From positions 13,400-77,399 of the forward strand of contig CAZRIT010000003.1 of the NCBI GenBank assembly GCA_964600225.1: a stretch of 64,000 nt of DNA. The letters are read 5' to 3'. Below are positions 1-64,000 of the stretch, piece by piece. The translations under genes were made by a program, and so were the position numbers. Source of the stretch: an uncultured Oscillospiraceae bacterium (GTDB lineage Bacteria; Bacillota; Clostridia; Christensenellales; CAG-138). Below the pieces are notes generated by a model. That model was not told where the DNA came from. It saw nothing but the letters and a program-made list of their open reading frames with translations, and did no database searches. Position 1 is the stretch's first letter; the number at the start of each line of letters is the position of its first letter.

Positions 1-1
1 C

Positions 2-778
2 GGGCGCAGCGGCAGCGCGCAGCGCGCGCCGTTTACGGGGCGCACGTTTGCGCACCGCGGGCTGTATGCATCGGATCAGAGCGTGCCCGAAAACTCCCTT
101 GCGGCGTTTCGGCTGGCGGTGGAGCACGGCTACGGGGTGGAACTGGACGTGCAGTTGACCAAGGATGAACGCATCGTCGTATTCCACGACGATACGCTCA
201 ACCGTGCCTGCGGCGTGGATGCGCGCGTGGACGCATACACGTTTGACGCGCTGTCGCAGATGCCGCTGTTTGCCTCCGATCAGCATATCCCGTTGCTGGA
301 GGATGTGCTCAAACTCATCGGCGGCCGCATCCCCGTGATTGTGGAATTGAAGGCGGGCGGCCAATGGAAAACGCTCTGCCGATTGACCGAGCGGATGCTG
401 GCCGCGTACGACGGCGCATACTGCGTGGAGAGCTTCCATCCGCTGGTCGTGCGCTGGTGGAAACAGCACGCGCCGCGCGTGCTGCGCGGCCAGCTATCGG
501 AAGCGTATCGGTACTCCCGCCGCTTTCTGCCGTGGTACGAATCGTTTATGATGAGCCGATTGCTCTCCAACTTTGCCGTCAGGCCGCAGTTTATCGCCTA
601 CCGCATCGGCCCCAAATGCCTTTCGGCCAGGGCGTGCGGGTGGCTTGGCTGCATGCAGGTGGCGTGGACGGTGCGGCCCGCGGACGACTTTGACCGTTGG
701 CAAAGGCAATCCGACGCCGTGATATTTGAACATTTCCGTCCCGCGGCGCACCTAGGCGCGCGGGCGGATCGGCCGTAG
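2..778 (+). CDS. glycerophosphodiester phosphodiesterase (GDPD family), 5' end cut by window edge
   Basis: Frame is open back to nt 2. Translation 'FAHRGLYASDQSVPENSLAAFRLAVEHGYGVELDVQLTKDERIVVFHDDTL' has the GDPD signature. Track ORF 83..778 is the same frame. Confidence 0.85.
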   Translation, partial: GRSGSAQRAPFTGRTFAHRGLYASDQSVPENSLAAFRLAVEHGYGVELDVQLTKDERIVVFHDDTLNRACGVDARVDAYTFDALSQMPLFASDQHIPLLEDVLKLIGGRIPVIVELKAGGQWKTLCRLTERMLAAYDGAYCVESFHPLVVRWWKQHAPRVLRGQLSEAYRYSRRFLPWYESFMMSRLLSNFAVRPQFIAYRIGPKCLSARACGWLGCMQVAWTVRPADDFDRWQRQSDAVIFEHFRPAAHLGARADRP

Positions 779-792
779 CGCGGGCGGCGCGC

Positions 793-1038
793 TCAGCTTT
801 TGAGCCGCCGTATCACTTCCTGCATTTTGGCGCGCTGCGCCGCCGTCAGCATGGGAGAGAGTTTTTTGTAGATTTCCTCCAGGCCGGTATCGTTCAGGCG
901 GCCCATGGCGCGCTCCTTCTCCGTTTCGGCGCGCAGCGCGTCAAACAGTTCATCCTGACTTTTGCCGCTCAGTTGGCTGACTGCCTCCGCTATGGCTTCC
1001 TCCGTAACGGGCTTTTGTGAAGACTCCGATTCATGCAT
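793..1038 (-). CDS. hypothetical small helical protein (81 aa)
   Basis: ORF with strong SD (GGAGGGAGGTGA) 6 nt upstream of ATG. No family recognised. Confidence 0.5.
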   Translation of the reverse strand: MHESESSQKPVTEEAIAEAVSQLSGKSQDELFDALRAETEKERAMGRLNDTGLEEIYKKLSPMLTAAQRAKMQEVIRRLKS

Positions 1039-1164
1039 GGCGCATCACCTCCCTCCATCCTATGCCAAAGGCGCATGTTTCGATGCTTTGACATATGATA
1101 GGGTAGGCATGGTGTGCCTAGCGGCCGAATGCGGCCGAACGGGTTTTGAAGGAGGAATGGACGA

Positions 1165-1554
1165 ATGCAGCAGCGTATATACGGGCGCGGGCCGCGCATG
1201 ATGAATCCCGAGCCGCAGGGCATGCGCGTGGAGGCGGACGATCCGCTGGGGGGCGCGGTGATGCTGGGCGCCATGATCCGCGGCGAATACGGGCGCGAGG
1301 GCGTGCAGCGGTTTGTCAACCGCATCGCCCAGCTCGTGCCGAGGGCGTTTCTCGAGCAGCTTTCCGAGCAACTGGATGTAACGGCGCCGCCCAGGGAGCT
1401 GCCGCCCGAGCGGGAGCCGCCCGCGGAAAAAAAGCGCGAGGGGCCGCCCATCCCGCCTGAACTGCTCATGCAGTTGATGAACAAAGGGAAGGCCTCCGAG
1501 GGCGGTGGCGGGCTGGACCCGAGCATGCTGATAAAATTACTTCAGAACAAATGA
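1165..1554 (+). CDS. hypothetical protein (129 aa, Pro/Glu-rich middle)
   Basis: ORF with SD GAAGGAGG 9 nt upstream of ATG, divergent from 793..1038. No family recognised. Confidence 0.5.
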   Translation: MQQRIYGRGPRMMNPEPQGMRVEADDPLGGAVMLGAMIRGEYGREGVQRFVNRIAQLVPRAFLEQLSEQLDVTAPPRELPPEREPPAEKKREGPPIPPELLMQLMNKGKASEGGGGLDPSMLIKLLQNK

Positions 1555-1851
1555 TGCGAGACCACATGTGACACAATTCGACAAGGCCCCGCTCCGTCGC
1601 CAAAACAAGCAAAAACCCCCGCACGCGAGGGCTTTTGCTTGGGATGGGATGGGAGGTAATATTGGGGTTTGTGTATTTCTGTCCTTGCTCTGGTAATAAG
1701 ATACCCCATGGATGTGATGACGAAATGGATGAAAAGTGAACTTAGTGTAACATACGATTTTTTTCTTTTTTGCCGCTGAAACACAGGCAAAATGTGGTAT
1801 GATATCAGTAGGCATGAAAGCAAAGAAACTTGCCGAAGAAGGAGTGGTAAC

Positions 1852-2394
1852 ATGCGCATCACGATCTCAGGAAAAAATCTGGACATCTCCGATTCATTGC
1901 GCGGCCTGGTGGAAAAAAAGGTCAACAAACTCGAAAGGTACTTTCCGCAGGATACCGAAGCGCAGGTCACGCTCGCCCTGGAAAAGAACCGCCACATCGT
2001 CGAAGTCACCATCCCCTTTGACGGCGGCGTTATCCGCGGCGAGGAAGTCACAGGAGACATGTACGCATCCATCGACAACGTCCTGGACAAGCTGGAAAAG
2101 CAGATCATCCGCCACCGCACCAAGCTGGAAAAGAGCCTTCGCTCGGGCGCGTTTCGGTACGATCATCCGCTGTTTGGCGGCAGCTACGAGGACGTCGAGG
2201 ACGAGGGCGAGGGCCCGCACATCGTGCGCGTGAAGCGTTTCAACATCAAGCCCATGACCGAGGAGGAGGCTATGATGCAAATTGAAATGATCGGCCACTC
2301 GTTCTATGTGTTCGTCAATGCCGATACCGACAGGATGAACGTGCTGTACAAGCGCAAGGACGGCAACTACGGCCTGATCGAGCCCGAGGCATAA
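1852..2394 (+). CDS. hpf: ribosome hibernation promoting factor, long form
   Basis: 'MRITISGKNLDISDSLRGLVEKKVNKLERYF' N-domain plus C-terminal dimerisation domain 'IVRVKRFNIKPMTEEEAMMQIEMIGHSFYVFVNADTDRMNVLYKRKDGNYGLIEP'. SD GAAGGAG before ATG 1852, so the track start 1792 is too far upstream. Confidence 0.9.
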   Translation: MRITISGKNLDISDSLRGLVEKKVNKLERYFPQDTEAQVTLALEKNRHIVEVTIPFDGGVIRGEEVTGDMYASIDNVLDKLEKQIIRHRTKLEKSLRSGAFRYDHPLFGGSYEDVEDEGEGPHIVRVKRFNIKPMTEEEAMMQIEMIGHSFYVFVNADTDRMNVLYKRKDGNYGLIEPEA

Positions 2395-2427
2395 CAGCCA
2401 CCATTCATTTCATTACGGTCTTTTTAC

Positions 2428-2456
2428 GCGGACGGCATATGCCGTCCGCTTTGTCT
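2428..2456 (+). terminator. hairpin GCGGACGGCATATGCCGTCCGC followed by TTTGTCT after hpf
   Basis: Perfect GC-rich palindrome 34 nt after the hpf stop, with a short U-rich tail. Confidence 0.6.
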
Positions 2457-2699
2457 ATCGAAAAACGTTGTTTTTCGATAGTGTAACCGCTTCTTGCCTA
2501 AAGTCCTGCGGACTTTGGGCGGCAAGAAGCACAAGGAAACCGCCCGAAACGGGCGATCCGTTCCGACGTACACGCCGTCGGAGCCGGAATGCATAGGGTT
2601 AAGGGCTGTGGCCCTTAACAATCCCCAAGGCTTTTTTTGACGGCGCAATCTATGGTAGAATACAAAAAATGGAAGAATCAGGAAAACGGGGGATTGCGC

Positions 2700-3668
2700 A
2701 TGGTCGATCAAAGGCTCAGGCTGCTGTTTATCAGGGATTACTTCTTTGAAAACACCGATGAAACGCATACCGTCACCGTGCCCGAGCTGATCGCGGCCAT
2801 CATGGCGGCGGGCTTTACGGCCGATCGGCGCACGGTCTATACCGATATCAAAAGCCTCTGCGCCTATGGCATGGATATCCGAAAGCGGCGCAGCAAGACG
2901 CACGATTACTATCTGGCCTCCCGCACATTTGAGCTGGCGGAACTGAAGCTGATGGTGGACGCGGTGCAGTCGGCGCGTTTCCTGACGGCCAAAAAATCGG
3001 ATCGGCTGATTCAAAAGCTGTCGAATTTGACCAGCCGCCACCATGCCCGTCAGCTGTCGCGGTATGTGCATGTGCAAAACCGCGTCAAAACCGATAACGA
3101 GCGCATCTATCAAACTGTGGACGCCATCCATGCCGCTGTCCGCGACGGCAGAAAGATCGGCTTTCGCTACTGCCAGTATACGCAGTCGGGCACGCTGCGG
3201 CCGCGGCGCGGCGGGGAAACGTATGTCGTCAGCCCGTATCTGCTAAGCTGGGCGGAGGATAACTACTACCTCATCGCCGATCATCCCGTGCATACGGGGC
3301 CGACGCACTATCGGGTGGACAAGATGACGGATGTGACGGTGCTGGAGGAGGCCCTGACCCCGCCCGAGCGTGCGCTGGAGCCCGCAGACTACGCCAAAAA
3401 GCTGTTCTCCATGTATGCGGGCGACGAAACGTGGGTGGAACTGGCGTTTGACGAAGCGCTTATCGGCGCGGCCATCGATCGGTTCGGCACGGATGTGACG
3501 ATACGGCAAACGGACGACGGCGCGTGCATCGTGCGCGCAAAGGTCGCCGTGAGCCCTTCGTTTTTCGGCTGGCTGTTTCAGTTTGGGGATCAGGTTACAA
3601 TCGTTTCGCCCGCGGACGTGCGCATGCGCATGGCGCAACTGCTCGCACAGACGCAGCGGCGCTATTGA
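2700..3668 (+). CDS. HTH-WYL-WCX domain transcriptional regulator (BrxR/CapW/PafC-like architecture)
   Basis: N-terminal wHTH 'HTVTVPELIAAIMAAGFTADRRTVYTDIKSL'. WYL core 'KIGFRYCQYT...YVVSPYLLSWAEDNYYLIADHP'. C-terminal 'FFGWLFQFGDQVTIVSPADVRMRM'. ATG 2700 chosen over track start 2637. Confidence 0.8.
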   Translation: MVDQRLRLLFIRDYFFENTDETHTVTVPELIAAIMAAGFTADRRTVYTDIKSLCAYGMDIRKRRSKTHDYYLASRTFELAELKLMVDAVQSARFLTAKKSDRLIQKLSNLTSRHHARQLSRYVHVQNRVKTDNERIYQTVDAIHAAVRDGRKIGFRYCQYTQSGTLRPRRGGETYVVSPYLLSWAEDNYYLIADHPVHTGPTHYRVDKMTDVTVLEEALTPPERALEPADYAKKLFSMYAGDETWVELAFDEALIGAAIDRFGTDVTIRQTDDGACIVRAKVAVSPSFFGWLFQFGDQVTIVSPADVRMRMAQLLAQTQRRY

Positions 3669-3736
3669 AGCGGCCTTATGCGGGCGGCGAGGGGCGCAAA
3701 CGCCAAAGACGTCAGGATTTTGTTGCGGAGATGCTG

Positions 3737-3765
3737 TTGCCAATTCTGCATAGTCCGTATATACT
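3737..3765 (+). promoter_or_regulatory. sigma-A-type promoter TTGCCA-17-TATACT for the DUF4160/DUF2442 pair
   Basis: Hexamers read directly, with a 17-nt spacer, 19 nt upstream of the GTG start. Confidence 0.45.
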
Positions 3766-3783
3766 GGACTTGAGGTGAAAACT

Positions 3784-4050
3784 GTGCCAACGCTGTCGAT
3801 GTTTTACGGAATTGTCGTGTACATGCACGCGGAACGGGGCGAACGCCATAACAAGCCGCATCTGCACGCAAGATACCAGGATAACGAAATTGCGGTGGAT
3901 TTTGAAGGCAACGTGCTCGAGGGCGAATTGCCGATGAAAAAACTGCGGATGCTGCTTGTATGGATGGATTTGCACGTTGAGGAGTTGGAAGCGAACTGGT
4001 CTATTCTGCAGGAAGGCGGAGATTATTTCAGGATTGATCCTTTACGGTAA
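3784..4050 (+). CDS. DUF4160 family small protein
   Basis: '(M)PTLSMFYGIVVYMHAERGERHNKPHLHARYQDNEIAV' matches my memory of the DUF4160 N-terminus. GAGGTG SD sits 7 nt before GTG 3784, and track start 3775 lies inside the SD. Confidence 0.75.
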   Translation: MPTLSMFYGIVVYMHAERGERHNKPHLHARYQDNEIAVDFEGNVLEGELPMKKLRMLLVWMDLHVEELEANWSILQEGGDYFRIDPLR

Positions 4051-4066
4051 GGAGGCGAACGGAACC

Positions 4067-4309
4067 ATGCTGCAGCCAACCGCGATCAGGGTAAAGCCGT
4101 TAACGGATTATTGCCTCTATATTGAATTTGACAACGGTGAAAAGAAAGTGTTTGACGTGAAGCCGTATATCAAAGGGAATCTGTACGGCAAGCTGCACGA
4201 TGCCGCTGTATTCAATTCCGTACGGACGAATGGCTATACGGTTGAATGGTCGGGCGGGCAGGATATTGCACCGCATGAACTGTACGATTACGGCAAGCCT
4301 ATAGAATGA
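4067..4309 (+). CDS. DUF2442 family small protein
   Basis: 'MLQPTAIRVKPLTDYCLYIEFDNGEKKVFDVKPYI...' is a DUF2442-like beta-rich protein. AAGGAGG SD lies 11 nt upstream of the ATG, which is 16 nt after the DUF4160 stop. Confidence 0.75.
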   Translation: MLQPTAIRVKPLTDYCLYIEFDNGEKKVFDVKPYIKGNLYGKLHDAAVFNSVRTNGYTVEWSGGQDIAPHELYDYGKPIE

Positions 4310-4329
4310 AACGGAACGCAAACATGCAA

Positions 4330-4362
4330 CAGCCGGGACGCAAGTTCCCGGCTGCATTTTTT
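4330..4362 (+). terminator. intrinsic terminator CAGCCGGGA-7nt-TCCCGGCTG + T6
   Basis: 9-bp GC stem followed by CATTTTTT, 20 nt after the DUF2442 stop. Confidence 0.7.
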
Positions 4363-4389
4363 AAAATATGAGGCGTGACAAGAACCGCT

Positions 4390-4995
4390 CTACCGCACGC
4401 CGATGCGCGTGGGTGCGCGTAGGATGTGCCCGTCGCGCCACGTCTGTGCGTCGGTGACGGTGTGCCAGCCGCCGCAGTTACAGACATCCCATTCCAGATA
4501 GTGCCGCTTTTTGGGCACGGCAAAATATTGCATCAGCGCCATGATCGTGCCGCCGTGGGCCACGACGGTCAGGCCGGGTTCGTTGCTGTTCAGCGCGTCG
4601 TCCACCAGCTTGGAAAACGCCTCCGCCACGCGCAGGGTGAACTGCTTGACGTCCTCGCCGTTGGGGCACGCGCCGTAGCCGTTGCTTGCCATCCAGGTCG
4701 TATAGGCGGCGGTGCTTTGCAGCTCCTGATGGGTGCGCCCCTCAAAATCCCCGAAATGCATCTCCTTGATGCCCTCCACGGTCACAAGCGCGGCGTCGGG
4801 AAACAGCACCTCGGCCGTCTGGCGCGTGCGCTGCAGCGGGGTGATGAACACGGTTTTCGGCTGCATGGGAAGCAGCGCCCTGGCGGCGGCGGCCGCCGTG
4901 AGCCCATCGGGACAGACGGGCACATCCGTCCAGCCGCAAAAGCGTTTCTGTCCGTTCTCGGCGGTTTGGGCGTGGCGAATCAGGTATACGTCCAT
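4390..4995 (-). CDS. cobC: histidine-phosphatase family protein, probable alpha-ribazole phosphatase
   Basis: 'VYLIRHAQTAEN...FCGWTDVP' RHG motif and '...VVAHGGTI'. Last gene of the cob operon. SD AAGGAG. Confidence 0.7.
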   Translation of the reverse strand: MDVYLIRHAQTAENGQKRFCGWTDVPVCPDGLTAAAAARALLPMQPKTVFITPLQRTRQTAEVLFPDAALVTVEGIKEMHFGDFEGRTHQELQSTAAYTTWMASNGYGACPNGEDVKQFTLRVAEAFSKLVDDALNSNEPGLTVVAHGGTIMALMQYFAVPKKRHYLEWDVCNCGGWHTVTDAQTWRDGHILRAPTRIGVR

Positions 4996-5001
4996 GCTGA
5001 A

Positions 5002-5346
5002 TTACTCCTTGATGATGATGGGGATGCCGCAGACCAGCCGCACGACCTTTGTGGCCTGCTGCGCCAACAGGATGCACAGCCGCCCCGTCGCCTCGCGGCC
5101 CTCGCGCGCATGGCGGTCAGCGGGGATGACGCCGCTGCCGACCTCGTTGCACACCACGACTTCCTTTTGGATGAGCTTTGGCAGCAGGCTGCCGCAGCCC
5201 GACGGATCGGCCATGGCGATGGCGTGCAAATCCGTCAGCACGGGCCTGTCGTCCGCCCAGTCGGCGGACATCTGTCCGTCCAAATAGCCGAGCGAGCGCA
5301 CATACGCGCGCTTTCCCGAGGCCGCGGCGCCGATGACCAGCATCAT
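5002..5346 (-). CDS. truncated CobU-like P-loop protein (about 114 aa) lacking the central segment
   Basis: P-loop 'GAAASGKR' and CobU C-terminal block 'VVVCNEVGSGVIPADRHAREGREATGRLCILLAQQATKVVRLVCGIPI'. ATG 5346 overlaps the cobS stop (ATGA) and has AAGGTGG 8 nt upstream. Confidence 0.65.
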   Translation of the reverse strand: MMLVIGAAASGKRAYVRSLGYLDGQMSADWADDRPVLTDLHAIAMADPSGCGSLLPKLIQKEVVVCNEVGSGVIPADRHAREGREATGRLCILLAQQATKVVRLVCGIPIIIKE

Positions 5347-6113
5347 AAGCATACCACCTTTCGCACCAGTATGAAAACCGCAAGCATTGCAATTTCACAC
5401 AATTGTATCAAATACCCTGCCAAATCGCCGCTCATGCCGCCAAAGCGCCGTTGGGAAAGGAGGCGCACATACCCGCCGCACAGCAGGCTTGCGGCGGCCA
5501 TGGCGACGCCTGCGGAGATATCCATGCAGATTAGCCCCGCCGTGCCGAGCAAAAACCACATCGCCAGCACCGTGCCCGACGTCCCGGCGGAAGCGTCGCG
5601 GAACGTGGTCAGCAGGCCCGCGCCGCCCGCGGCGGGGAAGCACGCCGCGCCAAGCCCGCCCACGGCGCGGCTGACGACGGGGATGAGCGCCATGATGGCG
5701 GCGGCTTCCCGTGCGCGCGGCAGCTCCGTACACAGCGCAAAGTAGAGCAGCAGGTATGCCGAAACGCCCATCACCGCAAACGCGCCTGTGTGCGGGTCCT
5801 TCATGATCTCGCGCCGCCGCGCGGGCGGGGCGTGGCTTGCCATGGCGTCGGATACGTCCATGAGTCCGTCGAGATGGATGCCGCCCGATATCCAAACGGG
5901 CAGCAGCGTCAGGCCCGCCGCAAACAGTATCTGCCCGAAGTCAAGCTTTTGGCAAAGCCAAAACCAGCCGCACACGGTCAGCCCGATGACCAAGCCCACC
6001 GTCGGCAGCGCGGCAAGCGCGTGGCGCATGTTGCCCTTGTCCCAGTTGAGCTTTGGCATGGGCAGTATGGAAAACATGGCAAACGCCATGCCGAGGCTTC
6101 GGAGGATGTTCAT
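5343..6113 (-). CDS. cobS: adenosylcobinamide-GDP ribazoletransferase (cobalamin synthase)
   Basis: Polytopic membrane protein with 'GGIHLDGLMDVSDA...' and 'FGGMSGDLAGY'. Start MNILRS at 6113 overlaps the cobU stop (ATGA). Confidence 0.9.
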   Translation of the reverse strand: MNILRSLGMAFAMFSILPMPKLNWDKGNMRHALAALPTVGLVIGLTVCGWFWLCQKLDFGQILFAAGLTLLPVWISGGIHLDGLMDVSDAMASHAPPARRREIMKDPHTGAFAVMGVSAYLLLYFALCTELPRAREAAAIMALIPVVSRAVGGLGAACFPAAGGAGLLTTFRDASAGTSGTVLAMWFLLGTAGLICMDISAGVAMAAASLLCGGYVRLLSQRRFGGMSGDLAGYLIQLCEIAMLAVFILVRKVVCL

Positions 6114-6637
6114 ATCGGCAGCGCTCCTTTCCGTACAAGCGGAATCCCCGCAACCAGCTCGGCGACGCAATCAAACCGCGCTGCCAACGCAGCGTTGAGG
6201 CGGCCGAGCGTTTCCACATAGCGCATGGTGGAGGCGTCATACCCGCCGCCGTCGCTGCCGACGTCGTTGGTGACGACGATGAGCGTTTCGCAAAGCGCTT
6301 CCAGGCGCCCGACGCCGTCCAGAATGGCTTGGTATGCGCCCGCGCCCGCGCCGTCGGGCGAAAACATCTCGTTGGCGGTAAGGTTACACAGGCATTCCAG
6401 CAGAATGGCGCCGTACGGCGCGTCGACGGACAGGCCCCGTAAATCCGTGTACCGCTCCACGGTCACAAACCCCTTGCCCTGCCGCATGGCCCGATGGCGC
6501 AGGATGCGCTGCGCGCCCTCGCCGCCGTACGGCAGCATCGTGGCAAGGTAGCAAACAGGGCCGTTGGCCGCTGTTGCCAACCGCTCGGCATAGGTGCTTT
6601 TTCCGCAGGCGGAGCCGCCCGTGAGCAATATCCGCAT
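6110..6637 (-). CDS. cobU: adenosylcobinamide kinase / adenosylcobinamide-phosphate guanylyltransferase
   Basis: 'MRILLTGGSACGKSTYAE', 'ILRHRAMRQ' (His region), 'LIVVTNDVG'. SD GGGAGG before ATG 6637. Confidence 0.85.
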   Translation of the reverse strand: MRILLTGGSACGKSTYAERLATAANGPVCYLATMLPYGGEGAQRILRHRAMRQGKGFVTVERYTDLRGLSVDAPYGAILLECLCNLTANEMFSPDGAGAGAYQAILDGVGRLEALCETLIVVTNDVGSDGGGYDASTMRYVETLGRLNAALAARFDCVAELVAGIPLVRKGALPI

Positions 6638-6647
6638 ACTGCCTCCC

Positions 6648-7685
6648 TTACATGCCGATATCGGCATAGGTCATGAGCCGGTCGTACACCGACAGCGCCA
6701 TATCCAATAATGGCAGCGCGGCCACCGCGCCCGTGCCCTCGCCAAGGCGCATGTTGGCGCAAATCAGCGGCTGAAGGCCCAGCGTTTGCAGGATCATGCC
6801 GCCCGCGGGCTCGGCGGAGATGTGGCTTGCCAGCATGGCGTGCTGCGCGCTGGGGCACAGCCTAACGGCGGTCAGCGCGGCCACGGAGCTGATGAAGCCG
6901 TCGATCACCACAGGCATGCGGTTTTTCGCGCCGCCCAGGAACACCCCGCACAGCCCCGCGATATCGAGCCCGCCAAGCTTGTGCAGCACATCGAACGCAT
7001 CGACGGGATCGGGGCGGTTGACGGCAATGCCGCGCTCGATGGCGGCAAGCTTTCGCGTCAGGCCCGCGTCGGACAGCCCCGCGCCGCGGCCCGTGACATC
7101 GGTGACCGCACAGCCCGTGAGCACCGCGGCCATGGCGGCGGAGGTGGTGGTGTTGCCAATGCCCATCTCGCCCGTGAGCAGGATATCGTAGCCCGCCCGC
7201 TTGCAATCGTCCGCCAGCGCCATGCCCGCCTCGATGGCGCGCTCCGCTTCGTCGGCGGTCATGGCGGGGCCAAGCGTAAAATCACTGGTGCCGTCCGCAA
7301 TGCGGCGGCGAATAAGCCGCGGCTCGTCCACTGCGCGCATCAGTCCCATATCGACGGGGATGACGTCGGCGCGGGCATAGTCGGCCATGATGCACACCGA
7401 GGAGCGATGCTTGGCGATAAACGCGCTCATCACGCCCGTAATATGCACGGGCGTTTGCGCCACGCCCTGCCTGCAAACGCCGTTGTCGGCGCACAGCACC
7501 AGCACCGCGCGCTTGTTTAACCGCACCTTGGGCGTATCCATGACGCCCGCCATACGGGTAACGGCCGTTTCCAGCGCGCCAAGGCTGCCGATGGGCTTGG
7601 CGATATCGTCCCAGCGGCGGGCGGCCTCGGCCGTGGCGCGCTCGCTGACGGGCGGGATGCTGCTGTTGAAGGCTGTAAAGTTCAT
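6648..7685 (-). CDS. cobT: nicotinate-nucleotide--dimethylbenzimidazole phosphoribosyltransferase
   Basis: 'KPIGSLGALE', 'LLTGEMGIGNTTTSAA', 'MRLGEGTGA'. Start MNFTAF at 7685 overlaps the upstream stop (ATGA). The track ORF runs to 7904 in the same frame but that extension is not coding-like. Confidence 0.9.
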   Translation of the reverse strand: MNFTAFNSSIPPVSERATAEAARRWDDIAKPIGSLGALETAVTRMAGVMDTPKVRLNKRAVLVLCADNGVCRQGVAQTPVHITGVMSAFIAKHRSSVCIMADYARADVIPVDMGLMRAVDEPRLIRRRIADGTSDFTLGPAMTADEAERAIEAGMALADDCKRAGYDILLTGEMGIGNTTTSAAMAAVLTGCAVTDVTGRGAGLSDAGLTRKLAAIERGIAVNRPDPVDAFDVLHKLGGLDIAGLCGVFLGGAKNRMPVVIDGFISSVAALTAVRLCPSAQHAMLASHISAEPAGGMILQTLGLQPLICANMRLGEGTGAVAALPLLDMALSVYDRLMTYADIGM

Positions 7686-8449
7686 TCCGTTTTCTCCTCC
7701 CATTGGGAAAGCATGGCCTGCATGCGCGCGTACACATCGGTATGGTAAACGGTCTGTAGGTTCTGCCGCGTCAAGACATCGTCCATCGGCCCAAATGATT
7801 GCACCGTGCCGCCGTTTAGCAGCAGCGCGTGCGTGCCGTAGGCTTTGGCAAGGCTTAAATCGTGCACAACCGATACGACGGCGCGCTGCGGCTGCCTGAG
7901 CCAATCCGCAATCAGGCCGAACACCTGCTCCTGATAGACCAAATCCAGGTGGTTGCTGGGCTCGTCCAGCAGCAGCAGACGCGGGTTTTGCGCAAACACC
8001 TGCGCAAGAAACGTCCTTTGCAGCTCCCCGCCCGAAAGCGTCAGGGCGGATTGTTCCTGCATGCCCGTCAGCCCCGTCATCTCCAGCGCGCGCAGGATAT
8101 GCGCCTTGTCGTCATTGCCGCCGCTGCCAAAGAGGCCGCCCGCATAGGCGTAGCGGCCCATCTCCACAATCTGCCGAACCGTAAAGGCATAGCCGACGGA
8201 TTGGTGCTGCATCAGCACGCCCATCCGCCTTGCAAGCTCACGCGGCTTGCTTTTCCCGACGTCCGCGCCTTCAAACAGCACCCGTCCCGTGTACGGCGCG
8301 CACTGTGAGATGGCGTTGATGAGCGTGCTCTTGCCCGCGCCGTTGGGGCCGACGATCATCAGCCACTGCCCCGCTTGGACGGAGAAGCCGACGCGGTCAA
8401 GCAGCGTGAGGCTGCCGTAGCGCACGGACAGATCGCTTACCTTAAGCAC
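7682..8449 (-). CDS. ABC transporter ATP-binding protein (iron-siderophore/cobalamin FecE/BtuD family)
   Basis: Walker A 'GPNGAGKST', signature 'LSGGELQR', Walker B 'LLLLDEP'. GTG 8449 has AGGAGG upstream and overlaps the permease stop. Confidence 0.9.
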   Translation of the reverse strand: MLKVSDLSVRYGSLTLLDRVGFSVQAGQWLMIVGPNGAGKSTLINAISQCAPYTGRVLFEGADVGKSKPRELARRMGVLMQHQSVGYAFTVRQIVEMGRYAYAGGLFGSGGNDDKAHILRALEMTGLTGMQEQSALTLSGGELQRTFLAQVFAQNPRLLLLDEPSNHLDLVYQEQVFGLIADWLRQPQRAVVSVVHDLSLAKAYGTHALLLNGGTVQSFGPMDDVLTRQNLQTVYHTDVYARMQAMLSQWEEKTE

Positions 8450-9482
8450 GGCCGTTCCTCCTTGCAACGTAGAATATGTACACAAACAGCACCGTGCCAA
8501 TCAGTGAGGTTACCACGCCGATGGGCAGCTCCAACGGGTTGAGCAGCACGCGCGCGGCCAGGTCGGAAAGCATCAGGAAGATGGCGCCGCCGAACAGGCA
8601 CGCAGGCAGCAGGCGGCGGTGATCGGGCCCCACAAGCATGCGCGCCATGTGCGGCGCGACCAGCCCCACAAAGCCGATCGTGCCGCCGATGGATACGCAC
8701 ACGCCGATCAGGGCAGATACGGCAATGAGTATGGTCAGCTTGACCCGCCGCACGTTGACGCCGATGTGACGCGCGTTGTCCTCGCCGATGGCAAAGGCGT
8801 TGAGCGCGTTGGCGTGGGAGAGGATCACCGCGCCGCACACAACGAGCGCAATCAAAAGCAGCAGCGCGTCCCGATAGCCGCTGCCCGAGAGGCTGCCCAT
8901 GGTCCAAAAGGTGATGTGCTTGAGTTTATCGGGCCGCAGCGTGATGATCAGCGACAGAAAACCCGAGACGAACATCGAAAAGATCACCCCGATGAGGATG
9001 ATGGTGTTGGTGGAAAACGAGCAGTCCATGCGGTACGCAAGCGAGAGAATCAGCAACAGCGACAAAAACGCAAACAGGATGGCCATGACGGTGGTGCCCG
9101 CAAACGGCAGATTGGGCAGCGCAATGCCAAAAGCGATGGCCAGCGCCGCGCCGAGCGACGCGCCCGACGATACGCCCAGCGTGGAGCCGTCGGCCAGCGG
9201 GTTTTTGAGCAAGCCCTGCATCGCGCCGCCGCACAGCGAAAGCGCCGCGCCCGTCAGCAGTACGCACAGCACCCTTGGCAGCCGCACCGCGCCGATGATG
9301 GCCGATGCGGTCACGCGTGCGGGAACGGGCGTGCCAAACAGCACGCGGCCGATGATGGCTGCGGTATCGCGCATGGGCACGCGCACGCTGCCCACGGATA
9401 CGCAAACGCACAGCGTAACCAGCGTCGCCCCGGAAAACAGCACATATGCCCATGCGCCAAAGCCTTCCCGTTTTGGTTTCAT
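8442..9482 (-). CDS. FecCD/BtuC-family ABC permease
   Basis: 346-aa polytopic protein, typical 'GAMQGLLKNPLADGSTLGVSSGASLGA' FecCD block. Confidence 0.9.
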   Translation of the reverse strand: MKPKREGFGAWAYVLFSGATLVTLCVCVSVGSVRVPMRDTAAIIGRVLFGTPVPARVTASAIIGAVRLPRVLCVLLTGAALSLCGGAMQGLLKNPLADGSTLGVSSGASLGAALAIAFGIALPNLPFAGTTVMAILFAFLSLLLILSLAYRMDCSFSTNTIILIGVIFSMFVSGFLSLIITLRPDKLKHITFWTMGSLSGSGYRDALLLLIALVVCGAVILSHANALNAFAIGEDNARHIGVNVRRVKLTILIAVSALIGVCVSIGGTIGFVGLVAPHMARMLVGPDHRRLLPACLFGGAIFLMLSDLAARVLLNPLELPIGVVTSLIGTVLFVYIFYVARRNGRA

Positions 9483-9537
9483 ACGCCTCCGTGTGCGGCG
9501 GGTGGACGGCCTGCGCCGCCCCCGCCGTCAAGTTTTG

Positions 9538-10524
9538 TTATGCCGCCGCGTCCAGCGCTTCGACGCCGTAAACAAACTCGTACAGCAGCTCCGCCCCGTC
9601 CACAAGACGCTGCGTGGGGCGGGAGAGTTCATCGTTGGTCAGGTTGAGGATGGCGGCGTTTTGTACCGCCGTCACGTTCTCCCAGCCCTTGCGGGCAAGG
9701 ATTTCCTCCGTGGGCGTAGGGCCCTCGCCGTAGTACATGGAGATGGTCACAATGTAATCGGGGTTGCGCTCCAACACCTGCTCCTCGGAGATTTCCGCCC
9801 AGCCCGTCACGTCGGCAAAGCAGTTGGTCAGGTGGAGCATGGCGGCGATTTCATCCATAAACGTTCCCGCGCCCGCCGTCCACAGGCCGTATTGCAGCGG
9901 GGAAACCTCAAAGTAGACGGTTTTGCCGTCGGCGTCCGCCGTTTCGGCCGAAAGCTTGGCAAAGGCGGCCTGCATGTTGTCCGTGACGGCTTTGGCCTCG
10001 GCGGATTTGCCCGTGAGCGCGCCGATCATATCGATGGCGGCGTAGACGCCCGCAATGTCCGTCTCCTTGGAGACGACCACTTGGATGCCCGCCTGCTCGA
10101 GCGCTGCAATCTGTTCCTCGGACTGCGCCATGGTGCTCATCAGCACCACCTGCGGCTCCAGCGCGATGATCTGCTCCAGGTTGGTTTCAAAGCCCGATTG
10201 CACGGAGGGCGCATCGAGCGCCTCGGGCGGGTAGTTGCAGTACTCGCCGCGGCCCACGAGCAGCTCGCCCGCGCCCACGGCATACAGGTTTTCGCAATCG
10301 GATGCGGTCAGCGCCACAATGCGCGTAATCGGCGCGTCCACCGTGACGGTGCGGCCCGCCATATCCGTAACGGTGACGCGTTCGGCGGCGGGCGCATCGG
10401 AAGGTGTGTTGGTCGCGCTCGGCTCCGCTATGGGGGTTGCGGGGGCCTTGGCACAGGCGGCGCAAAGGAGCAGGACGCTGAGGATTGTCGAAAGGATGCG
10501 GGAGACGGTTTTGGTTCGGTTCAT
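9538..10524 (-). CDS. substrate-binding lipoprotein, Fe3+-siderophore/B12 (BtuF-like) family
   Basis: Lipobox 'LLLCAAC'. Periplasmic-binding-protein-like sequence 'RIVALTASDCENLYAVGAGELLVGR'. First gene after the cobalamin riboswitch. Confidence 0.85.
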   Translation of the reverse strand: MNRTKTVSRILSTILSVLLLCAACAKAPATPIAEPSATNTPSDAPAAERVTVTDMAGRTVTVDAPITRIVALTASDCENLYAVGAGELLVGRGEYCNYPPEALDAPSVQSGFETNLEQIIALEPQVVLMSTMAQSEEQIAALEQAGIQVVVSKETDIAGVYAAIDMIGALTGKSAEAKAVTDNMQAAFAKLSAETADADGKTVYFEVSPLQYGLWTAGAGTFMDEIAAMLHLTNCFADVTGWAEISEEQVLERNPDYIVTISMYYGEGPTPTEEILARKGWENVTAVQNAAILNLTNDELSRPTQRLVDGAELLYEFVYGVEALDAAA

Positions 10525-10581
10525 GGGTTGATTCCTCCAAAGTCGATATTACAAATGAAATGGCGGAGGAAGCGGGGGAAA

Positions 10582-10612
10582 GCAAAAAACGGCCGTTCCT
10601 TGAGTAAGGAAC
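10582..10612 (-). terminator. riboswitch expression-platform terminator GTTCCTT-ACTC-AAGGAAC + GGCCGTTTTTTGC
   Basis: Read on the minus strand between the aptamer and the SD of the SBP gene. Confidence 0.65.
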
Positions 10613-10669
10613 AACCGTGCGCTTCGGACAAAGGTCCGTTCATAGCATATCCCAACCCCAGAAGCATCT

Positions 10670-10826
10670 TTGTGTAAACAGGTCTCCCGACTTGGCTTCA
10701 TCCTTGCGGACGCCTTCCCGCCCGATGGCAGTGGCATCTGTCCGTTCGTCAGCTTCACGGTTACTGGGATAGTTCGGAATTCGCATCCGATTCCCTCGAC
10801 GCTTCTCAGCGTCGGCACAACTGTGC
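10670..10826 (-). promoter_or_regulatory. cobalamin (B12) riboswitch aptamer
   Basis: Minus strand reads '...GGGAATCGGATGCGAATTCC...CCGTGAAGCTG...GCCACTGCCATCGGGCGGGAAGGC...GAAGCCAAGTCGGGAGACCTGTT'. The last part is the B12 box (AGYCMGGAGACCKG-like). Confidence 0.85.
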
Positions 10827-10964
10827 GGATACACACGCTATTCATTTGTTCGTTCAATGTATCACCGTCCCGTGCCGTTGTCAAGAACAGGGAACAACTT
10901 TACAAATGCGCGTTTCATCCAGTATACTGGAGAAGGATTGAACGATGAAGGAGCGCGCCGTAGA

Positions 10965-11861
10965 ATGACCATTCAGCAATTGGAATACTTTCACGTTATG
11001 GCCAGCATGCTGCATTACACCAATGCGGCGGCTGTGCTGCACATTTCGCAGCCGGGCTTAAGCCGCGCCATACGCGAGATGGAAAAGGAAATCGGCGTGC
11101 CGCTGTTCGATACGCTCGGCAAACGCGTGGTGCTCACCCGCTACGGGCAGGAGTTTTTGCCGTACGCAAGCAACATGCTTGAACAGATGGACGCCGCAAA
11201 GAAGATGATTGCGCAGATGATGAGCACCGAGGGCGCGGTGATTTCGCTGGGCTACCTGCACAGCGTCGGCACCGATATTCTGCCCGCCATGATCGAAAAG
11301 TTTTTGTCCACCGAGCCGCAGGGCGCGGTCAGCTTCAAGTTTTTCCAGGGGCTCAACAGCGAGAACATCGCCAAGCTGCTGGCGGGCACCATCGATCTGG
11401 CGTTCACGGCCGAGTCGGATCAGATGGGGCTGTGCTCCGTGCCCGCGTTTTCCCAGCAGCTCAACGTCACCGTGGGCAGCGGCTACCATCTGGCCGAGAA
11501 GGAGCGCATCACCATCGAGGAACTGAAGGGCGAGCCGATGGTGGTCACCAAGCGCGGCAGCAGCCTCAGGGATATCACCGAGCGGCTGTTTGCCGATGCG
11601 GGCATCACCCCCAACATCGTGTTCGAGGCGGATGAGTGCAGCGCCATGGCCGTGTTTGCCGGCGCAAACCTCGGCGTGGCCATCATGCCCAAGATGAACT
11701 CCGCCACCTTGCAAAAGCTCAAGGTGATTGAGCTGGATGTGCCCAGCGGCCAAAACATGCGCACCATGTACCTTACCTGGCCCAACAACCGCACCCGCAC
11801 GCCCGCGGTGGAGGCGTTCAAGCGCTTCGTTATCCGCGAGTACGAGCAGGGCAGAATGTAA
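10965..11861 (+). CDS. LysR-family transcriptional regulator
   Basis: 'MTIQQLEYFHVMASMLHYTNAAAVLHISQPGLSRAIREMEKEIGVPLFD' HTH plus a LysR substrate domain. SD GAAGGAG. The track start 10857 is too far upstream. Confidence 0.85.
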   Translation: MTIQQLEYFHVMASMLHYTNAAAVLHISQPGLSRAIREMEKEIGVPLFDTLGKRVVLTRYGQEFLPYASNMLEQMDAAKKMIAQMMSTEGAVISLGYLHSVGTDILPAMIEKFLSTEPQGAVSFKFFQGLNSENIAKLLAGTIDLAFTAESDQMGLCSVPAFSQQLNVTVGSGYHLAEKERITIEELKGEPMVVTKRGSSLRDITERLFADAGITPNIVFEADECSAMAVFAGANLGVAIMPKMNSATLQKLKVIELDVPSGQNMRTMYLTWPNNRTRTPAVEAFKRFVIREYEQGRM

Positions 11862-11885
11862 TCGCCGCGTCAACAGTATACAAGA

Positions 11886-11921
11886 AACGCCCATCCGCAA
11901 TGGACAGGCGTTTTTTATTTG
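11886..11921. terminator. shared convergent terminator (LysR gene / methyltransferase gene)
   Basis: ACGCCCA...TGGACAGGCGT imperfect hairpin followed by TTTTTATTTG on plus. The complementary strand has a weaker U-tail. Confidence 0.5.
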
Positions 11922-11931
11922 CTTGCTGTGC

Positions 11932-13131
11932 TTAGTCGCTCAGTCGGCAGAAGGCCTGGCGGCCGAATGCGTCGGCCAGTTGCAGCACGGGGTCGTTGAT
12001 GCCGTTGAGCGGTAGCTTTAGCGGCAGCTTGGGGCGGCAGTTGGCGGTGTTCGGCAGGAACGTTTCGCCCTCCACGGTGCCGATGGCTGCGTAGACCAGC
12101 GGGCAGTTCTTTTCAAAATAGGCCGTATCCACCACCACAGCCTCCCTTGCGCCGCTGCCCGTGCGGGAAAAGCGCAGCGTGACGGGCGCGGTGCAGGGTG
12201 GATAGGTCAGCGTCATGCGGTGCGCGTCGTCGAGGAAGGAGAGGTTTTGCGCCTGCTTAAGCATGCGCGCACGGAACACATACATGGCGTACGGCGATGC
12301 GTCCACGGCCACATATCGGCGGCCGAGCTTTGCCGCCGCGGCGGCGGTGGTGCCACTGCCCGAAAACAGGTCCATCACCAGGTCGTTCGGCCGTGACGAG
12401 GCCAGCAGGATGCGCCGTAGCAGCGCCTCGGGCTTTTGGGTGCCGTAGCCCACGCGCTCGCTGTCCTTTTGCTGCAGGTGCGCGATATCGTCCCACACGT
12501 CGGAAGGGTATACGGGCGTATCCTCGTAGTAGGTGTAGGTTTTGCCGCCCGAACGGATGGAAAAGCCCACGCGCCCCGCTTCGTCGATGAAGCGCTTCAT
12601 GTGGTTGCGCTTTTCGGGCCCGCGGGGCTTGCCCACGGCGGTGATATCGAAATATACGCTGCGGCTTTTTCGGTAGAACAGGATGGTATCGTGTTTTCTG
12701 GGGTAGTAGCGTGTGCTGCGGCCGCCCGTTTTGTAGCACCAGACGATTTCGTTGAGGAAGTTGCCCGCGCCAAAGATCTCGTCGAGCATGAGGCGCAGCT
12801 TGGCGTTCATGCGGTGGTCGATGTGCAGGTACAGTGAGCCTTCCTTGGAAAGCAGCCGATGGCAGCCCGTGAGCACCGTGCGCATCAGCGCCAGGTAATC
12901 CTCCTCGGAAAGCGCATCCGTAAACGCGGGCAGCCGAATGCTCTTGCCCGCTGCATGCATGCGGAGGTGGAACGTATCGCCCGTGCCAAACGGCGGATCG
13001 AGGTAGATGAGCGTGACCTTGCCGCCGTAATCGGCAATGAGGCGATCCGGCGCGGTTTCGGCGCGCTCCAGCAGGAACGTGCCCGGGCCGCCTACGGCGT
13101 GCCGCTCGGCGGTGCAAACGATTTGCTGCAT
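11932..13131 (-). CDS. DNA methyltransferase, beta-class (motif IV before motif I), probable N6-adenine; no cognate nuclease nearby
   Basis: 'VTLIYLDPPFGTGDTF' (DPPF, motif IV) near the N-terminus and 'VMDLFSGSGTTAAAA' (motif I) about 215 aa later. About 110-aa C-terminal extension. GGGAGG SD 7 nt before ATG 13131. Confidence 0.85.
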   Translation of the reverse strand: MQQIVCTAERHAVGGPGTFLLERAETAPDRLIADYGGKVTLIYLDPPFGTGDTFHLRMHAAGKSIRLPAFTDALSEEDYLALMRTVLTGCHRLLSKEGSLYLHIDHRMNAKLRLMLDEIFGAGNFLNEIVWCYKTGGRSTRYYPRKHDTILFYRKSRSVYFDITAVGKPRGPEKRNHMKRFIDEAGRVGFSIRSGGKTYTYYEDTPVYPSDVWDDIAHLQQKDSERVGYGTQKPEALLRRILLASSRPNDLVMDLFSGSGTTAAAAAKLGRRYVAVDASPYAMYVFRARMLKQAQNLSFLDDAHRMTLTYPPCTAPVTLRFSRTGSGAREAVVVDTAYFEKNCPLVYAAIGTVEGETFLPNTANCRPKLPLKLPLNGINDPVLQLADAFGRQAFCRLSD

Positions 13132-13166
13132 GGCGTTACCTCCCAAACGGATTGACGCATGTCGGG

Positions 13167-13817
13167 TCAGATCGGTTTATTGTACTCCCACGCGGAGGAG
13201 ATGTGCTGCTTGGTATAGTCCATGGCCTGCTGGGCGTTGCGCGAGGCCAGAGCGTCGAATATGTTGCGGTGCTCGACGAGGGATACGCTTGCACGGTTGG
13301 GGATGGTGAGGGAGCTTTGGCGCGCGCGCATGATGTTGCGGTGCAGGCTTGCAAGGATATTTTTGAGCGTGCGGCTGTTGCAGGCTTCGTAGATGGCGGA
13401 ATGGAACTGCGTATCGAGGCTTGTGACGTGTTCGATATCGTTTTTCCGGGTGTAGAACTCCATCAGCTCCATAATTTCCCGCATGCGCTTGATCTGCTCA
13501 TCCGTGATGCGCTCGGCCGCCCAGTAGGCCGCCTGCCCTTCCAGCAGATAGCGGATGGTGTATACGTCCAGCACATCCTCGCTGGTAAAGCCCGTGACCA
13601 CCACGCCGCGGTTGGGCTGGGAGGAAACCAGATCTTCCAATTCAAGCTGCTTGATGGCCTCGCGCACGGGCGTACGGCTGACGCCCAGCTCCTTGGCGAT
13701 CGTTTGCTCCACAAGGTACTCTCCCGTGGGATAGCGCCCGTCGGCGATCCCGTCGCGCAGGTGACGGTACACCCTGTTGGATAACGAATTGTTGTCGGAA
13801 TTCGGCATGCCTGACAT
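13167..13817 (-). CDS. GntR-family regulator, FadR subfamily (FCD ligand domain)
   Basis: 'LVEQTIAKELGVSRTPVREAIKQLELEDLV' wHTH plus a helical FCD-like C-domain. 35 nt upstream of the methyltransferase gene on the same strand. Confidence 0.85.
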   Translation of the reverse strand: MSGMPNSDNNSLSNRVYRHLRDGIADGRYPTGEYLVEQTIAKELGVSRTPVREAIKQLELEDLVSSQPNRGVVVTGFTSEDVLDVYTIRYLLEGQAAYWAAERITDEQIKRMREIMELMEFYTRKNDIEHVTSLDTQFHSAIYEACNSRTLKNILASLHRNIMRARQSSLTIPNRASVSLVEHRNIFDALASRNAQQAMDYTKQHISSAWEYNKPI

Positions 13818-13962
13818 GTATCGATCACTCCCTTAATGGGGCTGCGGAGGGGTAAGGCTCCGCTATGTAAATCGCCCCGTTTCCGTGCGTATGATGGCGC
13901 TTATGTATGTAGTGTATCCTTTTTTTTCGGCAAACACAAGCCCTTTGTGTCCCGCGCAATGG

Positions 13963-13991
13963 GCATGATACGCCTGTGAAACGCATATAGT
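13963..13991 (+). promoter_or_regulatory. sigma-E-like promoter GCATGAT-N14-CATATAGT upstream of spoIIIAA
   Basis: Resembles the B. subtilis sigma-E consensus (kmATAtt-N14-CATACAhT) as I recall it. It ends only 6 nt before ATG 13998. Confidence 0.35.
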
Positions 13992-13997
13992 GCGGTA

Positions 13998-14978
13998 ATG
14001 ACGGAACAAACATGCAAGCAATGCAACTGGAAGGCGGATCTGCTGCCGTATCTGCCGCAATCGGTGCGGGCGCTCCTTGGCGGGCTGGATGCAAGGCTGC
14101 CGCTGGAGGAGATACGCATCCGCGCCGAGCGGCCCGTGCAGCTCTGCTTCGGGGGCTATGAACGGCTCCTGTACGCGGGCGGGCGCAGGCCGCCCGTGAC
14201 GGCGGGGGATTGCAGGGAGCTGATGCTGCGGCTGTGCGAGCATTCCGTCTATGCGCGCGGCACGGAGCTCAACAACGGATTTTTGACGCTGCCCGGCGGC
14301 TATCGGGTAGGGCTTTGCGGCGGCGTGATGGCCAACGGCGAGAGCATCGACCGATTGACGGACGTTACGGGCTTCAACATCCGCATTGCGCGCGCGCTGC
14401 CCGGGTGCGCCGAGGGACTGCTGCCGATGCTTGCGCAATCCGGGCGCTTGCTCAACACCCTGATCGTATCCGCCCCCGGCTGCGGCAAGACCACGTTGAT
14501 GCGGGATATTGCCAGGCTGTGCTCCGCGGGCGCGCGGGAGGTAAAGCCTTGCCGCGTGGCGGTGGTGGATACCCGCTACGAGCTGACGGGCAGCGTGGAC
14601 GGCGTGCCGCAGCTGGATATCGGGCCGCGCACCGATGTGCTCGCGGGCGCGCCGCGTGCGGCGGGGATGCGCATGATGGTGGTCAACATGGCGCCCGATA
14701 TCGTGGTGACGGATGAGATTGCAACGGTTTCGGATGCGCGCGCCGTGCTGGACGCGGCCGCGTGCGGCGTGACGGTGGCGGCCAGCGCGCACGCGGGCAG
14801 CGTGGGGGAGCTGATGCAAAAGCGCGCCATGTGGCAGCTGTTGCAGGCGCGGGTCTTTCGGCGCATCGTGCTGCTGGGGAGATCGCCGCGGGTGGGCACG
14901 GTGGAACGGGTGTATGACGAGGGACTGCAAAATTTGCCGTGGGAGGGTGCTGTATGCTGCGAACGGTTGCCGTGCTGA
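13998..14978 (+). CDS. spoIIIAA: stage III sporulation protein AA (ATPase)
   Basis: 'LEEIRIRAERPVQL', Walker A 'SAPGCGKTTLMRD', 'VVTDEI'. Confidence 0.9.
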   Translation: MTEQTCKQCNWKADLLPYLPQSVRALLGGLDARLPLEEIRIRAERPVQLCFGGYERLLYAGGRRPPVTAGDCRELMLRLCEHSVYARGTELNNGFLTLPGGYRVGLCGGVMANGESIDRLTDVTGFNIRIARALPGCAEGLLPMLAQSGRLLNTLIVSAPGCGKTTLMRDIARLCSAGAREVKPCRVAVVDTRYELTGSVDGVPQLDIGPRTDVLAGAPRAAGMRMMVVNMAPDIVVTDEIATVSDARAVLDAAACGVTVAASAHAGSVGELMQKRAMWQLLQARVFRRIVLLGRSPRVGTVERVYDEGLQNLPWEGAVCCERLPC

Positions 14979-15450
14979 TGTGCGCGCTCCTGTGCGCGCT
15001 GTGGGGCGTGAAAAGCTCGCTTTCGCTCAAAATCAGGCGCGATATGCTGTGCGCCGTGACCGAGGGGGTGGAGCGGCTTTCCGTCGGCATGGAGCACACC
15101 AACCGCCCGCTGGCCACGCTGCTGTACGGCTGCGGGCACGGCAGGGCGCAGCCGCTGTTTTCCGCCGTGGCGGATAATCTGCTTTGCGGCATGGGCGGCG
15201 CGGATGCGTGGACGGAGGCCATCGGCCGCATGCCGACGGGGCTGACGGAGGAGGACATTGCCATTTTAACGGATTTTTCCCTTACACTCGGGCAATCGAC
15301 CGACGGATGCAGCGCGGCAATACCGAGATGGCGCTGGCAAGCCTGCGCGCTGCCCGCGCCGAGGCCGAGAATGCCTATGCCACCAAGGGGCGCATATACA
15401 GCGCCATGGGCGCGCTGCTGGGCGCGTGCGTGGCGATACTGCTATGGTAG
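14954..15450 (+). pseudogene. spoIIIAB: stage III sporulation protein AB, interrupted by an apparent 1-nt frameshift near 15305
   Basis: The N-part 'MLRTVAVLMCALLCALWG...ILTDFSLTLGQSTD' is in one frame. The conserved C-part 'MQRGNTEMALASLRAARAEAENAYATKGRIYSAMGALLGACVAILLW*' is in the -1 frame from 15307. Confidence 0.7.
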
Positions 15451-15463
15451 GCGGTATGGCGTA

Positions 15464-15661
15464 ATGGAAGTGGAGATGCTGTTTAAGATTGCGGGCGTGG
15501 GCATCGTGGCGGCTATCGTGACGCAATTGCTCAAGCAGAGCGGGCGCGATGAAATGGCTACCATCGCCGCCATCGCGGGGCTTATCATCGGGCTGATGAT
15601 GATGCTGGATATGGTGGAGGAGCTGTTTACCAACGTGCGCGCCGTATTCAACCTGTACTGA
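15464..15661 (+). CDS. spoIIIAC: stage III sporulation protein AC
   Basis: 'MEVEMLFKIAGVGIVAAIVTQLLKQSGRDE...' aligns to B. subtilis 'MGVDVNVIFQIAGVGIVVAF...'. Confidence 0.85.
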   Translation: MEVEMLFKIAGVGIVAAIVTQLLKQSGRDEMATIAAIAGLIIGLMMMLDMVEELFTNVRAVFNLY

Positions 15662-15672
15662 GGAGAGCGGGC

Positions 15673-16068
15673 ATGAAGCTGATGCAGATACTGGTCATCG
15701 CCGTGGGCGGCGTGGCGCTGGCCGCCGTGGTGCGGCCCATCCGCAAGGAGATGGGCATGCTCATCGGCGCGGCCACGGGGCTGATCGTACTGGGGGCGGC
15801 GGTGGCGGAGTGGAGCGGGCTGATCGACGCGCTGCGGGAATTTGCCGCAGCCTACGGCGTGGACACGGGCTATATCGGGCTGCTTTTAAAGATCATCGGC
15901 ATTGCGTACCTGGCGCAGTTTGGCGCGCAGATCTGCACCGACGCAGGTGAAACGGCGGTGGCGGGCAAGGTGGAGCTGTTCGGGCGGGTGATGATACTGC
16001 TCAACGCCTTCCCAGCCGCCGCCATGACGGTGGCCACCGCCGTGGAGCTATTGGGCGGCAAGCCGTGA
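15673..16068 (+). CDS. spoIIIAD: stage III sporulation protein AD
   Basis: 131-aa membrane protein with 'LLKIIGIAYLAQFGAQICTDAGETAVAGKVELFGRVMIL'. Confidence 0.9.
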   Translation: MKLMQILVIAVGGVALAAVVRPIRKEMGMLIGAATGLIVLGAAVAEWSGLIDALREFAAAYGVDTGYIGLLLKIIGIAYLAQFGAQICTDAGETAVAGKVELFGRVMILLNAFPAAAMTVATAVELLGGKP

Positions 16069-17261
16069 GGCGGGCATGGTGCGGGCTTGCGGCGCTGGCT
16101 GCCGTGCTGCTGCTGCCCTGTGCGCGGACGCTGGCCGAGCCTGAGGAGACGCCGCCGCCCGACTTATCCGTGTCCGACGGCGTATCGGCCTGGACGGATA
16201 CGCTGGACTGGGCGGAGCTGGAGCGGCTGATGGCGCTGCTGCCAAACGAGGTGCGCGCGCTGTGGGGCGGCATGGGCGCGGCGGACACGGCACGGGAGAT
16301 CGCGCAATCGGGCACATGGGCGCTTGGCGGCGCGGGGAGGGTGTGGAGCGCCATCGGCGCGCTGCTGGAAACGGAGCGGAAGGCGCTTTGGGGCACGGCG
16401 GCCGCGCTTGTGGGGCTGACGCTGATGGGCGGCATCGTCGGCTCGCTCGGCGGCGACGGCAAAAGCGGCGTGCAGGATGCGGCGGGGTTTGTGTGCCGCT
16501 GCTTTACGCTCAGCGCGGTGCTGGCAGCGTTTGCGGGCGCATCCAAAAACGCCGTGGAGGGACTGCGGATCATGTGCGGCTGCATGGAGGCGGCCACGCC
16601 CGTGCTGATGACGCTCTTGACCGCGCTGGGGGGCACGGCGAGCGTGGGCGTGTATCAGCCCGCCATGGCGCTGTTAAGCGGCAGCGTGGGTAAGGTGATG
16701 GAGGGCGTGGTTGCGCCGCTGACCATGTGCGCGGGGCTGCTGGGCCTGTTTGAGCAGGTGGCGGAGCGGGTGCGGCTGGGGGAGCTGAGCGGGCTGATCC
16801 GCACCTGCCTCAAGTGGGCCATCGGGCTGATGGACACGCTGTATGCGGCCGTGACCACGCTGGGCGGCATGACGGCGGCGGCGTTCGACGGCGTAACGGT
16901 GCGCACGGCCAAGTATGCCGCAGGCAGCCTGTTACCGATGGCGGGGAGCCTGGTGACGGGATCGTTCGATGTGGCGCTGGGGTGCGCGGCGCTGGTGAAA
17001 AACGCCGTGGGGCTGACCAGCGTACTCATCTGCGTGGGGCTGATGCTTTCCCCCATGGTGAAGCTCGCGGCCACCATGCTCATGCTGCGCATCGCCGCGG
17101 CCATAACGGAGCCCATTGCGGACAAGAAGCAGACGGGCATGCTGCGCGTGGGCGCGGATATGATGGGCATGCTGCTCACCGCCAACGCCGTGGCCATGGG
17201 CATGTTTTTGATCACCGTGGGGCTGGTGACGGGCGTGGGCGGCGTGGGCTGGATCGGGTGA
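16065..17261 (+). CDS. spoIIIAE: stage III sporulation protein AE
   Basis: Signal peptide plus a polytopic protein in the conserved position. GTG start overlaps the AD stop. Confidence 0.9.
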   Translation: MRRAWCGLAALAAVLLLPCARTLAEPEETPPPDLSVSDGVSAWTDTLDWAELERLMALLPNEVRALWGGMGAADTAREIAQSGTWALGGAGRVWSAIGALLETERKALWGTAAALVGLTLMGGIVGSLGGDGKSGVQDAAGFVCRCFTLSAVLAAFAGASKNAVEGLRIMCGCMEAATPVLMTLLTALGGTASVGVYQPAMALLSGSVGKVMEGVVAPLTMCAGLLGLFEQVAERVRLGELSGLIRTCLKWAIGLMDTLYAAVTTLGGMTAAAFDGVTVRTAKYAAGSLLPMAGSLVTGSFDVALGCAALVKNAVGLTSVLICVGLMLSPMVKLAATMLMLRIAAAITEPIADKKQTGMLRVGADMMGMLLTANAVAMGMFLITVGLVTGVGGVGWIG

Positions 17262-17265
17262 CGGC

Positions 17266-17445
17266 ATGCAGACGATCGAAACGTTTACGGCCAATGTGAT
17301 TGCGCTGTCGATGTGCGTGGCGCTGGCGGAGTACGCCATCCCCGCGGGCACGCTTAAAAACACCGTGTCGGTGGCGGTGGGGCTGGTGTTTTTATCCGCT
17401 CTGGCTGATCAGATATTGGTCATATTTGCGCACTGGGGGGTATAA
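17266..17445 (+). CDS. spoIIIAF: SpoIIIAF-like protein reduced to the N-terminal two-TM segment (59 aa; below the track's 60-aa cutoff)
   Basis: My own translation is 'MQTIETFTANVIALSMCVALAEYAIPAGTLKNTVSVAVGLVFLSALADQILVIFAHWGV*'. It aligns to the B. subtilis SpoIIIAF N-terminus ('...IDMLLPSSSMQKYAKMVVSLLLIVVMLTPI'). It sits exactly between AE and AG. Confidence 0.5.
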   Translation: MQTIETFTANVIALSMCVALAEYAIPAGTLKNTVSVAVGLVFLSALADQILVIFAHWGV

Positions 17446-17447
17446 AC

Positions 17448-18068
17448 ATGCAAACAGATACACATTTTGCGCGGCCCGAGCGAAAGCGCATCGGACGCTT
17501 TTGGGAACGGCTGACGGGCGCCATCCGCAACAACAAGCGGCTGGAGTACGCCGTGTACGGGGGCATTGCGCTGATTGCGGTGATACTGTACGCGGCAAGC
17601 CTCATGCCGAAAAAAGCGGACGAGGGGCCGTTGACCAAGGCGTCCGAGCCGACGCAGGCGGCGCGCGTGGAGCAGCGGCTTCGATCGGTGCTCGGCTGCA
17701 TCCGCGGCGCGGGCAGGGTGGAGGTGATGGTCACCTACGAATCGGGCACGGAGCTTGTGACGGCCATGAGCACCAACGTTTCGGGCAACGCCTCGGAAAC
17801 CAGCGACGGGCAGAAGCTCAGCGTCACATCCCAAACGACCCAGTCCAGCCAGCCCGCCACCGTCGACGGCGCAGGTGGCAACGAGCCCATCATCCTGATG
17901 GAAAAGGAGCCCGCCGTGCGCGGCGTGATCGTGGTGGCGGAGGGAGCGGCGGATATCCGCGTCAAGCTGGATTTGCAGCGCGCGGTGCAGGCGGTGCTCG
18001 ACGTGCCGCTGTCCAAGATAGAGGTGTTTGAACTATCGTCGGCAACGGCTGCCGATGCAAGGGAATGA
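17448..18068 (+). CDS. spoIIIAG: stage III sporulation protein AG
   Basis: N-terminal TM, 'RLRSVLGCIRGAGRVEVMVTYESG', 'EPAVRGVIVVAEGAADIRVKLDLQRAVQAVLDVPLSKIEVFEL'. Confidence 0.85.
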   Translation: MQTDTHFARPERKRIGRFWERLTGAIRNNKRLEYAVYGGIALIAVILYAASLMPKKADEGPLTKASEPTQAARVEQRLRSVLGCIRGAGRVEVMVTYESGTELVTAMSTNVSGNASETSDGQKLSVTSQTTQSSQPATVDGAGGNEPIILMEKEPAVRGVIVVAEGAADIRVKLDLQRAVQAVLDVPLSKIEVFELSSATAADARE

Positions 18069-18081
18069 AGGAGGGATAACC

Positions 18082-18606
18082 ATGAAAAGGAGCAGCGGCA
18101 TGAATACGAAGGTGAACGGAAGGCTTTGGACGCTGTGCGGCGTTGCGCTGATACTGGTGGGCGCGGTGGCGGTCAACCTGATTGTCAACAGGGACAAGGC
18201 GGCGGATGCCGACAGCGTGCAGGCCTCGGCACAGACGGGACAGCCCGCGGCCGCGGCGCAGAAGGGCTTTTTTGAATCGTTCCGCATGGAGCGGGATGAA
18301 ACGCGCGAGCAGGAGATCGCCTACATCGACACCATCATCGTGCAGGGCGCGGACGCGGAGACCATGGCCGACGCCCAGCAGCAGAAGCTGGCCATCGTGG
18401 ACGCCATGGAAAAGGAGATGACCATCGAAAGCCTGCTGCGCGCCAAGGGCTTTGCCGATGCGGCGGTGACGCTGCACGCGGGCGCCGTCAACGTGGTCTT
18501 GCAGGCGGAGACGCTTTCGCCCGAGCAGGTGGCGCAGGTGCTGGATATCATCGTGCGTGAAACGGGAGAAAAGACGGACAATATCAAGATTACAACCGCG
18601 CAGTAG
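18082..18606 (+). CDS. spoIIIAH: stage III sporulation protein AH
   Basis: TM anchor, 'FFESFRMERDETREQEI', 'VTLHAGAVNVVLQAETLSPEQVAQVLDIIVRETG'. SD GAAGGAGGG before ATG 18082. Confidence 0.8.
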   Translation: MKRSSGMNTKVNGRLWTLCGVALILVGAVAVNLIVNRDKAADADSVQASAQTGQPAAAAQKGFFESFRMERDETREQEIAYIDTIIVQGADAETMADAQQQKLAIVDAMEKEMTIESLLRAKGFADAAVTLHAGAVNVVLQAETLSPEQVAQVLDIIVRETGEKTDNIKITTAQ

Positions 18607-18654
18607 CCGCCGTCGCGTCACACAAAGGACCCAAAGGTTCACAAGGAATGTGTA

Positions 18655-18683
18655 TTTACATCGAATTGGAACGCTGATATAAT
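18655..18683 (+). promoter_or_regulatory. sigma-A-type promoter TTTACA-17-TATAAT for the asp23 cluster
   Basis: Hexamers read directly, with a 17-nt spacer. Confidence 0.5.
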
Positions 18684-18710
18684 GAAGCCAAACAATGCAG
18701 GAGGTGTACC

Positions 18711-19181
18711 ATGGAAGAGAAGCAATTGGACGCTGTGGTCGGCGAAAACAATACCGACGGCGGAAAGATCATATTTGCAGACGACGTGGTGGCGACCATC
18801 GCGGCGCTGGCAACCAACGAAGTGGAAGGCGTATCGGGCATGAGCGGCGGCGTGATGGTGGATCTGTCCGAGCGGCTTGGCCGCAAGAACATCACCAAGG
18901 GCGTCAAGGTGGAGGTCGGCACGGAGGAAGTGGCCATCGACATCTCCGTCAACATTTGCTACGGTTATCGCATCCGCGAGGTGTGCTGCAACATCCAGCA
19001 GTCCGTCAGGGACGCGCTGGAGACGATGACGGGCCTCAGGGTCGTCGAGGTGAACGTGTTTGTGCAGTCGGTCACGTTTGAGCCCACCGAGTCGCCGCGC
19101 GCGGCCAAAAAACGCGAGAAGGAAGCGCAAAAGGAAGCCGAGCTTGCCGAACAGGCAGCCGCCGAAGCGACAGAGGAATAA
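18711..19181 (+). CDS. Asp23/Gls24 family envelope-stress protein
   Basis: 'KIIFADDVVATIAALATNEVEGVSGMSGG...GVKVEVGTEEVAIDISVNICYGYRI'. Confidence 0.85.
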   Translation: MEEKQLDAVVGENNTDGGKIIFADDVVATIAALATNEVEGVSGMSGGVMVDLSERLGRKNITKGVKVEVGTEEVAIDISVNICYGYRIREVCCNIQQSVRDALETMTGLRVVEVNVFVQSVTFEPTESPRAAKKREKEAQKEAELAEQAAAEATEE

Positions 19182-19275
19182 CGCACCGATTCAAAAAAGA
19201 TGATGTAACGTCATATCTGTTGACGCGGGCGGAGCATGCCTCCGCCCGATATGCAAAAGAAAGGGAATTTTCCTT

Positions 19276-19842
19276 ATGAAACTCAGTATTTTTGACCGTA
19301 TCCTGCTTGCGCTGCTGCTGATTGTGGCCATCGTATCGTCGTTTGTGCTGTTCGGGATGGCGGCCAACATCATACAGCAGACCGTGGTGGAGGATTTCAT
19401 CGGCCTGTTCTATCTGTATCGGCAGAACGCCCTCATTCTGGCGGGCGCGGGCCTTGTGCTGCTGCTGATTTCGCTCAAGCTCCTGTTTGCGGGCCGCGGC
19501 AAGGGCAAAAAGGAAGCGGGACCCGCCAGCACCGTGATGACGCAGAACGAAAACGGCGGCACCTACATTGCGCTGGACGTGCTGGATACCATGGTCAAGC
19601 AGCGTTGCAGTGCGGAGACGCGCATCAGCGATTGCCAAACCACCATCCGCCCCGTCGATAACGGCATCAACATCGGCGTGCGGCTGTCGGTGGTGCCCGA
19701 TACGGATCTGACGGCGCTGACGACGCAATTGCAGCAGTCGCTCAAGGATTACATCCAAAATTCCACCGGCATTCATGTCAACGAGGTAGGCATTCTCATC
19801 GAGCGCGCGGAATCGCCCGCGCTGCCCGCCCGCGCCGAGTAA
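19276..19842 (+). CDS. AmaP-like alkaline-shock membrane anchor protein
   Basis: Two N-terminal TM segments plus an Asp23-like C-part, directly after asp23. Confidence 0.6.
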   Translation: MKLSIFDRILLALLLIVAIVSSFVLFGMAANIIQQTVVEDFIGLFYLYRQNALILAGAGLVLLLISLKLLFAGRGKGKKEAGPASTVMTQNENGGTYIALDVLDTMVKQRCSAETRISDCQTTIRPVDNGINIGVRLSVVPDTDLTALTTQLQQSLKDYIQNSTGIHVNEVGILIERAESPALPARAE

Positions 19843-19852
19843 GGAGCACGCT

Positions 19853-20080
19853 ATGCTGGAAAAACTGATTGGCTTTATTAAGGATCACAAGTGGACAATC
19901 CTGTTCGTCCTGTTCGGGCTGTTGTTTGCCATCCTGCTGATGACCATCGGCTTTTGGCGCACCATCCTGGTGCTGGCCATTGCGGCGGTGTGCTTCTACC
20001 TTGGGGTGATCATGGACAGCGACGGCGTGGATGGCATTCGGGCGTTTTTCAAGCGCCTGTTTGGCGGGAAAAATCAATGA
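19853..20080 (+). CDS. DUF2273 small integral membrane protein
   Basis: 'HKWTILFVLFGLLFAILLMTIGFWRTILVLAIAAVCFYLG'. Conserved third member of asp23 clusters. Confidence 0.7.
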   Translation: MLEKLIGFIKDHKWTILFVLFGLLFAILLMTIGFWRTILVLAIAAVCFYLGVIMDSDGVDGIRAFFKRLFGGKNQ

Positions 20081-20487
20081 GCCGACCCAAAGCCCGCGAG
20101 GTGGCGGTGATGATGGTCTATGCCTCGCTGCTCGGCGGTGCGGAAACGCCCGACGACGTGTGCGGCATGATGGAGCTTTCCGAAACGCTGGACGAGGCGG
20201 ATCGCGCGTATGTGCAGGATGTCGTCGGCGGCGTGCAGGCGCAGGCAAAGGAGCTGGACGAGCTGATTGCAAGCCACGCGGTCGGCTGGAAGCTGGATCG
20301 GATCGCGCGCGTGGACCTGTCCATCCTGCGCGTGGCGCTGTACGAGATGCTGCATCGGGACGACGTGCCCACGGGCGCGGCCATCAACGAGGCGGTGGAG
20401 CTGGCCAAGCGCTACGGCGAGGAAAAGTCCTTTGCGTTCATCAACGGCATCCTTGGCACGGTATCGCGCGAGGGCTCGCCCGCATGA
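20077..20487 (+). CDS. nusB: transcription antitermination factor NusB
   Basis: 'SRPKAREVAVMMVYA...', 'RIARVDLSILRVALYEML...DVPTGAAINEAVELAKRYG...FINGILG'. ATG 20077 overlaps the upstream stop (ATGA). Confidence 0.9.
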   Translation: MSRPKAREVAVMMVYASLLGGAETPDDVCGMMELSETLDEADRAYVQDVVGGVQAQAKELDELIASHAVGWKLDRIARVDLSILRVALYEMLHRDDVPTGAAINEAVELAKRYGEEKSFAFINGILGTVSREGSPA

Positions 20488-20630
20488 CGCATACGTCGCA
20501 TAACGCATTTTGAACCAATCGGGACGGATGCAGCCGCGGAGACGGGCGCTGCAATCCGTCCCTGTTACGGATAGGACAGGCCTGCAACCCCCGTTGCATG
20601 CTTATGCCCGAAACGATCAAGGGAGGCGGC

Positions 20631-21839
20631 ATGTCGGAAGCGGTTTTAACCGTCAGCGCGCTCAACGAATATGTATCCTGCCTCATCGGCGGCGACCCGA
20701 TGCTCAAAAGCCTGCGCGTGCGCGGCGAGATCAGCGGGTTTAAGCGCCATACGTCGGGGCACCTGTACTTTTCCCTCAAGGATGAGGGCGCTTTGGTGCG
20801 GTGCGTAATGTTTCGGCAGCAGGCCATAGGGCTGACGTTTCAGCCCAAGGACGGCATGCTTGTGGAGCTGATCGGCAACGCCTCGCTGTACACGCGCGAC
20901 GGCTCGTTCCAGCTCTACGCCAAAAGGCTTACGCAGCAGGGCGAGGGCGCGCTGTACCAAAAGTTTTGCCAACTGCGGGATCGCCTGGAGCGCGAGGGCC
21001 TGTTCGACCCGGCGCACAAAAAGCCCCTGCCGTTTTTGCCCCGCTGCGTGGGCGTGGTCACCAGCCAAACGGGCGCGGCGGTGCAGGATATCATCCAAAT
21101 CATCGGCAGGCGCTTCCCCGATATGCCCATCGTGCTCGCGCCCGTCAAGGTGCAGGGCGAGGGCGCGGCGGAGGAGATTGCCAAGGCCATACGCCGCTTG
21201 AACCAACTGCGCGCGTGCGATGTGATGATCGTGGGCCGCGGCGGCGGCAGCATGGAGGATCTGTGGGCGTTCAACGAGCCTGCGGTAGCCTATGCCATCC
21301 ATGAAAGCGAGATTCCCGTCGTCAGCGCCGTGGGGCATGAGACGGATTTTTCCATTGCGGATTTTGCGGCGGATCTGCGCGCGCCCACCCCGTCGGCCGC
21401 GGCGGAGCTGGCGGTGCCGATCGATGCGGAATGCCGCGCGGCCGTCCATGACGGCGCCGAGCGGCTGGGCCGCGCATTGACCGCCTCGCTGGAACGTTCG
21501 CGCGCAAGGGTGCGGCTCTCCGCGGCGTCGCGGGCGTTCTATCTGCTGCATAACCGCCTGGTCAACGAGCGGCAGGCGGCCGATCAGGCGGCGGAACGGC
21601 TGACGCGCGCCGTGTCGGATATGCTTTTTACGCGCCGCACGACGCTAACGACGCTGACGGAGCGCATCGGCACGTTGAACCCCCTGTCCACCCTGTCGCG
21701 TGGCTACGCGTTTGTGGCCGATGCGCAAGGCAGGGCGGTGGGCTCGGCAAACGCGCTGCACAGGGGCGACGCCGTCACCCTGACGTTTCAGGACGGCGCG
21801 GCCGACGCCACCATACAATCGATTTCGGGTAAGGAGTAA
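20631..21839 (+). CDS. xseA: exodeoxyribonuclease VII large subunit
   Basis: 'LTVSALNEYV...LRVRGEISGFKRHTSGHLYFSLKDE', 'VGVVTSQTGAAVQDI'. SD GGGAGG. Confidence 0.9.
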   Translation: MSEAVLTVSALNEYVSCLIGGDPMLKSLRVRGEISGFKRHTSGHLYFSLKDEGALVRCVMFRQQAIGLTFQPKDGMLVELIGNASLYTRDGSFQLYAKRLTQQGEGALYQKFCQLRDRLEREGLFDPAHKKPLPFLPRCVGVVTSQTGAAVQDIIQIIGRRFPDMPIVLAPVKVQGEGAAEEIAKAIRRLNQLRACDVMIVGRGGGSMEDLWAFNEPAVAYAIHESEIPVVSAVGHETDFSIADFAADLRAPTPSAAAELAVPIDAECRAAVHDGAERLGRALTASLERSRARVRLSAASRAFYLLHNRLVNERQAADQAAERLTRAVSDMLFTRRTTLTTLTERIGTLNPLSTLSRGYAFVADAQGRAVGSANALHRGDAVTLTFQDGAADATIQSISGKE

Positions 21840-21842
21840 ACG

Positions 21843-22055
21843 ATGGACGAGACGGTACGGTTTGAAGACAAAATGGGCGCGCTCGATGCCGTAGTCAAGC
21901 AGCTCGAAAACGGCGAGGGGTCGCTCGACGACATGATCGGCCTGTACGAAAAGGGCATGGCGCTGGTCAAGGACTGCAACGCCCTGCTGGACGCCTACGA
22001 GGCGCGCATCACCAAGCTTTCGGGCGGCGGGGAGGACACGGTTGCAGACGCGTGA
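21843..22055 (+). CDS. xseB: exodeoxyribonuclease VII small subunit
   Basis: 'FEDKMGALDAVVKQLENGEGSLDDMIGLYEKGMALVKDC'. Confidence 0.9.
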   Translation: MDETVRFEDKMGALDAVVKQLENGEGSLDDMIGLYEKGMALVKDCNALLDAYEARITKLSGGGEDTVADA

Positions 22056-22887
22056 ACGGATGCGCCGCTATGCGCAGTTGACCGATCAAAGGCTGGAACA
22101 GATTCTGTCCGACGCGGGCGTCTCCGAGACGCTGACCGCAAGCATGCGCTACAGCGTGTTCGCGGGCGGCAAGCGGTTGCGCCCTGCGCTGTGCCTTGGC
22201 GCGTGCGCCATGCTCGGCGGGGACGAAACGGACGCCCTGCCTGCCGCGTGCGCAGTGGAGTTGATCCACACCTATTCGCTCATCCATGACGATCTGCCGA
22301 GTTTGGACAACGACGATATGCGCCGCGGCAAGCCCAGCAATCATATGGCGTTCGGCGAGGCCAACGCCATCATCGCGGGCGACGGGCTGCAGGCGTTGGC
22401 CTTCCGCACGCTGTCCGTCATCGAAAAGCCGCGCGTGTTCGCGGCCGTGGCGGCGGGCGCATACGATATGGTCGTGGGCCAGAGCCTGGATTTGGCGGCC
22501 GACGGCGACATGGCGCGGTTTGACGCCATTCATCGATTGAAAACGGGCGCGCTGATCAAGGCAGGCGTGCTTGCGGGCGCGCTGTGCGCCGACACCGACG
22601 AGCAGGCGCTTTCCGCATTGACGGCGTTTTCGGAGCAGTACGGGCTGCTGTTTCAGGTGACGGACGATATCCTCGACGTCGAGGGCGACGCGAAAGCACT
22701 CGGCAAATCCGTCGGCAAGGACGAAACGGAGCGGAAGCTCACAAGCGTGCGCAGGCTGGGGCTCGACGGCGCCAAGCGCTGCGCCAGGGAGGCGGCCGAA
22801 CGCGCGTGCGCCGCGCTGGAACCGTTCGGGGCCGACGCGGGCTTTTTCCGCGACCTAATTGACATCACCCTGCATCGGCACGCATAG
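22042..22887 (+). CDS. ispA: (2E,6E)-farnesyl diphosphate synthase / polyprenyl synthetase
   Basis: 'GGKRLRP', FARM 'LIHDDLPSLDNDDMRRGKP', SARM 'FQVTDDILD'. The exact start is uncertain: TTG 22042 or ATG 22060. Confidence 0.85.
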   Translation: MQTRERMRRYAQLTDQRLEQILSDAGVSETLTASMRYSVFAGGKRLRPALCLGACAMLGGDETDALPAACAVELIHTYSLIHDDLPSLDNDDMRRGKPSNHMAFGEANAIIAGDGLQALAFRTLSVIEKPRVFAAVAAGAYDMVVGQSLDLAADGDMARFDAIHRLKTGALIKAGVLAGALCADTDEQALSALTAFSEQYGLLFQVTDDILDVEGDAKALGKSVGKDETERKLTSVRRLGLDGAKRCAREAAERACAALEPFGADAGFFRDLIDITLHRHA

Positions 22888-22924
22888 ACCATATCATGAC
22901 TTTTGGGGGACGCATCACACATAT

Positions 22925-24757
22925 ATGAGCCGTTATCCGTTGCTTGATACCATCCATACCGTAGAGGATTACCGCCGCATTCCGCAGGATATGCTGCCCA
23001 CGCTTGCCGCGCAGCTGCGCAGCTGCATGGTGGAAACCGTTGCAGGTACGGGCGGGCATTTGGCCTCCGGCCTGGGCGCGGTGGAGATCATTCTGGCCAT
23101 GCACCGCGTGTTCACCAGCCCGCACGACAAGATGGTGTTTGATGTGGGGCACCAGGCGTACGCGCACAAGCTCATCACGGGCCGGCGCGAGGCGTTTGAT
23201 ACGCTGCGGCAGGATGGCGGCATCAGCGGCTTCCCCAAGCGCGAGGAGAGCGTGCACGACCATTTCAACACGGGCCACGCCACCACGTCCGTTTCGGCGG
23301 CGCTGGGCATGGCGCGCGCCATGGCGCTTAACGGCGAGGACGGCACGGCCGTGGCGCTCATCGGCGACGGGGCCATGACGGGCGGCATGGCGTTTGAAGC
23401 GCTCAACGACGCGGGCCAGGCGGACGTACCGCTGGTGGTCATCCTCAACGACAACGAGATGTCCATATCCGAAAACAACGGCGCGCTGCACAGGCAACTG
23501 ACCAACATGCGCACCAGCCGCAGCTATGTGCGCTTTAAGCGCAGGCTTGTGCGCGTGCTGGATACGGGGCGCTTCGGGCGGCTGCTGTCGAAGCGCATGA
23601 AGAATTTCAAAAACCGCATCAAAAACTTCCTGCTGCCCAACCAGCTCTTCGAGGAGATGGGCTTTACCTACTTTGGCCCCGTGGACGGGCACGATATCGA
23701 TCGGCTCGTGCGCATCTTCGGGCGCGCAAGGGATATGCGCATCCCCGTCATCGTTCACTGCGTGACGCAGAAGGGCAAGGGCTACCGCTTCTCCGAGGAC
23801 GATCCGGAAAAGTTCCACGGCATTGCGCCATTCTCGGTGGAGACGGGCGCGGTGGACGCTGTGGAAGGGATCGTGCGCAAGAGCAACTCGGCTGTGTTTG
23901 GCGACGCTTTGATGCGGCTGGCCGAGCAGGACGAGCGCATCGTGGCCGTCACCGCCGCCATGAAGTGCGGCACGGGGCTGAAGGATTTTGCCGCGCGCTT
24001 CCCCGAGCGGTTTTTTGACGTATGCATTGCCGAGCAGCACGCCGTAACCATGGCCGCGGGCATGGCCGCCGAGGGGCTCAGGCCCGTTGTGGCCATCTAT
24101 TCCACGTTTTTGCAGCGCGCCTACGACCAGGTGCTGCACGATATCTGCCTGATGAACCTGCCCGTGGTGCTGGCCGTCGACCGTGCGGGGCTGGTGGGCG
24201 ACGACGGGGAGACGCATCAGGGTCAGTACGACGCGGCGTTCCTTGCCGATATGCCCAACATGACCGTCTACTCGCCCGCCACGCAGCAGGAGCTGGTGCA
24301 TATGCTGTCGCTGGCGGTGCAAAACGGCACGCCCGCCGCCATCCGCTACAACCGCGGCTACCTGATGCAGGCGGTATCGGGCATGCCCGTGGCGTGCGGC
24401 AGGTGGGAGACGCTTTCTCCCATCGCCGAAACGACGGTCATCGCAACGGGCCCCATGGTGGAACTTGCCCTGCGCGCCATACAAACATGCCCTGCGGGGC
24501 TGATCAACGCGCGCACCATGCATCCGTTGGACGAAGAACTGCTGGACGCGGTGGGCCAAACCGCCAAGCGCGTCATCGTCATCGAGGACAGCGTGGATTG
24601 CCTTGGCCGCGCGGTGGCCGTGCGGCTGCCAAAGCGCGAGGTCATCCGCCTGCACCTGCCCAACGCCCCCATCCCGCAGGCGAGCGTTGCCAAACAGCGC
24701 GCGCGCTACGGGCTGACCGAGGCGCATCTGGAAGCTTTGATACGGGGTGACGCATGA
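22925..24757 (+). CDS. dxs: 1-deoxy-D-xylulose-5-phosphate synthase
   Basis: 'GGHLASGLGAVEIILAMHRVF...DVGHQAYAHKLITGR', 'IGDGAMTGGMAFEALN'. Start MSRYPLL at 22925. Confidence 0.95.
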   Translation: MSRYPLLDTIHTVEDYRRIPQDMLPTLAAQLRSCMVETVAGTGGHLASGLGAVEIILAMHRVFTSPHDKMVFDVGHQAYAHKLITGRREAFDTLRQDGGISGFPKREESVHDHFNTGHATTSVSAALGMARAMALNGEDGTAVALIGDGAMTGGMAFEALNDAGQADVPLVVILNDNEMSISENNGALHRQLTNMRTSRSYVRFKRRLVRVLDTGRFGRLLSKRMKNFKNRIKNFLLPNQLFEEMGFTYFGPVDGHDIDRLVRIFGRARDMRIPVIVHCVTQKGKGYRFSEDDPEKFHGIAPFSVETGAVDAVEGIVRKSNSAVFGDALMRLAEQDERIVAVTAAMKCGTGLKDFAARFPERFFDVCIAEQHAVTMAAGMAAEGLRPVVAIYSTFLQRAYDQVLHDICLMNLPVVLAVDRAGLVGDDGETHQGQYDAAFLADMPNMTVYSPATQQELVHMLSLAVQNGTPAAIRYNRGYLMQAVSGMPVACGRWETLSPIAETTVIATGPMVELALRAIQTCPAGLINARTMHPLDEELLDAVGQTAKRVIVIEDSVDCLGRAVAVRLPKREVIRLHLPNAPIPQASVAKQRARYGLTEAHLEALIRGDA

Positions 24758-25560
24758 AACGGCGGCTGGATGTATTCATGGCCGAGACGGGCTTGACCAA
24801 AAGCCGCGAGCAGGCGCGCGCCTTGATTATGGCGGGACTGGTGACGGTCAACGGCGTCAAGGCCGACAAGGCGGGAGAGGCCGTTTCCGACGACGCTGCG
24901 GTTTCGGTCAAGGAGGACGCGGTGCCGTTTGTCAGCCGCGGCGGGCTGAAGCTGCAAAAGGCGCTGGATACCTTTCCCATCGATCTCAACGGCGCGGTGG
25001 CGGCCGATATCGGCGCGTCCACGGGCGGGTTTACCGATTGCATGCTGCAGCATGGCGCAAGCGAGGTCTACGCCGTGGACGTGGGCTACGGCCAGCTCGA
25101 CTGGGGCTTGCGAAACGACGCGCGCGTGCATGTGATGGAGCGCACCAACGCGCGCTACATGGAGCCGAATTGGTTCGGGTCTCTGCTGGACTTTGCCAGT
25201 ATCGACGTATCGTTCATTTCGCTTTCGCGCATGCTGCCGCCGCTGCACCCATGCATGCATGCGGATGCACAGGTCGTGGCGCTCATCAAGCCGCAGTTTG
25301 AGGCGGGGCGCGGCAAGGTCGGCAAGCATGGCGTGGTGAGCGATCAAAACACGCACATCGAGGTTTGCCAAGGCGTGCTGGCGATGGCGGAGACGGCGGG
25401 CTTTACGCCCTGCGGGCTGACATTTTCGCCCATCAAGGGGCCCAAGGGAAACATTGAGTTTCTGCTGTGGCTGAAAAAGGGGACGGCACGCGCGGACGCC
25501 GCGGCGGCAATCGATATTGCCGCGGTGGCGGAGCAGGCGCATAGGGAATGCATATCATAA
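24754..25560 (+). CDS. tlyA: TlyA-family rRNA 2'-O-methyltransferase (S4 + FtsJ domains)
   Basis: 'RLDVFMAETGLTKSREQARALIMAGLVTVNG', 'DIGASTGGFTDCMLQHGA'. Confidence 0.85.
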   Translation: MKRRLDVFMAETGLTKSREQARALIMAGLVTVNGVKADKAGEAVSDDAAVSVKEDAVPFVSRGGLKLQKALDTFPIDLNGAVAADIGASTGGFTDCMLQHGASEVYAVDVGYGQLDWGLRNDARVHVMERTNARYMEPNWFGSLLDFASIDVSFISLSRMLPPLHPCMHADAQVVALIKPQFEAGRGKVGKHGVVSDQNTHIEVCQGVLAMAETAGFTPCGLTFSPIKGPKGNIEFLLWLKKGTARADAAAAIDIAAVAEQAHRECIS

Positions 25561-25581
25561 TCGAAATATTCATTTTTCCGC

Positions 25582-25610
25582 TTGCATAATCCGAGAACGG
25601 GCTGTATAAT
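25582..25610 (+). promoter_or_regulatory. sigma-A-type promoter TTGCAT-17-(TG)TATAAT upstream of nadK
   Basis: Near-consensus hexamers read directly. The -10 ends 11 nt before ATG 25622 and no SD is present. Confidence 0.55.
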
Positions 25611-25621
25611 ATGAACACATT

Positions 25622-26443
25622 ATGAATGAACAATCATCGCGTGCCAAAAATATGCGCCTCGGCTTTGCCGCCAATCCCGAAAAGGAGGGCGCGGAGGCGT
25701 TGTTGCATTCCCTTGTGGAAACGGCGCAAAAGCGGGGCTGCGTATGCGTGGAGTACCGCTGCGCCGACCAGGTGCGTCAGGCGGCCGAGAAGCCGTCGTT
25801 TCTGGTGGTGATCGGCGGCGACGGGTCGCTTTTGCGGTATGCAAGCGCGTGCGCCGAGTGCGGCGTCCCGCTGCTGGGGATCAACCTTGGCCGCATCGGG
25901 TTTTTGAGCGAGGTGGCGATCGATGCGTTCCCCACCGCGCTGGAACGCTTGCTCAACGGCGACTATCGGCTGGAGGCGCGTATGATGCTATCCTGCACCG
26001 TCAACGGCGGCGCGCCCTCGCTGTGCCTAAACGACATTCTGGTGTTCAAAAACTCGTTTTCGGGCACGGCGCAGATCGACGTTGCGGTGGACGGGCTGGA
26101 GGTGGGCACGGTGTTTTGCGACGGCATCATTGCCGCAACGCCAACGGGCTCCACGGCCTATTCGCTGTCCGCGGGCGGGCCTGTGGTGGCAAACGGGCTG
26201 GATACCATTGTGGTTACGCCCATCTGCTCGCACACGCTGCATGTACGGCCCATCGTATCCGCCAGAGAGGCGGAATGGACGTTTGCCGTGCACGGCAAGG
26301 GGTTTGTCGCGGCCGACGGCATGAAGATGACCACCATCGGCAACGACGATTTGATCCGCATCACGGGCGCGCGGGAGCGGGCGCTGTTTGTACGGTTTGG
26401 GGAGAAGAACGTATTTGAACTGATTCGGCAGAAGCTGAGCTGA
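25622..26443 (+). CDS. nadK: NAD kinase
   Basis: 'FLVVIGGDGSLLR', 'LLGINLGRIGFLSEV', 'ATPTGSTAYSLSAGGP'. Alternative start at 25652. Confidence 0.85.
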   Translation: MNEQSSRAKNMRLGFAANPEKEGAEALLHSLVETAQKRGCVCVEYRCADQVRQAAEKPSFLVVIGGDGSLLRYASACAECGVPLLGINLGRIGFLSEVAIDAFPTALERLLNGDYRLEARMMLSCTVNGGAPSLCLNDILVFKNSFSGTAQIDVAVDGLEVGTVFCDGIIAATPTGSTAYSLSAGGPVVANGLDTIVVTPICSHTLHVRPIVSAREAEWTFAVHGKGFVAADGMKMTTIGNDDLIRITGARERALFVRFGEKNVFELIRQKLS

Positions 26444-26471
26444 CACACAGGGACGGGAACGGAGTAACAAC

Positions 26472-26921
26472 ATGAAAGCCAAACGACACGAAATGATCAC
26501 CAAGCTCATCGCGACGACCAATGTCGAAACGCAGGAGGAGCTGGCCGAAAAGCTGCGCGATTACGGCTTTTCGGTGACACAGGCGACGGTTTCGCGCGAT
26601 ATCAAGGAACTGCGGCTGGTCAAGGTACTCACCCCCGAGGGGCACTACCGCTATGCAACGGTAGAGCGCGCGGAGGCGGATTTGCAGGAGCGGTTCATCC
26701 GCATGTTCAGCAACTGCGTCGTTTCCGTGGTTGCCGCGGGCAACCTGATTGTGCTCAAGACCATCACGGGCAGCGCGTCGGCCGCTGCGGAGGCGGTGGA
26801 CTCGCTCAAGTGGACGGAGATACTCGGCACCATCGCGGGCGACAACACCATATTCATCGCCATACGCGACGCCAAGTACGCGGGCGAACTGGTCAAAAAG
26901 TTTCAAAAGATGCTCAAGTAG
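26472..26921 (+). CDS. argR: arginine repressor
   Basis: 'KAKRHEMITKLI...TQEELAEKLRDYGFSVTQATVSRDIKEL', 'GTIAGDNTIFI'. Confidence 0.9.
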   Translation: MKAKRHEMITKLIATTNVETQEELAEKLRDYGFSVTQATVSRDIKELRLVKVLTPEGHYRYATVERAEADLQERFIRMFSNCVVSVVAAGNLIVLKTITGSASAAAEAVDSLKWTEILGTIAGDNTIFIAIRDAKYAGELVKKFQKMLK

Positions 26922-26933
26922 GAGGACAAGCCC

Positions 26934-28607
26934 TTGCTGCGTCGTCTGTCCATCGGCAACATTGCGCTGATCGATCAACTGGATATGACATTTTACGATG
27001 GATTTTCCGTTATGACGGGTGAAACCGGCGCAGGAAAATCCATCATTATCGAAGCGCTCAATTTTGTGCTGGGCGAGCGCGCCAGCAGGGAACTGATCCA
27101 ATCGGGCGCGGCAAAGGCGTATGCCGAGGCCACCTTTACATTGGCCGAGGGCGACGCCGTGCAGGCCGTGATGGAGGAGTTTGCCATCGAGGCGGACGAG
27201 GGCGAGCTGACGCTGTATCGCGAGCTGACGGCAGGCGGCAAGAACGTCTGCCGCGCCAACGGCATCCTCATCACCGCCAACATACTCAAGCGCATCGGGG
27301 ACGCGTTGGTCGATATCCACGGCCAGCACGCGCACCAGTCCCTGCTCAACCCCAAGCTGCATATCGACCTGCTGGACGCGTTTGCGGGCGAACGGATACT
27401 GCCCGTGAAGGAGCGCGTGCGCGCCATGTGCAGGCTGGCGCAGGAGACGGCAAGGGCGCTGCAATCGGCCGAGATGGACGAGCGCGAGCGCGAGCGGCGC
27501 ATCGACCTGCTAACATATCAGGTCAAGGAGATTGACGAGGCCAAGCTGACCGACGGCGAGGAGGAAACGCTCACCGAGCAGCGCGGAATCTTGCAAAACG
27601 CGCAGTCCATCATGGATGCGCTGGAGATCGGCGCCGAGGCGCTCAACGGCGAGGAGGGCGCGCTTTCCGCCATGTCCGCAGCGCAGCGGGCTCTGGACGC
27701 CATCGCCCCGTTTCACAGCGATTATGCCGATGCGGCGGATAAGCTGCGCGAGGCATACTATGCGCTGGAGGATACGGCGTACGCGGTGCGGGATATGCGA
27801 AACGGCTTTTCCTACGAGCCCAAGCAGCTCGACGAAATCGAGTGGCGGCTGGAACAGTTGACGGCGTTGAAGCGCAAGTACGGCGCAAGCATCGCGGAGG
27901 TGCTGGCCTACCGCGAAGAGAGCGTGCGGGAGCTGGAGTTGCTGGAGGGCATCGAGGAGCGCCGTGAAAAGCTGACCAAAGCCAACGAAGCCGCGCAAAA
28001 CGATTATCGGCAGGCGGCGCAGGCGTTGACCGAAATCCGTCAGGAGACGGCCGCGCTGCTGAAGGAACGGCTGCTGCCCGAGCTGAATGATTTGGGCATG
28101 CCGCACGCGGCGTTTGCCGCCGAGGTGACCGAAAGCGGGACGGCGATTGCGCCCAACGGCAGCGACAATGTGGAGTTTTTGCTGTCCACCAACCGCGGCG
28201 AACCGCTCAAGCCCTTGTCCCGCGTGGCGTCGGGCGGCGAAATCTCGCGCATCATGCTGGCGTTCAAATCCGTACTGAGCGATTTGGACGGCATCCCCAC
28301 GATGGTGTTTGACGAAATCGATTCGGGCATCAGCGGGCGCATCGGCACGGATGTGGCCGTTAAGATGCGGCAAATTGCCAAGCGCCATCAGGTGCTGTGC
28401 ATCACGCACCTGCCGCAGATTGCCGCCTATGCAAACAGACAATATTTGGTATTTAAGCAAACCGACGGCACGCGCACGCACACCGATGCGCTGCTGCTGG
28501 ACGACGAGCGCCGCGCATCGGAGATTGCGCGGATCATGGGCAGTGCGCCAGACGATGCGGTGGCCTTGCAGCACGCACGGCAATTGATGGAGGCGGCGCG
28601 GGCGTAG
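26934..28607 (+). CDS. recN: DNA repair protein RecN
   Basis: 'LRRLSIGNIALIDQLDMTF..GFSVMTGETGAGKSIIIEAL', 'ASGGEISRIMLAFK', 'VFDEIDSGISG'. TTG start with an AGGAGG SD. Confidence 0.95.
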   Translation: MLRRLSIGNIALIDQLDMTFYDGFSVMTGETGAGKSIIIEALNFVLGERASRELIQSGAAKAYAEATFTLAEGDAVQAVMEEFAIEADEGELTLYRELTAGGKNVCRANGILITANILKRIGDALVDIHGQHAHQSLLNPKLHIDLLDAFAGERILPVKERVRAMCRLAQETARALQSAEMDERERERRIDLLTYQVKEIDEAKLTDGEEETLTEQRGILQNAQSIMDALEIGAEALNGEEGALSAMSAAQRALDAIAPFHSDYADAADKLREAYYALEDTAYAVRDMRNGFSYEPKQLDEIEWRLEQLTALKRKYGASIAEVLAYREESVRELELLEGIEERREKLTKANEAAQNDYRQAAQALTEIRQETAALLKERLLPELNDLGMPHAAFAAEVTESGTAIAPNGSDNVEFLLSTNRGEPLKPLSRVASGGEISRIMLAFKSVLSDLDGIPTMVFDEIDSGISGRIGTDVAVKMRQIAKRHQVLCITHLPQIAAYANRQYLVFKQTDGTRTHTDALLLDDERRASEIARIMGSAPDDAVALQHARQLMEAARA

Positions 28608-28649
28608 GAGCGCATATTTTCGGCCATCCTTCCGAAACCTAAGTGCGTT

Positions 28650-29948
28650 ATGAAGGAATGGCTGAATGGGAAATCCCCGTTGATCGGTAAACAAAATCGA
28701 ATCCGCATGCGGCTGATGCAATGCCTTGGCATATTGGCATGCGTGCCGATGATGGCGCTGTATCTGTCGGCGCCCATGCGGGCGCTGCGCGAAATGCCCG
28801 CGGCCATCCGTCTGCCGCGCGGCGCGGCGGCCGAGGATACGGCTTGGCAGCGGCCAAAATGGCTGACGGCCGATACCGTGGCGGTGCCCGTTTCGCAGCG
28901 GGGCGACGAACGGCTGACGGATATCGATCGGTTCACGCGCACCTATCGGCTGTTCGGCGTGGTGCCGATCAAGACCGTCGAGGTGCTGCGCACCGATGAG
29001 GTATACCTGGTACCCGGCGGCGCGGCGGTGGGCATCACCATCCATACGCGCGGCGTGATGGTGGTGGGCCTGGGCGCGGTGGATACCGCGGGCGGGGCGC
29101 TGAGCCCCGGCAGCGTGGCGGGCATCCGTGCGGGCGACGTAATCGTTTCCGCAGGCGGCGTGGCCGTTCGGGACGCGGAGCATCTCATGCAGCTATCCCA
29201 GTCGTGCGACGGGCTGATGACCGTAACGCTGGAACGCGAGGGCACGCGCGTGGATACCGCGGTGCGGTTGGTGGCCGACGCCGTGGACGGGGCGCTGCGC
29301 ATGGGATTGTGGGTGCGCGACAGCACCGCGGGCGTTGGCACGCTTTCCTTTTACGATGCGGAAACGGGCTGGTTTGCAGCGCTCGGGCACCCCGTCAACG
29401 ATGTGGATACGCAATCGCTGTTGCCTGTTGGCGAGGGCAAAATTGTATCGGCCGAGGTGCTGGATGTGCGCACGGGCGCGGAAGGGTATCCCGGCGAACT
29501 GGTGGGCGTGTTTGACGAAAGCATCGGCGCTCTGGGCGATATCCGCCTGAATACGGAGTTTGGGGTATTCGGGCCGATGCGCGCGCCCTATCAAAACCCC
29601 GTGATGTATCAACTGCCGCTCGGGTACGCGTACGAGGCGCACACGGGCGCGGCGTCCATACTGGCCACGGTATCGGATGTGGGCGTGCAGTCGTTTTCGT
29701 GCGAGATCATCCGCGTCAACGCGCAGTCCAACGCCGCCACCAAGGGCATGATTGTACAGGTGACGGATGAAAAGCTGATGGCGCAGACGGGCGGCATCGT
29801 GCAGGGCATGAGCGGCTGCCCGCTGATACAGGATGGCAAGCTGGTGGGCGTGGTCACGCATGTGTTTGTCAACGACCCCACGCGCGGGTATTGCGTGTAT
29901 GCCGAATGGATGCGTGAAATCCTGCTGGGCGCCGCCAAGGCGACATAG
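28650..29948 (+). CDS. spoIVB: SpoIVB peptidase (S55) with PDZ domain
   Basis: 'GVGTLSFYDAETGWFAALGHPV', 'GGIVQGMSGCPLIQDGKLVGVVTHVFVNDPTRGYCVYAEWM'. Confidence 0.9.
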   Translation: MKEWLNGKSPLIGKQNRIRMRLMQCLGILACVPMMALYLSAPMRALREMPAAIRLPRGAAAEDTAWQRPKWLTADTVAVPVSQRGDERLTDIDRFTRTYRLFGVVPIKTVEVLRTDEVYLVPGGAAVGITIHTRGVMVVGLGAVDTAGGALSPGSVAGIRAGDVIVSAGGVAVRDAEHLMQLSQSCDGLMTVTLEREGTRVDTAVRLVADAVDGALRMGLWVRDSTAGVGTLSFYDAETGWFAALGHPVNDVDTQSLLPVGEGKIVSAEVLDVRTGAEGYPGELVGVFDESIGALGDIRLNTEFGVFGPMRAPYQNPVMYQLPLGYAYEAHTGAASILATVSDVGVQSFSCEIIRVNAQSNAATKGMIVQVTDEKLMAQTGGIVQGMSGCPLIQDGKLVGVVTHVFVNDPTRGYCVYAEWMREILLGAAKAT

Positions 29949-29986
29949 CGCGGCAACAACGGACAGAGGGGGATGGGAGTGGGCGA

Positions 29987-30748
29987 ATGATCAGTACGAT
30001 GCTCATTGCGGGGAACAACGCCGCCGAAACGGCCGCGCTGGAAAAGGTGTTCTCCTATCTGGAGGATATTACGCTGCTGCCAGCGGTGCACGATGGCAGG
30101 GCGGCCGTTGATACCATCCTGCATCACAAGGTCGATATCCTGCTGCTGGATATGTTTTTGCAGCAGCTCGACGGGCTTTGCGTGATCGAACAGGTTGATC
30201 GGCTTGCTGAGGATCGCCGCCCGCTGATATTCGTCATGACCGATATCTCCGACGACCGCTTTTTGCACCGCGTGCGCGATAGGATCATCTATTGCTTTGT
30301 CAAGCCATTGCAATACGAGCTGGTGCAGCTTAGGGTGCTGGAGCTTTCGCGCACGGTGTACGCATCGGCCGGCGCCAAGGAGGCAAAGATTGATTTGCTG
30401 GATCGGCAGATTGCCGCGGATGTGCGCGCCATCGGCGTGCCCGCGCACCTGAAGGGCTACTATTATCTGCGCGACGCCATCCGCATCTATGCGCTCTCCA
30501 ACCGTCCCACCGAGATCAGCATCACCAACGATATCTATCCCATGGTCGCCAAGATGTACAACACCCGCCCGACGCTGGTGGAGCACGCCATCCGCAACGC
30601 CATCGAGATTGCGTGGACGCGCGGCAACCTGGATACCATCTACGAATACTTCGGCTATACCGTCAACGATTACAAGGGCAAGCCCAGCAATCGGGAATTC
30701 GTGGCGATGATGGCAGAGCGCGCGCTGAACGATTTGAAGCGGCGCTGA
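29987..30748 (+). CDS. spo0A: sporulation master regulator Spo0A (atypical receiver: DD pocket replaced by GN)
   Basis: C-domain 'GVPAHLKGYYYLRDAIRIY', 'HAIRNAIEIAWTRGNLDTIYEYFGYTVNDYKGKPSNREFVAMMAE'. Receiver 'MLIAGNNAAE...DILLLDMFLQQLDG...IFVMTD...CFVKPL'. Confidence 0.9.
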   Translation: MISTMLIAGNNAAETAALEKVFSYLEDITLLPAVHDGRAAVDTILHHKVDILLLDMFLQQLDGLCVIEQVDRLAEDRRPLIFVMTDISDDRFLHRVRDRIIYCFVKPLQYELVQLRVLELSRTVYASAGAKEAKIDLLDRQIAADVRAIGVPAHLKGYYYLRDAIRIYALSNRPTEISITNDIYPMVAKMYNTRPTLVEHAIRNAIEIAWTRGNLDTIYEYFGYTVNDYKGKPSNREFVAMMAERALNDLKRR

Positions 30749-30772
30749 GCGCTTTCCGTTATGCATCATCAC

Positions 30773-30822
30773 AAATAAAACGGCGGCTGTGCGGGGTTTC
30801 CCGCACAGCCGCCGTCTGTTGC
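30773..30822. terminator. bidirectional terminator, 15-bp stem CGGCGGCTGTGCGGG/CCCGCACAGCCGCCG
   Basis: Between the convergent spo0A and 5'-nucleotidase genes. A/T runs on both sides, with TTTTATTT on the minus strand. Confidence 0.7.
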
Positions 30823-30838
30823 ACTGCCGCAAAAGCGG

Positions 30839-32515
30839 TTATTTTTTGTCCTTGATGATGATGCGGTCCGCGCCGTACGGATCGGCATAATCGGCGGCAT
30901 GCGTGGCAAACTGCTCGGTGATGTAGTTGCTCAGCGCCATGTTGTCGATGATGAACTCATCCAGCAGCAGCTCGCAATCCACAAACATCGTGTAGCCGTC
31001 GCCGCAGTTTTTGATCATGTAGTTATGGCTGACGAGCGTGTAGGTTTTGTTGAGGTCGAGCGGTTCGCCGCCGACCATGACGTTTTTCACGCGGTACTCG
31101 CCGCTGACGCCCGTGAACATCCCGTCCTTATCCATGGTGACGGAGGAGGGGACGTAGGTGTGGATTTCGTACGTCAGGCCCGATACCTGCAAAAAGCCGC
31201 CGAATTCCGCGGGCAGCGATTTGGTGCCAAATTCCAGCGCATCCAGTACCTGCTGGCCCGTGGCGTTGATTTTGCAGAGCATGTTGCCAAACGGGAACAC
31301 CGCAAGGATTTCGCCGAAGGTGACGTCGCCCGCTTCCATGTTGGTGCGGATGCCGCCGCCGTTGGACAGGCCGATTTCGGCGTCGCCCGCGGCGCGGTAT
31401 GCATCGGCGCACAGGTCGCCCAGGTTGGTTTCGGCCACGCGGATGATGCGCTCATCCGCCTTCTTGGGATCCATGACGACCAGGTCGTTGGGCAGGCTGG
31501 CGACGACGGTGTTGAGCACGGCCTCATACTCGCTCTGGCATGTTTCGATGAACGCCGTGGTGTCGTTATCGCGCATCGGGCTGTAGGAAACAAGCTTCGT
31601 CTTGGCATGGCCTTGGCCATCGATGGTCAACACGCCAAAAGACGATAGCTGCGTGCCCGTGGATGACAGCAGCACGTCCGCGCCGTCCTTGTTCTTGACC
31701 AGCTCGTTGGGCAGCACGCTGTGGGAGTGGCCGTCGAGCACGACGTCGATGCCCGTGGTGTTTTCGATCATGTTGGAGGAGATGTACGGCTCCGTGGAGG
31801 CGTCGATGCCCAGGTGGGCAAGCGCAACCACATAATCGGCGCCCTCGGCGCGCGCAGCGTCAACGGTGGCCTGCACCGCGGCCCACAGCGCTTCGCCCGT
31901 GTCATCCTGCATAAAGCCGTAGATGAAGTTGCGGTTGTCGTCCATAAAGTAGGTGGGTGTGCTGGAGGTGATGGTGCGCGGCGTGGAAATGCCCAGCAGC
32001 GCAACCTGTTTGCCCGCAATCTCCTTGATGACGTACGGCTGATAGACGGGGCTGTTATCCTTCAGGTTCACAAAGTTGAGCGAAAGCAGCGGGAACTCGG
32101 CCTGTTCGGCCAGTTCGGCAAGCCGATCCGCGCCGTAATCAAACTCGTGGTTGCCGATGGCCATGGCGTCGTAGCCCACATAGTTCATGATGTCGATGAT
32201 GCTCTTGCCCTCGGTAAACGAGCCGATGGGCGCGCCCTGCACGGCGTCGCCGCAGTCCACAAGCAGCACCTCGTTGCCCTTGGCAATGAGATCCTTTTTG
32301 TAGGCGGCCAGGCCCGAGTAGCCGATGGCGCCGTCCACGGCGCAGTGGGCGTCGTTGGTGTACAGGATGGTGATGTCCTTTTGCGCGGGTGCGGCTGCCG
32401 CAGGCGTGGCCGCGGCGGGTTGCTTGGCGCAGCCGACGAACACGGCTGCCACAAGGCAGACGATCAGCACAAGCGCCGTCAACCTCTTGATGGATGGGGC
32501 ATGATGTTTGAACAT
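30839..32515 (-). CDS. 5'-nucleotidase/2',3'-cyclic phosphodiesterase-family lipoprotein (metallophosphatase + 5'-NT C-domain)
   Basis: Lipobox 'AAVFVGCAK'. 'ILYTNDAHC', 'VDCGDAVQG', 'IGNHEFDYG'. ATG 32515 preceded by AGGAGG. Confidence 0.85.
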   Translation of the reverse strand: MFKHHAPSIKRLTALVLIVCLVAAVFVGCAKQPAAATPAAAAPAQKDITILYTNDAHCAVDGAIGYSGLAAYKKDLIAKGNEVLLVDCGDAVQGAPIGSFTEGKSIIDIMNYVGYDAMAIGNHEFDYGADRLAELAEQAEFPLLSLNFVNLKDNSPVYQPYVIKEIAGKQVALLGISTPRTITSSTPTYFMDDNRNFIYGFMQDDTGEALWAAVQATVDAARAEGADYVVALAHLGIDASTEPYISSNMIENTTGIDVVLDGHSHSVLPNELVKNKDGADVLLSSTGTQLSSFGVLTIDGQGHAKTKLVSYSPMRDNDTTAFIETCQSEYEAVLNTVVASLPNDLVVMDPKKADERIIRVAETNLGDLCADAYRAAGDAEIGLSNGGGIRTNMEAGDVTFGEILAVFPFGNMLCKINATGQQVLDALEFGTKSLPAEFGGFLQVSGLTYEIHTYVPSSVTMDKDGMFTGVSGEYRVKNVMVGGEPLDLNKTYTLVSHNYMIKNCGDGYTMFVDCELLLDEFIIDNMALSNYITEQFATHAADYADPYGADRIIIKDKK

Positions 32516-32679
32516 AAAATGCGTTCCTCCTAACAAATTTGTACGGCGGCCGTAGGGCGTATCCGACGTACATCCTTATTATAACAGATGATTCGCATTT
32601 TGGGGGTGGGTTTGGTGCGATCGGTGGGAATATATGATGCGGAACGCATGGCGGCGGACAATCCCGCATACGCTGCACC

Positions 32680-33279
32680 ATGGGGCGGATTGGCATAAAA
32701 CAGCGGACAGGCGGTGCGGCGCGCGGCGTAAGGGCTGCGGGCGTTGCCGCCTGGTGCGGCATGATGACGCTGGGCGCGGCCATGGGCAGGGCGCTGTTTG
32801 AAACGCTCCGAAAGGATGCGTTTGCGGCGCTGCTGGCGGCGGCGCAAACGGGCGAACCCGCCGCAGTGCCGTCGCTGCTGCTTTCGGTGCGGTCGGTATT
32901 GCCCATGGCGCTGTACGGCATGACGATGCTGCTGTGCGGCTGTTCGAGGTGGCTGCTGCCGCTGTGGGCGGCGGCCGTGGCGGCGGCGGGCATGGTGACG
33001 GGCGCGGCGGCGGCGGTCGGTCTGTGCCTGTGGGAAGCGGGCCATTGGCAAGTGGTGCTGGGCACGATGGGCTTGCAGGCGGTGATCCTGCTGCCGCAGA
33101 TGCTGCTTATAGCGCTGTGGCCGCCGGAGCGCGCGTGGGGAACGCGCCTCCTGCCGCGGCAGGAGGCGGACGGGGCGGACGTGACGCGTTTTTTGATACG
33201 CCTGACGGTAGCCTGCGTATCGTCATCGCTGATGCAAACGGCGTCGTACGCGTGGTGGGTGCGCGCATTGTTCCGTTGA
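32680..33279 (+). CDS. polytopic membrane protein, possibly SpoIIM-like; start uncertain
   Basis: Weak resemblance to B. subtilis SpoIIM: 'GLQAVILLPQMLLIALW' versus 'FVSVLPQNLLLIPAYL'. About 5 hydrophobic segments. Ala/Gly-rich, so the call is tentative. Confidence 0.4.
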   Translation: MGRIGIKQRTGGAARGVRAAGVAAWCGMMTLGAAMGRALFETLRKDAFAALLAAAQTGEPAAVPSLLLSVRSVLPMALYGMTMLLCGCSRWLLPLWAAAVAAAGMVTGAAAAVGLCLWEAGHWQVVLGTMGLQAVILLPQMLLIALWPPERAWGTRLLPRQEADGADVTRFLIRLTVACVSSSLMQTASYAWWVRALFR

Positions 33280-33325
33280 CGCTTGCCCGAAGGGCATGGT
33301 ACACTAACGCCGTGAGGTGAACAAC

Positions 33326-34501
33326 ATGAAACGACGCGTGATACTGATTGTACTGGATAGCGTAGGCATCGGCGCCATGCCCGATGCGGCGCGGTTTGGC
33401 GACGAGGGCGCGCATACCCTTGGCAATATTTACAAGCTGCGCGGCAAATTGAACCTGCCAAACCTGTATCAGCTGGGCCTATCAAGCATTGCCGACAGCC
33501 GTTTGCCCAAGCCCGAGGGCGAGGCGACGGGGGCGTTCGGCCGCCTGGCGGAGCAGACGTTGGCAAAGGACACCACCTGCGGGCACTGGGAGATGGCGGG
33601 CCTGCCGCTGGACAAGCCGTTCCAAACCTTCCCCGACGGGTTCCCCAAGGCGTTCATCGAGGCGTTCGAACAGCGCATCGGCAGGAAAACGCTTGGCAAC
33701 TGCGTGGCCTCGGGCACGGAGATTATCCGGCGCCTCGGCGACGAGCATGCGCGCACGGGCAGCCCCATCGTCTACACCTCCGCCGACAGCGTGTTCCAGA
33801 TTGCCGCGCACGAGCAGGTGATACCGCTTGCAGAGCTGTATCATATCTGTGAGATTGCGCGCGAAATGCTGGTGGGCGAATATCTGGTGGGCCGCGTCAT
33901 TGCAAGGCCGTTTTTGGGCGCGAGCGGGCACTATTACCGCACCGAAAACCGCAAGGACTATGCCGTGGCGCCGTTTTCGGATACGATACTGGATGCGCTG
34001 GATTCCGCAGGGCACGAGGTGGTCGGCGTGGGCAAGATTGAGGATATCTTCTGCCACCGCGGCGTCACCACCGTCAACCATACCAAAAACAACCCCGACG
34101 GCATCCGTGCCGCCATCGATTATATCAAAATGGGACAGGGCGCGTTCGTGTTCGTCAACCTGGTGGATTTCGATATGCTCTACGGCCACCGCAACGATAT
34201 CGAGGGCTACGCGGCCGCGCTGGAGGCGTTCGACGCCGCGCTGCCCGAAATGCTCGGTCACCTGCAAGAGGGCGATATGTTGATGATTACGGCCGATCAC
34301 GGGTGTGACCCGACCAGCGCAAGCACCGATCACTCGCGCGAGTACATCCCGCTTGTCATCGCGGGCAGGCATGTGCGCGCGGGGGTAGACCTGGGCACCC
34401 GCCAAAGCTTTGCCGATATCGGCGCAACCATCTATGAATACCTGACGGGGAAACGGTGGGCAGCGGGTACGTCCTTTTTGAACGATATTTGGGAGGATTG
34501 A
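33326..34501 (+). CDS. deoB: phosphopentomutase
   Basis: 'RVILIVLDSVGIGAMPDA', 'TLGNI', 'ITADHGCDP'. Confidence 0.9.
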   Translation: MKRRVILIVLDSVGIGAMPDAARFGDEGAHTLGNIYKLRGKLNLPNLYQLGLSSIADSRLPKPEGEATGAFGRLAEQTLAKDTTCGHWEMAGLPLDKPFQTFPDGFPKAFIEAFEQRIGRKTLGNCVASGTEIIRRLGDEHARTGSPIVYTSADSVFQIAAHEQVIPLAELYHICEIAREMLVGEYLVGRVIARPFLGASGHYYRTENRKDYAVAPFSDTILDALDSAGHEVVGVGKIEDIFCHRGVTTVNHTKNNPDGIRAAIDYIKMGQGAFVFVNLVDFDMLYGHRNDIEGYAAALEAFDAALPEMLGHLQEGDMLMITADHGCDPTSASTDHSREYIPLVIAGRHVRAGVDLGTRQSFADIGATIYEYLTGKRWAAGTSFLNDIWED

Positions 34502-34503
34502 CA

Positions 34504-35328
34504 ATGACGCAGCTATCCGACGTTATCCATGCTGCCACGGAGCGGCTTCGCCCCCTCTGCGGCGACAACTGCCGCATCGGGCTGATACTCGGCTCGGGCC
34601 TGGGCGATTATATCGAGCGGGCAAAAAATCTGCGCACCGTGGATTATGCCGATATCCCGGGCTTTCCGCATTCGGGCGTATTGGGCCACAAGGGCCGTTT
34701 TGCCGTGGGCGAGGTGGCGGGCAAAACCGTGGTGGCCATGCAGGGACGGTTCCATTTTTACGAAGGGCATCCCGCCGAGCTGCTTGCGCTCGGCGTGCGC
34801 ACCATGAAGCGGCTGGGAGTAACGCACCTGCTGCTGACCAACGCGGCGGGCGGCGTGGATATGGATTTTCACGCGGGCGACCTGATGCTCATCACCGACC
34901 ACATCAACTTTGCGCGCGTCAACCCGCTCATCGGCGAAAACGACGATGCGTACGGCACGCGCTTCCCCGATCAATCGAACGTGTACGACCGCAATCTGCG
35001 GCAGAAGGTGCTCGAGCTGGCCAAGGCGGCGGATATCCCGCTGCGGCAGGGCGTGTACATGATGTTTTCGGGCCCCTGCTTTGAAACGCCCGCGGAGATT
35101 CGCATGGCGCGCACGCTCGGCGCATCGGCCGTGGGCATGTCCACCGTGCCCGAGGCCATCGCCGCTTCCCACTGCGGCATCCAAACGCTGGGCATTTCGC
35201 TCATTACCAACATGGCTGCGGGCATCCTGGATCAGCCGTTGACGCATGACGAGGTGCAGCAGGCCGCCGCCGAGGCCTCGGCGCGCTTTGGCGCGCTGGT
35301 GGATATGATCATCGAACGGGTGTTTTGA
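34504..35328 (+). CDS. punA: purine nucleoside phosphorylase (PNP family)
   Basis: 'IGLILGSGLG', 'GHKGRFAVGEVAGKTVVAMQGRFHFYEG', 'GMSTVPEAI'. SD GGGAGG. Confidence 0.9.
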   Translation: MTQLSDVIHAATERLRPLCGDNCRIGLILGSGLGDYIERAKNLRTVDYADIPGFPHSGVLGHKGRFAVGEVAGKTVVAMQGRFHFYEGHPAELLALGVRTMKRLGVTHLLLTNAAGGVDMDFHAGDLMLITDHINFARVNPLIGENDDAYGTRFPDQSNVYDRNLRQKVLELAKAADIPLRQGVYMMFSGPCFETPAEIRMARTLGASAVGMSTVPEAIAASHCGIQTLGISLITNMAAGILDQPLTHDEVQQAAAEASARFGALVDMIIERVF

Positions 35329-35347
35329 AGCAGGGCTTCCGCCCGCC

Positions 35348-35538
35348 GTCACCCAAGGCGCTTAGCGGCGGAGAATCTTTACACCGATTGCCCTCGAGCC
35401 AATGAGCTCCGCGGCGATTGAGCGGCCGCAGGCCGCGCTCCTGTCATTCTGAGGAGCGTAAATCTCTCTCCTGTCATTCTGAGGAGCGCAAGCCTTTCTC
35501 CTGTCATTCTGAGGGCCGTAGGCCCGAAGAATCTTTCC
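35348..35538. repeat. intergenic hairpin-repeat cluster: one diverged full unit, two 30-bp half units, one full unit ('TGTCATTCTGAGG...GAAGAATCT' family)
   Basis: Full-like unit at 35348..35380. 'CTCCTGTCATTCTGAGGAGCG' at 35438 and 35468. Full hairpin unit 'TGTCATTCTGAGGGCCGTAGGCCCGAAGAATCTTTCC' at 35502..35538. Same family as 47607..47872. Confidence 0.75.
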
Positions 35539-35630
35539 GAGCGTGAGCGAGGAACGTTGCATGCGTCTGCTGCGACAGAGGCTCCTTTGGCACAGCATGC
35601 GCGGTTTGCGCAACCATACAAAAACACCCG

Positions 35631-35660
35631 TCATGAACGCCCTCCGTTTCGACATAGTAT
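35631..35660 (+). promoter_or_regulatory. sigma-E-like promoter (T)CATGAAC-N14-CATAGTAT upstream of the dacB-like gene
   Basis: Same pattern as upstream of spoIIIAA and spoIVA, about 25 nt before ATG 35685. Confidence 0.3.
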
Positions 35661-35684
35661 AGTGTGGAAACGGGGGGCTTTCGG

Positions 35685-36827
35685 ATGCAAAAACGATGGT
35701 GCGCACGGATACTGTGCATATGTATGCTGCTGACGCCGATGCGGGCGCTTGCCGAGCAGGCGGTCATCGGCGAGACGGCGGGGCTTTCGGGCGCGGTGCT
35801 GGCCGAGGCCACAACGATGAGCCGACTTTGGGCCGAGAGCGCCGATACGGAATTTGCCGTGGCGGGGCTATCGAAGCTGCCTGCCATATTGACCATTGCG
35901 CAGGCCATGGACGAGGGCAGCGTGCGCGCGGACACGGTGATGCGCGTATCCACGCATGCGGCAAGCATCCCTGGCCCTACGGCATTTTTGGACGGCGGCG
36001 AGGAGATCGGCGCGGGGGAGCTGTTCAAGGCGGCGGTCATGATCTCGGCGGGCGACGCCATCATGACGCTCGGTGAAAACGCGTACGGCTCGGAGAGCGT
36101 GTTTGTGGAAAACATCAACGTGACCTTGCGCCAGCTTGGCATCGAAAAGACCGTGCACGATGCGCTGGGCACCGATACGCTGTTTACCGCGTGGGAGCTG
36201 ACCACTTTGGGCGCGGCGGCGGCGGGCAGCGCGGCGTTTTCCCGCTACGCGGCGCTGTACTACGATGGCATCACCCATGCCGACGGGCGGGAGACCGAGC
36301 TGGTCAACGCCAACAGACTGCTCAACAACTACGCGGGCTGCGTCGGGGTGATGACGGGCTCGTCCGCGTCCGACGGGTATTGCGGGGTGTTCTATACCGT
36401 CCGTAACCGCACGGCGCTGATTGCGGTGGTCATCGGCGCGGAATCTGCCGCAAAACGCGCCTCGGCCGCGGTGGCGCTGATGGATTACGGGTTTGCCAAC
36501 TTCCGTACCGAAACCGTCTCCACCGCATCGGAGGTGGTGGTCAAGGGCCTGCCCGTGCGCGACGGCACGGTGAAATCGGTCGATCTGGTCACACGCAGCA
36601 CCCGCACGGTGGTCATCGAGGGCAGGCAGGGAAAGCTGACGGCCGAGCGGACGGTGCCCGAATACCTGGAAGCGCCGCTGACGGCCTCCACGCCCGTGGG
36701 CAGCGTTTCCTACCGCAACGAGGCGGGCGAGGTGGTGGCCGAGGTGCCGCTGTTTCCCGCGTGCGATGTGGAGGCGTTTGCATTATTGGATATCCTGATG
36801 CGGATATTGGCGATCTATTTGGCATGA
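35685..36827 (+). CDS. D-alanyl-D-alanine carboxypeptidase (PBP5/DacB)-like protein with degenerate catalytic motifs
   Basis: Signal peptide. Colinear with B. subtilis DacB, but SxxK is 'AGLSK' (Ser to Gly), SxN is 'SAG', and KTG is 'MTG'. Confidence 0.8.
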   Translation: MQKRWCARILCICMLLTPMRALAEQAVIGETAGLSGAVLAEATTMSRLWAESADTEFAVAGLSKLPAILTIAQAMDEGSVRADTVMRVSTHAASIPGPTAFLDGGEEIGAGELFKAAVMISAGDAIMTLGENAYGSESVFVENINVTLRQLGIEKTVHDALGTDTLFTAWELTTLGAAAAGSAAFSRYAALYYDGITHADGRETELVNANRLLNNYAGCVGVMTGSSASDGYCGVFYTVRNRTALIAVVIGAESAAKRASAAVALMDYGFANFRTETVSTASEVVVKGLPVRDGTVKSVDLVTRSTRTVVIEGRQGKLTAERTVPEYLEAPLTASTPVGSVSYRNEAGEVVAEVPLFPACDVEAFALLDILMRILAIYLA

Positions 36828-36886
36828 GTTGCTTTTTTTTGCCGCGTTCCCTATAATGGTACTATCGCACACAAAGGAGAGTACAA

Positions 36887-37531
36887 GTGTTATTGCGATT
36901 GCTGTCCGACCCGATGCAGATTGTGTATCGCATCCCCGCCATATTGATTGGGCTGACCGTGCATGAATGGGCGCACGCCTACGCGGCGTACCGCCTGGGC
37001 GACCCGACAGCCAGAAACCTGGGCCGCATGACGCTCAACCCGTTTGCGCATATCGACCCGTTTGGCATCCTGTGCCTGCTGCTGGTGGGCTTTGGGTGGG
37101 CAAGGCCCGTGCCCGTTAACCCCAGGAACTATTCCAACTATCGCCGCGACGATATCATCGTGTCGCTGGCGGGCATTACGGCCAACCTCATCACGGCGTT
37201 TTTGTTCACGTTCGTGCTCTACATCGGCGCGTTCAAGCTGAACCTCTACAATAACATTGCGTTTAGCAACATATTCACCGCCATTGTCACCATCAACCTG
37301 TCGCTTGCGGTGTTCAACCTGCTGCCCGTATACCCGCTGGACGGCTCGCATGTGCTGGAAAGCCTTGCCGCGCGCAGGATGCCGCGGTTTTTCCTGTTCA
37401 TGCGCCAGTACGGCCAGTATATCCTGATCGTGCTGCTGTTTACGGGCCTGCTGACGGGTATATTGAGCACGGTGGTTGGCTGGCTGTACGCAGGGTTTTC
37501 CAAGGCGGCCCTGGCCGTGCTTGGCCTGTAA
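36887..37531 (+). CDS. site-2 protease family (M50) zinc metalloprotease
   Basis: 'LTVHEWAHAYAAYRLGD' (HExxH), polytopic, 'NLLPVYPLDGSHV'. Confidence 0.8.
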   Translation: MLLRLLSDPMQIVYRIPAILIGLTVHEWAHAYAAYRLGDPTARNLGRMTLNPFAHIDPFGILCLLLVGFGWARPVPVNPRNYSNYRRDDIIVSLAGITANLITAFLFTFVLYIGAFKLNLYNNIAFSNIFTAIVTINLSLAVFNLLPVYPLDGSHVLESLAARRMPRFFLFMRQYGQYILIVLLFTGLLTGILSTVVGWLYAGFSKAALAVLGL

Positions 37532-37539
37532 GGGAGCGT

Positions 37540-38307
37540 ATGGCGTACCGCGTCAAGCTGGAACAATTCGAAGGCCCGCTGGACCTGCTGCTGCACCTGA
37601 TCGAACGGGCGGAGTTGGACATCAAGGATATCTTCATATCGGAGATTACGGCCGAGTACCTATCGTACATGGACGCTGTGGACGAGCTGGATATGGATAC
37701 CGCCAGCGAGTTTTTGACCATGGCGGCCACGCTGCTGTACATCAAGTCCCGCCAGCTTTTGCCGCGCCCGCCAAAGGACGAGGAGGAGCAGGAGGACCCC
37801 GAGCAGCTTTTGATACGGCAATTGCGCGCGTACAAGGCGTTCAAGGAGGCCGGCGCATCGCTGGACGAGCTGTTTGCGTCCGCGCGCGCGGCGTATACGC
37901 GCCTGCCCGAGGATGTGCCGCTGCCGCCCAAGGAGGTGGCCATCGACGGGGCCACCATGGATGCGCTGTATACGGCGTTTTTGGGGATACTTGCCCGTGC
38001 CGACAGCCCGCAGGCACCCCCGAACACGCAGCATGTGCGGCCCGACGCCTATACCGTGCGCGCGCAGATGCGCCGCATCCGCGACGTGCTGGCGGGCAAG
38101 GAATCGGTGCTGTTTGAGGAATTGTTTACCGAGCACGCCGCCAAGATGGAGATCATCGTGACGTTTATGGCGCTGTTGGAAATGATTGCGCACAGCGAGA
38201 TCGTGCTGCACCAAAAAAAGCCCTTTGCGCCCATCCGCATCAGTGCCGAGCGGTTGCTCGACGACGCGGACGAGGCGTACGACTATCTGGACGAAACGGA
38301 TGCGTGA
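37540..38307 (+). CDS. scpA: segregation and condensation protein A
   Basis: 'YRVKLEQFEGPLDLLLHLIERAELDIKDIFISEIT'. Confidence 0.9.
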   Translation: MAYRVKLEQFEGPLDLLLHLIERAELDIKDIFISEITAEYLSYMDAVDELDMDTASEFLTMAATLLYIKSRQLLPRPPKDEEEQEDPEQLLIRQLRAYKAFKEAGASLDELFASARAAYTRLPEDVPLPPKEVAIDGATMDALYTAFLGILARADSPQAPPNTQHVRPDAYTVRAQMRRIRDVLAGKESVLFEELFTEHAAKMEIIVTFMALLEMIAHSEIVLHQKKPFAPIRISAERLLDDADEAYDYLDETDA

Positions 38308-38314
38308 ACCAACC

Positions 38315-38869
38315 ATGGAAACAAAGCAACTGTATCACAGGCTTGAAAGCATGCTGTTTGTGGCGGGCGACCCCGTGGCCATCTCGGAGCTGGCGCGGGT
38401 GTGCGACATGCCCAAGGCGGATATGCTGACGCTTTTAAAGGCCATGGAGGCCGACTATCTGGCCGACGGGCGCGGCATTGTGCCGCTGGTGACCGACGAA
38501 ACGGTACAGCTCACCAGCAACCGCAGCTTTGCCTCCGATGTACAGGCGCTGCTGCAGCCCGACGAAACCAAAAACGTGTCCCAATCGCTCCTGGAAACGC
38601 TGGCCATCATCGCCTACCGCCAGCCCGTGACGCGCGCGGATGTGGAGCGCGTGCGCGGCGTGCGCTGCGATTACGCCGTTACGCAGCTATTGAAGCTGGG
38701 GCTGATTGCGGAGGCGGGGCGTAAGGATACCGTTGGCCGCCCGATGCTGTTTGGCACGACGGATCGGTTTTTAAGGCAGTTTGGCATCCATTCCGTCGAG
38801 GAGATGCCCGATTATTTGCGCTACTCGCAGCAGGAGATTGCCGAGGAGGCGGAAGCGATCACGGTTTGA
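38315..38869 (+). CDS. scpB: segregation and condensation protein B
   Basis: 'LESMLFVAGDPVAISELA', 'LETLAIIAYRQPVTRADVERVRGV', 'GRPMLFGTTDRFLRQFG'. Confidence 0.9.
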   Translation: METKQLYHRLESMLFVAGDPVAISELARVCDMPKADMLTLLKAMEADYLADGRGIVPLVTDETVQLTSNRSFASDVQALLQPDETKNVSQSLLETLAIIAYRQPVTRADVERVRGVRCDYAVTQLLKLGLIAEAGRKDTVGRPMLFGTTDRFLRQFGIHSVEEMPDYLRYSQQEIAEEAEAITV

Positions 38870-38890
38870 TCATCCGCCGGAAAACTTGTA

Positions 38891-38930
38891 TAAAAGAGCC
38901 GAACGTTGTGCGTTCGGCTCTTGTTTTTTA
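38891..38930. terminator. terminator AGAGCCGAACG-5nt-CGTTCGGCTCT + TGTTTTTT
   Basis: 11-bp perfect stem between the convergent scpB and yfcE-like genes. Confidence 0.7.
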
Positions 38931-38949
38931 TTTATCTCGGCCAACGGGT

Positions 38950-39417
38950 TTACAGCGTATGGATTTTCACGTCCACGTCGCTGCCCTCAACCGTCAGCAC
39001 CGCAAACGACGGCTGACAGCCCGCGTGCGGGCGGGAAAGGCTGCCGGGGTTGACGATGAGCAGCGGGCCCTGCGCGGTGAGCAGCGGCACATGCGTGTGC
39101 CCGAACAGCGCGGCTTGGCAATGCTGCTGCTCTGCGGCGGCGGACAGGCGGTAGATATCGGCATACCGATCGCCATGCGTCATGAACAGGGAGGCGTTTT
39201 CCACCGTGGCGACGTATTCTTTGGGATAGGCGCCGCTGAGATCGCAGTTGCCGCGCACGGCATGGAAGGGGACGGAAAGCTCGTTTGCGATGCGCTCCGC
39301 GTCGCCGCCGAAATCGCCCAGGTGCAGGATCATATCCAGCGCGCCCGCCTTGGCAAGCGCGGCGGGGAGGTTGGCAAAGTGCCCGTGCGTATCGGAGAAC
39401 ACGCCGATGCGCGTCAT
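38950..39417 (-). CDS. YfcE-family metallophosphoesterase
   Basis: 'RIGVFSDTHGH', 'ILHLGDFG', 'VRGNCD', 'GHTHVP'. Confidence 0.8.
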   Translation of the reverse strand: MTRIGVFSDTHGHFANLPAALAKAGALDMILHLGDFGGDAERIANELSVPFHAVRGNCDLSGAYPKEYVATVENASLFMTHGDRYADIYRLSAAAEQQHCQAALFGHTHVPLLTAQGPLLIVNPGSLSRPHAGCQPSFAVLTVEGSDVDVKIHTL

Positions 39418-40007
39418 GCCTCGGTCTCCAGGGCGGCCTTCAGCGCTTCCAGAGCGCGGCGGCGGTGGCTGACGGCGTTCTTTTCCGCGGCGGAAAGCTC
39501 GGCAAAGGATTTATCGAGCGGCACATACAGAAAGTACGGGTCGTAGCCGAAGCCGTTTTCGCCGCGCGGCGCGGTCAGAAGCTCTCCCTCGCAATAGCCC
39601 ATGACGGCGATGGTGGGCTTGCCGACGCGCGCCAGCGCCACGGCGGAGGCAAAGCGGCAGGTGCGCTCCTCCCGTTTGACGCCCTTCATATCGCGCATGA
39701 GCTTTTGGTTGTTGTCGCGGTCGTTGTGCTGCGGCCCCGCGTAGCGGGCGCTGTACACGCCGGGCGCGCCGTCGAGCGCGTCGACAATCAGCCCCGAGTC
39801 GTCCGCAATTGCGGCGGGATAGCCCGAGAGGCGCAGCACCTCCTCGGCCTTTTTGACGGCGTTGGCGGTGAACGTTGCGCCGTCCTCCGCCACGTCGATG
39901 TCGAGGCCCGCTTCGGAGAGCGTGCACATATCGGGGAATGCGTCGCCCAAAATCTGGCGAATCTCCCTGACCTTGTGGGAATTGTTGGATGCAATGATCA
40001 ATTTCAT
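39414..40007 (-). CDS. rdgB: dITP/XTP pyrophosphatase (RdgB/HAM1)
   Basis: 'MKLIIASNNSHKVREI', 'DDSGLIVDALDGAPGVYSARY', 'GENGFGYDP'. ATG 40007 preferred over 40016, which lies inside the -10 box. Confidence 0.85.
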   Translation of the reverse strand: MKLIIASNNSHKVREIRQILGDAFPDMCTLSEAGLDIDVAEDGATFTANAVKKAEEVLRLSGYPAAIADDSGLIVDALDGAPGVYSARYAGPQHNDRDNNQKLMRDMKGVKREERTCRFASAVALARVGKPTIAVMGYCEGELLTAPRGENGFGYDPYFLYVPLDKSFAELSAAEKNAVSHRRRALEALKAALETEA

Positions 40008-40082
40008 AGGCGTCATTATAACAGATTTGCGCGCGCGCGTCCATGCTGAATTGTGTCGCAGGCCGTCGAACGCCGCCGCGCG

Positions 40083-41780
40083 CTAACGCGGCGCTTGCAG
40101 GGACTGCACCAGCAGCCTGTCGGGAGCGACATGGATGGTGTGGTTGGTCTGGTACACAACCATGCCGGGCCGCGCGGACGCGGGCTTTTTGACGTTTTTG
40201 CGGGCCGTGTAGTCCACCGCCACCAACGGCGCGGACTGCCCCTTGGAATAGTACGCGGCCAGCGTGGCGGCCTCCAGCAGCGTTTGGTCGTCGGGCATGC
40301 CGTCGCAATCGACAATGACGTGCGACCCCGCCATATTCTTGGCGTGCAGCCACAGGTTGTTGCCCGCGGCGGTTTTGAGCGTCAGGCGGTCGTTTTGCAG
40401 GTTGTTCCTGCCGACCAGTATCGGTATGCCGCTTGAGGAACAAAAGCGCATGGGCTGCGAGGCAGAGGGCTTTGCGGATGCGCGCGCGGCCTTTCGCTCG
40501 GGCTTGACAAAGCGCTGCTGCACCAGCTCTAAGCGGATTTCCTCCAGCTCCGCGATGGTTTCCGCGCGGCCGATGCTCTCCAGCACGCTTTCCAGATAGG
40601 CGATCTCCTCGTCGGTGTTGCCCAGCTCGCCCTCGGCGTATTGGCGCGCGAGTTTCCCCTTGCGGTACTGCTTGAAGTATTTTTTGGCGTTCTCCTGCAT
40701 CGAAAGCGCGGGGTCGAGCGGCACGACGACCGTCTCGGGCGGGTCAGCATAGTAGTTGTCGGCGACAAGCTGCTGCATTCCCGCCTTGGCGCGGTGCAGG
40801 TTGGCCAGGATCAGCTCCCCGTTGAGGCGCAGGGTCTCCAGCCGTTCGCCGTTCTGCATGGCCTCCCAAAGCGCCTGCCTGCGGTTTTGCGCGCGGCCGA
40901 GCGCGTGCTCCGCGGTGCGGCGCAGGGCGGCCCCGTGGCGGCGCGTCCGCACGATGGCGTCGCGCGCGGCATAGTAGTCGTCGAGCGCTTCGGAAAGGGT
41001 TTCCCTGCGCTCCGTGCGTCCCTGCATGTTTTTGGGCAGAAACGGCAGCACGGCGACGGGCGCATCGTCCAAGTCGTATACGATGGAGGGGGTGCTTGTG
41101 CCGTCGGCAAGCGATTGCAGCAGCGCATGCAGCTCTTTGGCGTTGACGCAGGTGCCCAGCATGGCCGTGGCCGTGCCGCGGCCGATGCCCGCGTAGGCGT
41201 CGGTCAGGGCGCGCACGTTCGATTCCGCGGAGAACACGGCGGCAAGATCCGCCTGCGTGGCTTGAAACGGGTCGAGCTTGCCCTGATCGGGCGGGGGCAG
41301 ATAGGAAAAGCCCGGCAGCATGACCCGAAGGTTCGTTTCCGACGGGGAGATGCGGCGCAGGCAATCGATGATCTTGCCGTCCTGCCCGACGAGGCTCAGG
41401 TTGCTGTGCTTGCCCGTCAGCTCGATGGCCAGCTTTAGCGGCACGGCGTCCATCATTTCGTCGCGGGCCAGGATATGGATGGCGCACGCGCGGTCGGGGC
41501 CGATCTGCTCCACGGCGGTGATGCGGCCGCCGAGGATGTGCTTTCTGAGCAGCATGCAAAAGGCGGGCGCCGTCACGGGGTTTTCCTGCGGGGCCTCGGT
41601 GCGCTGCAGCCGCCCGTTTTCTGCATGGGTGACGATCAGGATGCGCTGCGTGCCGACGTTCGTACGCACCGTCAGAAGCAGTACGTCCTTTTCGGGCTGC
41701 TGCACCTTATCAATTTTTCCGCCGACGATCGTTTGCAGTTCGCCGACGATGCGCTTGAGCGCCAGCCCGTCCATGGCCAT
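40083..41780 (-). CDS. rqcH: ribosome quality-control protein RqcH (FbpA/NFACT family)
   Basis: 'MAMDGLALKRIVGELQTIVGGKIDKVQQPEKDVLLLTV', C-terminal 'LWLHAKNMAGSHVIV'. AGGAGG SD before ATG 41780. Confidence 0.85.
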   Translation of the reverse strand: MAMDGLALKRIVGELQTIVGGKIDKVQQPEKDVLLLTVRTNVGTQRILIVTHAENGRLQRTEAPQENPVTAPAFCMLLRKHILGGRITAVEQIGPDRACAIHILARDEMMDAVPLKLAIELTGKHSNLSLVGQDGKIIDCLRRISPSETNLRVMLPGFSYLPPPDQGKLDPFQATQADLAAVFSAESNVRALTDAYAGIGRGTATAMLGTCVNAKELHALLQSLADGTSTPSIVYDLDDAPVAVLPFLPKNMQGRTERRETLSEALDDYYAARDAIVRTRRHGAALRRTAEHALGRAQNRRQALWEAMQNGERLETLRLNGELILANLHRAKAGMQQLVADNYYADPPETVVVPLDPALSMQENAKKYFKQYRKGKLARQYAEGELGNTDEEIAYLESVLESIGRAETIAELEEIRLELVQQRFVKPERKAARASAKPSASQPMRFCSSSGIPILVGRNNLQNDRLTLKTAAGNNLWLHAKNMAGSHVIVDCDGMPDDQTLLEAATLAAYYSKGQSAPLVAVDYTARKNVKKPASARPGMVVYQTNHTIHVAPDRLLVQSLQAPR

Positions 41781-41784
41781 GGGG

Positions 41785-42090
41785 CTAGTCCTCCTTGGGC
41801 CGCGTGCGGTCCAGCAGCAGCCGATAGCCGCCCGCGCCATAGGCAAGGGAGCGGTTGACGCGGCTGATGGTGGCCGAGGATGCGTTGAGATCGTGCGCAA
41901 TCTGCTGGTAGGTGACCCCCTGATCCAACAGCCTTGCCACCTCCCAGCGCTGCGCAATGCTCAACAGTTCCGAAACCGTGCACACGTCCTCAAAGAAGCG
42001 ATAGCACTCGGATATGTCGTTGAGGCTGAGAATTGCCGAGAATACCTCGTCGAGTGATTTGGATTGCAAGCGGGACACATATTCGTCCAT
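41785..42090 (-). CDS. yerC: YerC/YecD TrpR-like DNA-binding protein
   Basis: 'CYRFFEDVCTVSELLSIAQRWEVARLL..GVTYQQIAHDLNASSATISRVNRSL'. Confidence 0.8.
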   Translation of the reverse strand: MDEYVSRLQSKSLDEVFSAILSLNDISECYRFFEDVCTVSELLSIAQRWEVARLLDQGVTYQQIAHDLNASSATISRVNRSLAYGAGGYRLLLDRTRPKED

Positions 42091-42154
42091 AAGCCGCCTC
42101 CCGTTTGAATGATGCTTTCATTGTACGCGCTTTCACACGATAAAGCAAGAAAAG

Positions 42155-42185
42155 AAAACAGGCGTATCCCAAAGGATACGCCTCG
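42155..42185 (-). terminator. terminator-like hairpin GGCGTATCC-TTTG-GGATACGCC + TGTTTTCTTTTC (copy A)
   Basis: Identical stem-loop to copy B, 205 bp downstream of it on the minus strand, about 70 nt upstream of yerC. Confidence 0.6.
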
Positions 42186-42364
42186 TTCATTCATTTTCCT
42201 TCTTTTCGGCAATCAACCCTCCGCAGAGGCACTGTATAATCATGGGCAAGGGCGGCATGCACGGCCGTGGCCCATACCTCGGGCATTTTGCCGACCGTCG
42301 TTTATTGAAACGACAGGCAAAAATGCGGTTACACCATCCGACAGCAAAGTTGTCGGATGGAAAA

Positions 42365-42392
42365 AGGCGTATCCCAAAGGATACGCCTCGTG
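42365..42392 (-). terminator. rpsT terminator GGCGTATCC-TTTG-GGATACGCC + TTTTTCC (copy B)
   Basis: Starts about 22 nt after the rpsT stop on the minus strand. Confidence 0.7.
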
Positions 42393-42412
42393 ACGCCTTG
42401 TATAAAAAGGGG

Positions 42413-42676
42413 TTATACGGCTGCGCTGCGCTTCTTGGCCAGTTGGGCTTTTTTGCGGTTGGCGGCATTCTTGTGGATGACGCCCACGCTCGCGGCATGA
42501 TCCACCGCGCTGACGGCCTTTACAAACGCCGTATCGGCGGCAGCTTTATCTGCACCTGCCAGCGCCTCGTCGTAGCGGCGGATGATGGTCTTCATCTCGG
42601 AGCGCTCCATGCGGTTGCGCAGGTTCTGCTTTTCGGATACCTTTACCCGCTTCATTGCGGACTTGATGTTTGCCAA
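42413..42676 (-). CDS. rpsT: 30S ribosomal protein S20
   Basis: 'MANIKSAMKRVKVSEKQNLRNRMERSEMKT'. Confidence 0.9.
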   Translation of the reverse strand: MANIKSAMKRVKVSEKQNLRNRMERSEMKTIIRRYDEALAGADKAAADTAFVKAVSAVDHAASVGVIHKNAANRKKAQLAKKRSAAV

Positions 42677-42724
42677 AGTATTTACCCCCTGTGTTCAAAA
42701 CTCTATTTTGCTCGCACGGATGAC

Positions 42725-42753
42725 ATTCTAACATATGCATTCCCCGAATGCAA
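42725..42753 (-). promoter_or_regulatory. sigma-A-type promoter TTGCAT-17-(TGt)TAGAAT for rpsT
   Basis: Read on the minus strand, with a 17-nt spacer. Confidence 0.55.
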
Positions 42754-42775
42754 GCATTATTTTTGCGTAAACCGC

Positions 42776-45016
42776 CTATTTTTCGAGCGTTTTGCGGCAC
42801 AGCCGCTTGAGCCTCAGCGCATTGGAAACCACCGTGACGCTCGACAGGCTCATGGCCAACGCCGCGATCATGGGCGACAGCAGCGGCCCGCCGAACGCAT
42901 ACAGCACGCCCGCCGCGACGGGGATGCCCACGCAGTTGTAAAAGAACGCCCAGAACAGGTTTTGCCGTATGACGCGCATGGTGACGGCGCTGACGGTGAG
43001 CGCGTGCGCCACGCTCACAAGCTCCTGCCGCATCAACACGATATCCGCGCTCTCCAGCGCCACATCCGTGCCCGCGCCGATGGCAAACCCCACATCGGCC
43101 GTGGCCAGCGCGGGCGCATCGTTGACGCCGTCGCCCACCATGCCGACCTTGCCGTAGCGCTGCTTTAGGCTTTGGATGGCCTCGGCCTTTTTATCGGGCG
43201 TGACGGAGGCGGAAACCTCCGCAATGCCCGCGCGCGCGGCGATGGCTGCGGCGGTGTGCGCGTTGTCGCCCGTAATGAGCACGCTCCGCACGCCCATGCC
43301 GCTGAGCCGTCGGATGACGTCCGCCGCGTCGGGCTTGATGGTATCGGAAACGGCCATGGCGCCAAGGTAGCGTTCGTCCGCGGAGAGATACACCACGGTT
43401 TTGCCCTGCCGCTCCAACGGCTCGGTCTGCGCCGAGGCCGCGTTGGCGATAAACGCTGCGTTGCCCACGCGAATGGCCTTGCCGCCGACCGTCGCCGTGG
43501 CCCCGAAGCCGCTGACGGCCCGGAACCGCTCGCAGGGCAGCAGCGGGATGCTTTCCGAAAGCGCATACGCGATGATGGCCTGCCCCACAGGATGCTCACT
43601 GCCCGATTCCGCGGAGGCAAACAGCTGTATAAACGTTGCCCGATCCATGCCGTCAACGGGCAGCACATCGGTCACGGAGGGCTTGCCGACGGTCAGGGTG
43701 CCCGTTTTATCAAAGGCCAGCACGCGCAAACCGTGCGCCGTCTCCAGCGCCTCGCCGCTTTTGATGAGGATGCCGTGCTCGGCTGCGGCGCCCGTGCCGA
43801 CCATGATGGCCGTGGGCGTGGCAAGGCCCAGCGCGCACGGGCACGCGATGACCAGCACGGATACAAACACCGTCAGTACAAAGCCGATGCTTTCGCCCGC
43901 AATGGCCCAGCAGACGGCGGCAAGCAGCGCAATGCCGATGACCGTGGGCACGAAGATGCCCGCAATTTGATCCGCCAGACGGGAAACGGGGGCCTTGCTG
44001 CCCTGCGCTTCCTCCACCAGGCGTATCATGGAGGCCAGCGTGGTATCGCTGCCCACGCGGTCGCACACAAAGGTAAAGGAGGTGTTGAGGTTGATGCTGC
44101 CGCCCGTCACGCGGTCGCCCACGCCCTTTTCCACGGGCATGCTTTCGCCCGTCAGCATGCTTTCGTCCACATGCGCGCTGCCGCTGTCGATCATGCCGTC
44201 CACGGGGATGCGTTCGCCCGGCCGCACCAGGATGCGGTCGCCCGGCAACAGCTTGGCAACGGCGATGGTCCGTTCGCCGTCCTCGGCAATCACCGTGGCG
44301 TGCTCGGGCGCAAGCTGCATCATGCGTTCCACCGCGTCGCCCGTCTTTCGCTTGCTGCGCGCTTCAAAGAGCTTGCCGAGCATCACCAGCGCAATGATGA
44401 CCCCCGCCGATTCCCAGTACATATCGTGCACGGCGGCGGCGTTGCCGTTGAGTACGCGCACGAACGAGAAAGCCGAAAACACGATGGCCGACAACGTGCC
44501 CACCGCCACGAGGGAATCCATGTTGGGATGCAGCCCGAACAGGGCGCGAAAGCCGTTGGTGTAGAAGCTTCCGCCCGCAATGAGGATCGGGATCAGGCAC
44601 GCAATCTGCAACAGCGTGTACGCCACGGGCGACGTGTGCATGCTCACGGGCGTTGGCAGGCCGACCATGGGGCCCATCGACAGGTAGAACAGCGGGATGG
44701 CACAGGCGATGGCCACGGTGGCGCGGCGCGATTGGCGGTTGAGCGCCAGCTCGCGCTCCCTGCGATCGCTCACGGATTGCGACACCGCGTCGGTAATCAG
44801 CGCGCAGGTAAAGCCCGCTTTCTCTACGGCCGCCGCAACGGCCTCGTCATCGGGCGAGCTGCTGCGCACGCGCATATGCTCCGTGGCCAGATTGACGCTG
44901 ACGGCGTCCACATCGGCCAAACGGCTGACGGCGCGCTCCACTGCCGCCGAGCAGGCCGCGCAGTGCATGCCGCCGATTTTATAGGAGCGGATATCGATGT
45001 CGGATGGTTGTTTCAT
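42776..45016 (-). CDS. copA: copper-translocating P1B-type ATPase
   Basis: HMA '[15 protein letters not shown]', '[10 protein letters not shown]', 'DKTGTLT', '[10 protein letters not shown]'. Confidence 0.95.
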
Positions 45017-45082
45017 ACGGTCAGTATACCATGATTAAACAGGATGTTCTCCTGATTTCACATTTTCGTTGCATTTTTTGAA

Positions 45083-45110
45083 TTGACTTGAAGCAACCTC
45101 GTGCTATAAT
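45083..45110 (+). promoter_or_regulatory. sigma-A-type promoter TTGACT-16-TATAAT for groESL
   Basis: Hexamers read directly, immediately upstream of CIRCE. Confidence 0.6.
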
Positions 45111-45121
45111 AGGGAACGTGG

Positions 45122-45148
45122 TTAGCACTCAATCAAAACGAGTGCTAA
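45122..45148 (+). promoter_or_regulatory. CIRCE operator (HrcA binding site)
   Basis: TTAGCACTC-AATCAAAAC-GAGTGCTAA is a perfect match to TTAGCACTC-N9-GAGTGCTAA. Confidence 0.9.
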
Positions 45149-45197
45149 CAAAACCCTTTTCGATATAGAATATCAAATACAGGAGGCTTCAACGAAT

Positions 45198-45482
45198 ATG
45201 AAACTGAAACCATTGGCAGACCGTGTCGTGCTCAAGAGCATTGAAACGGAAGAGGTAACAAAGAGCGGCATCGTGCTGCCCGGTACGGCCAAGGAAAAGC
45301 CGCAGATGGCGGAAGTCATCGCAGTGGGCCCCGGCGGCGTGCTCGACGGCAAAGAGGTCAAGATGTACGTCAAGGCCGGCGAAAAGGTCATCTATTCCAA
45401 GTATGCCGGCACGGAAGTCAAGCTGGATAAGGAAGAGTTCATCGTTGTCCGCCAGAATGATATTCTGGCCGTAGTGGAATAA
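45198..45482 (+). CDS. groES: co-chaperonin GroES
   Basis: 'MKLKPLADRVVLKSIETEEVTKSGIVLPGTAKEKPQ'. Confidence 0.95.
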   Translation: MKLKPLADRVVLKSIETEEVTKSGIVLPGTAKEKPQMAEVIAVGPGGVLDGKEVKMYVKAGEKVIYSKYAGTEVKLDKEEFIVVRQNDILAVVE

Positions 45483-47135
<1,653 letters not shown>

Positions 47136-47180
47136 GAAACAGCGGTTGTTCGTAACCGCAGTCAAAATCGCATCAACACA

Positions 47181-47213
47181 AGGGCGGCCAATCGGCCGCC
47201 CTTTGCTGTCTTT
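47181..47213 (+). terminator. groEL terminator GGGCGGCC-AATC-GGCCGCCC + TTTGCTGTCTTTG
   Basis: 8-bp GC stem 46 nt after the stop, with a U-rich tail. Confidence 0.7.
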
Positions 47214-47243
47214 GCTGACTTACTCTTTTTGAAAAAAGAGTAA

Positions 47244-47517
47244 GCATACCGAGCAAATCCGAACCCGCCCAAACGGGCTGCATTGGCGGGGTTCTGCGTT
47301 CTCGTCGGTCGGAATAGCAACCGCTATGCCTTCCGCCTCGGCCTTGAACCCCATCCAATGCAGTTCGTTTGGGTTCAGGGAAGTTTGGCAGATGCAGGCG
47401 GCGTCATAGCAAGGCGGACGAAGGAGGCATACCCGGGGCGGTATTCCGACTGAGGACAACGCCGCCTATGGCGTTGCCTGTGCCATGCAAACCATGGTTC
47501 GGATTCGCTCGGTGTGC
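47244..47517. repeat. 274-bp imperfect palindrome (two diverged inverted arms of about 105-135 bp around a roughly 60-nt centre)
   Basis: Hand-paired in three blocks. 47244-47265 pairs with 47496-47517 (22 positions, 1 mismatch, 1 G-T). 47296-47318 pairs with 47440-47462 (23 positions, 3 mismatches). 47325-47346 pairs with 47410-47431 (22 positions, 4 mismatches). Confidence 0.75.
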
Positions 47518-47606
47518 TTCAGCAGAAAAACTTCAGAAATAATCTTTGGCAGGGCAAGTGATGCAGAGGTATTTTTTCGCGGGTATTCCAAGGGCGCTTC
47601 ACATAT

Positions 47607-47872
47607 TGTCATTCTGAGGCGCGCTTTACAAACTGTCATTCTGAGGAGCGCTTTACATATTGTCATTCTGAGGCGCGAAGCGACGAAGAATCTTGCGTGT
47701 ACGCGTTGTCTGAAAGATTCCTCGACTACGCTCGGGATGATACGGTATAGGATGCCGTTTTGAGAGGCGAAGTTTCCTCATATCAGTCTGCGGCGCTTTT
47801 CGCTCTGTCATTCTCGGGAGCGCAGGTTTTATCATGTCATTCTGAGGCGCGAAGCGGTGAAGAATCTTGTCC
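47607..47872. repeat. intergenic hairpin-repeat cluster ('TGTCATTCTGAGG...GAAGAATCT' family): half units, full units and one inverted diverged unit
   Basis: Units start at 47607, 47634 and 47661 (27-bp period; the third is full length to 47696). Inverted copy 'AGATTCCTCGACTACGCTCGGGATGA' at 47715-47740. Partial unit at 47806. Full unit at 47835-47870. Confidence 0.75.
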
Positions 47873-47902
47873 CGCTGCAGCGGCGCAGCAACATTGCTTC
47901 CG

Positions 47903-48328
47903 TCAGGGCACGGCAGCCTCTGCATCCTGCCAGCCGATGCGGAAGCTGCCCGCGTGCCCATCCGCCGTCAGGCGCACGATCACGCTGCCGTCCGTTGTCA
48001 CGTCAAAGGCTGAGGTGGGGAGCGATTCCTCGAAAAACACCGTGTCGCCGTCGGCGTTGCGGATTTCCAAATTGAGCGTGCCCTGCATTGTTTCGATTTC
48101 CACATGCAGCACGGCGGGCGACGTGTTGGTTCGCAGCTTCCCTGTGCACAGACCGCTGAAGCGGGCATAGCGGGCCGACCAGCTTGACGCGGTTTTCTGC
48201 TCCGTCCAGCCGATGCGCACGGCGGAGCGGAACGAGCCAAACCCCAGCAGGTACAGCGCGCCGACCAGCGCGAGAATGGCCGCGACGAGCGCTGCGGTCC
48301 TTCCGATGGATTTTGGCTGCGTCTTCAT
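47903..48328 (-). CDS. hypothetical membrane-anchored protein (141 aa)
   Basis: N-terminal TM 'AALVAAILALVGALYLLGF' plus a beta-rich ectodomain. AAGGAG SD before ATG 48328. TTGACA-17-TATATT promoter at 48373-48401 (minus strand). Confidence 0.55.
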   Translation of the reverse strand: MKTQPKSIGRTAALVAAILALVGALYLLGFGSFRSAVRIGWTEQKTASSWSARYARFSGLCTGKLRTNTSPAVLHVEIETMQGTLNLEIRNADGDTVFFEESLPTSAFDVTTDGSVIVRLTADGHAGSFRIGWQDAEAAVP

Positions 48329-48492
48329 CCTTACCACTCCTTGCACAGGCCTTTTTGTCAGGCTATATAGTCAATATAGCGCGAACCGCCGATGCTGTCA
48401 ACAGCGTGCAATCGCCGTCCGCCGCACAAAAACAAACAGGAGCCTCCCGTGCGGGAAGCCCCTGCGCCAGGCTGCGGGGGATGCGGTGCGCG

Positions 48493-48936
48493 TTACCCGA
48501 CGGCAACGGTGCCGTCCTCGGAAACGGTGATGGCGTCGCCATCCTTGACGGTGGCGAGGAACTCGTCGCCCAATTGATCGATGACGGGCATGTCGGCATC
48601 CGTCCACACGGCGGCCAGAATACCGCCCGCGGCGGCGAGCGAATCGATGGATTTGCTAAACAGCATGCACCTTGGCTGCCTGCCCATGGCTGCGGCGGTG
48701 TAGAGCACCATGCCGCCCGTGGTGGAGCCGATGGTTTGCGGCAGGCACAGCGCGGTGCCGCGCATGGGCTTGCCGTACAGATCGGGGTTGTTCTGATCGG
48801 AGCAGGAAGCCTTCTTGTCGCCAAACATCAGCGCTTTTTGGAAGCTGGCCAGGGTGTTGAAGCCACCGTGGCTGACCAGCGCCGTGGCGGTTGCCGTGCC
48901 GGGCACGACGGGACGGCCTTGGAATGTTTTTGCCAT
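48493..48936 (-). CDS. aconitase X swivel-domain protein (DUF126)
   Basis: 'GRPVVPGTATATALVSHGGFN', 'LCLPQTIGSTTGGMVL'. Directly after the DUF521 gene. Confidence 0.8.
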   Translation of the reverse strand: MAKTFQGRPVVPGTATATALVSHGGFNTLASFQKALMFGDKKASCSDQNNPDLYGKPMRGTALCLPQTIGSTTGGMVLYTAAAMGRQPRCMLFSKSIDSLAAAGGILAAVWTDADMPVIDQLGDEFLATVKDGDAITVSEDGTVAVG

Positions 48937-48937
48937 G

Positions 48938-50218
48938 TTACTTGCCCCCCTTCGAGATCAGCTCGAGAATTTCGGCGTCGGTATGGTAGCGCGCGGTGGT
49001 GTAGGTGCGCAGCTTGTTGGAGTTGGTGATGACGGGCTGCTTGCCGCAGATGGGGTTGTTCATGTACATCAACGGGCAGATGTACGACAGCACCACGCCC
49101 ATGCCCCTGAGCTTTTGGGCGTCGGCGGTTTGTTCAAACGCTTTCTGCACGGCGGGCGCGGTGGTAAACACCGTGGGGATGGAAACCTTGGTGCGGCCGT
49201 TTTTTTGCAACGCGGCGGCCAGATCGCGCGTCCATTCCTTGAGCTGCTTTATGGTCATGTGCGGGCAGCCCACAAAACAGAGCTTTGGCGTGGCGGCGGG
49301 GTCCTTCCAGATGCACGGATACGAATCCCGCACGCGCTGCAGCTCGGCGTCGTCGATGACGTAGGTTTGGGCATTGGGCTCGATCAATGCAACGCCCTGT
49401 TCCAGCGCCTCGGGCGTGAGGCCCTCGATGTGGTACAATCCGACCGCGCCGTTGCTGGCTGTTGCCGCGCCGAAATCCTTGAGGTAGGCGCTGACGTCGT
49501 CGTCGATTTCCGTACCGATGAACCGGGTAAGACCCTTGATGTACGGCACGTCCTCCATGACCTTCATGCCGATGGCGCTGCCGAGAATCTGCGCCTCGGG
49601 CTTTTGGGTGGTTTTGATCTCCACCACCCAGGTGGCCTTGCGCCCCTCGTCGGTCAAAAGGCCGAAGTAGGGGATGTAGCCCGCGATGCTGCCGAACAGC
49701 TCGATGATGCCCGAGTTGCGGTTGCAGCGCGCGCCGAGCACGCTGTTGGCGTAGACCACGGCGCTGCTTTCCGCCCAGCTGAGCACATCGCCCTTCTTGG
49801 GCTTGTTGCCGACCTGATCCATGTAGCAAGCGCAGGTGTACGCATCGGAATTGATCAGGCCCAGATCGGCCAGCTGCTTGTCGTAGCGGTCCTGCGCGCC
49901 GTACATGAACTTGAACACCAGATCCTGCAGAAGGTTGGTGGGAATGTTCTTGTCCAGCGGCTTGGGATCGACGGAGAATTTCTGCTGTGAAATGGCGCCG
50001 TCGCGAATGAGCCGATCCATCATCTCGTACATGGGCTTCATCACCGAAAGGCCGAAGCTGGTGACGAGGTGGCCGTATTCGCTTGTGACGGGCACCATCC
50101 TTTCCGCGCCGAACGTTTCGCCGTACATCACGAGCGTTTTCATGACCTTGGCAATGGTTTCGCCCTTCGCCCCATCCAGCAGCGCCTGCTGCTCGGGGGT
50201 GAGCTGCATATGTGCCAT
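48938..50218 (-). CDS. aconitase X catalytic-domain protein (DUF521)
   Basis: 'LTPEQQALLDGAKGETIAKVMKTLVMYGETFGAERMVPVTS..GHLVTSFG', 'CFVGCPHMT'. Confidence 0.85.
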   Translation of the reverse strand: MAHMQLTPEQQALLDGAKGETIAKVMKTLVMYGETFGAERMVPVTSEYGHLVTSFGLSVMKPMYEMMDRLIRDGAISQQKFSVDPKPLDKNIPTNLLQDLVFKFMYGAQDRYDKQLADLGLINSDAYTCACYMDQVGNKPKKGDVLSWAESSAVVYANSVLGARCNRNSGIIELFGSIAGYIPYFGLLTDEGRKATWVVEIKTTQKPEAQILGSAIGMKVMEDVPYIKGLTRFIGTEIDDDVSAYLKDFGAATASNGAVGLYHIEGLTPEALEQGVALIEPNAQTYVIDDAELQRVRDSYPCIWKDPAATPKLCFVGCPHMTIKQLKEWTRDLAAALQKNGRTKVSIPTVFTTAPAVQKAFEQTADAQKLRGMGVVLSYICPLMYMNNPICGKQPVITNSNKLRTYTTARYHTDAEILELISKGGK

Positions 50219-50342
50219 CGTGTGTGCGCCTCCTTAATATTGTGTTATCGATCACTGTATATCTATAATGTATCAAATGCCATACCGTGTGTCAAGGAAT
50301 GTTGATTTTCTTTTCCCGCGTTTGTATGATATAATCCCGTTC

Positions 50343-51665
50343 ATGGAACGGGATACCAAAAAAGCGCAGCATATCCAAAGCGTATCGCACGGCTCCGCGG
50401 CTGCCAAGGAGGGCGTGCGCGGCGGCGAAAGCCTGCTTGCCGTGGACGGTACGCCCATTTTGGATGTGATTGATTATCAGTATTTGACCGCCTCCGAGCA
50501 CCTGACGCTGACCATTTTGGGCGCCGACGGCGCAGTGCGCACCGTGCCCATCGATAAGGAAGCGTACGAGCCCACGGGGCTGCAGTTTGACGGGGGCCTG
50601 ATGGACGGGATGCGGGTGTGCAAAAACCGCTGCATATTCTGCTTCATCGACCAGATGCCCGATGGCGTGCGTACCAGCTTGCATGTAAAGGACGACGACT
50701 GGCGCATGTCGTTTATCATGGGCAACTACATTTCCCTGACCAATGTGGACGAAGCGGAGCTGACGCGCATCATCGCGCGGCGCGTATCGCCCATCTATGT
50801 GTCGCTGCACGCATCCGACCCTGCCGTGCGTGTGCGGATGATGGCCAATAAAACCGCGGGCGACGTGATGGCAAAGCTCCGCCGTCTGGCCGATGCGGGG
50901 CTGAGCTTCCACCTGCAAATCGTGCTTTGCCCCGATATCAACGACGGCAAGGTGCTGGAACGGACCATGGCCGATGCGGAATCGCTCATCCCATATGCCA
51001 AATCGCTCGCTATTGTGCCCGTGGGGCTGACGCGCTTTCGGGAGGGGTTGTATCCGCTGCGCGTCTTTACCGGGCAGGAGGCCAAGCGCCTTTGCGGGCA
51101 GATTGCCCAAAGGCAGGCGCACAATTGGGCGCGCTACGGCACGCGGTTTGTGTTTTTATCCGACGAGTGGTATTGCATGGCGGGCGTTTCGCTGCCCGAT
51201 TACGACGATTACGAGGACTTTGCGCAGATTGAAAACGGCGTGGGGCTGCTGCGGCTGTTTGAAAACGAGTTTACCGAGGCGCTGGTCGAACGGAGGAAGC
51301 TCCAAGGGAAGCGGCGGTTTTCCGCCGCAAGCGGCGTATCGGCACAGCCGTTTATGCAGGCGCTGTTTCAAAAGCTTGCGCCCTATGGCATAACGGTGGA
51401 GGTAACCCCGATCGTCAACCGCTATTTCGGCCCGACGGTAACCGTAAGCGGGCTGATTACGGGCATGGATTTGACCGCGCAGTTTGCGGGGCGCGATTTG
51501 GGCGAGGCGCTGCTGATACCAAGGAGCATGCTGCGTGAAAACGACGACGTATTTTTGGACAACATGACCGTAGGCGAGGCCGAGAAGCGGCTGGGGACGC
51601 GAATACTGCCGATTTGTGACGGCGAGGACATGATAGAAACCGTATTTGGGAGAATGAACGTATGA
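50343..51665 (+). CDS. DUF512 family protein (PDZ + radical-SAM-like core)
   Basis: '[29 protein letters not shown]' (PDZ-like), '[15 protein letters not shown]'. Conserved position upstream of der. Confidence 0.8.
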
Positions 51666-52984
51666 AACCTTTGGTAGCCATCGTGGGCAGGCCGAACGTC
51701 GGCAAATCCACACTCTTTAACCGCCTCATCGGCAAGCGCGTTGCCATTGTGGAGGATACCCCGGGCGTGACGCGCGACCGCATCTATGGCGATGCGGAGT
51801 GGCTCAGCCACGCCTTCACGCTCATCGATACGGGCGGCATCGAGCCCGCCAACGAGGATAAAATTGCCGTGCAGATGCTCAGGCAGGCGGAGCTGGCCAT
51901 TGAAACGGCCGACGTGATATTGTTCATGGTGGACGGGCGCGATGGCATGACAAGCGCCGACGAGGAGGTTGCGGCCATGCTTCGCCGCAGCAAAAAGCCC
52001 GTGGTGCTGGCCGTCAACAAGGTGGATACGCCCAAGTTTGAGGAAACGCGGTACGAGTTCTACGCGCTGGGGCTGGGCGAACCCATCACCATCTCGGGCG
52101 AGCAGGGCCTGGGACTGGGCGACCTGCTGGATGAAATCGTGAAGGACTTTCCCGATACGGCGGCGGATGCGGAAGAGGAACGCGTGCACATTGCAGTGGT
52201 CGGGCGGCCCAACGTCGGCAAATCCAGCCTGGTTAACGCCTTGCTTGGCGAGGAACGCACCATCGTCAGCGACGTGCCCGGCACCACCCGCGACGCCATC
52301 GATACGCCGTTTACCAAAAACGGCAGAGAGTATGTGCTTATCGATACCGCAGGCATCCGCCGCAAGCGCAGCATAGAGGACGACAGCATCGAGCGCTACA
52401 GCGTGATACGCTCCCTTTCGTCGGTGCGGCGCGCGGACGTGGTGCTGATCGTATGCGATGCGGCGGCGGGGCTGTCCGAGCAGGATGTGCGCATCGCGGG
52501 CTACGCGCACGAGGAGGGCAAGGCCGGCGTGCTGATTGTCAACAAGTGGGATCTGATCGAAAAGGATACCCACACGATGGATCAATTCAAGAAGGATCTG
52601 CTGACCGACCTGGCGTTTATGAGCTATGTGCCGATGCTGTTCATCTCCGCATTGAACGGGCAGCGCGTGGGCAGGGTGCTGGAGCTGGCTGACGAGGTGT
52701 ACGAGCAATCCTGCCGCCGCATCTCCACAGGCATGCTCAACGATGTCATCAACGAGGCCGTCGCCATGAAGGACCCGCCCTCGGACAAGGGCCGCAGGCT
52801 GAAGATCTATTATGCCACGCAGGCCTCCGTCAAGCCGCCGACGTTCATTGTGTTTGTCAACGACGCGGAGCTGATGCACTTTTCCTATGAACGGTATTTG
52901 GAAAACTATCTTCGCAAATCGTTCGGCCTGACGGGCACTCCCATCCGCACGATATTCCGCAGCAAGCGCAAGGAGGAAAACTAA
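51662..52984 (+). CDS. der: ribosome-associated GTPase Der (EngA)
   Basis: Two G-domains, '[14 protein letters not shown]' and '[14 protein letters not shown]', plus a KH-like C-domain. Confidence 0.95.
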
Positions 52985-52986
52985 GT

Positions 52987-53589
52987 ATGGGCGTAACGAT
53001 TGGTAACATTGCACTGTGCGTGCTGGGGGGCTATCTGATCGGCAACATTCAAACGGCCATCATCGTCAGCAAGCTCTGGTTCCATGACGATGTGCGTAAG
53101 CACGGCAGCGGCAACGCGGGCTCCACCAACATGCTGCGCGTGTACGGCTGGGCGCCGGGTGTGATTACGTTCATCGGCGATTTCCTAAAGGGCTTCGGCG
53201 GCGCGTGTCTGGGCAGGTGGCTGATGGGGGACATGGGCGCGTACATTGCGGGCTTCTTTGTCATCATCGGGCATTGCTGGCCCGCGCTGGCCTCGTTTCG
53301 CGGCGGCAAGGGCGTGGCGTCCTCGTGCGGGCTGGCGTGCTTTGCGTTCCCGCTGGGCGCGGGCGCGGCGCTGGCCGTGGGGATTGTGCTGGCGTTTTTG
53401 ACCAAGACGGTTTCCATCATGTCACTGACGGCGATACTGCTGTTTTGCGTGATGGTCGTTATTTTTGAGGGCGGCAATATCCCCTTGGTCGTGCTGAGCG
53501 TGCTGATGGTGGCGGTGGTGTATATCCGCCATATCGATAACATCCGCCGATTGATTCGCGGCGAGGAGAAGCCTCTCAAAAAACTCTGA
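52987..53589 (+). CDS. plsY: glycerol-3-phosphate acyltransferase PlsY
   Basis: 'KHGSGNAGSTNMLRVYG', 'FRGGKGVA'. Confidence 0.9.
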   Translation: MGVTIGNIALCVLGGYLIGNIQTAIIVSKLWFHDDVRKHGSGNAGSTNMLRVYGWAPGVITFIGDFLKGFGGACLGRWLMGDMGAYIAGFFVIIGHCWPALASFRGGKGVASSCGLACFAFPLGAGAALAVGIVLAFLTKTVSIMSLTAILLFCVMVVIFEGGNIPLVVLSVLMVAVVYIRHIDNIRRLIRGEEKPLKKL

Positions 53590-53599
53590 CAAACCCATA

Positions 53600-53629
53600 G
53601 TCTATTGTAACCAAGCGCCTTCATATACT
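53600..53629 (+). promoter_or_regulatory. sigma-E-like promoter (G)TCTATTG-N14-CATATACT upstream of spoIVA
   Basis: Same -10 pattern as the spoIIIAA and dacB-like upstream regions, 35 nt before ATG 53665. Confidence 0.3.
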
Positions 53630-53664
53630 TGTATGGATTGATACGGGATAGAAGGAGGCTTGGC

Positions 53665-55143
53665 ATGGACAGGAATACGCTTTATCGGGACATTGCCCAA
53701 CGCACGCAGGGCGACATCTACATCGGGGTGGTCGGGCCTGTCAGGACGGGCAAGTCCACGTTCATCAAGCGGTTCGTGGAATTGCTTGTCTTGCCGAACA
53801 TCGATAACGAGCATATCAGACAGCGCACGCTCGACGAGCTGCCGCAATCGGCCGCGGGCAAAACCGTCATGACCACGCAGCCAAGGTTTGTGCCCAACGA
53901 CGCCGCGCACATTGTGCTTGGCGAGCATGTGGGCTTCAACGTGCGGCTGGTGGACTGCGTGGGCTACATGGTGCCGGGCGCCATCGGCTCTACCGAAAAC
54001 GGCGCGCCGCGCATGGTCAGCACCCCGTGGTACGATCATGACATCCCCTTTTCGGAGGCGGCGGAGCTTGGCACCAAAAAGGTGATGACCGAGCACTCCA
54101 CAGTGGGGATTGTGATGACCACCGACGGCAGCATCACCGACCTGCCGCGGGAGGCGTATGTGGACGCCGAGCAGCGTGTGGTGGAGCAGATGCGGCAGAC
54201 GGGCAAGCCCTTCCTGATCGTGCTCAACAGCGCCAACCCCAACGGCGAGGCGGCGCAAACGCTTAAGCTTGAGCTCGAGCAGCGCTACGGCGTGGGCGTG
54301 TGCCTGATGGATGTGATGCGCATGAGCCTGTCGGGCACGCAGGAACTGCTCACGCAGATGCTGATGGAGTTCCCGCTCAGGCTGATCGAAATCAAGCTGC
54401 CCGGCTTTATGCGCGCGCTGCCTGCCGAGCACCCGCTGATACAACGGGTGATGCTGCCGATCCTTTCGACGCTGGAAGGGCTGCATCGGCTGCGCGATTA
54501 CCGCATGCTCATCGACGCCCTGACCGATATCGAGCAGTTCACGGGCGCGCGCGTGGAAAAGGTGCTGCTGGGCGAGGGCACGGCGACGCTTTCCCTGCAG
54601 CCCGAGGACAGTCTGTTCTATGCGGTATTGAGCGAGCAGTGCGGCTGCGAAATTGCGGACGAGTACGATTTGATTACCAAGCTGACCGATTTTTCACACG
54701 CCAAGCGCGAGTACGACCGCATTGCCGATGCATTATATGACGCCACCAACCTGGGCTACGGCATGGTATCGCCCGATATTTCGCTTATGCAGCTGGAGGA
54801 ACCGCAGATCACCAGGCAGGGCAACCGCTTTGGCGTGCGGCTGCGTGCGCGCGCAACGGGGCTGCACGTCATCCGCGTGGACGTGGAGAACGAGGTCAAC
54901 CCCATCGTCGGCACCGAGCAGCAATCGGAGGCGCTGGTGCGGTATCTGGCCGAAACGTTCGAGCAGGACCCACAGGCCATTTGGCAGACCAACATCTTCG
55001 GCAAACCGCTCTACGACCTGGTGCAGGAGGGCATGCAGGGCAAGATCAACCGCATGCCGGAAAACGTCCGCAGCCGCGTGCAGACCACCCTGCAGCGCAT
55101 CGTCAACGAAGGCTGCAACGGGTTAATCTGCATCATGCTGTAA
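53665..55143 (+). CDS. spoIVA: stage IV sporulation protein A (coat basement-layer ATPase)
   Basis: 'IYRDIAQRTQGDIYIGVVGPVRTGKSTFIKRF', full-length colinear protein. SD GAAGGAGG. Confidence 0.95.
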   Translation: MDRNTLYRDIAQRTQGDIYIGVVGPVRTGKSTFIKRFVELLVLPNIDNEHIRQRTLDELPQSAAGKTVMTTQPRFVPNDAAHIVLGEHVGFNVRLVDCVGYMVPGAIGSTENGAPRMVSTPWYDHDIPFSEAAELGTKKVMTEHSTVGIVMTTDGSITDLPREAYVDAEQRVVEQMRQTGKPFLIVLNSANPNGEAAQTLKLELEQRYGVGVCLMDVMRMSLSGTQELLTQMLMEFPLRLIEIKLPGFMRALPAEHPLIQRVMLPILSTLEGLHRLRDYRMLIDALTDIEQFTGARVEKVLLGEGTATLSLQPEDSLFYAVLSEQCGCEIADEYDLITKLTDFSHAKREYDRIADALYDATNLGYGMVSPDISLMQLEEPQITRQGNRFGVRLRARATGLHVIRVDVENEVNPIVGTEQQSEALVRYLAETFEQDPQAIWQTNIFGKPLYDLVQEGMQGKINRMPENVRSRVQTTLQRIVNEGCNGLICIML

Positions 55144-55166
55144 TATCGCATCTTTCGGGCAAGCTA

Positions 55167-55269
55167 GTCACGGCAATATCTGCCGTGACACAGCCCCTCA
55201 AAAACGTTGTTTTTGATGCGGAGGGCTATGAAACGTTCAGTCACGGCAGCAAGTGCCGTGACTTTTTTT
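55167..55269 (+). terminator. twin hairpins with identical 9-bp stems (GTCACGGCA/TGCCGTGAC); the second is followed by T7
   Basis: Hairpin 1 at 55167-55189 (loop ATATC). Hairpin 2 at 55240-55262 (loop GCAAG) plus TTTTTTT at 55263-55269. The gpr SD starts 4 nt later. Confidence 0.55.
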
Positions 55270-55289
55270 ATGCGGGAGGATTTATTTTT

Positions 55290-56192
55290 ATGCGGCAGTA
55301 TCGGACGGATTTGGCGCGCGATGCGTTTGTCGGCAGCGGCGGCATGTCGGGCGTGGTGGAGCGCGTGGAGCAGTTTGGCGAGGTGGAGGTATCGCGCATT
55401 CGCATCGTAACGGAGAAGGCGGCCGCGACGCTTGGCAAGCCCGTGGGCAACTACATCACCATTGAGTTGACGGACATGGCCGACGCCGATGAGATTGCAC
55501 AGCGGATTGCGGCGGAGCTGACCAACCTCATGCGCGATATCACGGGCGACGTGCTGGTCATCGGTCTTGGCAACCGCTTTGTCACGCCCGATTCCCTCGG
55601 CCCGCGCACGGTGGACAAGGTGTACGTCACCCGCCATATCCGCGCCTATGCGCCAGAGCTTGCACCCGAGGGCATGCGCGCGGTCTCGGCCATTGCGCCC
55701 GGGGTGCTGGGCGTAACGGGGCTGGAGACGGTGGAGGTGGTCAAGGGCTTGATCGCCAACGCCAGGCCCGCCGCGGTGCTGTGCATCGATGCGCTGGCGT
55801 CGGAACGGGTTTCCCGCATCACCTCGGTGGTGCAGCTAAACGATCACGGCCTCATGCCGGGCGCGGGCGTGGGCAACCGCCAGCAGGGGCTGGACAGCCA
55901 GACGCTGGGCGTGCCCGTGTTCGCCATCGGGGTGCCCACGGTGGTGTATGCGGCCACCATTGCGGAGGAAACCATCCGCCTGGTGGCGCGGCAAACGGGC
56001 GTCAGCGCCGACGGCGGGGCGCTCAGGAGCATGGCGGGCTCGCTCATCCACGAGCGCATGGGCAACCTTGTCGTTACCCCCAAGGACGTGGATAAACTGG
56101 TGGAGGACGCCTCCAAGCGGCTCTCCGACGGGATCAATCGGGCGCTGCACGGCGAGCGCACGGAAAAAATCGGGGCATTGCTCAACACCTGA
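55290..56192 (+). CDS. gpr: germination protease GPR
   Basis: 'RTDLARDA', 'LVIGLGNRFVTPDSLGPRTVDKVYVTRHI', 'LCIDALAS'. SD GGGAGGA. Confidence 0.9.
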   Translation: MRQYRTDLARDAFVGSGGMSGVVERVEQFGEVEVSRIRIVTEKAAATLGKPVGNYITIELTDMADADEIAQRIAAELTNLMRDITGDVLVIGLGNRFVTPDSLGPRTVDKVYVTRHIRAYAPELAPEGMRAVSAIAPGVLGVTGLETVEVVKGLIANARPAAVLCIDALASERVSRITSVVQLNDHGLMPGAGVGNRQQGLDSQTLGVPVFAIGVPTVVYAATIAEETIRLVARQTGVSADGGALRSMAGSLIHERMGNLVVTPKDVDKLVEDASKRLSDGINRALHGERTEKIGALLNT

Positions 56193-56210
56193 CCGCATAC
56201 CTTAGAGCAT

Positions 56211-57221
56211 ATGAGACAAGCATACAAAACACAGGGCGCGTTCACCCGTGCCCGCAGAAAACGTACGCATAGACCGTTGACGGTGCAGGAAATGGTGCTG
56301 TGGGTTGCATGCCTGGTGTGGCTGGCGGCGCTGAGCATTGCGGGGGTTTCGCTCAAAAAGAACCCCGCGGATACGCTGTTGAGCACCGCGTTTCCCGCCT
56401 ACCTGAGTATCGACGGCATGGCCACGGCCGCGCAGCAGGCCGCGGGCGCAAAGCCCAAGCTGACCATCGTGGCAACCACGGGGCAGGAACCCGCGGTGGA
56501 GGCGGCGGCCGTGCAGGCGGAGGCGGCGCTGCGGATTTTGATCTACCATACCCATGCAACCGAGGCGTACCTGATGACCGACGACGCGCCGTACGAGGAA
56601 AGCGGAAGCTTCCGCACCAAGGACAACAGCAAAAATGTGGTCGCGGTGGGCGCGGCGCTCAAGGACGAGCTGAAAAAGTACGGCCTGGTCGCCATCCACG
56701 ATACCGAAAATTACGAGCCGCCCAAGCTTTCCAGCGCGTACAGCCGTTCGCTGACGGCCATGCTGGATTATCAGGCGCAGTATCCCTCCGTCGAGGTGTT
56801 CATCGATGTGCACAGGGACGCCTACGGCACCGAAACGGACGTGCCGAAGGATTTTGTGGAGTATGAGGGCACACAAACGGCGCGCGTGATGTTTGTGGTG
56901 GGCACGGGCGAGGGCGCAACGGGCAGCGGGTTTGAACAGATGCCCGATTTTGCCTCCAACCTGAAGTTGGCGGAGGCGGTGACGGATCATATTGCCGATC
57001 GGGACGAGCGGCTGGTGCGGCAGGTGCGCGTCAAAACGGGCCGCTACAACCAGCATGTATCGGGCATGTGCCTGCTGGCGGAGGTGGGGCACAACGCCAA
57101 CACCCTTTCGCAGGCGCTAGCCGCCGTGCCGCTGCTGGCCGAGGCCATTGCCGACGCGCTGGAAAACAAACAGGCCGATACGCAAATGCACGTATCGGCC
57201 ATGTCGGTTTGGACGCCGTAA
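56211..57221 (+). CDS. spoIIP: stage II sporulation protein P
   Basis: TM anchor, 'ILIYHTHATEAY', 'VFIDVHRDA'. Confidence 0.85.
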   Translation: MRQAYKTQGAFTRARRKRTHRPLTVQEMVLWVACLVWLAALSIAGVSLKKNPADTLLSTAFPAYLSIDGMATAAQQAAGAKPKLTIVATTGQEPAVEAAAVQAEAALRILIYHTHATEAYLMTDDAPYEESGSFRTKDNSKNVVAVGAALKDELKKYGLVAIHDTENYEPPKLSSAYSRSLTAMLDYQAQYPSVEVFIDVHRDAYGTETDVPKDFVEYEGTQTARVMFVVGTGEGATGSGFEQMPDFASNLKLAEAVTDHIADRDERLVRQVRVKTGRYNQHVSGMCLLAEVGHNANTLSQALAAVPLLAEAIADALENKQADTQMHVSAMSVWTP

Positions 57222-57231
57222 AGAAAAACGA

Positions 57232-58458
57232 TCAGACCATATGGAAGCGGTTTTTCAACACGTCGACGGCCTTGTGCGCATCCACCGAGTCCACCAAAAA
57301 CTCGATCTTGGTATCGCTGGTGGTCACCAGTTGCAACTGGATATCGGCCGAGGACAGCACATCAAACAGCTCCGACGCCACGCCGTGACGCAGCGCCATG
57401 CCCGCGCCCTCCACGGTGCACTTGACCATATCGCTGTGGGAAACAACGCGCAGCTGCGGCTGGGCGCTGAGGATGGGCTTGAGCGCGCGGAACGCATCGA
57501 GAAGCTGGCTTTGCCGCAGCGACACGCCGATGGAGAACGCATCCGACGCCGCGTGGGAAAGCGAAATCATATCGATGAACACGCCCTCCGCGGCCAGGCT
57601 GTCGAACAGGGCCTTGACGGGGTTGCTGTCGGCATAGCTGCCGGATACGGTGATGAGCGCCTGCTGATCCAGCACCGAAAGGCGGGAGGCAACATCGTGC
57701 TCGGTGACGACGCTTTCCATGTTATACAGCCCTGCGTCACGGCCGACCAGGAAGGAGGCCGCGCGCAGCGCCCCGCAGGCAAACACCTGCTTGCTGTACG
57801 CGATGTGCGAAATTTCGACAATCTCGTCCTCGCCGATGAACATCACCTTGTGTTCGCCCGGGATGGTGCCGCCGCGGATGGAGTGGATGCCGATCTCGCT
57901 TGCGGTGCGGCGCTTGTTCTTTTCGTGGCGGCCGTAGACATACTCCGTCTCGTGCGCCTTTTGGGCGTTGATGGCGTCGGCCAGCATGAGCGCTGTGCCG
58001 CTGGGGGCGTCGATTTTGAAGTGGTGGTGCTTTTCGACAATCTCCACCTCGTAGTTTTCCCCAAGCGCCGCCGCAGCCTCCTTGGCAAGGGTAAGCTGCA
58101 CGTTGACGCCGAGCGACATGTTGCCCGTCTGGAACACGGGGATGCGCTCGGCAGCCTTGCGGATCAGCCGCATATCCCGTTCGCTCAAGCCCGTGGTGGC
58201 AATGATGGCGGGGATGCGCTTTGCCTGCGCATAGCGCAACACGTTTGGCAGCGTGGCAGGCACCGTAAAATCGATGATGATATCGGGCGTCTCCTTGACG
58301 TCGTCGAGAGAGGTGTAGACGGGGCAGGCAAAATCACTGCCGCTTGCGGCAACGTCCACGCCCGCCACAACGGAAAACGCGCCGCTTTGTGCCAGCGCGG
58401 TGGCGTAGACGGCGCGCCCCATCCTACCCATAATACCGTGGATGAGGATGCGAATCAT
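57232..58458 (-). CDS. dapB: 4-hydroxy-tetrahydrodipicolinate reductase fused to a C-terminal aspartokinase-type ACT-ACT module (408 aa)
   Basis: DapB core 'IRILIHGIMGRMGRAV...EVEIVEKHHHFKIDAPSGTAL...IHSIRGGTIPGEHKVMF'. This is followed by about 145 aa: 'ALITVSGSYADSNPVKALFDSLAAEGVFIDMIS...VKCTVEGAGMALRHGVASELFDVLSSADIQLQLVTTSDTKIEFLV'. Confidence 0.85.
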   Translation of the reverse strand: MIRILIHGIMGRMGRAVYATALAQSGAFSVVAGVDVAASGSDFACPVYTSLDDVKETPDIIIDFTVPATLPNVLRYAQAKRIPAIIATTGLSERDMRLIRKAAERIPVFQTGNMSLGVNVQLTLAKEAAAALGENYEVEIVEKHHHFKIDAPSGTALMLADAINAQKAHETEYVYGRHEKNKRRTASEIGIHSIRGGTIPGEHKVMFIGEDEIVEISHIAYSKQVFACGALRAASFLVGRDAGLYNMESVVTEHDVASRLSVLDQQALITVSGSYADSNPVKALFDSLAAEGVFIDMISLSHAASDAFSIGVSLRQSQLLDAFRALKPILSAQPQLRVVSHSDMVKCTVEGAGMALRHGVASELFDVLSSADIQLQLVTTSDTKIEFLVDSVDAHKAVDVLKNRFHMV

Positions 58459-58471
58459 AATAGTCCTCCGA

Positions 58472-59347
58472 TCAGATCAGTTCATAACCCTTCAGCGTAT
58501 CCTCCATCAGCCGTCGGTTTGCGGCCGTGGGCGGCACCAGCGGCAGCCGCAAATCGGGCTCGCAAAGCTGCATCATGCCGAGCATGGTTTTGACGGGGAT
58601 GGGGTTGACCTCGCAGAAGGTGGCGTTGCAAAGGGGAATCATCTGCAGCTGAATGGCGCGCGCGCGCGCGGTATCGCCCGCAAAGTAGGCCATGCACATG
58701 GCGTGCACGGCGCTGGGCATGATGTTGGCGATGGTAGAGATGACACCCTTGGCGCCGACGCTGAGCATGGGCACGATATGGTCGTCGTTGCCGGCGTAGA
58801 TATCGCAATCGGGGCAGAGCGCGGCAAGGTTGACGATCTGCTCGATGTTGCCGCTTGCCTCCTTGACGCCCACGATGTTTTGGTGCTTGAGCAATTTTGC
58901 CATGGTGGCGGGCAATACGTTCATGCCCGTGCGGCTTGGCACATTGTACACCAGAATGGGCGTATCCACGCTGTCGGCAATGGCATAGTAGTGCGCCACA
59001 AGGCCTTCCTGCGTGGTTTTGTTGTAGTAGGGGGTGACCACCAGCAGCGCATCGACGCCGATGGCCTCGGCCGAACGGCTCTGCTCGATGACGGCGGCGG
59101 TGTTGTTGCCGCCCGTGCCCGCAATGACGGGCACGCGCTTGTTGACGCGCTCCACCACGAACTGTATCACGCTCAGCCGCTCGTCGAGGCTCATGGTCGC
59201 CGCCTCGCCCGTGGTGCCGCAGCACACGATGGCGTCGGTTTCGCTGGTGATTTGCAGTTCGATCAATCGGGTGAACGCCGTGAAATCGACGGCACCGTTT
59301 TGAAACGGTGTGACGATGGCGACGCCGCTGCCTTCAAAAATCGGCAT
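58472..59347 (-). CDS. dapA: 4-hydroxy-tetrahydrodipicolinate synthase
   Basis: 'GSGVAIVTPF', 'VCCGTTGEAATMS', 'YNVPSRTG'. Confidence 0.95.
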   Translation of the reverse strand: MPIFEGSGVAIVTPFQNGAVDFTAFTRLIELQITSETDAIVCCGTTGEAATMSLDERLSVIQFVVERVNKRVPVIAGTGGNNTAAVIEQSRSAEAIGVDALLVVTPYYNKTTQEGLVAHYYAIADSVDTPILVYNVPSRTGMNVLPATMAKLLKHQNIVGVKEASGNIEQIVNLAALCPDCDIYAGNDDHIVPMLSVGAKGVISTIANIMPSAVHAMCMAYFAGDTARARAIQLQMIPLCNATFCEVNPIPVKTMLGMMQLCEPDLRLPLVPPTAANRRLMEDTLKGYELI

Positions 59348-60361
59348 TTACTTAGCCTCCCATTGACGAATGAGCTCCTGTGCGATTTGGATGGTGTTGG
59401 TCGCTGCGCCCTTACGGATATTATCCGCCACGCACCAGAAGTTGATGCCGTTTTCCACCGAGAAGTCGCGGCGCAGCCGCCCGACGTACACGGGATCCTT
59501 ATCCTCGGCATGGATGGCCAAAGGATAGATATCGTGAGCGGGATCGTCCTCGACGACCAGACCGTCCATGTTTTCCCAGAGCTTGCGGATATCGCCGAGC
59601 TCAAAGGGCTTGTTGAACTCCACATTGATGCTTTCGCTGTGGCCGTGGAACACGGGCACGCGCACCGTGGTGGCGGTTACGGGCAGATCGGGGAGGGAGA
59701 GGATCTTGCGCGTTTCCTCGATCATCTTCCACTCCTCCTTGGAGTAGCCGTTTTCCAAAAAGACGTCGATGTGCGGCAGGCAGTTGCCCGCGATGGGGTA
59801 CTGGAATTTCTTGGGCGGCGCGCCGTTGAGGCCGTCCTTGAGGTCCATGTAGCCCTGCATGCCTGCGCCCGACACGGCCTGGTAGGTGGAATACACCACG
59901 CGCTTGAGGCCGTAATGGTCCGAAAGCGGCTTGAGCGGCACCATGGCCTGTATGGTGGAGCAGTTGGGGTTGGCAATGATGCCCTTGTTCTTGTACATCG
60001 GGATGGCCTCGGGGTTGACCTCGGGCACCACCAGCGGGATTTCGGGGTCCATGCGCCAGCAGCTTGAGTTGTCGATGACCACGGCGCCCGAGCGGGCGAC
60101 GATGGGCGCAAACTTTTTGGAGGTACCCGCGCCCGCGGAAAACAGCGCGATATCGATGTGAAGATCGTCAAACGCGGTCTCGGTCAATTCGCGGATGGTG
60201 TACTGCGTGCCCATAAACGGCACGGTCGTGCCCGCGCTTCTTGCGGAGGCAAACAGAAAGTACTCGGAAACGGGCAGCTTGCGCTCCTCCAGCACCCGGA
60301 GAAACTTACGTCCGACCATGCCCGTTGCGCCAACGACTGCGATGCGATACTGTTTCATCAT
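59348..60361 (-). CDS. asd: aspartate-semialdehyde dehydrogenase
   Basis: 'RIAVVGATGMVGRKF', 'IIANPNCSTIQ', 'HGHSESI'. Confidence 0.95.
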   Translation of the reverse strand: MMKQYRIAVVGATGMVGRKFLRVLEERKLPVSEYFLFASARSAGTTVPFMGTQYTIRELTETAFDDLHIDIALFSAGAGTSKKFAPIVARSGAVVIDNSSCWRMDPEIPLVVPEVNPEAIPMYKNKGIIANPNCSTIQAMVPLKPLSDHYGLKRVVYSTYQAVSGAGMQGYMDLKDGLNGAPPKKFQYPIAGNCLPHIDVFLENGYSKEEWKMIEETRKILSLPDLPVTATTVRVPVFHGHSESINVEFNKPFELGDIRKLWENMDGLVVEDDPAHDIYPLAIHAEDKDPVYVGRLRRDFSVENGINFWCVADNIRKGAATNTIQIAQELIRQWEAK

Positions 60362-60396
60362 ATTATCCCAGCTTCCTAATAGTATATAGATACATT

Positions 60397-60425
60397 ATTC
60401 TAATGGATATGTCCCCGTTTGTCAA
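60397..60425 (-). promoter_or_regulatory. sigma-A-type promoter TTGACA-17-TAGAAT for asd-dapA-dapB
   Basis: Read on the minus strand. It leaves only about a 30-nt leader before the asd ATG. Confidence 0.5.
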
Positions 60426-60541
60426 TTCAGACCGTCGGATTTTCCGTGCGTCAGATGATGTCGCCCGATTGCGGCGGAATGGCGGGTTTCGGCGCCTGTG
60501 CGTGTGCATATTGGGGCGGGGAACGGCTTACGGAACAAAAA

Positions 60542-60571
60542 TTGACACCTGCAATCGGGAAACGATACAAT
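60542..60571 (+). promoter_or_regulatory. sigma-A-type promoter TTGACA-18-TACAAT for the OYE-family gene
   Basis: Hexamers read directly. Confidence 0.45.
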
Positions 60572-60660
60572 AAAAATACAAAGATCGAATCAATCCTTTG
60601 GCACATGTTTCCATGATACGGATGACCAAACCACATCAGCAAACCGGGAGGATGGCTTAC

Positions 60661-62580
60661 ATGAAATACGACGCGTTGTTTCAGCCGATGTACATCAACA
60701 AATTGCGCATCAAAAACCGTATTGTCTTTTCCCCGATGGGCACGGGCTCCTATCACACGGACGGCACCATCACCAACGAAGAGATCGATTACTTTGAGGA
60801 ACGCGCCAGAGGCGGCGCGGGCATGCTGATACTCGGCTGCAAGTTCGTCAGCCGTGCGCTGGCGCCGACGGGCGGGCTGTTGAGCATGCCGTATGTGGTG
60901 CAGGGCTTCAGCACGCTGTGCGACAGCGTGCAGCGCTACGGCGCGCGCATGTGCGCGCAGATTAGCTGCGGCATGGGCCGCAACACCCAGCCGTCGGAGG
61001 AATACATTCCGTTTTCGCCGTCCCCCAACCCCAACTTTTTCGCGCCGAGCATTCCCTGCCGCGAGATGACGGCGGAGGAGATTGCAAAGGCCATTGCGGA
61101 CACGGCCGTTTCCGCGCGGCTGGTGAAGAACGCGGGCTTTGACGCCATCGAGCTGCACGGGCACGCGGGTTACCTGATCGATCAGTTCATGTCGCCAATA
61201 TGGAACACCCGTACCGACGCCTACGGCGGCAGCCCGGAAAACCGCATGCGTTTCCCGTGCGAGCTGATCGAGGCCGTGCGCAAAGAGGTGGGGCCCGATT
61301 ATCCCATCCTGTTTCGCATCGCGCTGGATCATCGGTTTGCGGGCGGGCGCACATTGGAGGAAAGCCTGCCGATGCTCGGCATACTGGAACGGCACGGCGC
61401 CGATGCGTTCGATATCGACGCGGGCTGCTACGAAAGCATGGATTATGTGTTCCCCACATCGTACCTGGGCGACGCGTGCATGGATTATGTATGCAGCCCA
61501 AGCCGCGCGCATACCGCGCTGCCGCTGCTCAACGCGGGAAACCATACGCCCGAGACCGCATTGGAACTGATCTCCTCGGGCAAGGCGGATTTTGTCATGA
61601 TGGGCCGTCCGCTGATTGCCGACCCCGATTTGCCCAACAAACTGCGTGCGGGCGAGCGGGAGGATGTGCGCCCGTGCCTGAGGTGCAACGAGGAATGCAT
61701 CGGCAGGGAGTTTTTGCGCGGCACCAGGATCAGTTGCTCGGTGAACCTGCAGGTATTCGAGGAAAAGCGTTTTCAAATGGAACGGAGCGTCTCAAAAAAG
61801 CGCGTCGCCGTCATCGGCGCGGGCCCCGCGGGGCTGGAGGCGGCGCGCGTTGCGGCGCTGCGCGGGCATGCCGTTACGGTGTTTGAAAAGCGCGGGGAGA
61901 TCGGCGGCACGCTTGCGTTGGCTGCGTCCCCAACGTTCAAAAAGCCGTTGCGGGATTTGATAACATGGTACGGGCGGCAGCTAAAAAAGCTGCATATCGA
62001 CGTGCGGCTGAATACCGTGGTGGACGCAGAAAGCGCCGTGTTGGCGGATTTTGACGAGGTGGTGGTATCCGTCGGCGCAAAGCCGCTGCTGCCGCCGATC
62101 AAGGGCCTTGGGCTGCCGCATGTGCTCGACGTGGCGGACGTGGGCAAGCAGGCCGAAAGGCTGCGCGGCAAGCGCGTAACGGTCTGCGGCGGCGGGCTTT
62201 CGGGCTGCGACGCGGCGTTGGAGCTGGCCACGGAATACGGCTGCAAGGTCACGGTGGTGGAGATGAAGCCCGAGATGGCAGGCGACGTGTTCTTTATCAA
62301 CGCCATGACGCTGTTAAGGATGCTCAACGAAGCGGGGGTTACGCTGCTGACCAGCGCGCCCGTTGCCGCCATTGAGGAAGCGGGCGTCAGGCTGGCGGAC
62401 GGTTTTGTGGAGGCGGACGCGGTGGTAACGGCGTTTGGCAGGCGGCCCGACCGCGATTTTGCCGAGGCAATCGGCGCGCGCTTTGGCGACCGTGCGCACA
62501 TTGTGGGCGATTGCGAGCGCGCGGGCAAGGTCGGCAACGCCATCCGCGGCGGGTTTATGGCCGGGATGAGCATCCGATAA
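60661..62580 (+). CDS. NADH:flavin oxidoreductase of the enoate/2,4-dienoyl-CoA reductase type (OYE TIM barrel + 4Fe-4S + FAD/NAD(P) domain)
   Basis: 'RIKNRIVFSPMGT', 'ELHGHAGYLIDQF', Cys cluster 'RPCLRCNEECIG', 'VAVIGAGPAGLEAA'. SD GGGAGG before ATG 60661. Confidence 0.85.
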   Translation: MKYDALFQPMYINKLRIKNRIVFSPMGTGSYHTDGTITNEEIDYFEERARGGAGMLILGCKFVSRALAPTGGLLSMPYVVQGFSTLCDSVQRYGARMCAQISCGMGRNTQPSEEYIPFSPSPNPNFFAPSIPCREMTAEEIAKAIADTAVSARLVKNAGFDAIELHGHAGYLIDQFMSPIWNTRTDAYGGSPENRMRFPCELIEAVRKEVGPDYPILFRIALDHRFAGGRTLEESLPMLGILERHGADAFDIDAGCYESMDYVFPTSYLGDACMDYVCSPSRAHTALPLLNAGNHTPETALELISSGKADFVMMGRPLIADPDLPNKLRAGEREDVRPCLRCNEECIGREFLRGTRISCSVNLQVFEEKRFQMERSVSKKRVAVIGAGPAGLEAARVAALRGHAVTVFEKRGEIGGTLALAASPTFKKPLRDLITWYGRQLKKLHIDVRLNTVVDAESAVLADFDEVVVSVGAKPLLPPIKGLGLPHVLDVADVGKQAERLRGKRVTVCGGGLSGCDAALELATEYGCKVTVVEMKPEMAGDVFFINAMTLLRMLNEAGVTLLTSAPVAAIEEAGVRLADGFVEADAVVTAFGRRPDRDFAEAIGARFGDRAHIVGDCERAGKVGNAIRGGFMAGMSIR

Positions 62581-62595
62581 GCCCGAGGCTGGGGG

Positions 62596-63309
62596 TTATT
62601 CGCTTAAAAACCGCAGCGCATCGCGCATGTGGTGGATATCGTAGCGCATCTCGTCGCGCGCCTGCGTGGAAAAGCGGTTTTTGAGCGCTGCCAGTATGGC
62701 AAAATGGATGTTGAAGTATGCCTGCGCGTCGTCGGCGCGGTAGGGGCTTTTCAGCCAGATATACCGGCGGTAGCGCGTCAAACGGCTTTCATAGAGCCGA
62801 TACGCCTTGATAAAATACTCGTTTTCGGATGCGGCGACGATGCGCCGATGAAAATCGTCGTCGCATACGGGCAGCTGCGGCACGCGCGTGTCGATGCGTT
62901 CGTCGGCGATAGCACTTTGCTCGAAGGCCTTTTTGCAGGCAGTCAGGCTGTCCGAAAGGGCGGAAAGCTGCTGCGGCGTGATGTGCTTGGCCGCGTCGAA
63001 CGCCGCTTCCCCCTCGATGGCGTGGCGCATCCGACAGATATCGACGCAGTCTTCATAGCGCACCTGAGACACGCGCGGCATCTTGCCGGGCGTTTTTTCC
63101 AATAGCCGTTCCTCCGTCAGTTGCCGAATGGCCGCCTGCACGGGCGAACGGCTGACGCCCAGATCCGTGGCCACCTGCGTTTCGCTGAGCGCATGCCCCG
63201 GTTCCAGCCGCAGCGTAACGATCTCCTGCTGCAAATATTCGTATACCACGCGGCCGATGGTATGAAACGGCGCCTGCCGAACCCGCATTTCAAACGCCTC
63301 GCGATGCAA
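62596..63309 (-). CDS. GntR-family regulator (FadR/FCD type)
   Basis: 'LSETQVATDLGVSRSPVQAAIRQLTEERLL'. TTG start with an AAGGAGGTG SD 5 nt upstream. Confidence 0.8.
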   Translation of the reverse strand: MHREAFEMRVRQAPFHTIGRVVYEYLQQEIVTLRLEPGHALSETQVATDLGVSRSPVQAAIRQLTEERLLEKTPGKMPRVSQVRYEDCVDICRMRHAIEGEAAFDAAKHITPQQLSALSDSLTACKKAFEQSAIADERIDTRVPQLPVCDDDFHRRIVAASENEYFIKAYRLYESRLTRYRRYIWLKSPYRADDAQAYFNIHFAILAALKNRFSTQARDEMRYDIHHMRDALRFLSE

Positions 63310-63490
63310 ACAAACACCTCCTTTGAATATGGCTTCATATTACATGAGCAGACGGCGGGAAACAACGTTCCACGCATGCGCATATGGAATAGATCCCGCG
63401 GTCTTTCTCGGGTGCGGCGGAATTCGGGCTTCCTAATATGGCAAAACTGTTGTACAATGAAGGGTAATATTGAAAGGAACGGAGCAAACC

Positions 63491-64000
63491 ATGGAAGCCT
63501 ACACGGGCATGGCCGCATTGTACGATGTGTTGATGGCCGATACGGATTACGGTGCGTGGGCAGCGTATCTGATCGGCCTGATGACGAAATTCGGCGTGCC
63601 CAGGGGAGCGATGTTGCTGGAATGCGGCTGCGGCACGGGCAGCATGACGGTGCGGCTGGCGGAACAGGGGTATCGGATCACGGGGTTCGACCGATCCGAG
63701 GATATGCTGCGGGTGGCGGCGCAGGCGGCGCGGCAAAAGGGATTGCAGATTCCGTTTGTCAGGCAGGATATGCGCAGCCTGTCGGCCCATCGGCCCGCCG
63801 ATGCGGTGCTCAGCGTGTGCGACGGGGTCAACTACCTGCTGACGGCCGCGGATGTGGCGGCGTTTTTCGGCGCGGCGGCGGGCGCGCTCAAGGACGGCGG
63901 GCTGCTGCTGTTTGATATTTCCTCCGCGTACAAGCTCTCCGAGGTGCTCGGCAACCGCACCTACGGCGAGGATACGGAGCAGTGCACCTATCTGTGGCTC
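63491..64000 (+). CDS. class I SAM-dependent methyltransferase, 3' end cut by window edge (not in the ORF track because no stop is reached)
   Basis: My own translation is 'MEAYTGMAALYDVLMADTDYGAWAAYLIGLMTKFGVPRGAMLLECGCGTGSMTVRLAEQGYRITGFDRSEDML...GGLLLFDI'. Motif I is 'LECGCGTG'. The frame is open to nt 64000. Confidence 0.75.
   Translation, partial: MEAYTGMAALYDVLMADTDYGAWAAYLIGLMTKFGVPRGAMLLECGCGTGSMTVRLAEQGYRITGFDRSEDMLRVAAQAARQKGLQIPFVRQDMRSLSAHRPADAVLSVCDGVNYLLTAADVAAFFGAAAGALKDGGLLLFDISSAYKLSEVLGNRTYGEDTEQCTYLWL

Follow-up and report, generated by a model that had tools for sequence, protein, structure and literature searches.

A probable self-contained DhiT/DhiA-family toxin-antitoxin cassette beside a WYL regulator gene in an uncultured Oscillospiraceae bacterium

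Does a WYL regulator gene that lies directly ahead of a pair of small DUF4160 and DUF2442 genes form one functional module with them, or are the regulator and the pair independent neighbours? The question is raised by a locus within the window, the 64,000-nucleotide stretch of DNA from an uncultured Oscillospiraceae bacterium that is analysed here. A first-pass annotation of the window had described the three genes as a lower-GC islet and proposed that they constitute a WYL-regulated mini-module, possibly acquired horizontally. The answer favoured here, at a probability of about 0.8, is that positions 3737-4362 hold a complete, self-contained cassette of the DhiT/DhiA family of type II toxin-antitoxin systems, and that this cassette is a mobile insertion beside an independent, resident WYL gene.

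Architecture of the locus and its products

Read along the plus strand, the locus begins downstream of its upstream flank, hpf (1852-2394), with an intergenic interval containing six separate hairpins (2395-2699). This is followed by the WYL regulator gene (ATG start, 2700-3668, 322 aa), a spacer that separates the WYL stop codon from the promoter of the cassette (3669-3736), the promoter region (3737-3783), the DUF4160 gene for the DhiT-family toxin (GTG start, 3784-4050, 88 aa), the DUF2442 gene for the DhiA-family antitoxin (ATG start, 4067-4309, 80 aa) and the intrinsic terminator of the cassette (4330-4362), composed of a 9-bp GC-rich stem (4330-4354) and a subsequent T run. The terminator points toward the convergent end of a cobalamin operon, which is headed by a cobalamin riboswitch at 10660-10849 and whose last gene (cobC-like, minus strand, 4390-4995) forms the downstream flank. 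The WYL gene and the cassette occupy the same strand, with 115 nt between the WYL stop codon and the toxin start. As established by exact look-ups of hpf, cobC and DUF2442, the hpf-to-cobC arrangement is unchanged in every contig of the source species. These same-species contigs are 100% identical across 1700-4500, and metagenome contigs from five or more series of sequencing-run accessions carry the identical sequence. Contig breaks at 2663 in three assemblies were considered as strain variation and set aside, being more likely low-coverage or graph artefacts. A search for CobC homologues gave no close sister lineage, the nearest being a 73%-identical fragment and the remainder at most 51% identical.

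The cassette carries a complete set of expression signals. Its promoter, TTGCCA-17-TATACT, lies at 3737-3765, the toxin Shine-Dalgarno sequence GAGGTG (3772-3777) ends 6 nt upstream of the GTG start, the antitoxin is preceded by AAGGAGG at 4049-4055, and 16 nt separate the toxin stop from the antitoxin start. The promoter, Shine-Dalgarno sites, 16-nt gap and terminator that had been ascribed to the pair at first pass could all be located in the sequence. The DUF4160 gene call made there also stands, save that the first residue, read as ‘M’, is specified by a GTG start codon. Read from the sequence, an inverted repeat of AGTCC (3752-3756) and GGACT (3766-3770) spans the -10 box, and the palindrome GTATATAC (3757-3764) overlaps it; this dyad symmetry constitutes a candidate operator. 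Homologous cassettes usually have a TATAAT-like box of their own, 25-40 nt ahead of the start codon.

Both small proteins belong to the domain families originally assigned to them, with matches to Pfam DUF4160 (PF13711; 1.3e-18, 67.4 bits against a cut-off of 23) for the toxin, a single-domain protein, and to Pfam DUF2442 (PF10387; 4.1e-14) for the antitoxin. The toxin keeps all 16 residues that are invariant among 37 homologues, including H22, P25, H26, H28 and H64, and the antitoxin keeps every residue invariant in its family alignment. Against the NCBIfam model toxin_DhiT (NF048015), the toxin aligns over residues 1-76 with 49.3 bits (5.5e-13), which falls below the equivalog cut-off of 100 bits and thus makes it a family homologue of Dickeya DhiT rather than an equivalog. 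The antitoxin returned no match among the NCBIfam models. In its AlphaFold2 model (pLDDT 92.5), the toxin is predicted to fold as a small β-sheet with two helices. Foldseek comparison of this model with the PDB yielded nothing below E 0.1 and TM values of at most 0.42, and a profile search of PDB sequences gave no match; an assignment of toxin function from its fold was accordingly abandoned. The cluster of invariant histidines (H22, H26, H28 and H64) on this unmatched predicted fold suggests that the toxin may have a metal-dependent or catalytic activity. The antitoxin model (pLDDT 90.7) was matched by Foldseek to the DUF2442-fold structure 2auw (TM 0.77, rmsd 2.0 Å, probability 1.0), and to 3k8r as well.

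The wHTH/WYL/WCX architecture that had been attributed to the regulator is borne out by Pfam matches to the WYL (1.3e-9, residues 139-214) and WCX (1.3e-10, residues 244-317) domains, both of which pass the Pfam cut-offs, along with a weak N-terminal match to HTH_11 (0.0018, 18.5 bits against a cut-off of 25). The ATG at 2700, which gives the 322-aa product, agrees with the N-termini of homologues and with a Shine-Dalgarno sequence, GGGGGA, read at 2688-2693; some gene callers take an alternative ATG at 2652 in identical DNA, giving 338 aa. The WYL promoter is likely the extended -10 element TGgTAGAAT at 2653-2661. Upstream of the WYL orthologues in loci L005 and L008 the same box recurs as TATGGTA(A)GA(A)T. 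The closest solved relatives of the protein are of the DriD type (8tp8, 7tzv and 7u02; about 4e-8, about 36 bits). In a PADLOC scan of the three islet proteins, the regulator was matched only by generic WYL models (best 3.9e-30), and the roughly 11 kb examined around the WYL gene showed no BREX, CBASS or CRISPR system.

The count of at least six stem-loops ahead of the islet was also upheld, with six hairpins found in 2428-2619. These comprise the hpf terminator hairpin (2428-2449), an AT-rich hairpin with 12-bp arms (2455-2481), a long hairpin (2489-2530) and three others, at about 2537-2559, about 2560-2584 and 2598-2619. The interval as a whole (2395-2699, 50.8% GC) has a folding energy of -124.5 kcal/mol, compared with -91.4 ± 5.7 kcal/mol for its shuffles (z = -5.8). 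A conserved structured RNA was nonetheless rejected for this interval, as it matched no Rfam family even at E ≤ 1 and the hairpin cluster is not conserved after hpf in the WYL-orthologue loci L006 and L008. The 23-mer around the AT-rich hairpin had no match in viral contigs. Hairpin clusters recur in other intergenic regions of the window, and the interval is treated here as stacked terminators or REP-like hairpins of this recurring kind.

Neighbourhoods, composition and mobility

The relationship between the WYL gene and the pair was surveyed across 249 related loci, 80 with WYL orthologues and 169 with DUF4160 homologues (89 from metagenomes and 80 viral). Genes in these loci were detected by HMM and BLAST on six-frame translations, given that longest-ORF calling produced antisense artefacts at their high GC. 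Neither DUF4160 nor DUF2442 occurred within 6 kb of a WYL orthologue at any of the 80 loci. Conversely, a WYL gene was found at none of the 169 DUF4160-homologue loci, at a threshold of E ≤ 1 in the metagenome loci and E ≤ 0.1 in the viral loci. The two small genes themselves are constant partners, DUF2442 following DUF4160 in 166 of the 169 loci. In the metagenome loci it does so on the same strand without exception (89/89), after a gap of 2-33 nt that is most often 15; in the viral loci it was found in 77 of 80, and of the three loci lacking it at least two lie on contigs that break off at the DUF4160 match. The association between WYL genes and the pair, the lack of which the first-pass annotation had itself named as telling against its proposal, is therefore not observed, and the WYL-regulated mini-module is unsupported, given both these counts (0/80 and 0/169) and a WYL gene that is not GC-poor.

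The WYL orthologues (39-66% identity) are distributed over Oscillospiraceae and other Clostridia in varied contexts with no conserved neighbour, the commonest neighbour family being present in at most 14 of the 80 loci. Some 12-14 of the 80 sit among ImmA, XRE, PemK, serine-recombinase and Bro/ANT genes. In two other genera (loci L008 and L006) hpf lies near the WYL orthologue and the cassette is absent, which suggests that the WYL gene is the older resident of the hpf neighbourhood. At the locus itself, the WYL and cassette promoter regions have no word of 8 nt or more in common, and an operator common to both promoters was discounted on this basis. No intrinsic terminator was found between the WYL gene and the cassette, where 3660-3790 folds no better than its shuffles do (z = 0.09). 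Read-through from the WYL gene into the cassette is therefore possible across 3669-3736.

Composition separates the regulator from the pair. The window has a GC content of 61.5%, with a standard deviation of 3.9 points among 600-bp windows, and the pair has 49.4%, with a GC3 of 57-61% where its neighbours have 75-84%. The WYL gene, at 59.4% GC and 75% GC3, is host-like and close to hpf (GC3 79%) and cobC (GC3 84%). The dip in GC extends over roughly 3700-4390 (about 690 bp at 49%) and takes in only the cassette with its promoter and terminator. Thus, the notion of a lower-GC islet is correct for the AT-rich small genes and incorrect for the WYL gene, and the islet reduces to the cassette alone. 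Across the family, the cassette has a lower GC content than its flanks in 54 of 63 loci; this property is family-wide and therefore does not date the acquisition.

The closest homologues (56-61% identity) occur in unrelated contexts, which include a prophage (with Peptidase_M78 and a serine recombinase as neighbours), a large element with ligase, SNase and DUF4942, and a chromosome (between ABC transporter genes). Homologues are present in 82 stretches of viral contigs and in 33 plasmid and 5 phage records. Around the window copy, a search for target-site duplications or inverted repeats at the edges of the GC-poor segment gave only short, chance-level matches, and no integrase, repressor, flanking direct repeats or tRNA was found near the islet. 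Horizontal acquisition, as first suggested, is plausible for the two small genes, and the WYL gene, with its host-like composition, was probably not part of it.

A toxin-antitoxin cassette and its rival explanations

The DUF4160/DUF2442 family has been validated as the type II toxin-antitoxin system DhiT/DhiA in Dickeya dadantii 3937, in which growth inhibited by the toxin is restored by the antitoxin, and the promoter is repressed by the antitoxin as well as by the complex (PMC8198452). On Thermus plasmids, a DUF4160/DUF2442 pair raises plasmid persistence and the second ORF is required for tolerating the first; the same pair is without visible effect in Escherichia coli, and its activity therefore depends on the host (PMC12724237). 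The supposition that the window pair is toxin-antitoxin-like by layout was thus sound, and the accompanying remark that such pairs lack an experimentally established function is superseded by these studies (PMC8198452, PMC12724237). Along with PMC12065111, they establish the pair as a toxin-antitoxin system in which the genes stand in the order seen here. Toxicity, neutralisation and autoregulation of the window cassette are extrapolated from these distant members. By this analogy, DhiT would arrest growth, DhiA would neutralise it through direct binding, and DhiA, or more strongly the DhiT-DhiA complex, would repress the cassette promoter, for which the dyad over the -10 box is the likely site. 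The cassette would have landed as a mobile accessory element between the resident WYL gene and the end of the convergently oriented cobalamin salvage operon, and would now be fixed in the source species. The WYL protein, in turn, would be an independent ligand-sensing transcription factor, most likely autoregulating from its extended -10 promoter at 2653-2661. It would not be a dedicated component of the cassette, and at most its transcripts might read through into it.

BrxR, CapW and CRISPR-associated WYL proteins are regulators encoded beside defence modules, BrxR and CapW controlling BREX and CBASS, respectively. They provide the model for a genuine three-gene module, in which the WYL protein would sense DNA damage, phage infection or a nucleotide and control the cassette through an operator or by read-through. 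Such a module would be consistent with adjacent genes on one strand, 115 nt apart and with no intervening terminator, with an arrangement that is invariant in every source-species contig, and with matches to generic PADLOC WYL models; it is nevertheless quite unlikely given the absence of co-occurrence at all 80 WYL and all 169 DUF4160 loci, a cassette that has its own promoter and candidate operator, and two promoter regions without a common motif. The composition of the WYL gene also differs from that of the cassette, which therefore implies separate histories, and in the tested Dickeya member the antitoxin and complex suffice for repression (PMC8198452). A secondary connection, whereby the resident WYL sensor was co-opted in the source lineage and ligand-triggered read-through upsets the toxin:antitoxin balance to give growth arrest, is given a slim chance; if true, it would represent an abortive-infection or damage switch assembled from two unrelated parts.

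Chromosomal toxin-antitoxin copies frequently decay, and the window cassette might accordingly be an inert or domesticated remnant that is transcribed but non-toxic, or a pair with some other role outside toxin-antitoxin function. The toxin does score far under the equivalog level of the tested Dickeya protein, and the Thermus pair has no visible effect in E. coli (PMC12724237). Against this, both ORFs are full length with all family-invariant residues kept, the expression signals (promoter, Shine-Dalgarno sequences, terminator) are all intact, and the sequence is identical across metagenomes of at least five accession series, such that this reading appears very unlikely. The least probable reading, and a highly doubtful one, holds that hairpins, WYL gene and cassette are together what is left of one prophage or integrative element, now degraded, that arrived in a single acquisition. 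It draws on the 12-14 of 80 WYL orthologues that sit among ImmA, XRE and other such genes, on DUF4160-DUF2442 pairs similarly placed by Peptidase_M78 and a serine recombinase in prophages, and on the unusually structured, 50.8%-GC interval at 2395-2699. However, the vicinity contains no integrase, repressor, flanking direct repeats or tRNA, the GC3 of the WYL gene is host-like where that of the cassette is not, hpf accompanies the WYL orthologues in L006 and L008, and hairpin clusters are found in other intergenic regions of the window too.

Significance and comparison with known systems

The window pair is a further member of the already validated DhiT/DhiA family, which is common in prophages and on plasmids. 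Its recognition corrects an annotation gap, in that the label of a DhiT/DhiA-type toxin-antitoxin system can be given to DUF4160/DUF2442 pairs of gut Clostridia, and it illustrates how poorly adjacency by itself, here between a WYL gene and a small cassette, predicts that genes work as one module. What is of interest in DhiT, a confident predicted fold without a PDB match together with an invariant histidine cluster, lies with the family rather than with this locus, and any well-behaved member, the window copy included, could serve to find the target of the toxin.

The window regulator has the wHTH, WYL and WCX architecture common to DriD, PafBC, BrxR and CapW, although its similarity to the solved DriD-type sequences is low, at about 36 bits. 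Regulators of the BrxR/CapW type adjoin the system that they control, whereas the orthologues of the window WYL protein have no conserved neighbour (at most 14 of 80 loci). Likewise, systems of the PaaR-PaaA-ParE type conserve a regulator within the toxin-antitoxin operon, in contrast to the DUF4160 loci, where a WYL gene accompanies 0 of 169, and to the window cassette, which has a promoter of its own. Among structural-genomics structures of DUF2442 proteins (2auw and 3k8r), NE0471 (2auw) is about twice as long as the window antitoxin, with a 151-residue chain of which the match covers about 75, and the window protein is the bare 80-aa domain. The DUF4160 effector domain of Menshen NsnC-like proteins is fused within a multi-domain antiphage protein, unlike the single-domain window toxin with its DUF2442 partner, and the two are alike in having no confident structural homologue, as reported for the former (PMC12065111) and as seen for the latter by Foldseek against the PDB.

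The closest parallels are the two systems that have been tested experimentally. The ‘persistence-enhancing module’ of Thermus thermophilus consists of the same pair in the same order, with a DUF4160 protein of 87 aa and a DUF2442 protein of 92 aa that are predicted by AlphaFold to form a heterodimer (PMC12724237). It is borne on a plasmid, which it stabilises, whereas the window copy is chromosomal, with no replicon or mobile-element genes nearby. Dickeya DhiT comes from an enterobacterial host and the window homologue, distant from it at 49 bits against a cut-off of 100, from a Firmicute host of an Oscillospiraceae-like lineage; moreover, the Dickeya genes share a few nucleotides (a distance of -3 in the table of PMC8198452) where those of the window are separated by 16 nt. 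Despite these differences, Dickeya DhiT/DhiA and the window pair are each bicistronic under their own promoter, encode small proteins of 80-90 aa, and have the same two Pfam domains in toxin-first order with the antitoxin immediately next.

Gene layout and base composition of the locus

The plus-strand hpf gene (1852-2394; Ribosomal_S30AE and C-terminal domain) is separated by a 305-bp intergenic region from the gene of a 322-aa WYL regulator (ATG start, 2700-3668, plus strand), the product of which matches WYL (1.3e-9), WCX (1.3e-10) and, weakly at its N-terminus, HTH_11. A 115-bp spacer leads to two small plus-strand genes encoding an 88-aa DUF4160 protein (GTG start, 3784-4050; 1.3e-18) and an 80-aa DUF2442 protein (ATG start, 4067-4309; 4.1e-14). 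These are 16 nt apart, and a hairpin and T-run terminator follows them (4330-4354, plus strand). The first-pass annotation had assigned these domains, proposed a promoter TTGCCA-17-TATACT for the small genes and counted at least six stem-loops ahead of the WYL gene. Its observation is confirmed, since the genes and their domain architecture, the terminator, the promoter (recovered by consensus scan at 3737-3765) and six hairpins (within 2428-2619) are all present, and the hpf-WYL interval folds far better than shuffles (z = -5.8).

Convergent on this array is a cobC-like histidine phosphatase gene (4390-4995, minus strand), the last in an operon of transporter and nucleotide-loop assembly genes (minus strand, 4390-10849) that is headed by a cobalamin riboswitch (10660-10849; 79 bits). 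The Pfam matches of the operon are Peripla_BP_2, FecCD, ABC_tran, DBI_PRT (CobT), CobU, CobS, CobU and His_Phos_1, the second CobU-like ORF being shorter (114 aa).

Against a window GC content of 61.5% (standard deviation of 600-bp windows, 3.9 points), the two small genes have 49.4% GC, with a GC3 of 57-61%. Only three other stretches of the 64 kb likewise fall below 52% GC (600-bp windows); they lie at 1401-1700, upstream of hpf, at 44901-45100 and at 60101-60400. At 100-bp resolution the dip extends from ~3700 to 4390 and coincides exactly with the two genes plus their promoter and terminator. The WYL gene (59.4% GC, GC3 75%) resembles hpf (GC3 79%), is near cobC (GC3 84%) and is host-like in composition. 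Thus, the lower-GC islet originally drawn around all three genes corresponds to the two-gene cassette (3737-4362) and not to the WYL gene. The same trait is seen in homologous cassettes, as 54 of the 63 with enough flank are GC-poorer than their surroundings (mean difference -5.3 points; loci L085-L093 and L111-L190), and the difference grows with host GC, to between -10 and -17 points in high-GC hosts. The GC dip is a family-wide compositional trait of the mobile cassette and gives no date for its insertion.

Linkage, mobility and predicted structures of the cassette

Loci with DUF4160 homologues were gathered from metagenome assemblies (89) and viral contigs (80), and their neighbours were found by HMM searches of six-frame translations. 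In all 89 metagenome loci the DUF4160 gene is followed immediately by a DUF2442 gene in the same orientation, with gaps of 2-33 nt (mode 15). DUF2442 is also present in 77 of the 80 viral loci, and of the three without it at least two lie on contigs cut off at the DUF4160 match. An upstream TATAAT-like box of their own is found in most homologous cassettes, and 33 plasmid and 5 phage records likewise hold homologues. The closest homologues are only 56-63% identical and are found in unrelated settings: a prophage, with Peptidase_M78 and serine recombinase genes alongside; a large element with DNA ligase, SNase and DUF4942; and a chromosomal site flanked by ABC transporter genes. No direct repeats marking the insertion of the cassette were found. 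Horizontal acquisition, raised earlier for the islet as a whole, is likely for the two small genes; the WYL gene is host-like in composition. Judged from sequence, the cassette appears to be self-contained and mobile, and to adjoin an unrelated, stand-alone WYL regulator.

All invariant residues of both families are kept in the window copy, namely F7, G9, I10, H22, P25, H26, H28, G47, P50, H64, L68, A70, W72, I84, P86 and L87 of the DUF4160 toxin, and P33, I35, G37, L43, F49, W61, D66 and P69 of the DUF2442 antitoxin. The invariant histidines of the toxin may mark a metal-dependent or catalytic site. The AlphaFold2 model of the toxin (pLDDT 92.5) consists of five strands followed by two helices; Foldseek against the PDB returned nothing better than E 0.13 for it, and a profile search of PDB sequences gave no match. 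The antitoxin model (pLDDT 90.7) superposes on the DUF2442 structures 2auw (NE0471; TM 0.77, probability 1.0) and 3k8r, both structural-genomics entries without assigned function.

The WYL regulator and the hairpin-rich region

Scanning 185,579 genomes, each representing one species, gave 80 loci with WYL orthologues (39-66% identity), mostly in metagenome-assembled genomes of Oscillospiraceae and other Clostridia. Neither DUF4160 nor DUF2442 was detected within 6 kb of the orthologue at any of the 80 by tblastn or HMM. Likewise, none of the 169 DUF4160 loci (89 metagenome, 80 viral) contained a WYL protein at thresholds of E<=1 (metagenome flanks, 512 kb) and E<=0.1 (viral loci, 664 kb), and the WYL and cassette promoter regions have no word of 8 nt or longer in common. 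Together with the host-like composition of the WYL gene, these results leave the regulated mini-module proposed by the first-pass annotation, in which the WYL gene and the pair would be functionally linked, without comparative support, and its probability is small. What probability it has comes from the spacer that follows the WYL gene, which holds no terminator before the cassette promoter and so could allow read-through, and from the invariance of the WYL-DUF4160-DUF2442 trio in every contig of the window's species. These contigs are clonal, being 100% identical over 1700-4500 except for one SNP in one and a 1-nt deletion in another. The deletion (L196, ENA ERZ4239965; at the equivalent of window position ~3472) shortens the WYL product to 265 aa with loss of WCX; as coverage is only ~2x, it may have arisen in assembly. 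The WYL promoter region also contains several contig boundaries, with three Logan contigs breaking off at 2663 and others beginning at 2634 or 2679. These boundaries showed no variant sequence and could reflect a graph branch or low coverage near A/T runs.

In two other genera the WYL orthologue has hpf, but no DUF4160/DUF2442 pair, in its vicinity. At L008, hpf (7991-8533) is 79% identical, convergent and ~1 kb from the orthologue, and at L006 an hpf C-terminus (8-64) lies ~6 kb upstream. This arrangement looks like residual hpf-WYL synteny and suggests that the WYL regulator is the older resident. When all neighbours of the 80 orthologues were clustered, no family occurred at more than 14 loci, and the recurrent ones were mobile-element genes. 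Approximately 12-14 orthologues sit among ImmA/Peptidase_M78, XRE HTH, PemK toxin, large serine recombinase, Bro-N/ANT and HIRAN genes (representative loci L017, L026, L034, L044, L048, L058, L059 and L074), indicating that part of the WYL family travels on prophages or integrative elements. The lineage itself is poorly sampled and without close relatives in collections; the nearest WYL orthologue in the scan is 66% identical, and among CobC homologues one fragment reaches 73% identity and all others at most 51%.

The first hairpin downstream of hpf is the hpf terminator. The remaining hairpins of the cluster match no Rfam family and lack conserved counterparts in L006 and L008, and a conserved structured RNA after hpf was rejected on these grounds. 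The window holds 29 perfect hairpins (stems of at least 8 bp) versus 4-10 in shuffles, and hairpin clusters recur in it. One module is common to the hpf cluster (2428-2481) and to 55167-55263, both on the plus strand, and comprises an ..ACGGCA-loop-TGCCGT.. hairpin and, 5-8 nt further on, a second hairpin that has the 15-mer AAAAACGTTGTTTTT as its core. Exact copies of this 15-mer occur twice in the window versus 0.07 expected. Further perfect-hairpin clusters lie at 42160-42388 and 47180-47244, and AGGCGTATCCcaaaGGATACGCCT is present twice, 205 bp apart. The hairpins look like a genome-wide intergenic family of REP-like elements or terminators, rather than something peculiar to the islet.

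Comparison with known systems

The pair had initially been described as toxin-antitoxin-like in layout and as lacking an experimentally established function. The layout was read correctly, but the second statement is wrong: DUF4160/DUF2442 is the known DhiT/DhiA family, and its function has been established experimentally in two systems. In Dickeya dadantii 3937 the pair is named dhiTA and the genes are co-transcribed, toxin gene first; Dickeya and E. coli cells overexpressing DhiT are inhibited in growth unless DhiA is expressed as well (PMC8198452). The antitoxin represses the dhiTA promoter by ~50%, and the toxin-antitoxin complexes of three tested systems repress their own promoters by 70-99% (PMC8198452). 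In Thermus thermophilus, a plasmid-borne module of DUF4160 (87 aa) and DUF2442 (92 aa) increases plasmid persistence, and a plasmid without the second ORF cannot be established while one without the first can (PMC12724237). The Menshen antiphage study found most DUF4160 proteins to be single-domain with DUF2442 downstream of them, and reported that DUF4160 also acts as an effector domain without a confident structural homologue (PMC12065111), with which the lack of a PDB match for the window toxin agrees.

Among solved sequences, DriD-type WYL regulators are nearest to the window WYL protein (~4e-8), and only generic WYL models of PADLOC match it. The NCBIfam equivalog model toxin_DhiT matches residues 1-76 of the window DUF4160 protein (5.5e-13) with 49 bits, below the model cut-off of 100, which places this protein in the family as a homologue rather than an orthologue. 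By these matches, the locus appears to be a new, distant member of the DhiT/DhiA toxin-antitoxin family. It has the same domain pair and toxin-first order as Dickeya DhiT/DhiA, of which its toxin is a distant homologue, and the same domains as the Thermus module, at 88 and 80 aa in the window compared with 87 and 92 aa there.

Follow-up and report, generated by a model that had tools for sequence, protein, structure and literature searches.

Spo0A orthologues lacking the acidic Mg2+-binding pair of the receiver domain in uncultured Clostridia

Spo0A is the textbook example of a master regulator that is activated by phosphorylation. In the 64-kb stretch of DNA analyzed here (the window), the spo0A gene encodes Gly-Asn at the position of the Asp-Asp pair that binds Mg2+ in the receiver domain, which raises the question of how such a regulator could be switched on. 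Its position identifies the window gene as the spo0A orthologue, and the host retains core sporulation genes. The gene order is nusB-xseAB-ispA-dxs-tlyA-nadK-argR-recN-spoIVB-spo0A, as the original prediction had implied in calling the spoIVB-spo0A locus canonical, and the recN-spoIVB-spo0A placement was found in relatives as well as in the window. The features of this locus are:

26934..28607, + strand: recN (profile search)
28650..29948, + strand: spoIVB (SpoIVB peptidase), directly 5' of spo0A (TIGR02860, 374.6 bits; cut-off 305)
29975..29979, + strand: Shine-Dalgarno-like GGGAG, 7 nt 5' of the spo0A ATG (sequence reading)
29987..30748, + strand: spo0A orthologue, 253 aa, receiver plus Spo0A_C DNA-binding domain (profile searches, PDB Spo0A matches)
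30778..30817, strand not assigned: GC-rich terminator-like hairpin between the convergent spo0A and 5'-nucleotidase genes

The 253-aa product opens with MISTMLIAGNNAAETAALEKVF. Its start is the first ATG, GTG or TTG downstream of an in-frame stop, lies 38 nt beyond the spoIVB stop and is shared by Spo0A homologues. We considered an upstream start or a frameshift that might supply the missing pair and rejected both on account of the in-frame stop, the 38-nt gap and the finding that the beta1-DD motif occurs in no upstream frame; the claim that no in-frame upstream start could supply the Asp pair therefore holds. An error in sequencing, in assembly or in the choice of start codon has practically no chance of being the explanation. 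The start is backed by the ribosome-binding site, the N-termini of homologues and the gap to spoIVB, dozens of related species share the feature, and at least 23 contigs from different, independent sequencing runs encode the identical protein, which refutes the sequencing-error reading. A scan of the 3' end of spoIVB for sigma-70-like promoters found none for spo0A.

The window gene might instead be a paralogue or displaced copy, with a canonical Asp-Asp Spo0A elsewhere acting as the real master regulator of sporulation. Paralogues of spo0A were present in 11 of 118 Spo0A-positive genomes of one survey (10.1101/2022.02.25.481979), the examined portion of this genome is only 64 kb, and the protein scores 185.2 bits against TIGR02875, under the NCBIfam equivalog cut-off of 200. 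However, the ancestral recN-spoIVB-spo0A position is occupied in the window and in relatives, and a search for a second spo0A paralogue, as had been suggested with the original prediction, found none within the 64-kb window. As weak evidence, a pattern-dependent search found no second Spo0A locus from 17 clade assemblies among the best 80 genome matches. We consider a paralogue improbable. The closest GTDB representative among the matches listed is 63% identical to the window Spo0A.

We then come to the receiver domain and its altered site:

29987..30365, + strand: receiver (pseudo-receiver) domain, aa 1-126, (beta-alpha)5 fold (PF00072, AF2, 1qmp superposition)
30011..30016, + strand: codons GGG AAC, Gly9-Asn10 at the Mg2+-binding Asp-Asp (DD1, DD2) site (alignments, model)

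PF00072 scores 30.0 bits on the receiver, just below its cut-off of 30.2, and the Pfam alignment pairs residue 10 with profile position 6. When compared by HMMER with solved Spo0A receivers, 'mliaGNnaae' stands opposite 'vciaDDnrel' (1dz3/1qmp) and 'vaDDnrel' (9phz), and MAFFT alignments, one including 120 homologues and another 80 genome loci, gave the same G9-N10/DD register. The AlphaFold2 model (pLDDT 93.4) has beta1 at residues 3-8, a loop at 9-11 that places Gly9-Asn10 at the DD site, and alpha1 at 12-22, with D55 at the end of beta3, T85 at that of beta4 and K106 at that of beta5; Foldseek superposed it on phospho-Spo0A-N (1qmp) with a TM-score of 0.86-0.87 and an rmsd of 1.4-1.5 A. Sequence, profile and AlphaFold/Foldseek alignments thus agree on the predicted change from Asp-Asp to Gly-Asn, and the acceptor Asp (D55, DILLLDMFLQQLDG), Thr (T85, IFVMTD) and Lys (K106, CFVKPL) are retained as described. 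The quintet of receiver residues (DD, D, T/S, K) is incomplete, G9 and N10 replacing the acidic pair, and with both DD positions non-acidic the domain falls under the definition of a pseudo-receiver (Bourret et al. 2025, PMC12632262). The Mg2+-binding role that had been assigned to the pair agrees with the literature: DD2 is the direct metal ligand in receivers (PMC12632262), and the substitutions D10A and D11A in C. difficile Spo0A cause severe sporulation defects (10.1101/2022.02.07.479450).

Further residues of the receiver, all located by alignment, are either retained or changed:

30149..30151, + strand: Asp55, phospho-acceptor position, invariant in 78/78 aligned relatives
30239..30244, + strand: Thr85 (the conserved T) and Asp86 (T+1)
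30251..30259, + strand: Asp89-Asp90-Arg91
30293..30295, + strand: Cys103 at K-3, in place of the aromatic Y-T-coupling switch residue
30302..30310, + strand: Lys106-Pro107-Leu108, the conserved K, K+1 Pro, and K+2 Leu instead of Phe

Asp86 at T+1 is unique to the window species, relatives having Ala, Pro or Ser and mostly Ala. Arg91 (T+6) is found in 71 of 72 DD2-less relatives at a position that is variable in canonical Spo0A, and the K-3 Tyr of canonical relatives is Cys in 70 of the 72. Across the DD2-less clade the K+2 Phe is replaced by Leu, Val or Met; at K+2 of CheY, Phe reportedly favours inactive conformations and Leu, Val, Ile or Ala active ones (PMC12632262). The K+1 Pro is invariant and the D+8 Gly conserved in the clade, and R91, C103 and F22 are clade-specific invariant residues alongside the invariant D55.

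Aligning Spo0A across related genomes showed that the GN-type loss is clade-wide and stepwise and is not confined to one genome. The second acidic residue is missing from about 70 related cluster representatives as well: 53 relatives, the window Spo0A among them, have neither, and 19 have D followed by G, A or S. In a neighbor-joining tree rooted on the canonical DD proteins, these states are nested, from canonical DD through D + G/A/S (a sister clade) to S/C/G/T/A + N/G/S (the 53) and on to one sub-clade that lacks the Lys, so that DD2 was lost first and DD1 afterwards. In this last sub-clade (C[E/A]..S..M) D55 is invariant and spoIVB is retained. The K-3 Cys, the K+2 change, Arg91 and the substitutions in the DNA-recognition helix arose together with the loss of DD2. 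Receivers of the clade are 63% identical to one another versus 25% to canonical proteins and contain no indels, and the DD-less state persists across divergence down to ~40% identity. The clade's metagenome-assembled genomes (MAGs) carry the labels Christensenella/Christensenellaceae, Eubacteriales, 'Oscillospiraceae' and Clostridium sp. CAG:1024. Taken together, the alignments and tree indicate that the loss of the acidic pair is ancient, clade-wide and stepwise within a deep branch of uncultured Clostridia.

Could these proteins still depend on phosphorylation, with a weakened or altered metal site that makes activation slower or raises its threshold? Orphan kinases would then phosphorylate Asp55, and Mg2+ would be coordinated by Asp55, the D+2 backbone carbonyl and water, and perhaps also by Asn10 or, in the window species, Asp86. 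Such continued phosphorylation predicts a joint retention of D, T and K far above average. The clade keeps D in 100%, T/S in ~94% and K in 87% (fully DD-less clade) or 100% (sister clade), far above the roughly 65% joint retention of D, T and K in pseudo-receivers in general (PMC12632262). With Ala at most T+1 positions, Pro at K+1 and Gly at D+8, nothing evident closes off the site, and the AlphaFold2 model superposes best on the phosphorylated form of Spo0A-N. Mg2+ could in principle be ligated by the side chain of an Asn, and Asn is the commonest DD2 residue of the fully DD-less crown group (29/53). Phosphotransfer is not lost in every case when DD, T or K is substituted, and some Asp-retaining pseudo-receivers may simply be less efficient response regulators (PMC12632262). 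However, many clade members carry Gly, Ala, Ser, His, Gln or Ile at DD2, and the whole sister clade has a non-ligating G, A or S; since these residues are unable to ligate the metal, Asn is not a conserved ligand. Moreover, DD1 is non-acidic too, the aromatic switch residue at K-3 has been lost, one sub-clade retains Asp55 and spoIVB without the Lys, and single replacements of the pair in C. difficile Spo0A already cause severe loss of function. A weakened but phosphorylated site is the main rival to our preferred reading, possible though on balance doubtful. Replacement of the acceptor Asp did not differ significantly in frequency (DD2-less 11/56 versus 6/63; Fisher p = 0.13, phylogeny ignored).

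We also asked what the surrounding sporulation genes say about a regulator in this form. Besides spoIVB, the window contains:

13998..18606, + strand: spoIIIAA-AH operon, intact (profile search)
53629..55143, + strand: spoIVA (TIGR02836, 670 bits; cut-off 460)
56211..57221, + strand: spoIIP (PF07454, 168.9 bits)

Several relatives likewise retain sporulation genes. The DD-less Spo0A proteins of loci L085, L095 and L097 come from MAGs that also encode SpoIVA and Gpr (GCA_036651815.1, GCA_036649015.1), that of L088 stands alongside sporulation genes, and the sister-clade locus L087 has spoIVB and spoIIIAA-AH. One sub-clade (SN-type) has lost spoIVB and neighbouring genes and kept the Spo0A regulator; indirectly, among the best 120 SpoIVA clusters no cluster's longest contig corresponded to the 2.85-Mb, 1.31-Mb or 0.26-Mb contigs of these genomes. 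This sub-clade, a frameshifted copy in one MAG (L021) and the retention of Spo0A by many non-spore-formers (10.1101/2022.02.25.481979) would fit a relic gene that is decaying as its lineage loses sporulation, with a degenerate pocket that reflects relaxed selection. Against this, the receiver has the within-clade identity, the freedom from indels and the invariant R91, C103, F22 and D55 described above, the DD-less state has been maintained through deep divergence, and the sporulation genes of the window are intact and high-scoring (SpoIVA 670 bits, SpoIVB 375 bits). With intact spoIIIA, spoIVB, spoIVA and spoIIP in the window and in several relatives, the DD-less Spo0A does not look like a relic, a reading we regard as very improbable. 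Rather, the within-clade identity of 63% versus 25% to canonical proteins, the absence of indels and the presence of D55 in 78/78 indicate that the receiver is under purifying selection in a new form.

The reading that we favor, with roughly even confidence, is that of a conserved pseudo-receiver Spo0A whose activation would bypass canonical Mg2+-dependent phosphotransfer from a kinase. Because the spore-making genes are still intact, sporulation is probably switched on in a non-standard way. Asp55, Thr85 and Lys106 may have been kept because the active or dimeric conformation requires the charge and hydrogen-bond network that they form, as has been described for the conserved Asp of actinomycete GlnR and Streptomyces RamR, which serves dimer formation and not phosphorylation (PMC12632262). 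Activity would depend on how much of the protein is present, on a partner protein, on a ligand or on redox, and Spo0A would still drive the sporulation genes, possibly via a diverged 0A box, and other targets in the lineage without spoIVB. The Lys-less C[E/A]..S..M sub-clade keeps an invariant D55 together with spoIVB, which indicates that phosphorylation is not what preserves the acceptor Asp, at least in some of the clade. The original prediction had spoken of a rewired or disabled activation mechanism; rewiring is the part that our best reading retains, and disablement appears unlikely given the conserved receiver and intact sporulation genes.

Several known systems resemble this proposal. 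GlnR and RamR have an incomplete quintet with the Asp kept, like the window Spo0A, and its Asp55, invariant and kept even without Lys, fits their pattern. They differ in having OmpR/NarL-type outputs rather than Spo0A_C and in belonging to a different phylum; the resemblance is one of logic, with homology limited to the receiver fold. Streptomyces WhiI and BldM are likewise atypical orphan master regulators of sporulation and development, which have degenerate receiver pockets and work independently of canonical phosphorylation (PMC4125116; PMC12632262). These proteins differ in that they control exospore development in Actinobacteria, have unrelated regulons and act as a heterodimer. The DD2 position itself has a laboratory precedent in E. 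coli CheY, where D13K and D13R are said to be active without phosphorylation and D13N to be poorly phosphorylated. A change at DD2 can thus reportedly abolish phosphorylation and bias a receiver toward the active state. CheY is a single-domain protein, however, whereas the natural Spo0A clade carries further compensating changes.

We turn next to the DNA-binding half of the protein:

30425..30721, + strand: Spo0A_C DNA-binding domain, aa 147-245 (PF08769, model, alignment)

The window protein shares with canonical Spo0A (B. subtilis, G. stearothermophilus, C. difficile; 1qmp, 1dz3, 1fc3, 1lq1) a two-domain architecture (TM 0.82-0.87), a locus 3' of spoIVB/recN, the acceptor Asp, Thr and Lys, and the Spo0A_C motifs GVPAHxKGYxYLR, FGYT and GKPxNxEF. 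Canonical proteins have Asp-Asp, a K-3 aromatic and a K+2 Phe where the window protein has Gly-Asn, Cys and Leu plus the new Arg91; they are ~45% identical among themselves, while the window receiver is 21-26% identical to them, and the linker of the window protein is shorter and predicted to be helical. The domain had been called near-canonical. This holds for the Spo0A_C fold (PF08769 111.6 bits, E 2e-32; Foldseek to 1fc3/1lq1, TM 0.82-0.87, 47-51% identity), but not for the recognition helix (aa 195-212), where Leu197, His200 and Asn204 replace B. subtilis Arg211, Arg214 and His218. In canonical loci, Arg211 is found in 52/55 (K in 3), and Arg214 and His218 in 55/55. The 0A box (TGTCGAA) is not significantly enriched in the window (9 versus 6.1 expected), a count made uninformative by the different recognition helix.

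More tentatively, and with somewhat less than an even chance, a whole deep Clostridia lineage with sporulation genes may start sporulation by a Spo0A that is never aspartyl-phosphorylated, the phosphorelay or orphan-kinase input having been replaced and the 0A-box specificity having co-diverged. Candidates for the replacement signal are the level of the protein, a partner protein, a ligand, and redox acting via the clade-invariant Cys103/Arg91. If never phosphorylated, these proteins would break the rule of phosphorylation control for all Spo0A proteins, and with spoIIIA, spoIVA, spoIVB and spoIIP retained they are a natural experiment on the rewiring of sporulation initiation and a developmentally central addition to the poorly understood pseudo-receivers. 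We found no prior description of a DD-less Spo0A in the non-subscription literature that we searched, and our survey points to degenerate pockets as a common and apparently undescribed feature of metagenomic Spo0A-like proteins. Because clade proteins score under the NCBIfam Spo0A cut-off and carry at NCBI only the name 'Spo0A C-terminal domain-containing protein', marker-based sporulation predictions in gut and digester MAGs may miscall the DD-less clade.

Finally, aspartate-less receivers (ALR; PMC4395418) are also a subset of pseudo-receivers, but lack the acceptor Asp by definition. As Asp55 is present and invariant, the window Spo0A is not an ALR. Spo0A-like proteins of the ALR type, with the acceptor Asp absent, were met in passing at four other loci (L051, L076, L081 and L082).

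The original prediction placed an altered spo0A at the canonical spoIVB-spo0A locus, and the gene order nusB-xseA-xseB-ispA-dxs-tlyA-nadK-argR-recN-spoIVB-spo0A is indeed the Bacillus/Clostridium arrangement:

26934-28607, forward strand, recN
28650-29948, forward strand, spoIVB (TIGR score 374.6, cut-off 305)
29987-30748, forward strand, spo0A ORF, 253 aa

The C-terminal domain of this ORF is Spo0A_C (PF08769, 111.6 bits) and its N-terminal receiver scores 30.0 bits against PF00072 (gathering score 30.2). In HMMER alignments, 'VCIADDNREL' of the solved Spo0A receivers (1dz3/1qmp, 9phz, 5wq0) pairs with 'MLIAGNNAAE', which puts Gly9 and Asn10 at the Asp-Asp positions, while their acceptor Asp, Thr and Lys pair with Asp55, Thr85 and Lys106, the three residues predicted to be kept. 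An AlphaFold2 model computed from a 78-sequence alignment (pLDDT 93.4) has beta1 at 3-8, a G9-N10-N11 loop and alpha1 at 12-22, places D55, T85 and K106 at the C-termini of strands beta3, beta4 and beta5, respectively, and superposes on phosphorylated Spo0A-N (1qmp) with a TM of 0.86-0.87 and an rmsd of 1.4-1.5 A. The structure-aware register is thus the same as the sequence register, and Gly-Asn replaces Asp-Asp in both. As predicted, no upstream start supplies the pair: the ATG, 7 nt downstream of a GGGAG box, is the first start past an in-frame stop, and no beta1-DD motif lies upstream of it in any frame. That the change is a sequence error is almost inconceivable, since the identical 253-aa protein, between the same neighbouring genes, recurs on at least 23 contigs that come from different sequencing runs. 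Spo0A orthologues without the acidic pair are not described in the literature searched, including the pseudo-receiver review of Bourret et al. 2025 (PMC12632262), Davidson et al. 2018 and Galperin et al. 2022; judged by its sequence, the protein would be a well-known regulator in pseudo-receiver form.

The loss extends well beyond this genome. In about 80 cluster representatives (40-66% identity) out of the best 120 homologues, the first acidic position (DD1) is taken by a residue that is small or polar (S, C, T, A, G, V) and the second (DD2) by N, G, S, H, Q, A or E; a neighbouring group, ~41% identical, has Asp followed by G/A/S, and canonical DD is first met at ~35% identity. In the 78-sequence alignment both acidic residues are absent from 53 proteins and DD2 alone from 19, six are canonical, and Asp55 is invariant (78/78). 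In a simple neighbour-joining tree with the canonical proteins as root, these states are nested: DD2 was lost in the common ancestor of both DD2-less groups, and DD1 later in one of them. On contigs from one genome per species, the DD-less clade comprises loci L005-L021, with DD2 also lost in the sister group, and its MAGs carry record titles as diverse as Christensenella sp., Christensenellaceae, Eubacteriales, Clostridiales, 'uncultured Oscillospiraceae' and Clostridium sp. CAG:1024. Among the matches listed, 55 of 63 other Spo0A loci have the full quintet (DD, D, T/S, K). One sub-clade in the tree (C-E/A ... S ... M) has additionally exchanged Lys for Met. Its members (proteins P0025, P0035, P0039, P0042, P0044, P0047 and P0050; locus L088, 10001-10762) combine C-E/A in place of DD with changes of Thr to Ser and Lys to Met, but keep the acceptor Asp; the gene lies beside an intact spoIVB.

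Column statistics picked out residues that the two DD2-less groups have in common and that canonical relatives lack.

Receiver residues accompanying the loss (positions counted from the conserved Thr or Lys)
K-3: Cys103 in 70/72 DD2-less proteins; Tyr in canonical proteins (aromatic 'Y-T coupling' switch)
T+6: Arg91 in 71/72 DD2-less proteins; variable in canonical proteins
T+4: Asp89 in DD2-less proteins; Ser/Asn in canonical proteins
K+2: Leu/Val/Met in DD2-less proteins; Phe in canonical proteins

According to the pseudo-receiver review (PMC12632262), pseudo-receivers typically lack the T/K-3 pair, and at K+2 of CheY Phe favours inactive and Leu/Val/Ile/Ala active conformations. Asp at T+1 (Asp86) is found in the window protein alone. 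Receiver identity is 25% between DD-less and canonical proteins (DNA-binding domain, 48%), 45% among canonical proteins (70%) and 63% within the DD-less clade (77%), where the receiver has no indels. The new receiver form is under purifying selection, and we regard a decaying relic as very unlikely.

The DNA-binding domain, described in the original prediction as near-canonical, proved otherwise. B. subtilis R211, R214, H218 and K195 are replaced by L, H, N and N, whereas 55 canonical Spo0A proteins have R (52) or K (3) at R211 and are invariant at the other three (55/55 each). The recognition helix (aa 195-212; 30569-30622) is also altered in L005-L020; R211L and H218N are common to the sister group too, and R214H and K195N occur in the fully DD-less group only. 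Input and output domains have thus been remodelled in parallel, which explains why the protein scores 185.2 bits against the Spo0A equivalog TIGR02875, below the cut-off of 200. The classical 0A box may have ceased to be the motif that the protein recognises. A perfect 0A-box core (TGTCGAA) occurs at 35648-35654 (reverse strand), ~10 nt upstream of the start annotated for an S11 carboxypeptidase gene (dacB/dacF-like); 0A-box counts over the whole window are not above chance.

Further sporulation genes in the window are:

13998-18606, spoIIIAA-AH operon, intact
53629-55143, spoIVA (670 bits, cut-off 460)
56211-57221, spoIIP (169 bits)

With these intact, the organism keeps core sporulation-specific genes in good condition. 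A canonical Spo0A paralogue could lie undetected elsewhere in the genome, as paralogues occur in 11 of 118 genomes (Galperin et al. 2022, 10.1101/2022.02.25.481979), but the 64-kb window holds no second Spo0A-like gene and we consider this unlikely. The spoIVB stop and spo0A start are 38 nt apart (29949-29986), compared with 26 nt in the nearest relative and about 200-270 nt in more distant ones, and no sigma-70-like promoter was detected in the 3' part of spoIVB (29300-29987); spo0A may be co-transcribed with spoIVB or served by another sigma factor. Adjoining dapA, asd and spoIIP is a dapB (dihydrodipicolinate reductase; 57232-58458, reverse strand, 408 aa) with a C-terminal ACT domain. A WYL + WCX protein, a putative ligand-sensing regulator, is encoded at 2637-3668 (forward strand), downstream of a ribosome hibernation factor gene (1792-2394).

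Relatives' loci, read with flanks of 10 kb or less, differ in their sporulation genes. DD-less or DD2-less spo0A adjoins spoIVB in the window and in L014, L017, L019, L020, L085, L088 (Lys-less sub-clade) and L087, a sister-group locus that also has spoIIIAA-AH, and in two assemblies (GCA_036651815.1, GCA_036649015.1) the Spo0A of the closest relative (P0002, C-N type) occurs together with a SpoIVA-Gpr locus. In a sub-clade with S-N at DD (L005-L013, L016, L086, L090, L091), recN abuts spo0A (at about 3900-4000 in L005-L013, L016 and L021, and at about 9900-10950 in L086, L090 and L091). The S-N locus is otherwise collinear but lacks three genes whose window counterparts are:

28650-29948, forward strand, spoIVB
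32680-33279, ~199-aa membrane-protein gene, conserved, without family match
35664-36827, S11 D-Ala-D-Ala carboxypeptidase gene

Among the best 120 SpoIVA clusters, none has a longest contig that matches the 2.85-, 1.31- or 0.26-Mb contigs of the S-N genomes. The S-N sub-clade is probably an asporogenous lineage that has kept a highly conserved Spo0A-like regulator. Since spoIVB stands beside DD-less spo0A in some genomes and is absent in S-N, loss of the pocket long predates any loss of sporulation genes and was independent of it; the regulator is still present and highly conserved where these genes are gone. This mixed picture matches two MAG studies in which a few Christensenellales MAGs resemble spore-formers and cultured members do not sporulate. 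An S-N-type spo0A in L021 (4001-4755) is frameshifted between receiver and DNA-binding domain, a pseudogene or assembly error.

The sequences and the model show an intact fold without the metal-binding pair, and this state is conserved and found alongside sporulation genes. Whether canonical Mg2+-dependent phosphotransfer has also ceased to be the activating step, so that Spo0A in this clade would be activated without it, we judge an even call, and the pseudo-receiver model is our leading reading. DD2 is the direct metal ligand (PMC12632262) and is often Gly or Ala across the clade, unable to bind metal; D10A and D11A are severe alleles of C. difficile Spo0A (10.1101/2022.02.07.479450); and the clade no longer has the aromatic switch residue. 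Both Asp55 and spoIVB persist in the Lys-less sub-clade, so the Asp must be conserved for a role other than phosphorylation; in GlnR and RamR, likewise, the Asp serves dimerisation (PMC12632262). The Gly/Ala residues and the missing aromatic switch equally weigh against persistent residual phosphorylation, a less probable but still serious possibility given that D, T/S and K are kept far more often than in typical pseudo-receivers, that T+1, K+1 and D+8 remain receiver-like, that DD2 is most often Asn in the crown group, and that DD substitutions do not always abolish phosphotransfer (PMC12632262).

Finally, 1.84 billion 50%-identity representatives were searched exhaustively with HMMER, which gave 241 proteins at E <= 1e-30. 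Among the nearest 150 matches, 119 receiver + Spo0A_C representatives were aligned; the quintet is complete in only 45, and DD2 is not acidic in 56, in a list (P0241-P0386) biased towards the atypical query. Degenerate pockets seem common in metagenomic Spo0A-like proteins, with DD2 lost most often, as in pseudo-receivers generally (PMC12632262). Other independent atypical loci in species-representative genomes include L022, L040, L066 and L069, as well as L051, L076, L081 and L082; Lawsonibacter-type proteins have D-A at DD, and the four loci L051, L076, L081 and L082 have N (plus K to M), S, N and E instead of the acceptor Asp. Three or four tandem Spo0A_C domains without a receiver occur in P0073, P0245, P0249 and P0274 (also L089, 547-1731), and the P0073 gene closely follows a fragment of a DnaB-like helicase gene, a hint of a mobile element or phage.

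Follow-up and report, generated by a model that had tools for sequence, protein, structure and literature searches.

The 64-kb window, by which we mean the whole stretch of DNA that was analysed, carries an intact gene for a degenerate PBP5/Dac-like protein, which lies downstream of deoB (33317-34501) and punA (34456-35328) and is followed by an M50 gene, scpA and scpB (Table 1). The window also holds spo0A, spoIVB, spoIIIAA-AH, spoIVA and spoIIP, a gene content that suggests that the carriers of this gene sporulate. The reading frame is open on the forward strand from 35664/35685 to 36827, and the ATG at 35685 is its likely start, as a Shine-Dalgarno (SD) sequence, GGGGGG, precedes it at 35672-35677 and the starts of the homologues coincide with it. 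The third-position GC content of the gene (GC3 = 0.81) is similar to that of the genes nearby.

Table 1. Features of the degenerate PBP5/Dac-like gene, its product and its upstream region (window coordinates).
Feature	Coordinates	Strand	Details
Putative mother-cell (sigma-E-like) promoter motif	35631..35660	+	-35 TCATGAA at 35631-35637, 15-nt spacer, -10 CATAGTAT at 35653-35660
Predicted RNA hairpin	35630..35686	+	Main stem 35639-35650 / 35667-35678; MFE -33.7 kcal/mol
CDS of degenerate PBP5/Dac-like protein	35685..36827	+	380 aa, stop codon included
Predicted Sec signal peptide	35685..35753	+	Residues 1-23, MQKRWCARILCICMLLTPMRALA, then EQ; read from sequence
Peptidase_S11 (penicillin-binding fold) domain	35793..36443	+	Residues ~37-253; Pfam PF00768, 5.3e-24
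Former SxxK motif	35865..35876	+	G61-L-S-K64: nucleophile Ser to Gly, Lys kept
Former SxN motif	36045..36053	+	S121-A-G123: Asn to Gly, Ser kept
Former KTG motif	36351..36359	+	M223-T-G225: Lys to Met, Thr-Gly kept
R258, equivalent of E. coli PBP5 Arg248, retained	36456..36458	+	hmmalign mapping
PBP5_C beta-sandwich domain	36501..36773	+	Residues ~273-363; Pfam PF07943, 1.7e-8
C-terminal helix	36783..36821	+	Residues 367-379, seen in model and relatives

The N-terminus of the protein (MQKRW...RALA before EQ) displays to the eye a basic n-region, a hydrophobic core and an AxA site, and those of its homologues do likewise. Pfam recognizes both the S11 and the PBP5_C domains, and the AlphaFold model (mean pLDDT 92.5) shows the beta strands of the latter at residues 273-358. 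Superposition of this model on E. coli PBP5 (1nzu) gives TM scores of 0.80/0.87 and an rmsd of 2.4 Å over 341 columns, and its Foldseek matches to PBP5/PBP6 have TM scores of 0.73-0.80. Together, the two Pfam domains and the Foldseek score of 0.8 to PBP5 place it in the S11 + PBP5_C fold family. The C-terminal helix, in which a D-[IL]-L-x-R-[IL] pattern is kept among relatives, combines high hydrophobicity with a modest hydrophobic moment (0.27), and the model suggests that it is probably an amphipathic membrane anchor as in PBP5.

Despite the preserved fold, none of the three signatures of an active DD-carboxypeptidase, namely the Ser of SxxK, the SxN and the KTG, is present. HMMER alignments to three solved structures of PBP5/PBP6 homologues (5tr7, 4k91 and 3it9) set AGLSK on ASLTK, SAGD on SGND and MTG on KTG. 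When mapped by hmmalign onto the mature numbering of E. coli PBP5, S44 corresponds to G61, N112 to G123, K213 to M223 and H216 to S226, whereas K47 (K64), S110 (S121), T214 (T224), G215 (G225) and R248 (R258) are kept, the last of these being the residue that in PBP5 clamps the carboxylate of the ligand (PMC4979060). A regular-expression scan of the whole protein found neither an SxN nor a [KHR][TS]G, and a single other SxxK (S254AAK), which is not conserved; hence, the motifs cannot be restored by an alternative alignment. The replacements of Ser by Gly, Asn by Gly and Lys by Met would preclude an acyl-enzyme, and the protein is thus predicted to be neither a DD-carboxypeptidase nor a penicillin-binding protein. 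An earlier, sequence-only reading of this DNA had described a signal peptide, a transpeptidase-fold domain and a C-terminal beta domain encoded by an intact gene with an SD and a promoter, and had called all three catalytic motifs degenerate (Ser to Gly, SxN to SAG, KTG to MTG); Pfam, the model, the alignments to PBP5 and the sequence features of the locus bear these points out, the signal peptide as a prediction.

The same substitutions are fixed in more than 120 homologues of 45-62% identity, and VAGLxKLPA, MISAGDAI and GLxTGS[SQ] are near-invariant in 120 of them. SAG is present in 120 of 121 close homologues, and the position of the KTG-Lys is occupied in them by M, L, I, V or Q and in none by K. 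The nucleophile position is Gly in 100% of both the near and the wide degenerate groups and Ser in 100% of the canonical relatives. Among the retained residues, the equivalent of R248 is Arg in 100% of the sequences across all degenerate groups, and those of T214 and G215 are conserved at 96-100% in the near and wide groups and at 84% in the intermediates. Conservation is concentrated in the former active site: 32 of the 46 invariant columns fall within the 83 residues of the cleft blocks, and the mean majority fraction, 0.81 in these blocks, falls to 0.60 for the remainder of domain 1 and to 0.51 for domain 2. The dN/dS ratio is 0.03-0.35 over all locus pairs (>150) and 0.06-0.35 for those with dS < 1, values that signify purifying selection. 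With its catalytic residues lost and selection maintained across the clade, the protein has the hallmarks of a conserved pseudo-enzyme.

In a simple neighbour-joining tree, with distances computed without the motif columns, all 89 degenerate representatives group in a single clade that includes no canonical sequence (bootstrap 71/100), and the 54 sequences that lost N112 form an exclusive clade (bootstrap 100/100). This lends moderate support to a single origin of the degenerate sequences. We also recovered intermediates with the residue combinations SKSN[C/A/S], GKSN[Q/A] and G[KR]xG[A], which suggest a graded order of loss, with K213 going first, followed by S44, then N112 and then, in the sister branch, S110. 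A loss of K213 alone may have been the first step, producing an acylation-competent but deacylation-defective 'trap', from which the nucleophile was lost later. At 50% identity, the family falls into at least about 89 clusters; certain members occur on hundreds of contigs of gut Christensenellales and their relatives, and all close relatives are from uncultured metagenome-assembled genomes.

The genomic neighborhoods illuminate the descent of the gene. deoB is found upstream in 38 of 80 loci and additionally in L082, L085, L086 and L087. The canonical P0439, and also P0339, which has lost only K213, lie directly after deoB and a nucleoside phosphorylase gene, like the degenerate members. The gene in the window likewise directly follows deoB and punA, the position characteristic of DacF, and thus corresponds by position to the sporulation DD-carboxypeptidase that is linked to deoB/punA; in B. 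subtilis, the same arrangement is drm-pupG-dacF. On the downstream side, the adjacency to M50-scpA-scpB recurs in 61-66 of 80 loci, whereas other degenerate members have ruvCAB, surE or lysA instead. We considered a functional link to the M50 gene and scpA-scpB and rejected it because the adjacency is lineage-specific, lysA interrupts the connection to the M50 gene in L082, and the M50 gene has a TATAAT-type box of its own; accordingly, we treat it as inherited synteny. An orthologue of DacB would be expected in a dacB-spmA-spmB operon after scpA-scpB-ypuI, but the present gene lies upstream of M50-scpA-scpB; in L082, a second, canonical S11 gene after scpB-ytfJ sits in the DacB-like slot. A search of the window, and of ±8 kb at each of the 80 loci, yielded no second, active S11 paralogue. 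Thus, the parallel drawn earlier between the punA...scpA-scpB setting and the surroundings of B. subtilis dacB holds as regards the scpAB adjacency in this lineage, but the constant linkage is with deoB(-punA) upstream.

The upstream region points to a sporulation-type promoter. A CATAnnnT box occurs 20-40 nt before the start in 68 of 81 loci (shuffle mean 10), and the stretch from -21 to -15, counted from the box, matches kmATAtt; across the family, the A-T-A of the -35 element is only partly conserved. The combined motif [GT]CAT[GAT]-N16/17-CATAnnnT has only four copies in the 64 kb of the window, where shuffled sequence gives a mean of 0.54. Each copy directly precedes a gene, namely spoIIIAA, orf199, the degenerate PBP5-like gene or spoIIP; the spacer measures 15 nt at the PBP5-like gene and 14 nt in the remaining three copies. 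We considered orf199 (32680-33279) as a candidate SpoIIM, but it had no Pfam match and its BLASTP comparison with the SpoIIM of L082 gave E = 0.08. The -10 box, CATAnnnT with an invariant T as its eighth base, is of the sigma-E/K type, unlike CATnnTA. By comparison with the B. subtilis sigma-E consensus, we infer a sigma-E-like promoter of the early mother-cell type; a forespore promoter of the SigF/SigG type, as for DacF, was not recognized in this comparison of consensus sequences. In B. subtilis, dacB is under the control of SigE and dacF under that of SigF/SigG (10.1101/2022.02.25.481979). By promoter type, the gene would resemble dacB rather than dacF. A scan of 35250-37000 for sigma-70-type promoters and canonical terminators returned none.

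This putative promoter lies within a predicted RNA hairpin (z -5.4; none of 200 shuffles folds as well), with the -10 box in the loop, the SD forming the 3' arm and the outer pairs reaching the start codon. Of 19 relatives tested, 18 have a significant hairpin at the equivalent place (z -2.5 to -6.4), built from stems of other sequence, and the consensus fold shows compensatory changes at 8 of 12 pairs; as the MAFFT alignment of this region is imperfect, folds of the individual sequences were used alongside it. The computed probability that the SD is unpaired is 0.0002 in a read-through RNA versus 0.66 in an RNA that begins downstream of the -10 box, whereas 39 control genes have a median of 0.37; transcription from the motif is predicted to begin at about 35666-35668, within the hairpin. 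Occlusion of the SD is strong in the window and its ~18 nearest relatives and weak family-wide (Wilcoxon p = 0.05). In L085, the canonical relative is likewise preceded by a promoter-in-hairpin layout. No known RNA element was matched when 35200-36000 was scanned with Rfam. In many relatives, the hairpin also resembles a terminator of the upstream operon.

On the basis of these observations, we favor, with roughly even confidence, the view that the gene encodes a sporulation-specific, non-catalytic binder of peptidoglycan peptides or regulator, which is secreted and probably tethered to the membrane. Its time and place of expression, its export and the nature of its ligand are what we infer in the following scenario. 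The gene descends, as its position shows, from the sporulation DD-carboxypeptidase that is linked to deoB/punA in Firmicutes; its catalytic residues were lost one after another, and purifying selection then froze the remodelled cleft. It would be transcribed from the sigma-E-like promoter early in the mother cell. Read-through RNA from the upstream nucleoside genes would fold into the terminator-like hairpin, burying the ribosome-binding site and start codon, and RNA begun at the sporulation promoter would lack the 5' arm and be translatable. The protein would be exported into the space around the forespore, where the former active-site cleft may bind, without cleaving it, the C-terminal end of the peptidoglycan stem peptide; this cleft has kept the Arg that binds carboxylates, the Thr-Gly pair on strand beta3 and the Lys of the first motif. 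Such binding might sequester or mark stem peptides, or else position or regulate other enzymes of the cortex or germ-cell wall. Arg258, Thr224 and Gly225 are conserved in active enzymes too, and their retention could partly reflect constraints of the fold. The more specific proposal, which we put forward tentatively and with clearly less assurance, is that this is the first low-molecular-weight PBP to have turned, by a stepwise route, into a 'reader' of peptidoglycan: expressed in the mother cell and specific to sporulation, it would bind D-Ala-terminated stem peptides of the cortex or germ-cell wall uncleaved and set the degree of cross-linking either through occupancy of the substrate or by recruiting or gating cortex enzymes.

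The cleft could just as well hold a protein partner in place of a stem peptide. Here, the protein would act as a non-catalytic scaffold or regulator whose cleft holds a cortex synthase, a hydrolase or a channel component rather than peptidoglycan, a possibility suggested by analogy which we regard as rather unlikely. Dead cell-wall enzymes have become regulators elsewhere, an example being the degenerate LytM protein DipM (PMC10336132); moreover, the clade-specific fixed changes P66, A67, P98, T99, S182, G234 and F236 reshape the surface of the cleft, and the C-terminal domain and anchor are retained. Against this, no linked partner gene is conserved, given the varied downstream neighbors (M50-scpAB, ruvCAB, surE or lysA), and what all degenerate lineages have kept is exactly the carboxylate subsite for a small ligand.

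It is improbable that the protein, though a genuine pseudo-enzyme, serves the vegetative envelope with an incidental CATA motif. The label of some carriers is Christensenella, which has been described as a non-sporulating genus, and the promoter was assigned by its motif; however, that motif is rare in the window, two of its other three copies precede spoIIIAA and spoIIP, and it is conserved in most loci. Likewise, the scanned region has no sigma-70-like promoter, the hairpin is predicted to block translation of read-through RNA, and the window is dense with sporulation genes.

Still an enzyme, but one with a non-canonical mechanism (e.g. Ser121 acting with Lys64, or other hydrolytic chemistry) and a different substrate, is a reading that we hold to be very improbable. 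It draws on the conservation of S121 and K64 (as K or R) in the near clade and on the cleft being the most conserved part of the protein. Yet the sister 'wide' branch has T, C, L, N or G in place of S121 while keeping the rest of the signature, K64 is often Arg, and the oxyanion-hole geometry of PBPs centres on the nucleophile Ser that has been lost. A search of the degenerate group for a new clade-specific set of Cys, His or Asp residues found none; a Cys/His catalytic pair was rejected as the canonical relatives, too, have H198 and C219.

That the gene is a decaying pseudogene or under relaxed selection after loss of function, as had been raised earlier on the strength of the three missing catalytic residues, has next to no probability, since the residues that replace the catalytic ones do not themselves vary among homologues of 45-62% identity and the dN/dS range refutes relaxed selection, and since the frame is intact, the codon usage host-like and the structure prediction confident. 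The other option of the sequence-only reading, a pseudo-enzyme with a non-catalytic role, gains sequence-level support from the residue replacements, their fixation in the clade, purifying selection and the sporulation-type promoter. Judging by its conservation across the clade and its sporulation-type promoter, the gene is not broken but makes a functional protein that is no enzyme.

SpoIIQ, which is specific to sporulation, and EnvC and NlpD are degenerate LytM proteins that regulate or scaffold other factors. Dead LytM factors of this kind have emerged as regulators and scaffolds of key importance; a DD-carboxypeptidase that is dead yet conserved would carry the principle over to the penicillin-binding fold and, if our reading is true, to the control of spore cortex assembly. 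A search for a pseudo-enzyme of the S11/PBP5 type found no report in the literature covered. Members of the family, which is common among gut Christensenellales and their relatives, are labelled 'D-alanyl-D-alanine carboxypeptidase' or 'DacF precursor' in databases; they would thus be misnamed, and the metabolic and antibiotic-target inferences drawn from these names would be wrong. The graded intermediates offer a natural series from a serine enzyme to a putative binding protein, and we propose that the promoter-inside-hairpin layout is a compact design for strict dependence on a single developmental sigma factor.

Comparison with known systems brings out what is shared and what is new. E. 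coli PBP5/PBP6 (DacA/DacC; class C low-molecular-weight PBPs, MEROPS S11) have the same two-domain fold and C-terminal helix, together with a signal peptide such as is predicted here, and the window protein retains the equivalents of K47, S110, D113, T214, G215 and R248 of PBP5. It differs from PBP5 in having Gly for S44, Gly for N112, Met for K213 and Ser for H216, and in a loop, matching PBP5 residues 80-85, that is shorter by 6 residues; as it is predicted to be non-acylatable, neither penicillin binding nor turnover of D-Ala-D-Ala is expected of it. B. subtilis DacB (PBP5*) is a sigma-E-controlled mother-cell DD-carboxypeptidase that limits cortex cross-linking. Our protein shares with it the S11 + PBP5_C architecture, the putative mother-cell-type promoter and, in this lineage, the nearby scpA-scpB; unlike DacB, it has lost the catalytic motifs, its gene is not followed by spmA/spmB-like genes, and the DacB-like slot in L082 belongs to a separate canonical paralogue. 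B. subtilis DacF is a forespore DD-carboxypeptidase, whose gene lies downstream of drm-pupG. The place directly after deoB(-punA), kept from the canonical to the degenerate members, is DacF-like, whereas the sigma-E/K-type promoter with CATAnnnT, as opposed to SigF/SigG control, and the loss of the catalytic motifs are not. As in the degenerate LytM factors (SpoIIQ, EnvC, NlpD and DipM), the fold of a peptidoglycan enzyme has been conserved after the loss of its catalytic residues; the folds themselves are unrelated (metallopeptidase versus serine penicillin-binding), and the analogy is one of principle. Finally, the hairpin recalls the 'protection from outside activation' of IS10/Tn10, in which read-through RNA sequesters the ribosome-binding site: here, too, the SD is predicted to be free only in RNA begun at the gene's own promoter inside the hairpin, but the element would serve the developmental sigma-factor promoter of a chromosomal gene.

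The focal gene, between punA and an M50 peptidase gene, encodes a 380-aa protein that Pfam matches to Peptidase_S11 (5.3e-24) followed by PBP5_C (1.7e-8), with NCBIfam giving weak, sub-cut-off similarity alone, to the DacA, DacC, DacD and PBP3 models. Its confident AlphaFold2 model, built from 31 family sequences (pLDDT 92.5, pTM 0.84), superposes on E. coli PBP5 and PBP6 across both domains (against 1nzu: TM 0.80/0.87, rmsd 2.4 Å, 341 columns). The GC3 of the gene is 0.81, as in its neighbors, and its ATG is preceded by GGGGGG (35672-35677), with the homologues starting at the same place; minus-strand ORFs overlapping it were rejected as high-GC artefacts. In HMMER alignments with solved PBP5/PBP6 homologues, AVAGLSKL aligns with pASLTKM, ISAGDA with QSGNDA and GVMTGSS with GIKTGHT. 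We also used the family HMM to map the protein onto E. coli PBP5 (mature numbering; the reference sequence used reproduces all published residue numbers): S44, N112 and K213 are lost (G61, G123, M223), H216 is changed (S226), and K47, S110, D113, T214, G215 and R248 are kept (K64, S121, D124, T224, G225, R258). The claim of the sequence-only reading that all three catalytic motifs are degenerate is thus borne out in full by alignment, mapping and superposition. An alternative alignment restoring SxxK, SxN and KTG is excluded, since SxN and [KHR][TS]G occur nowhere in the protein and its one other SxxK (S254AAK) is not conserved. Judged by its sequence, the protein lies within the S11 fold family yet carries none of the signatures of its catalytic members.

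Of 269 homologues found among 5.8 billion proteins, the best 120 (45-62% identical) all have the altered motifs in common. With the query included, the nucleophile position is G in 121/121 and the former SxN is SAG in 120/121, while the residue before TG is M, L, I, V or Q, never K. An alignment of 31 diverse members has 46 invariant columns, 32 of which fall within the 83 residues making up the former active-site blocks (VAGLxKLPAxLTL, GPTAFL, KAAVMISAGDAI, H..DGRETELVNANR, GCxGLxTGSS..GYCGVF and R258); conservation across these members falls from 0.81 in the blocks to 0.60 in the remainder of domain 1 and 0.51 in domain 2, and no part of the protein is more constrained than the cleft. By the Nei-Gojobori method, more than 150 locus pairs taken from genome assemblies give dN/dS values of 0.03-0.35, or 0.06-0.35 when only pairs with dS below 1 are counted. 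Together, the conserved altered motifs, the constrained cleft and these ratios lead us to reject relaxed selection, which had been offered as an alternative to a non-catalytic role; the protein is very probably non-catalytic and under selection. The carriers at 80/80 loci in species-representative genomes are uncultured Clostridia MAGs, with labels including Oscillospiraceae, Christensenellales, Christensenella sp., Clostridium sp. CAG:1024, Candidatus Aphodomorpha and Feifaniaceae. Some members are abundant, such as P0469, which is indexed in 410 blocks and present on a 2.6-Mb contig. Database records of degenerate members (P0295, P0309, P0457, P0469) are named ‘D-alanyl-D-alanine carboxypeptidase (family protein)’ or ‘DacF precursor’, implying an activity that their sequences predict they cannot have.

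Among 1.84 billion cluster representatives, a profile search found 1197 matches at E <= 1e-30, in which the residues at the S44, K47, S110, N112 and K213 equivalents shift stepwise with falling score rank: the focal-like (near) sequences, G-K-S-G-[MLIV]; a wider set with the SxN serine replaced too, G-[RK]-x-G-[A/S]; intermediates that retain SxN but have no K213 and usually no S44, GKSN[Q/A/M]; a few members lacking K213 only, SKSN[C/A/S]; and the canonical enzymes, SKSNK. In a neighbor-joining tree with E. coli PBP5 as outgroup, computed after removing three badly aligned sequences and leaving the motif columns ±2 out of the distances, one clade holds all 89 degenerate sequences and not a single canonical one (bootstrap 71/100), and the 54 N112-lost sequences form an exclusive clade (bootstrap 100/100). 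We conclude that the degenerate clade arose once, from an active enzyme of sporulation. Its cleft is remodeled by fixed clade-specific changes (P66, A67, P98, T99, S182, G234, F236). The K213-only losses (SKSN[C/A/S]TG) comprise P0339-P0342, P0348, P0350 and P0352 (e.g. 9001-10140 of the relative locus L086); since changing K213 in E. coli PBP5 is reported to abolish carboxypeptidase activity but not penicillin binding, these members might, by analogy, form long-lived acyl-enzymes.

The gene order of the window is classic for Firmicutes: spoIIIAA-AH, asp23, nusB, xseA, ispA, dxs, tlyA, nadK, argR, recN, spoIVB and spo0A, then a 5'-nucleotidase (minus strand), orf199, deoB, punA, the focal gene, the M50 peptidase (214 aa), scpA and scpB. 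Its richness in sporulation genes indicates that the source organism has the core endospore machinery. The place of orf199 is that of SpoIIM in relatives (PF01944 in the Christensenellales locus L082), with no Pfam match and similarity to the L082 SpoIIM only at E = 0.08; the ORF between spoIIIAE and spoIIIAH may be a divergent SpoIIIAF/AG. Homologues of the focal gene are followed by M50 (66/80 loci), scpA (63/80) and scpB (61/80) and preceded by deoB (38/80) and punA (19/80), many contigs ending upstream. Downstream neighbors vary outside these loci: an abundant Christensenellales species has spoIVB-spo0A-x-deoB-[degenerate gene]-ruvCAB, a K213-only-lost member deoB-punA-gene-surE, a fully canonical relative (4.7-Mb contig) deoB-pyrimidine nucleoside phosphorylase-gene, and the intermediate at L082 SpoIIM-deoB-punA-gene-lysA-M50-scpA-scpB-x-YtfJ. 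This linkage to deoB/punA in canonical and degenerate relatives alike, with variable downstream genes, shows the focal gene to be the positional descendant of the deoB/punA-linked DD-carboxypeptidase, the drm-pupG-dacF arrangement of B. subtilis. L082 bears two S11 paralogues 5 kb apart, a degenerate one after punA (GKSN-Q, 5634-6797) and a canonical one (STTK, SGN, KTG; 11491-12627) between scpB-x-ytfJ and rluB, and thus at least one relative appears to retain an active paralogue at a DacB-like place; a second S11 gene was found neither in the window nor in the ±8 kb examined at the 80 loci.

A CATAnnnT box lies 20-40 nt upstream of the start codon in 68/81 loci (shuffle mean 10), and relative to it the 81 loci show T at -18, G/T and A/C at -21/-20 and a T-rich -16/-15. 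This geometry is that of the B. subtilis sigma-E consensus, kmATAtt-N14-CATAcAmT. Exactly four copies of [GT]CAT[GAT]-N16/17-CATAnnnT occur on both strands of the window (shuffle mean 0.54, maximum 3), all immediately upstream of a gene; the B. subtilis sigma-E regulon includes spoIIIA, spoIIM and spoIIP. The spoIIIAA, orf199 and spoIIP copies read GCAT[GT]-N16-CATAnnnT, and as no more than 6-8 nt separate the -10 box from the mechanically called start codons, these three genes probably begin further downstream. In C. difficile, sigma-E and sigma-K promoters have a common -10 element and different -35 elements, ATA versus AC (PMC3789822). No sigma-70-type promoter was found upstream of the focal gene, and we consider it likely to belong to the sporulation/sigma-E regulon. 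The M50 gene has its own TATAAT box, making M50-scpA-scpB probably a separate transcription unit.

The region around the promoter motif of the focal gene folds into a hairpin (-33.7 kcal/mol, z -5.4) without an Rfam match. In 18/19 relatives tested, among them the canonical L085, an equivalent hairpin with a different stem sequence reaches significance, many of these hairpins being followed by a U-run, and the consensus fold has compensatory changes in 8/12 pairs. The Shine-Dalgarno (SD) sequence has an unpaired probability of 0.0002 in read-through RNA versus 0.66 in RNA starting past the -10 box (median of 39 other window genes, 0.37); occlusion is weaker family-wide (p = 0.05), and is thus particular to the window and the relatives nearer to it. 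Transcripts entering from deoB-punA would be terminated or untranslatable, and translatable mRNA would come from the sporulation promoter only. The tandem repeat in the punA-focal intergenic region has a core, TGTCATTCTGAGG, with 7 matches against 0.09 expected, which looks like a dispersed intergenic repeat family. Elsewhere, a DapB-ACT gene adjoins dapA and asd, an unusual-looking fusion.

Coordinates of features in the window
Feature	Position	Strand	Remark
Focal ORF	35664..36827	+	start probably ATG at 35685
Motif copy	13963-13991		before spoIIIAA
Motif copy	32646-32674		before orf199 (SpoIIM position)
Motif copy	35631-35660		before focal gene
Motif copy	56175-56203		before spoIIP
Hairpin	35630-35686		
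Hairpin 5' arm	35639-35650		between -35 and -10 boxes
Hairpin loop			holds -10 box
Hairpin 3' arm	35667-35678		Shine-Dalgarno sequence
Hairpin outer pairs			include AUG
Stretch with M50 TATAAT box	36827-36887		…ccctataatgg…, ~30 nt before GTG start
Sporulation genes	13998-19181, 28650-30748, 53629-57221		spoIIIAA-AB-AC-AD-AE-(AF/AG)-AH, spoIVB, spo0A, spoIVA, spoIIP
orf199	32680-33279		
30-bp tandem repeat	35438-35514		2.6 copies, consensus CTCCTGTCATTCTGAGGAGCGCAAACCTCT
Repeat core	47605-47847		4 times, non-coding, downstream of groEL
DapB	57232-58458	-	408 aa; dihydrodipicolinate reductase N and C domains, C-terminal ACT
ORF	4426-5745	+	no Pfam match, host-like codon usage
ORF	47903-48346	-	no Pfam match, host-like codon usage
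ORF	17448-18068	+	no Pfam match, host-like codon usage; between spoIIIAE and spoIIIAH

The protein combines an intact fold with absence of the acylation and deacylation residues and a retained carboxylate subsite, and a putative mother-cell-type promoter motif precedes its gene. The Arg248 equivalent is 100% conserved in every degenerate group, and conservation of the Thr214 and Gly215 equivalents is 96-100% in the near and wide groups, falling to 84% among the intermediates; in E. coli PBP5, Arg248 contacts the ligand carboxylate bidentately (PMC4979060). We propose that the mother cell would export the protein into the space of germ cell wall and cortex synthesis, where, tethered through its C-terminal helix, it would bind the C-terminal end of stem peptides with no cleavage. 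It would act by sequestering or marking, or else recruit or regulate other enzymes. That the ligand is a peptidoglycan peptide is a tentative assignment, to which we give slightly less than even chances. The main rival, a protein-binding scaffold, is suggested by analogy with degenerate LytM factors such as SpoIIQ, EnvC and DipM. Retained non-canonical catalysis is unlikely, given that the sister branch has lost even the SxN serine that remains here, and nothing points to a new catalytic set in the degenerate clade, as H198 and C219 are also present in canonical relatives.

Our literature search found no description of an S11/PBP5 pseudo-enzyme, and in a recent study of C. difficile the four serine-type Dac proteins are all taken to be active enzymes (PMC13344953). 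In B. subtilis, dacB is under SigE and dacF under SigF/G (10.1101/2022.02.25.481979); given the sigma-E-like motif and the lack of a detected sigma-70 promoter, the focal gene would resemble dacB in its regulation, and in its position it resembles dacF.
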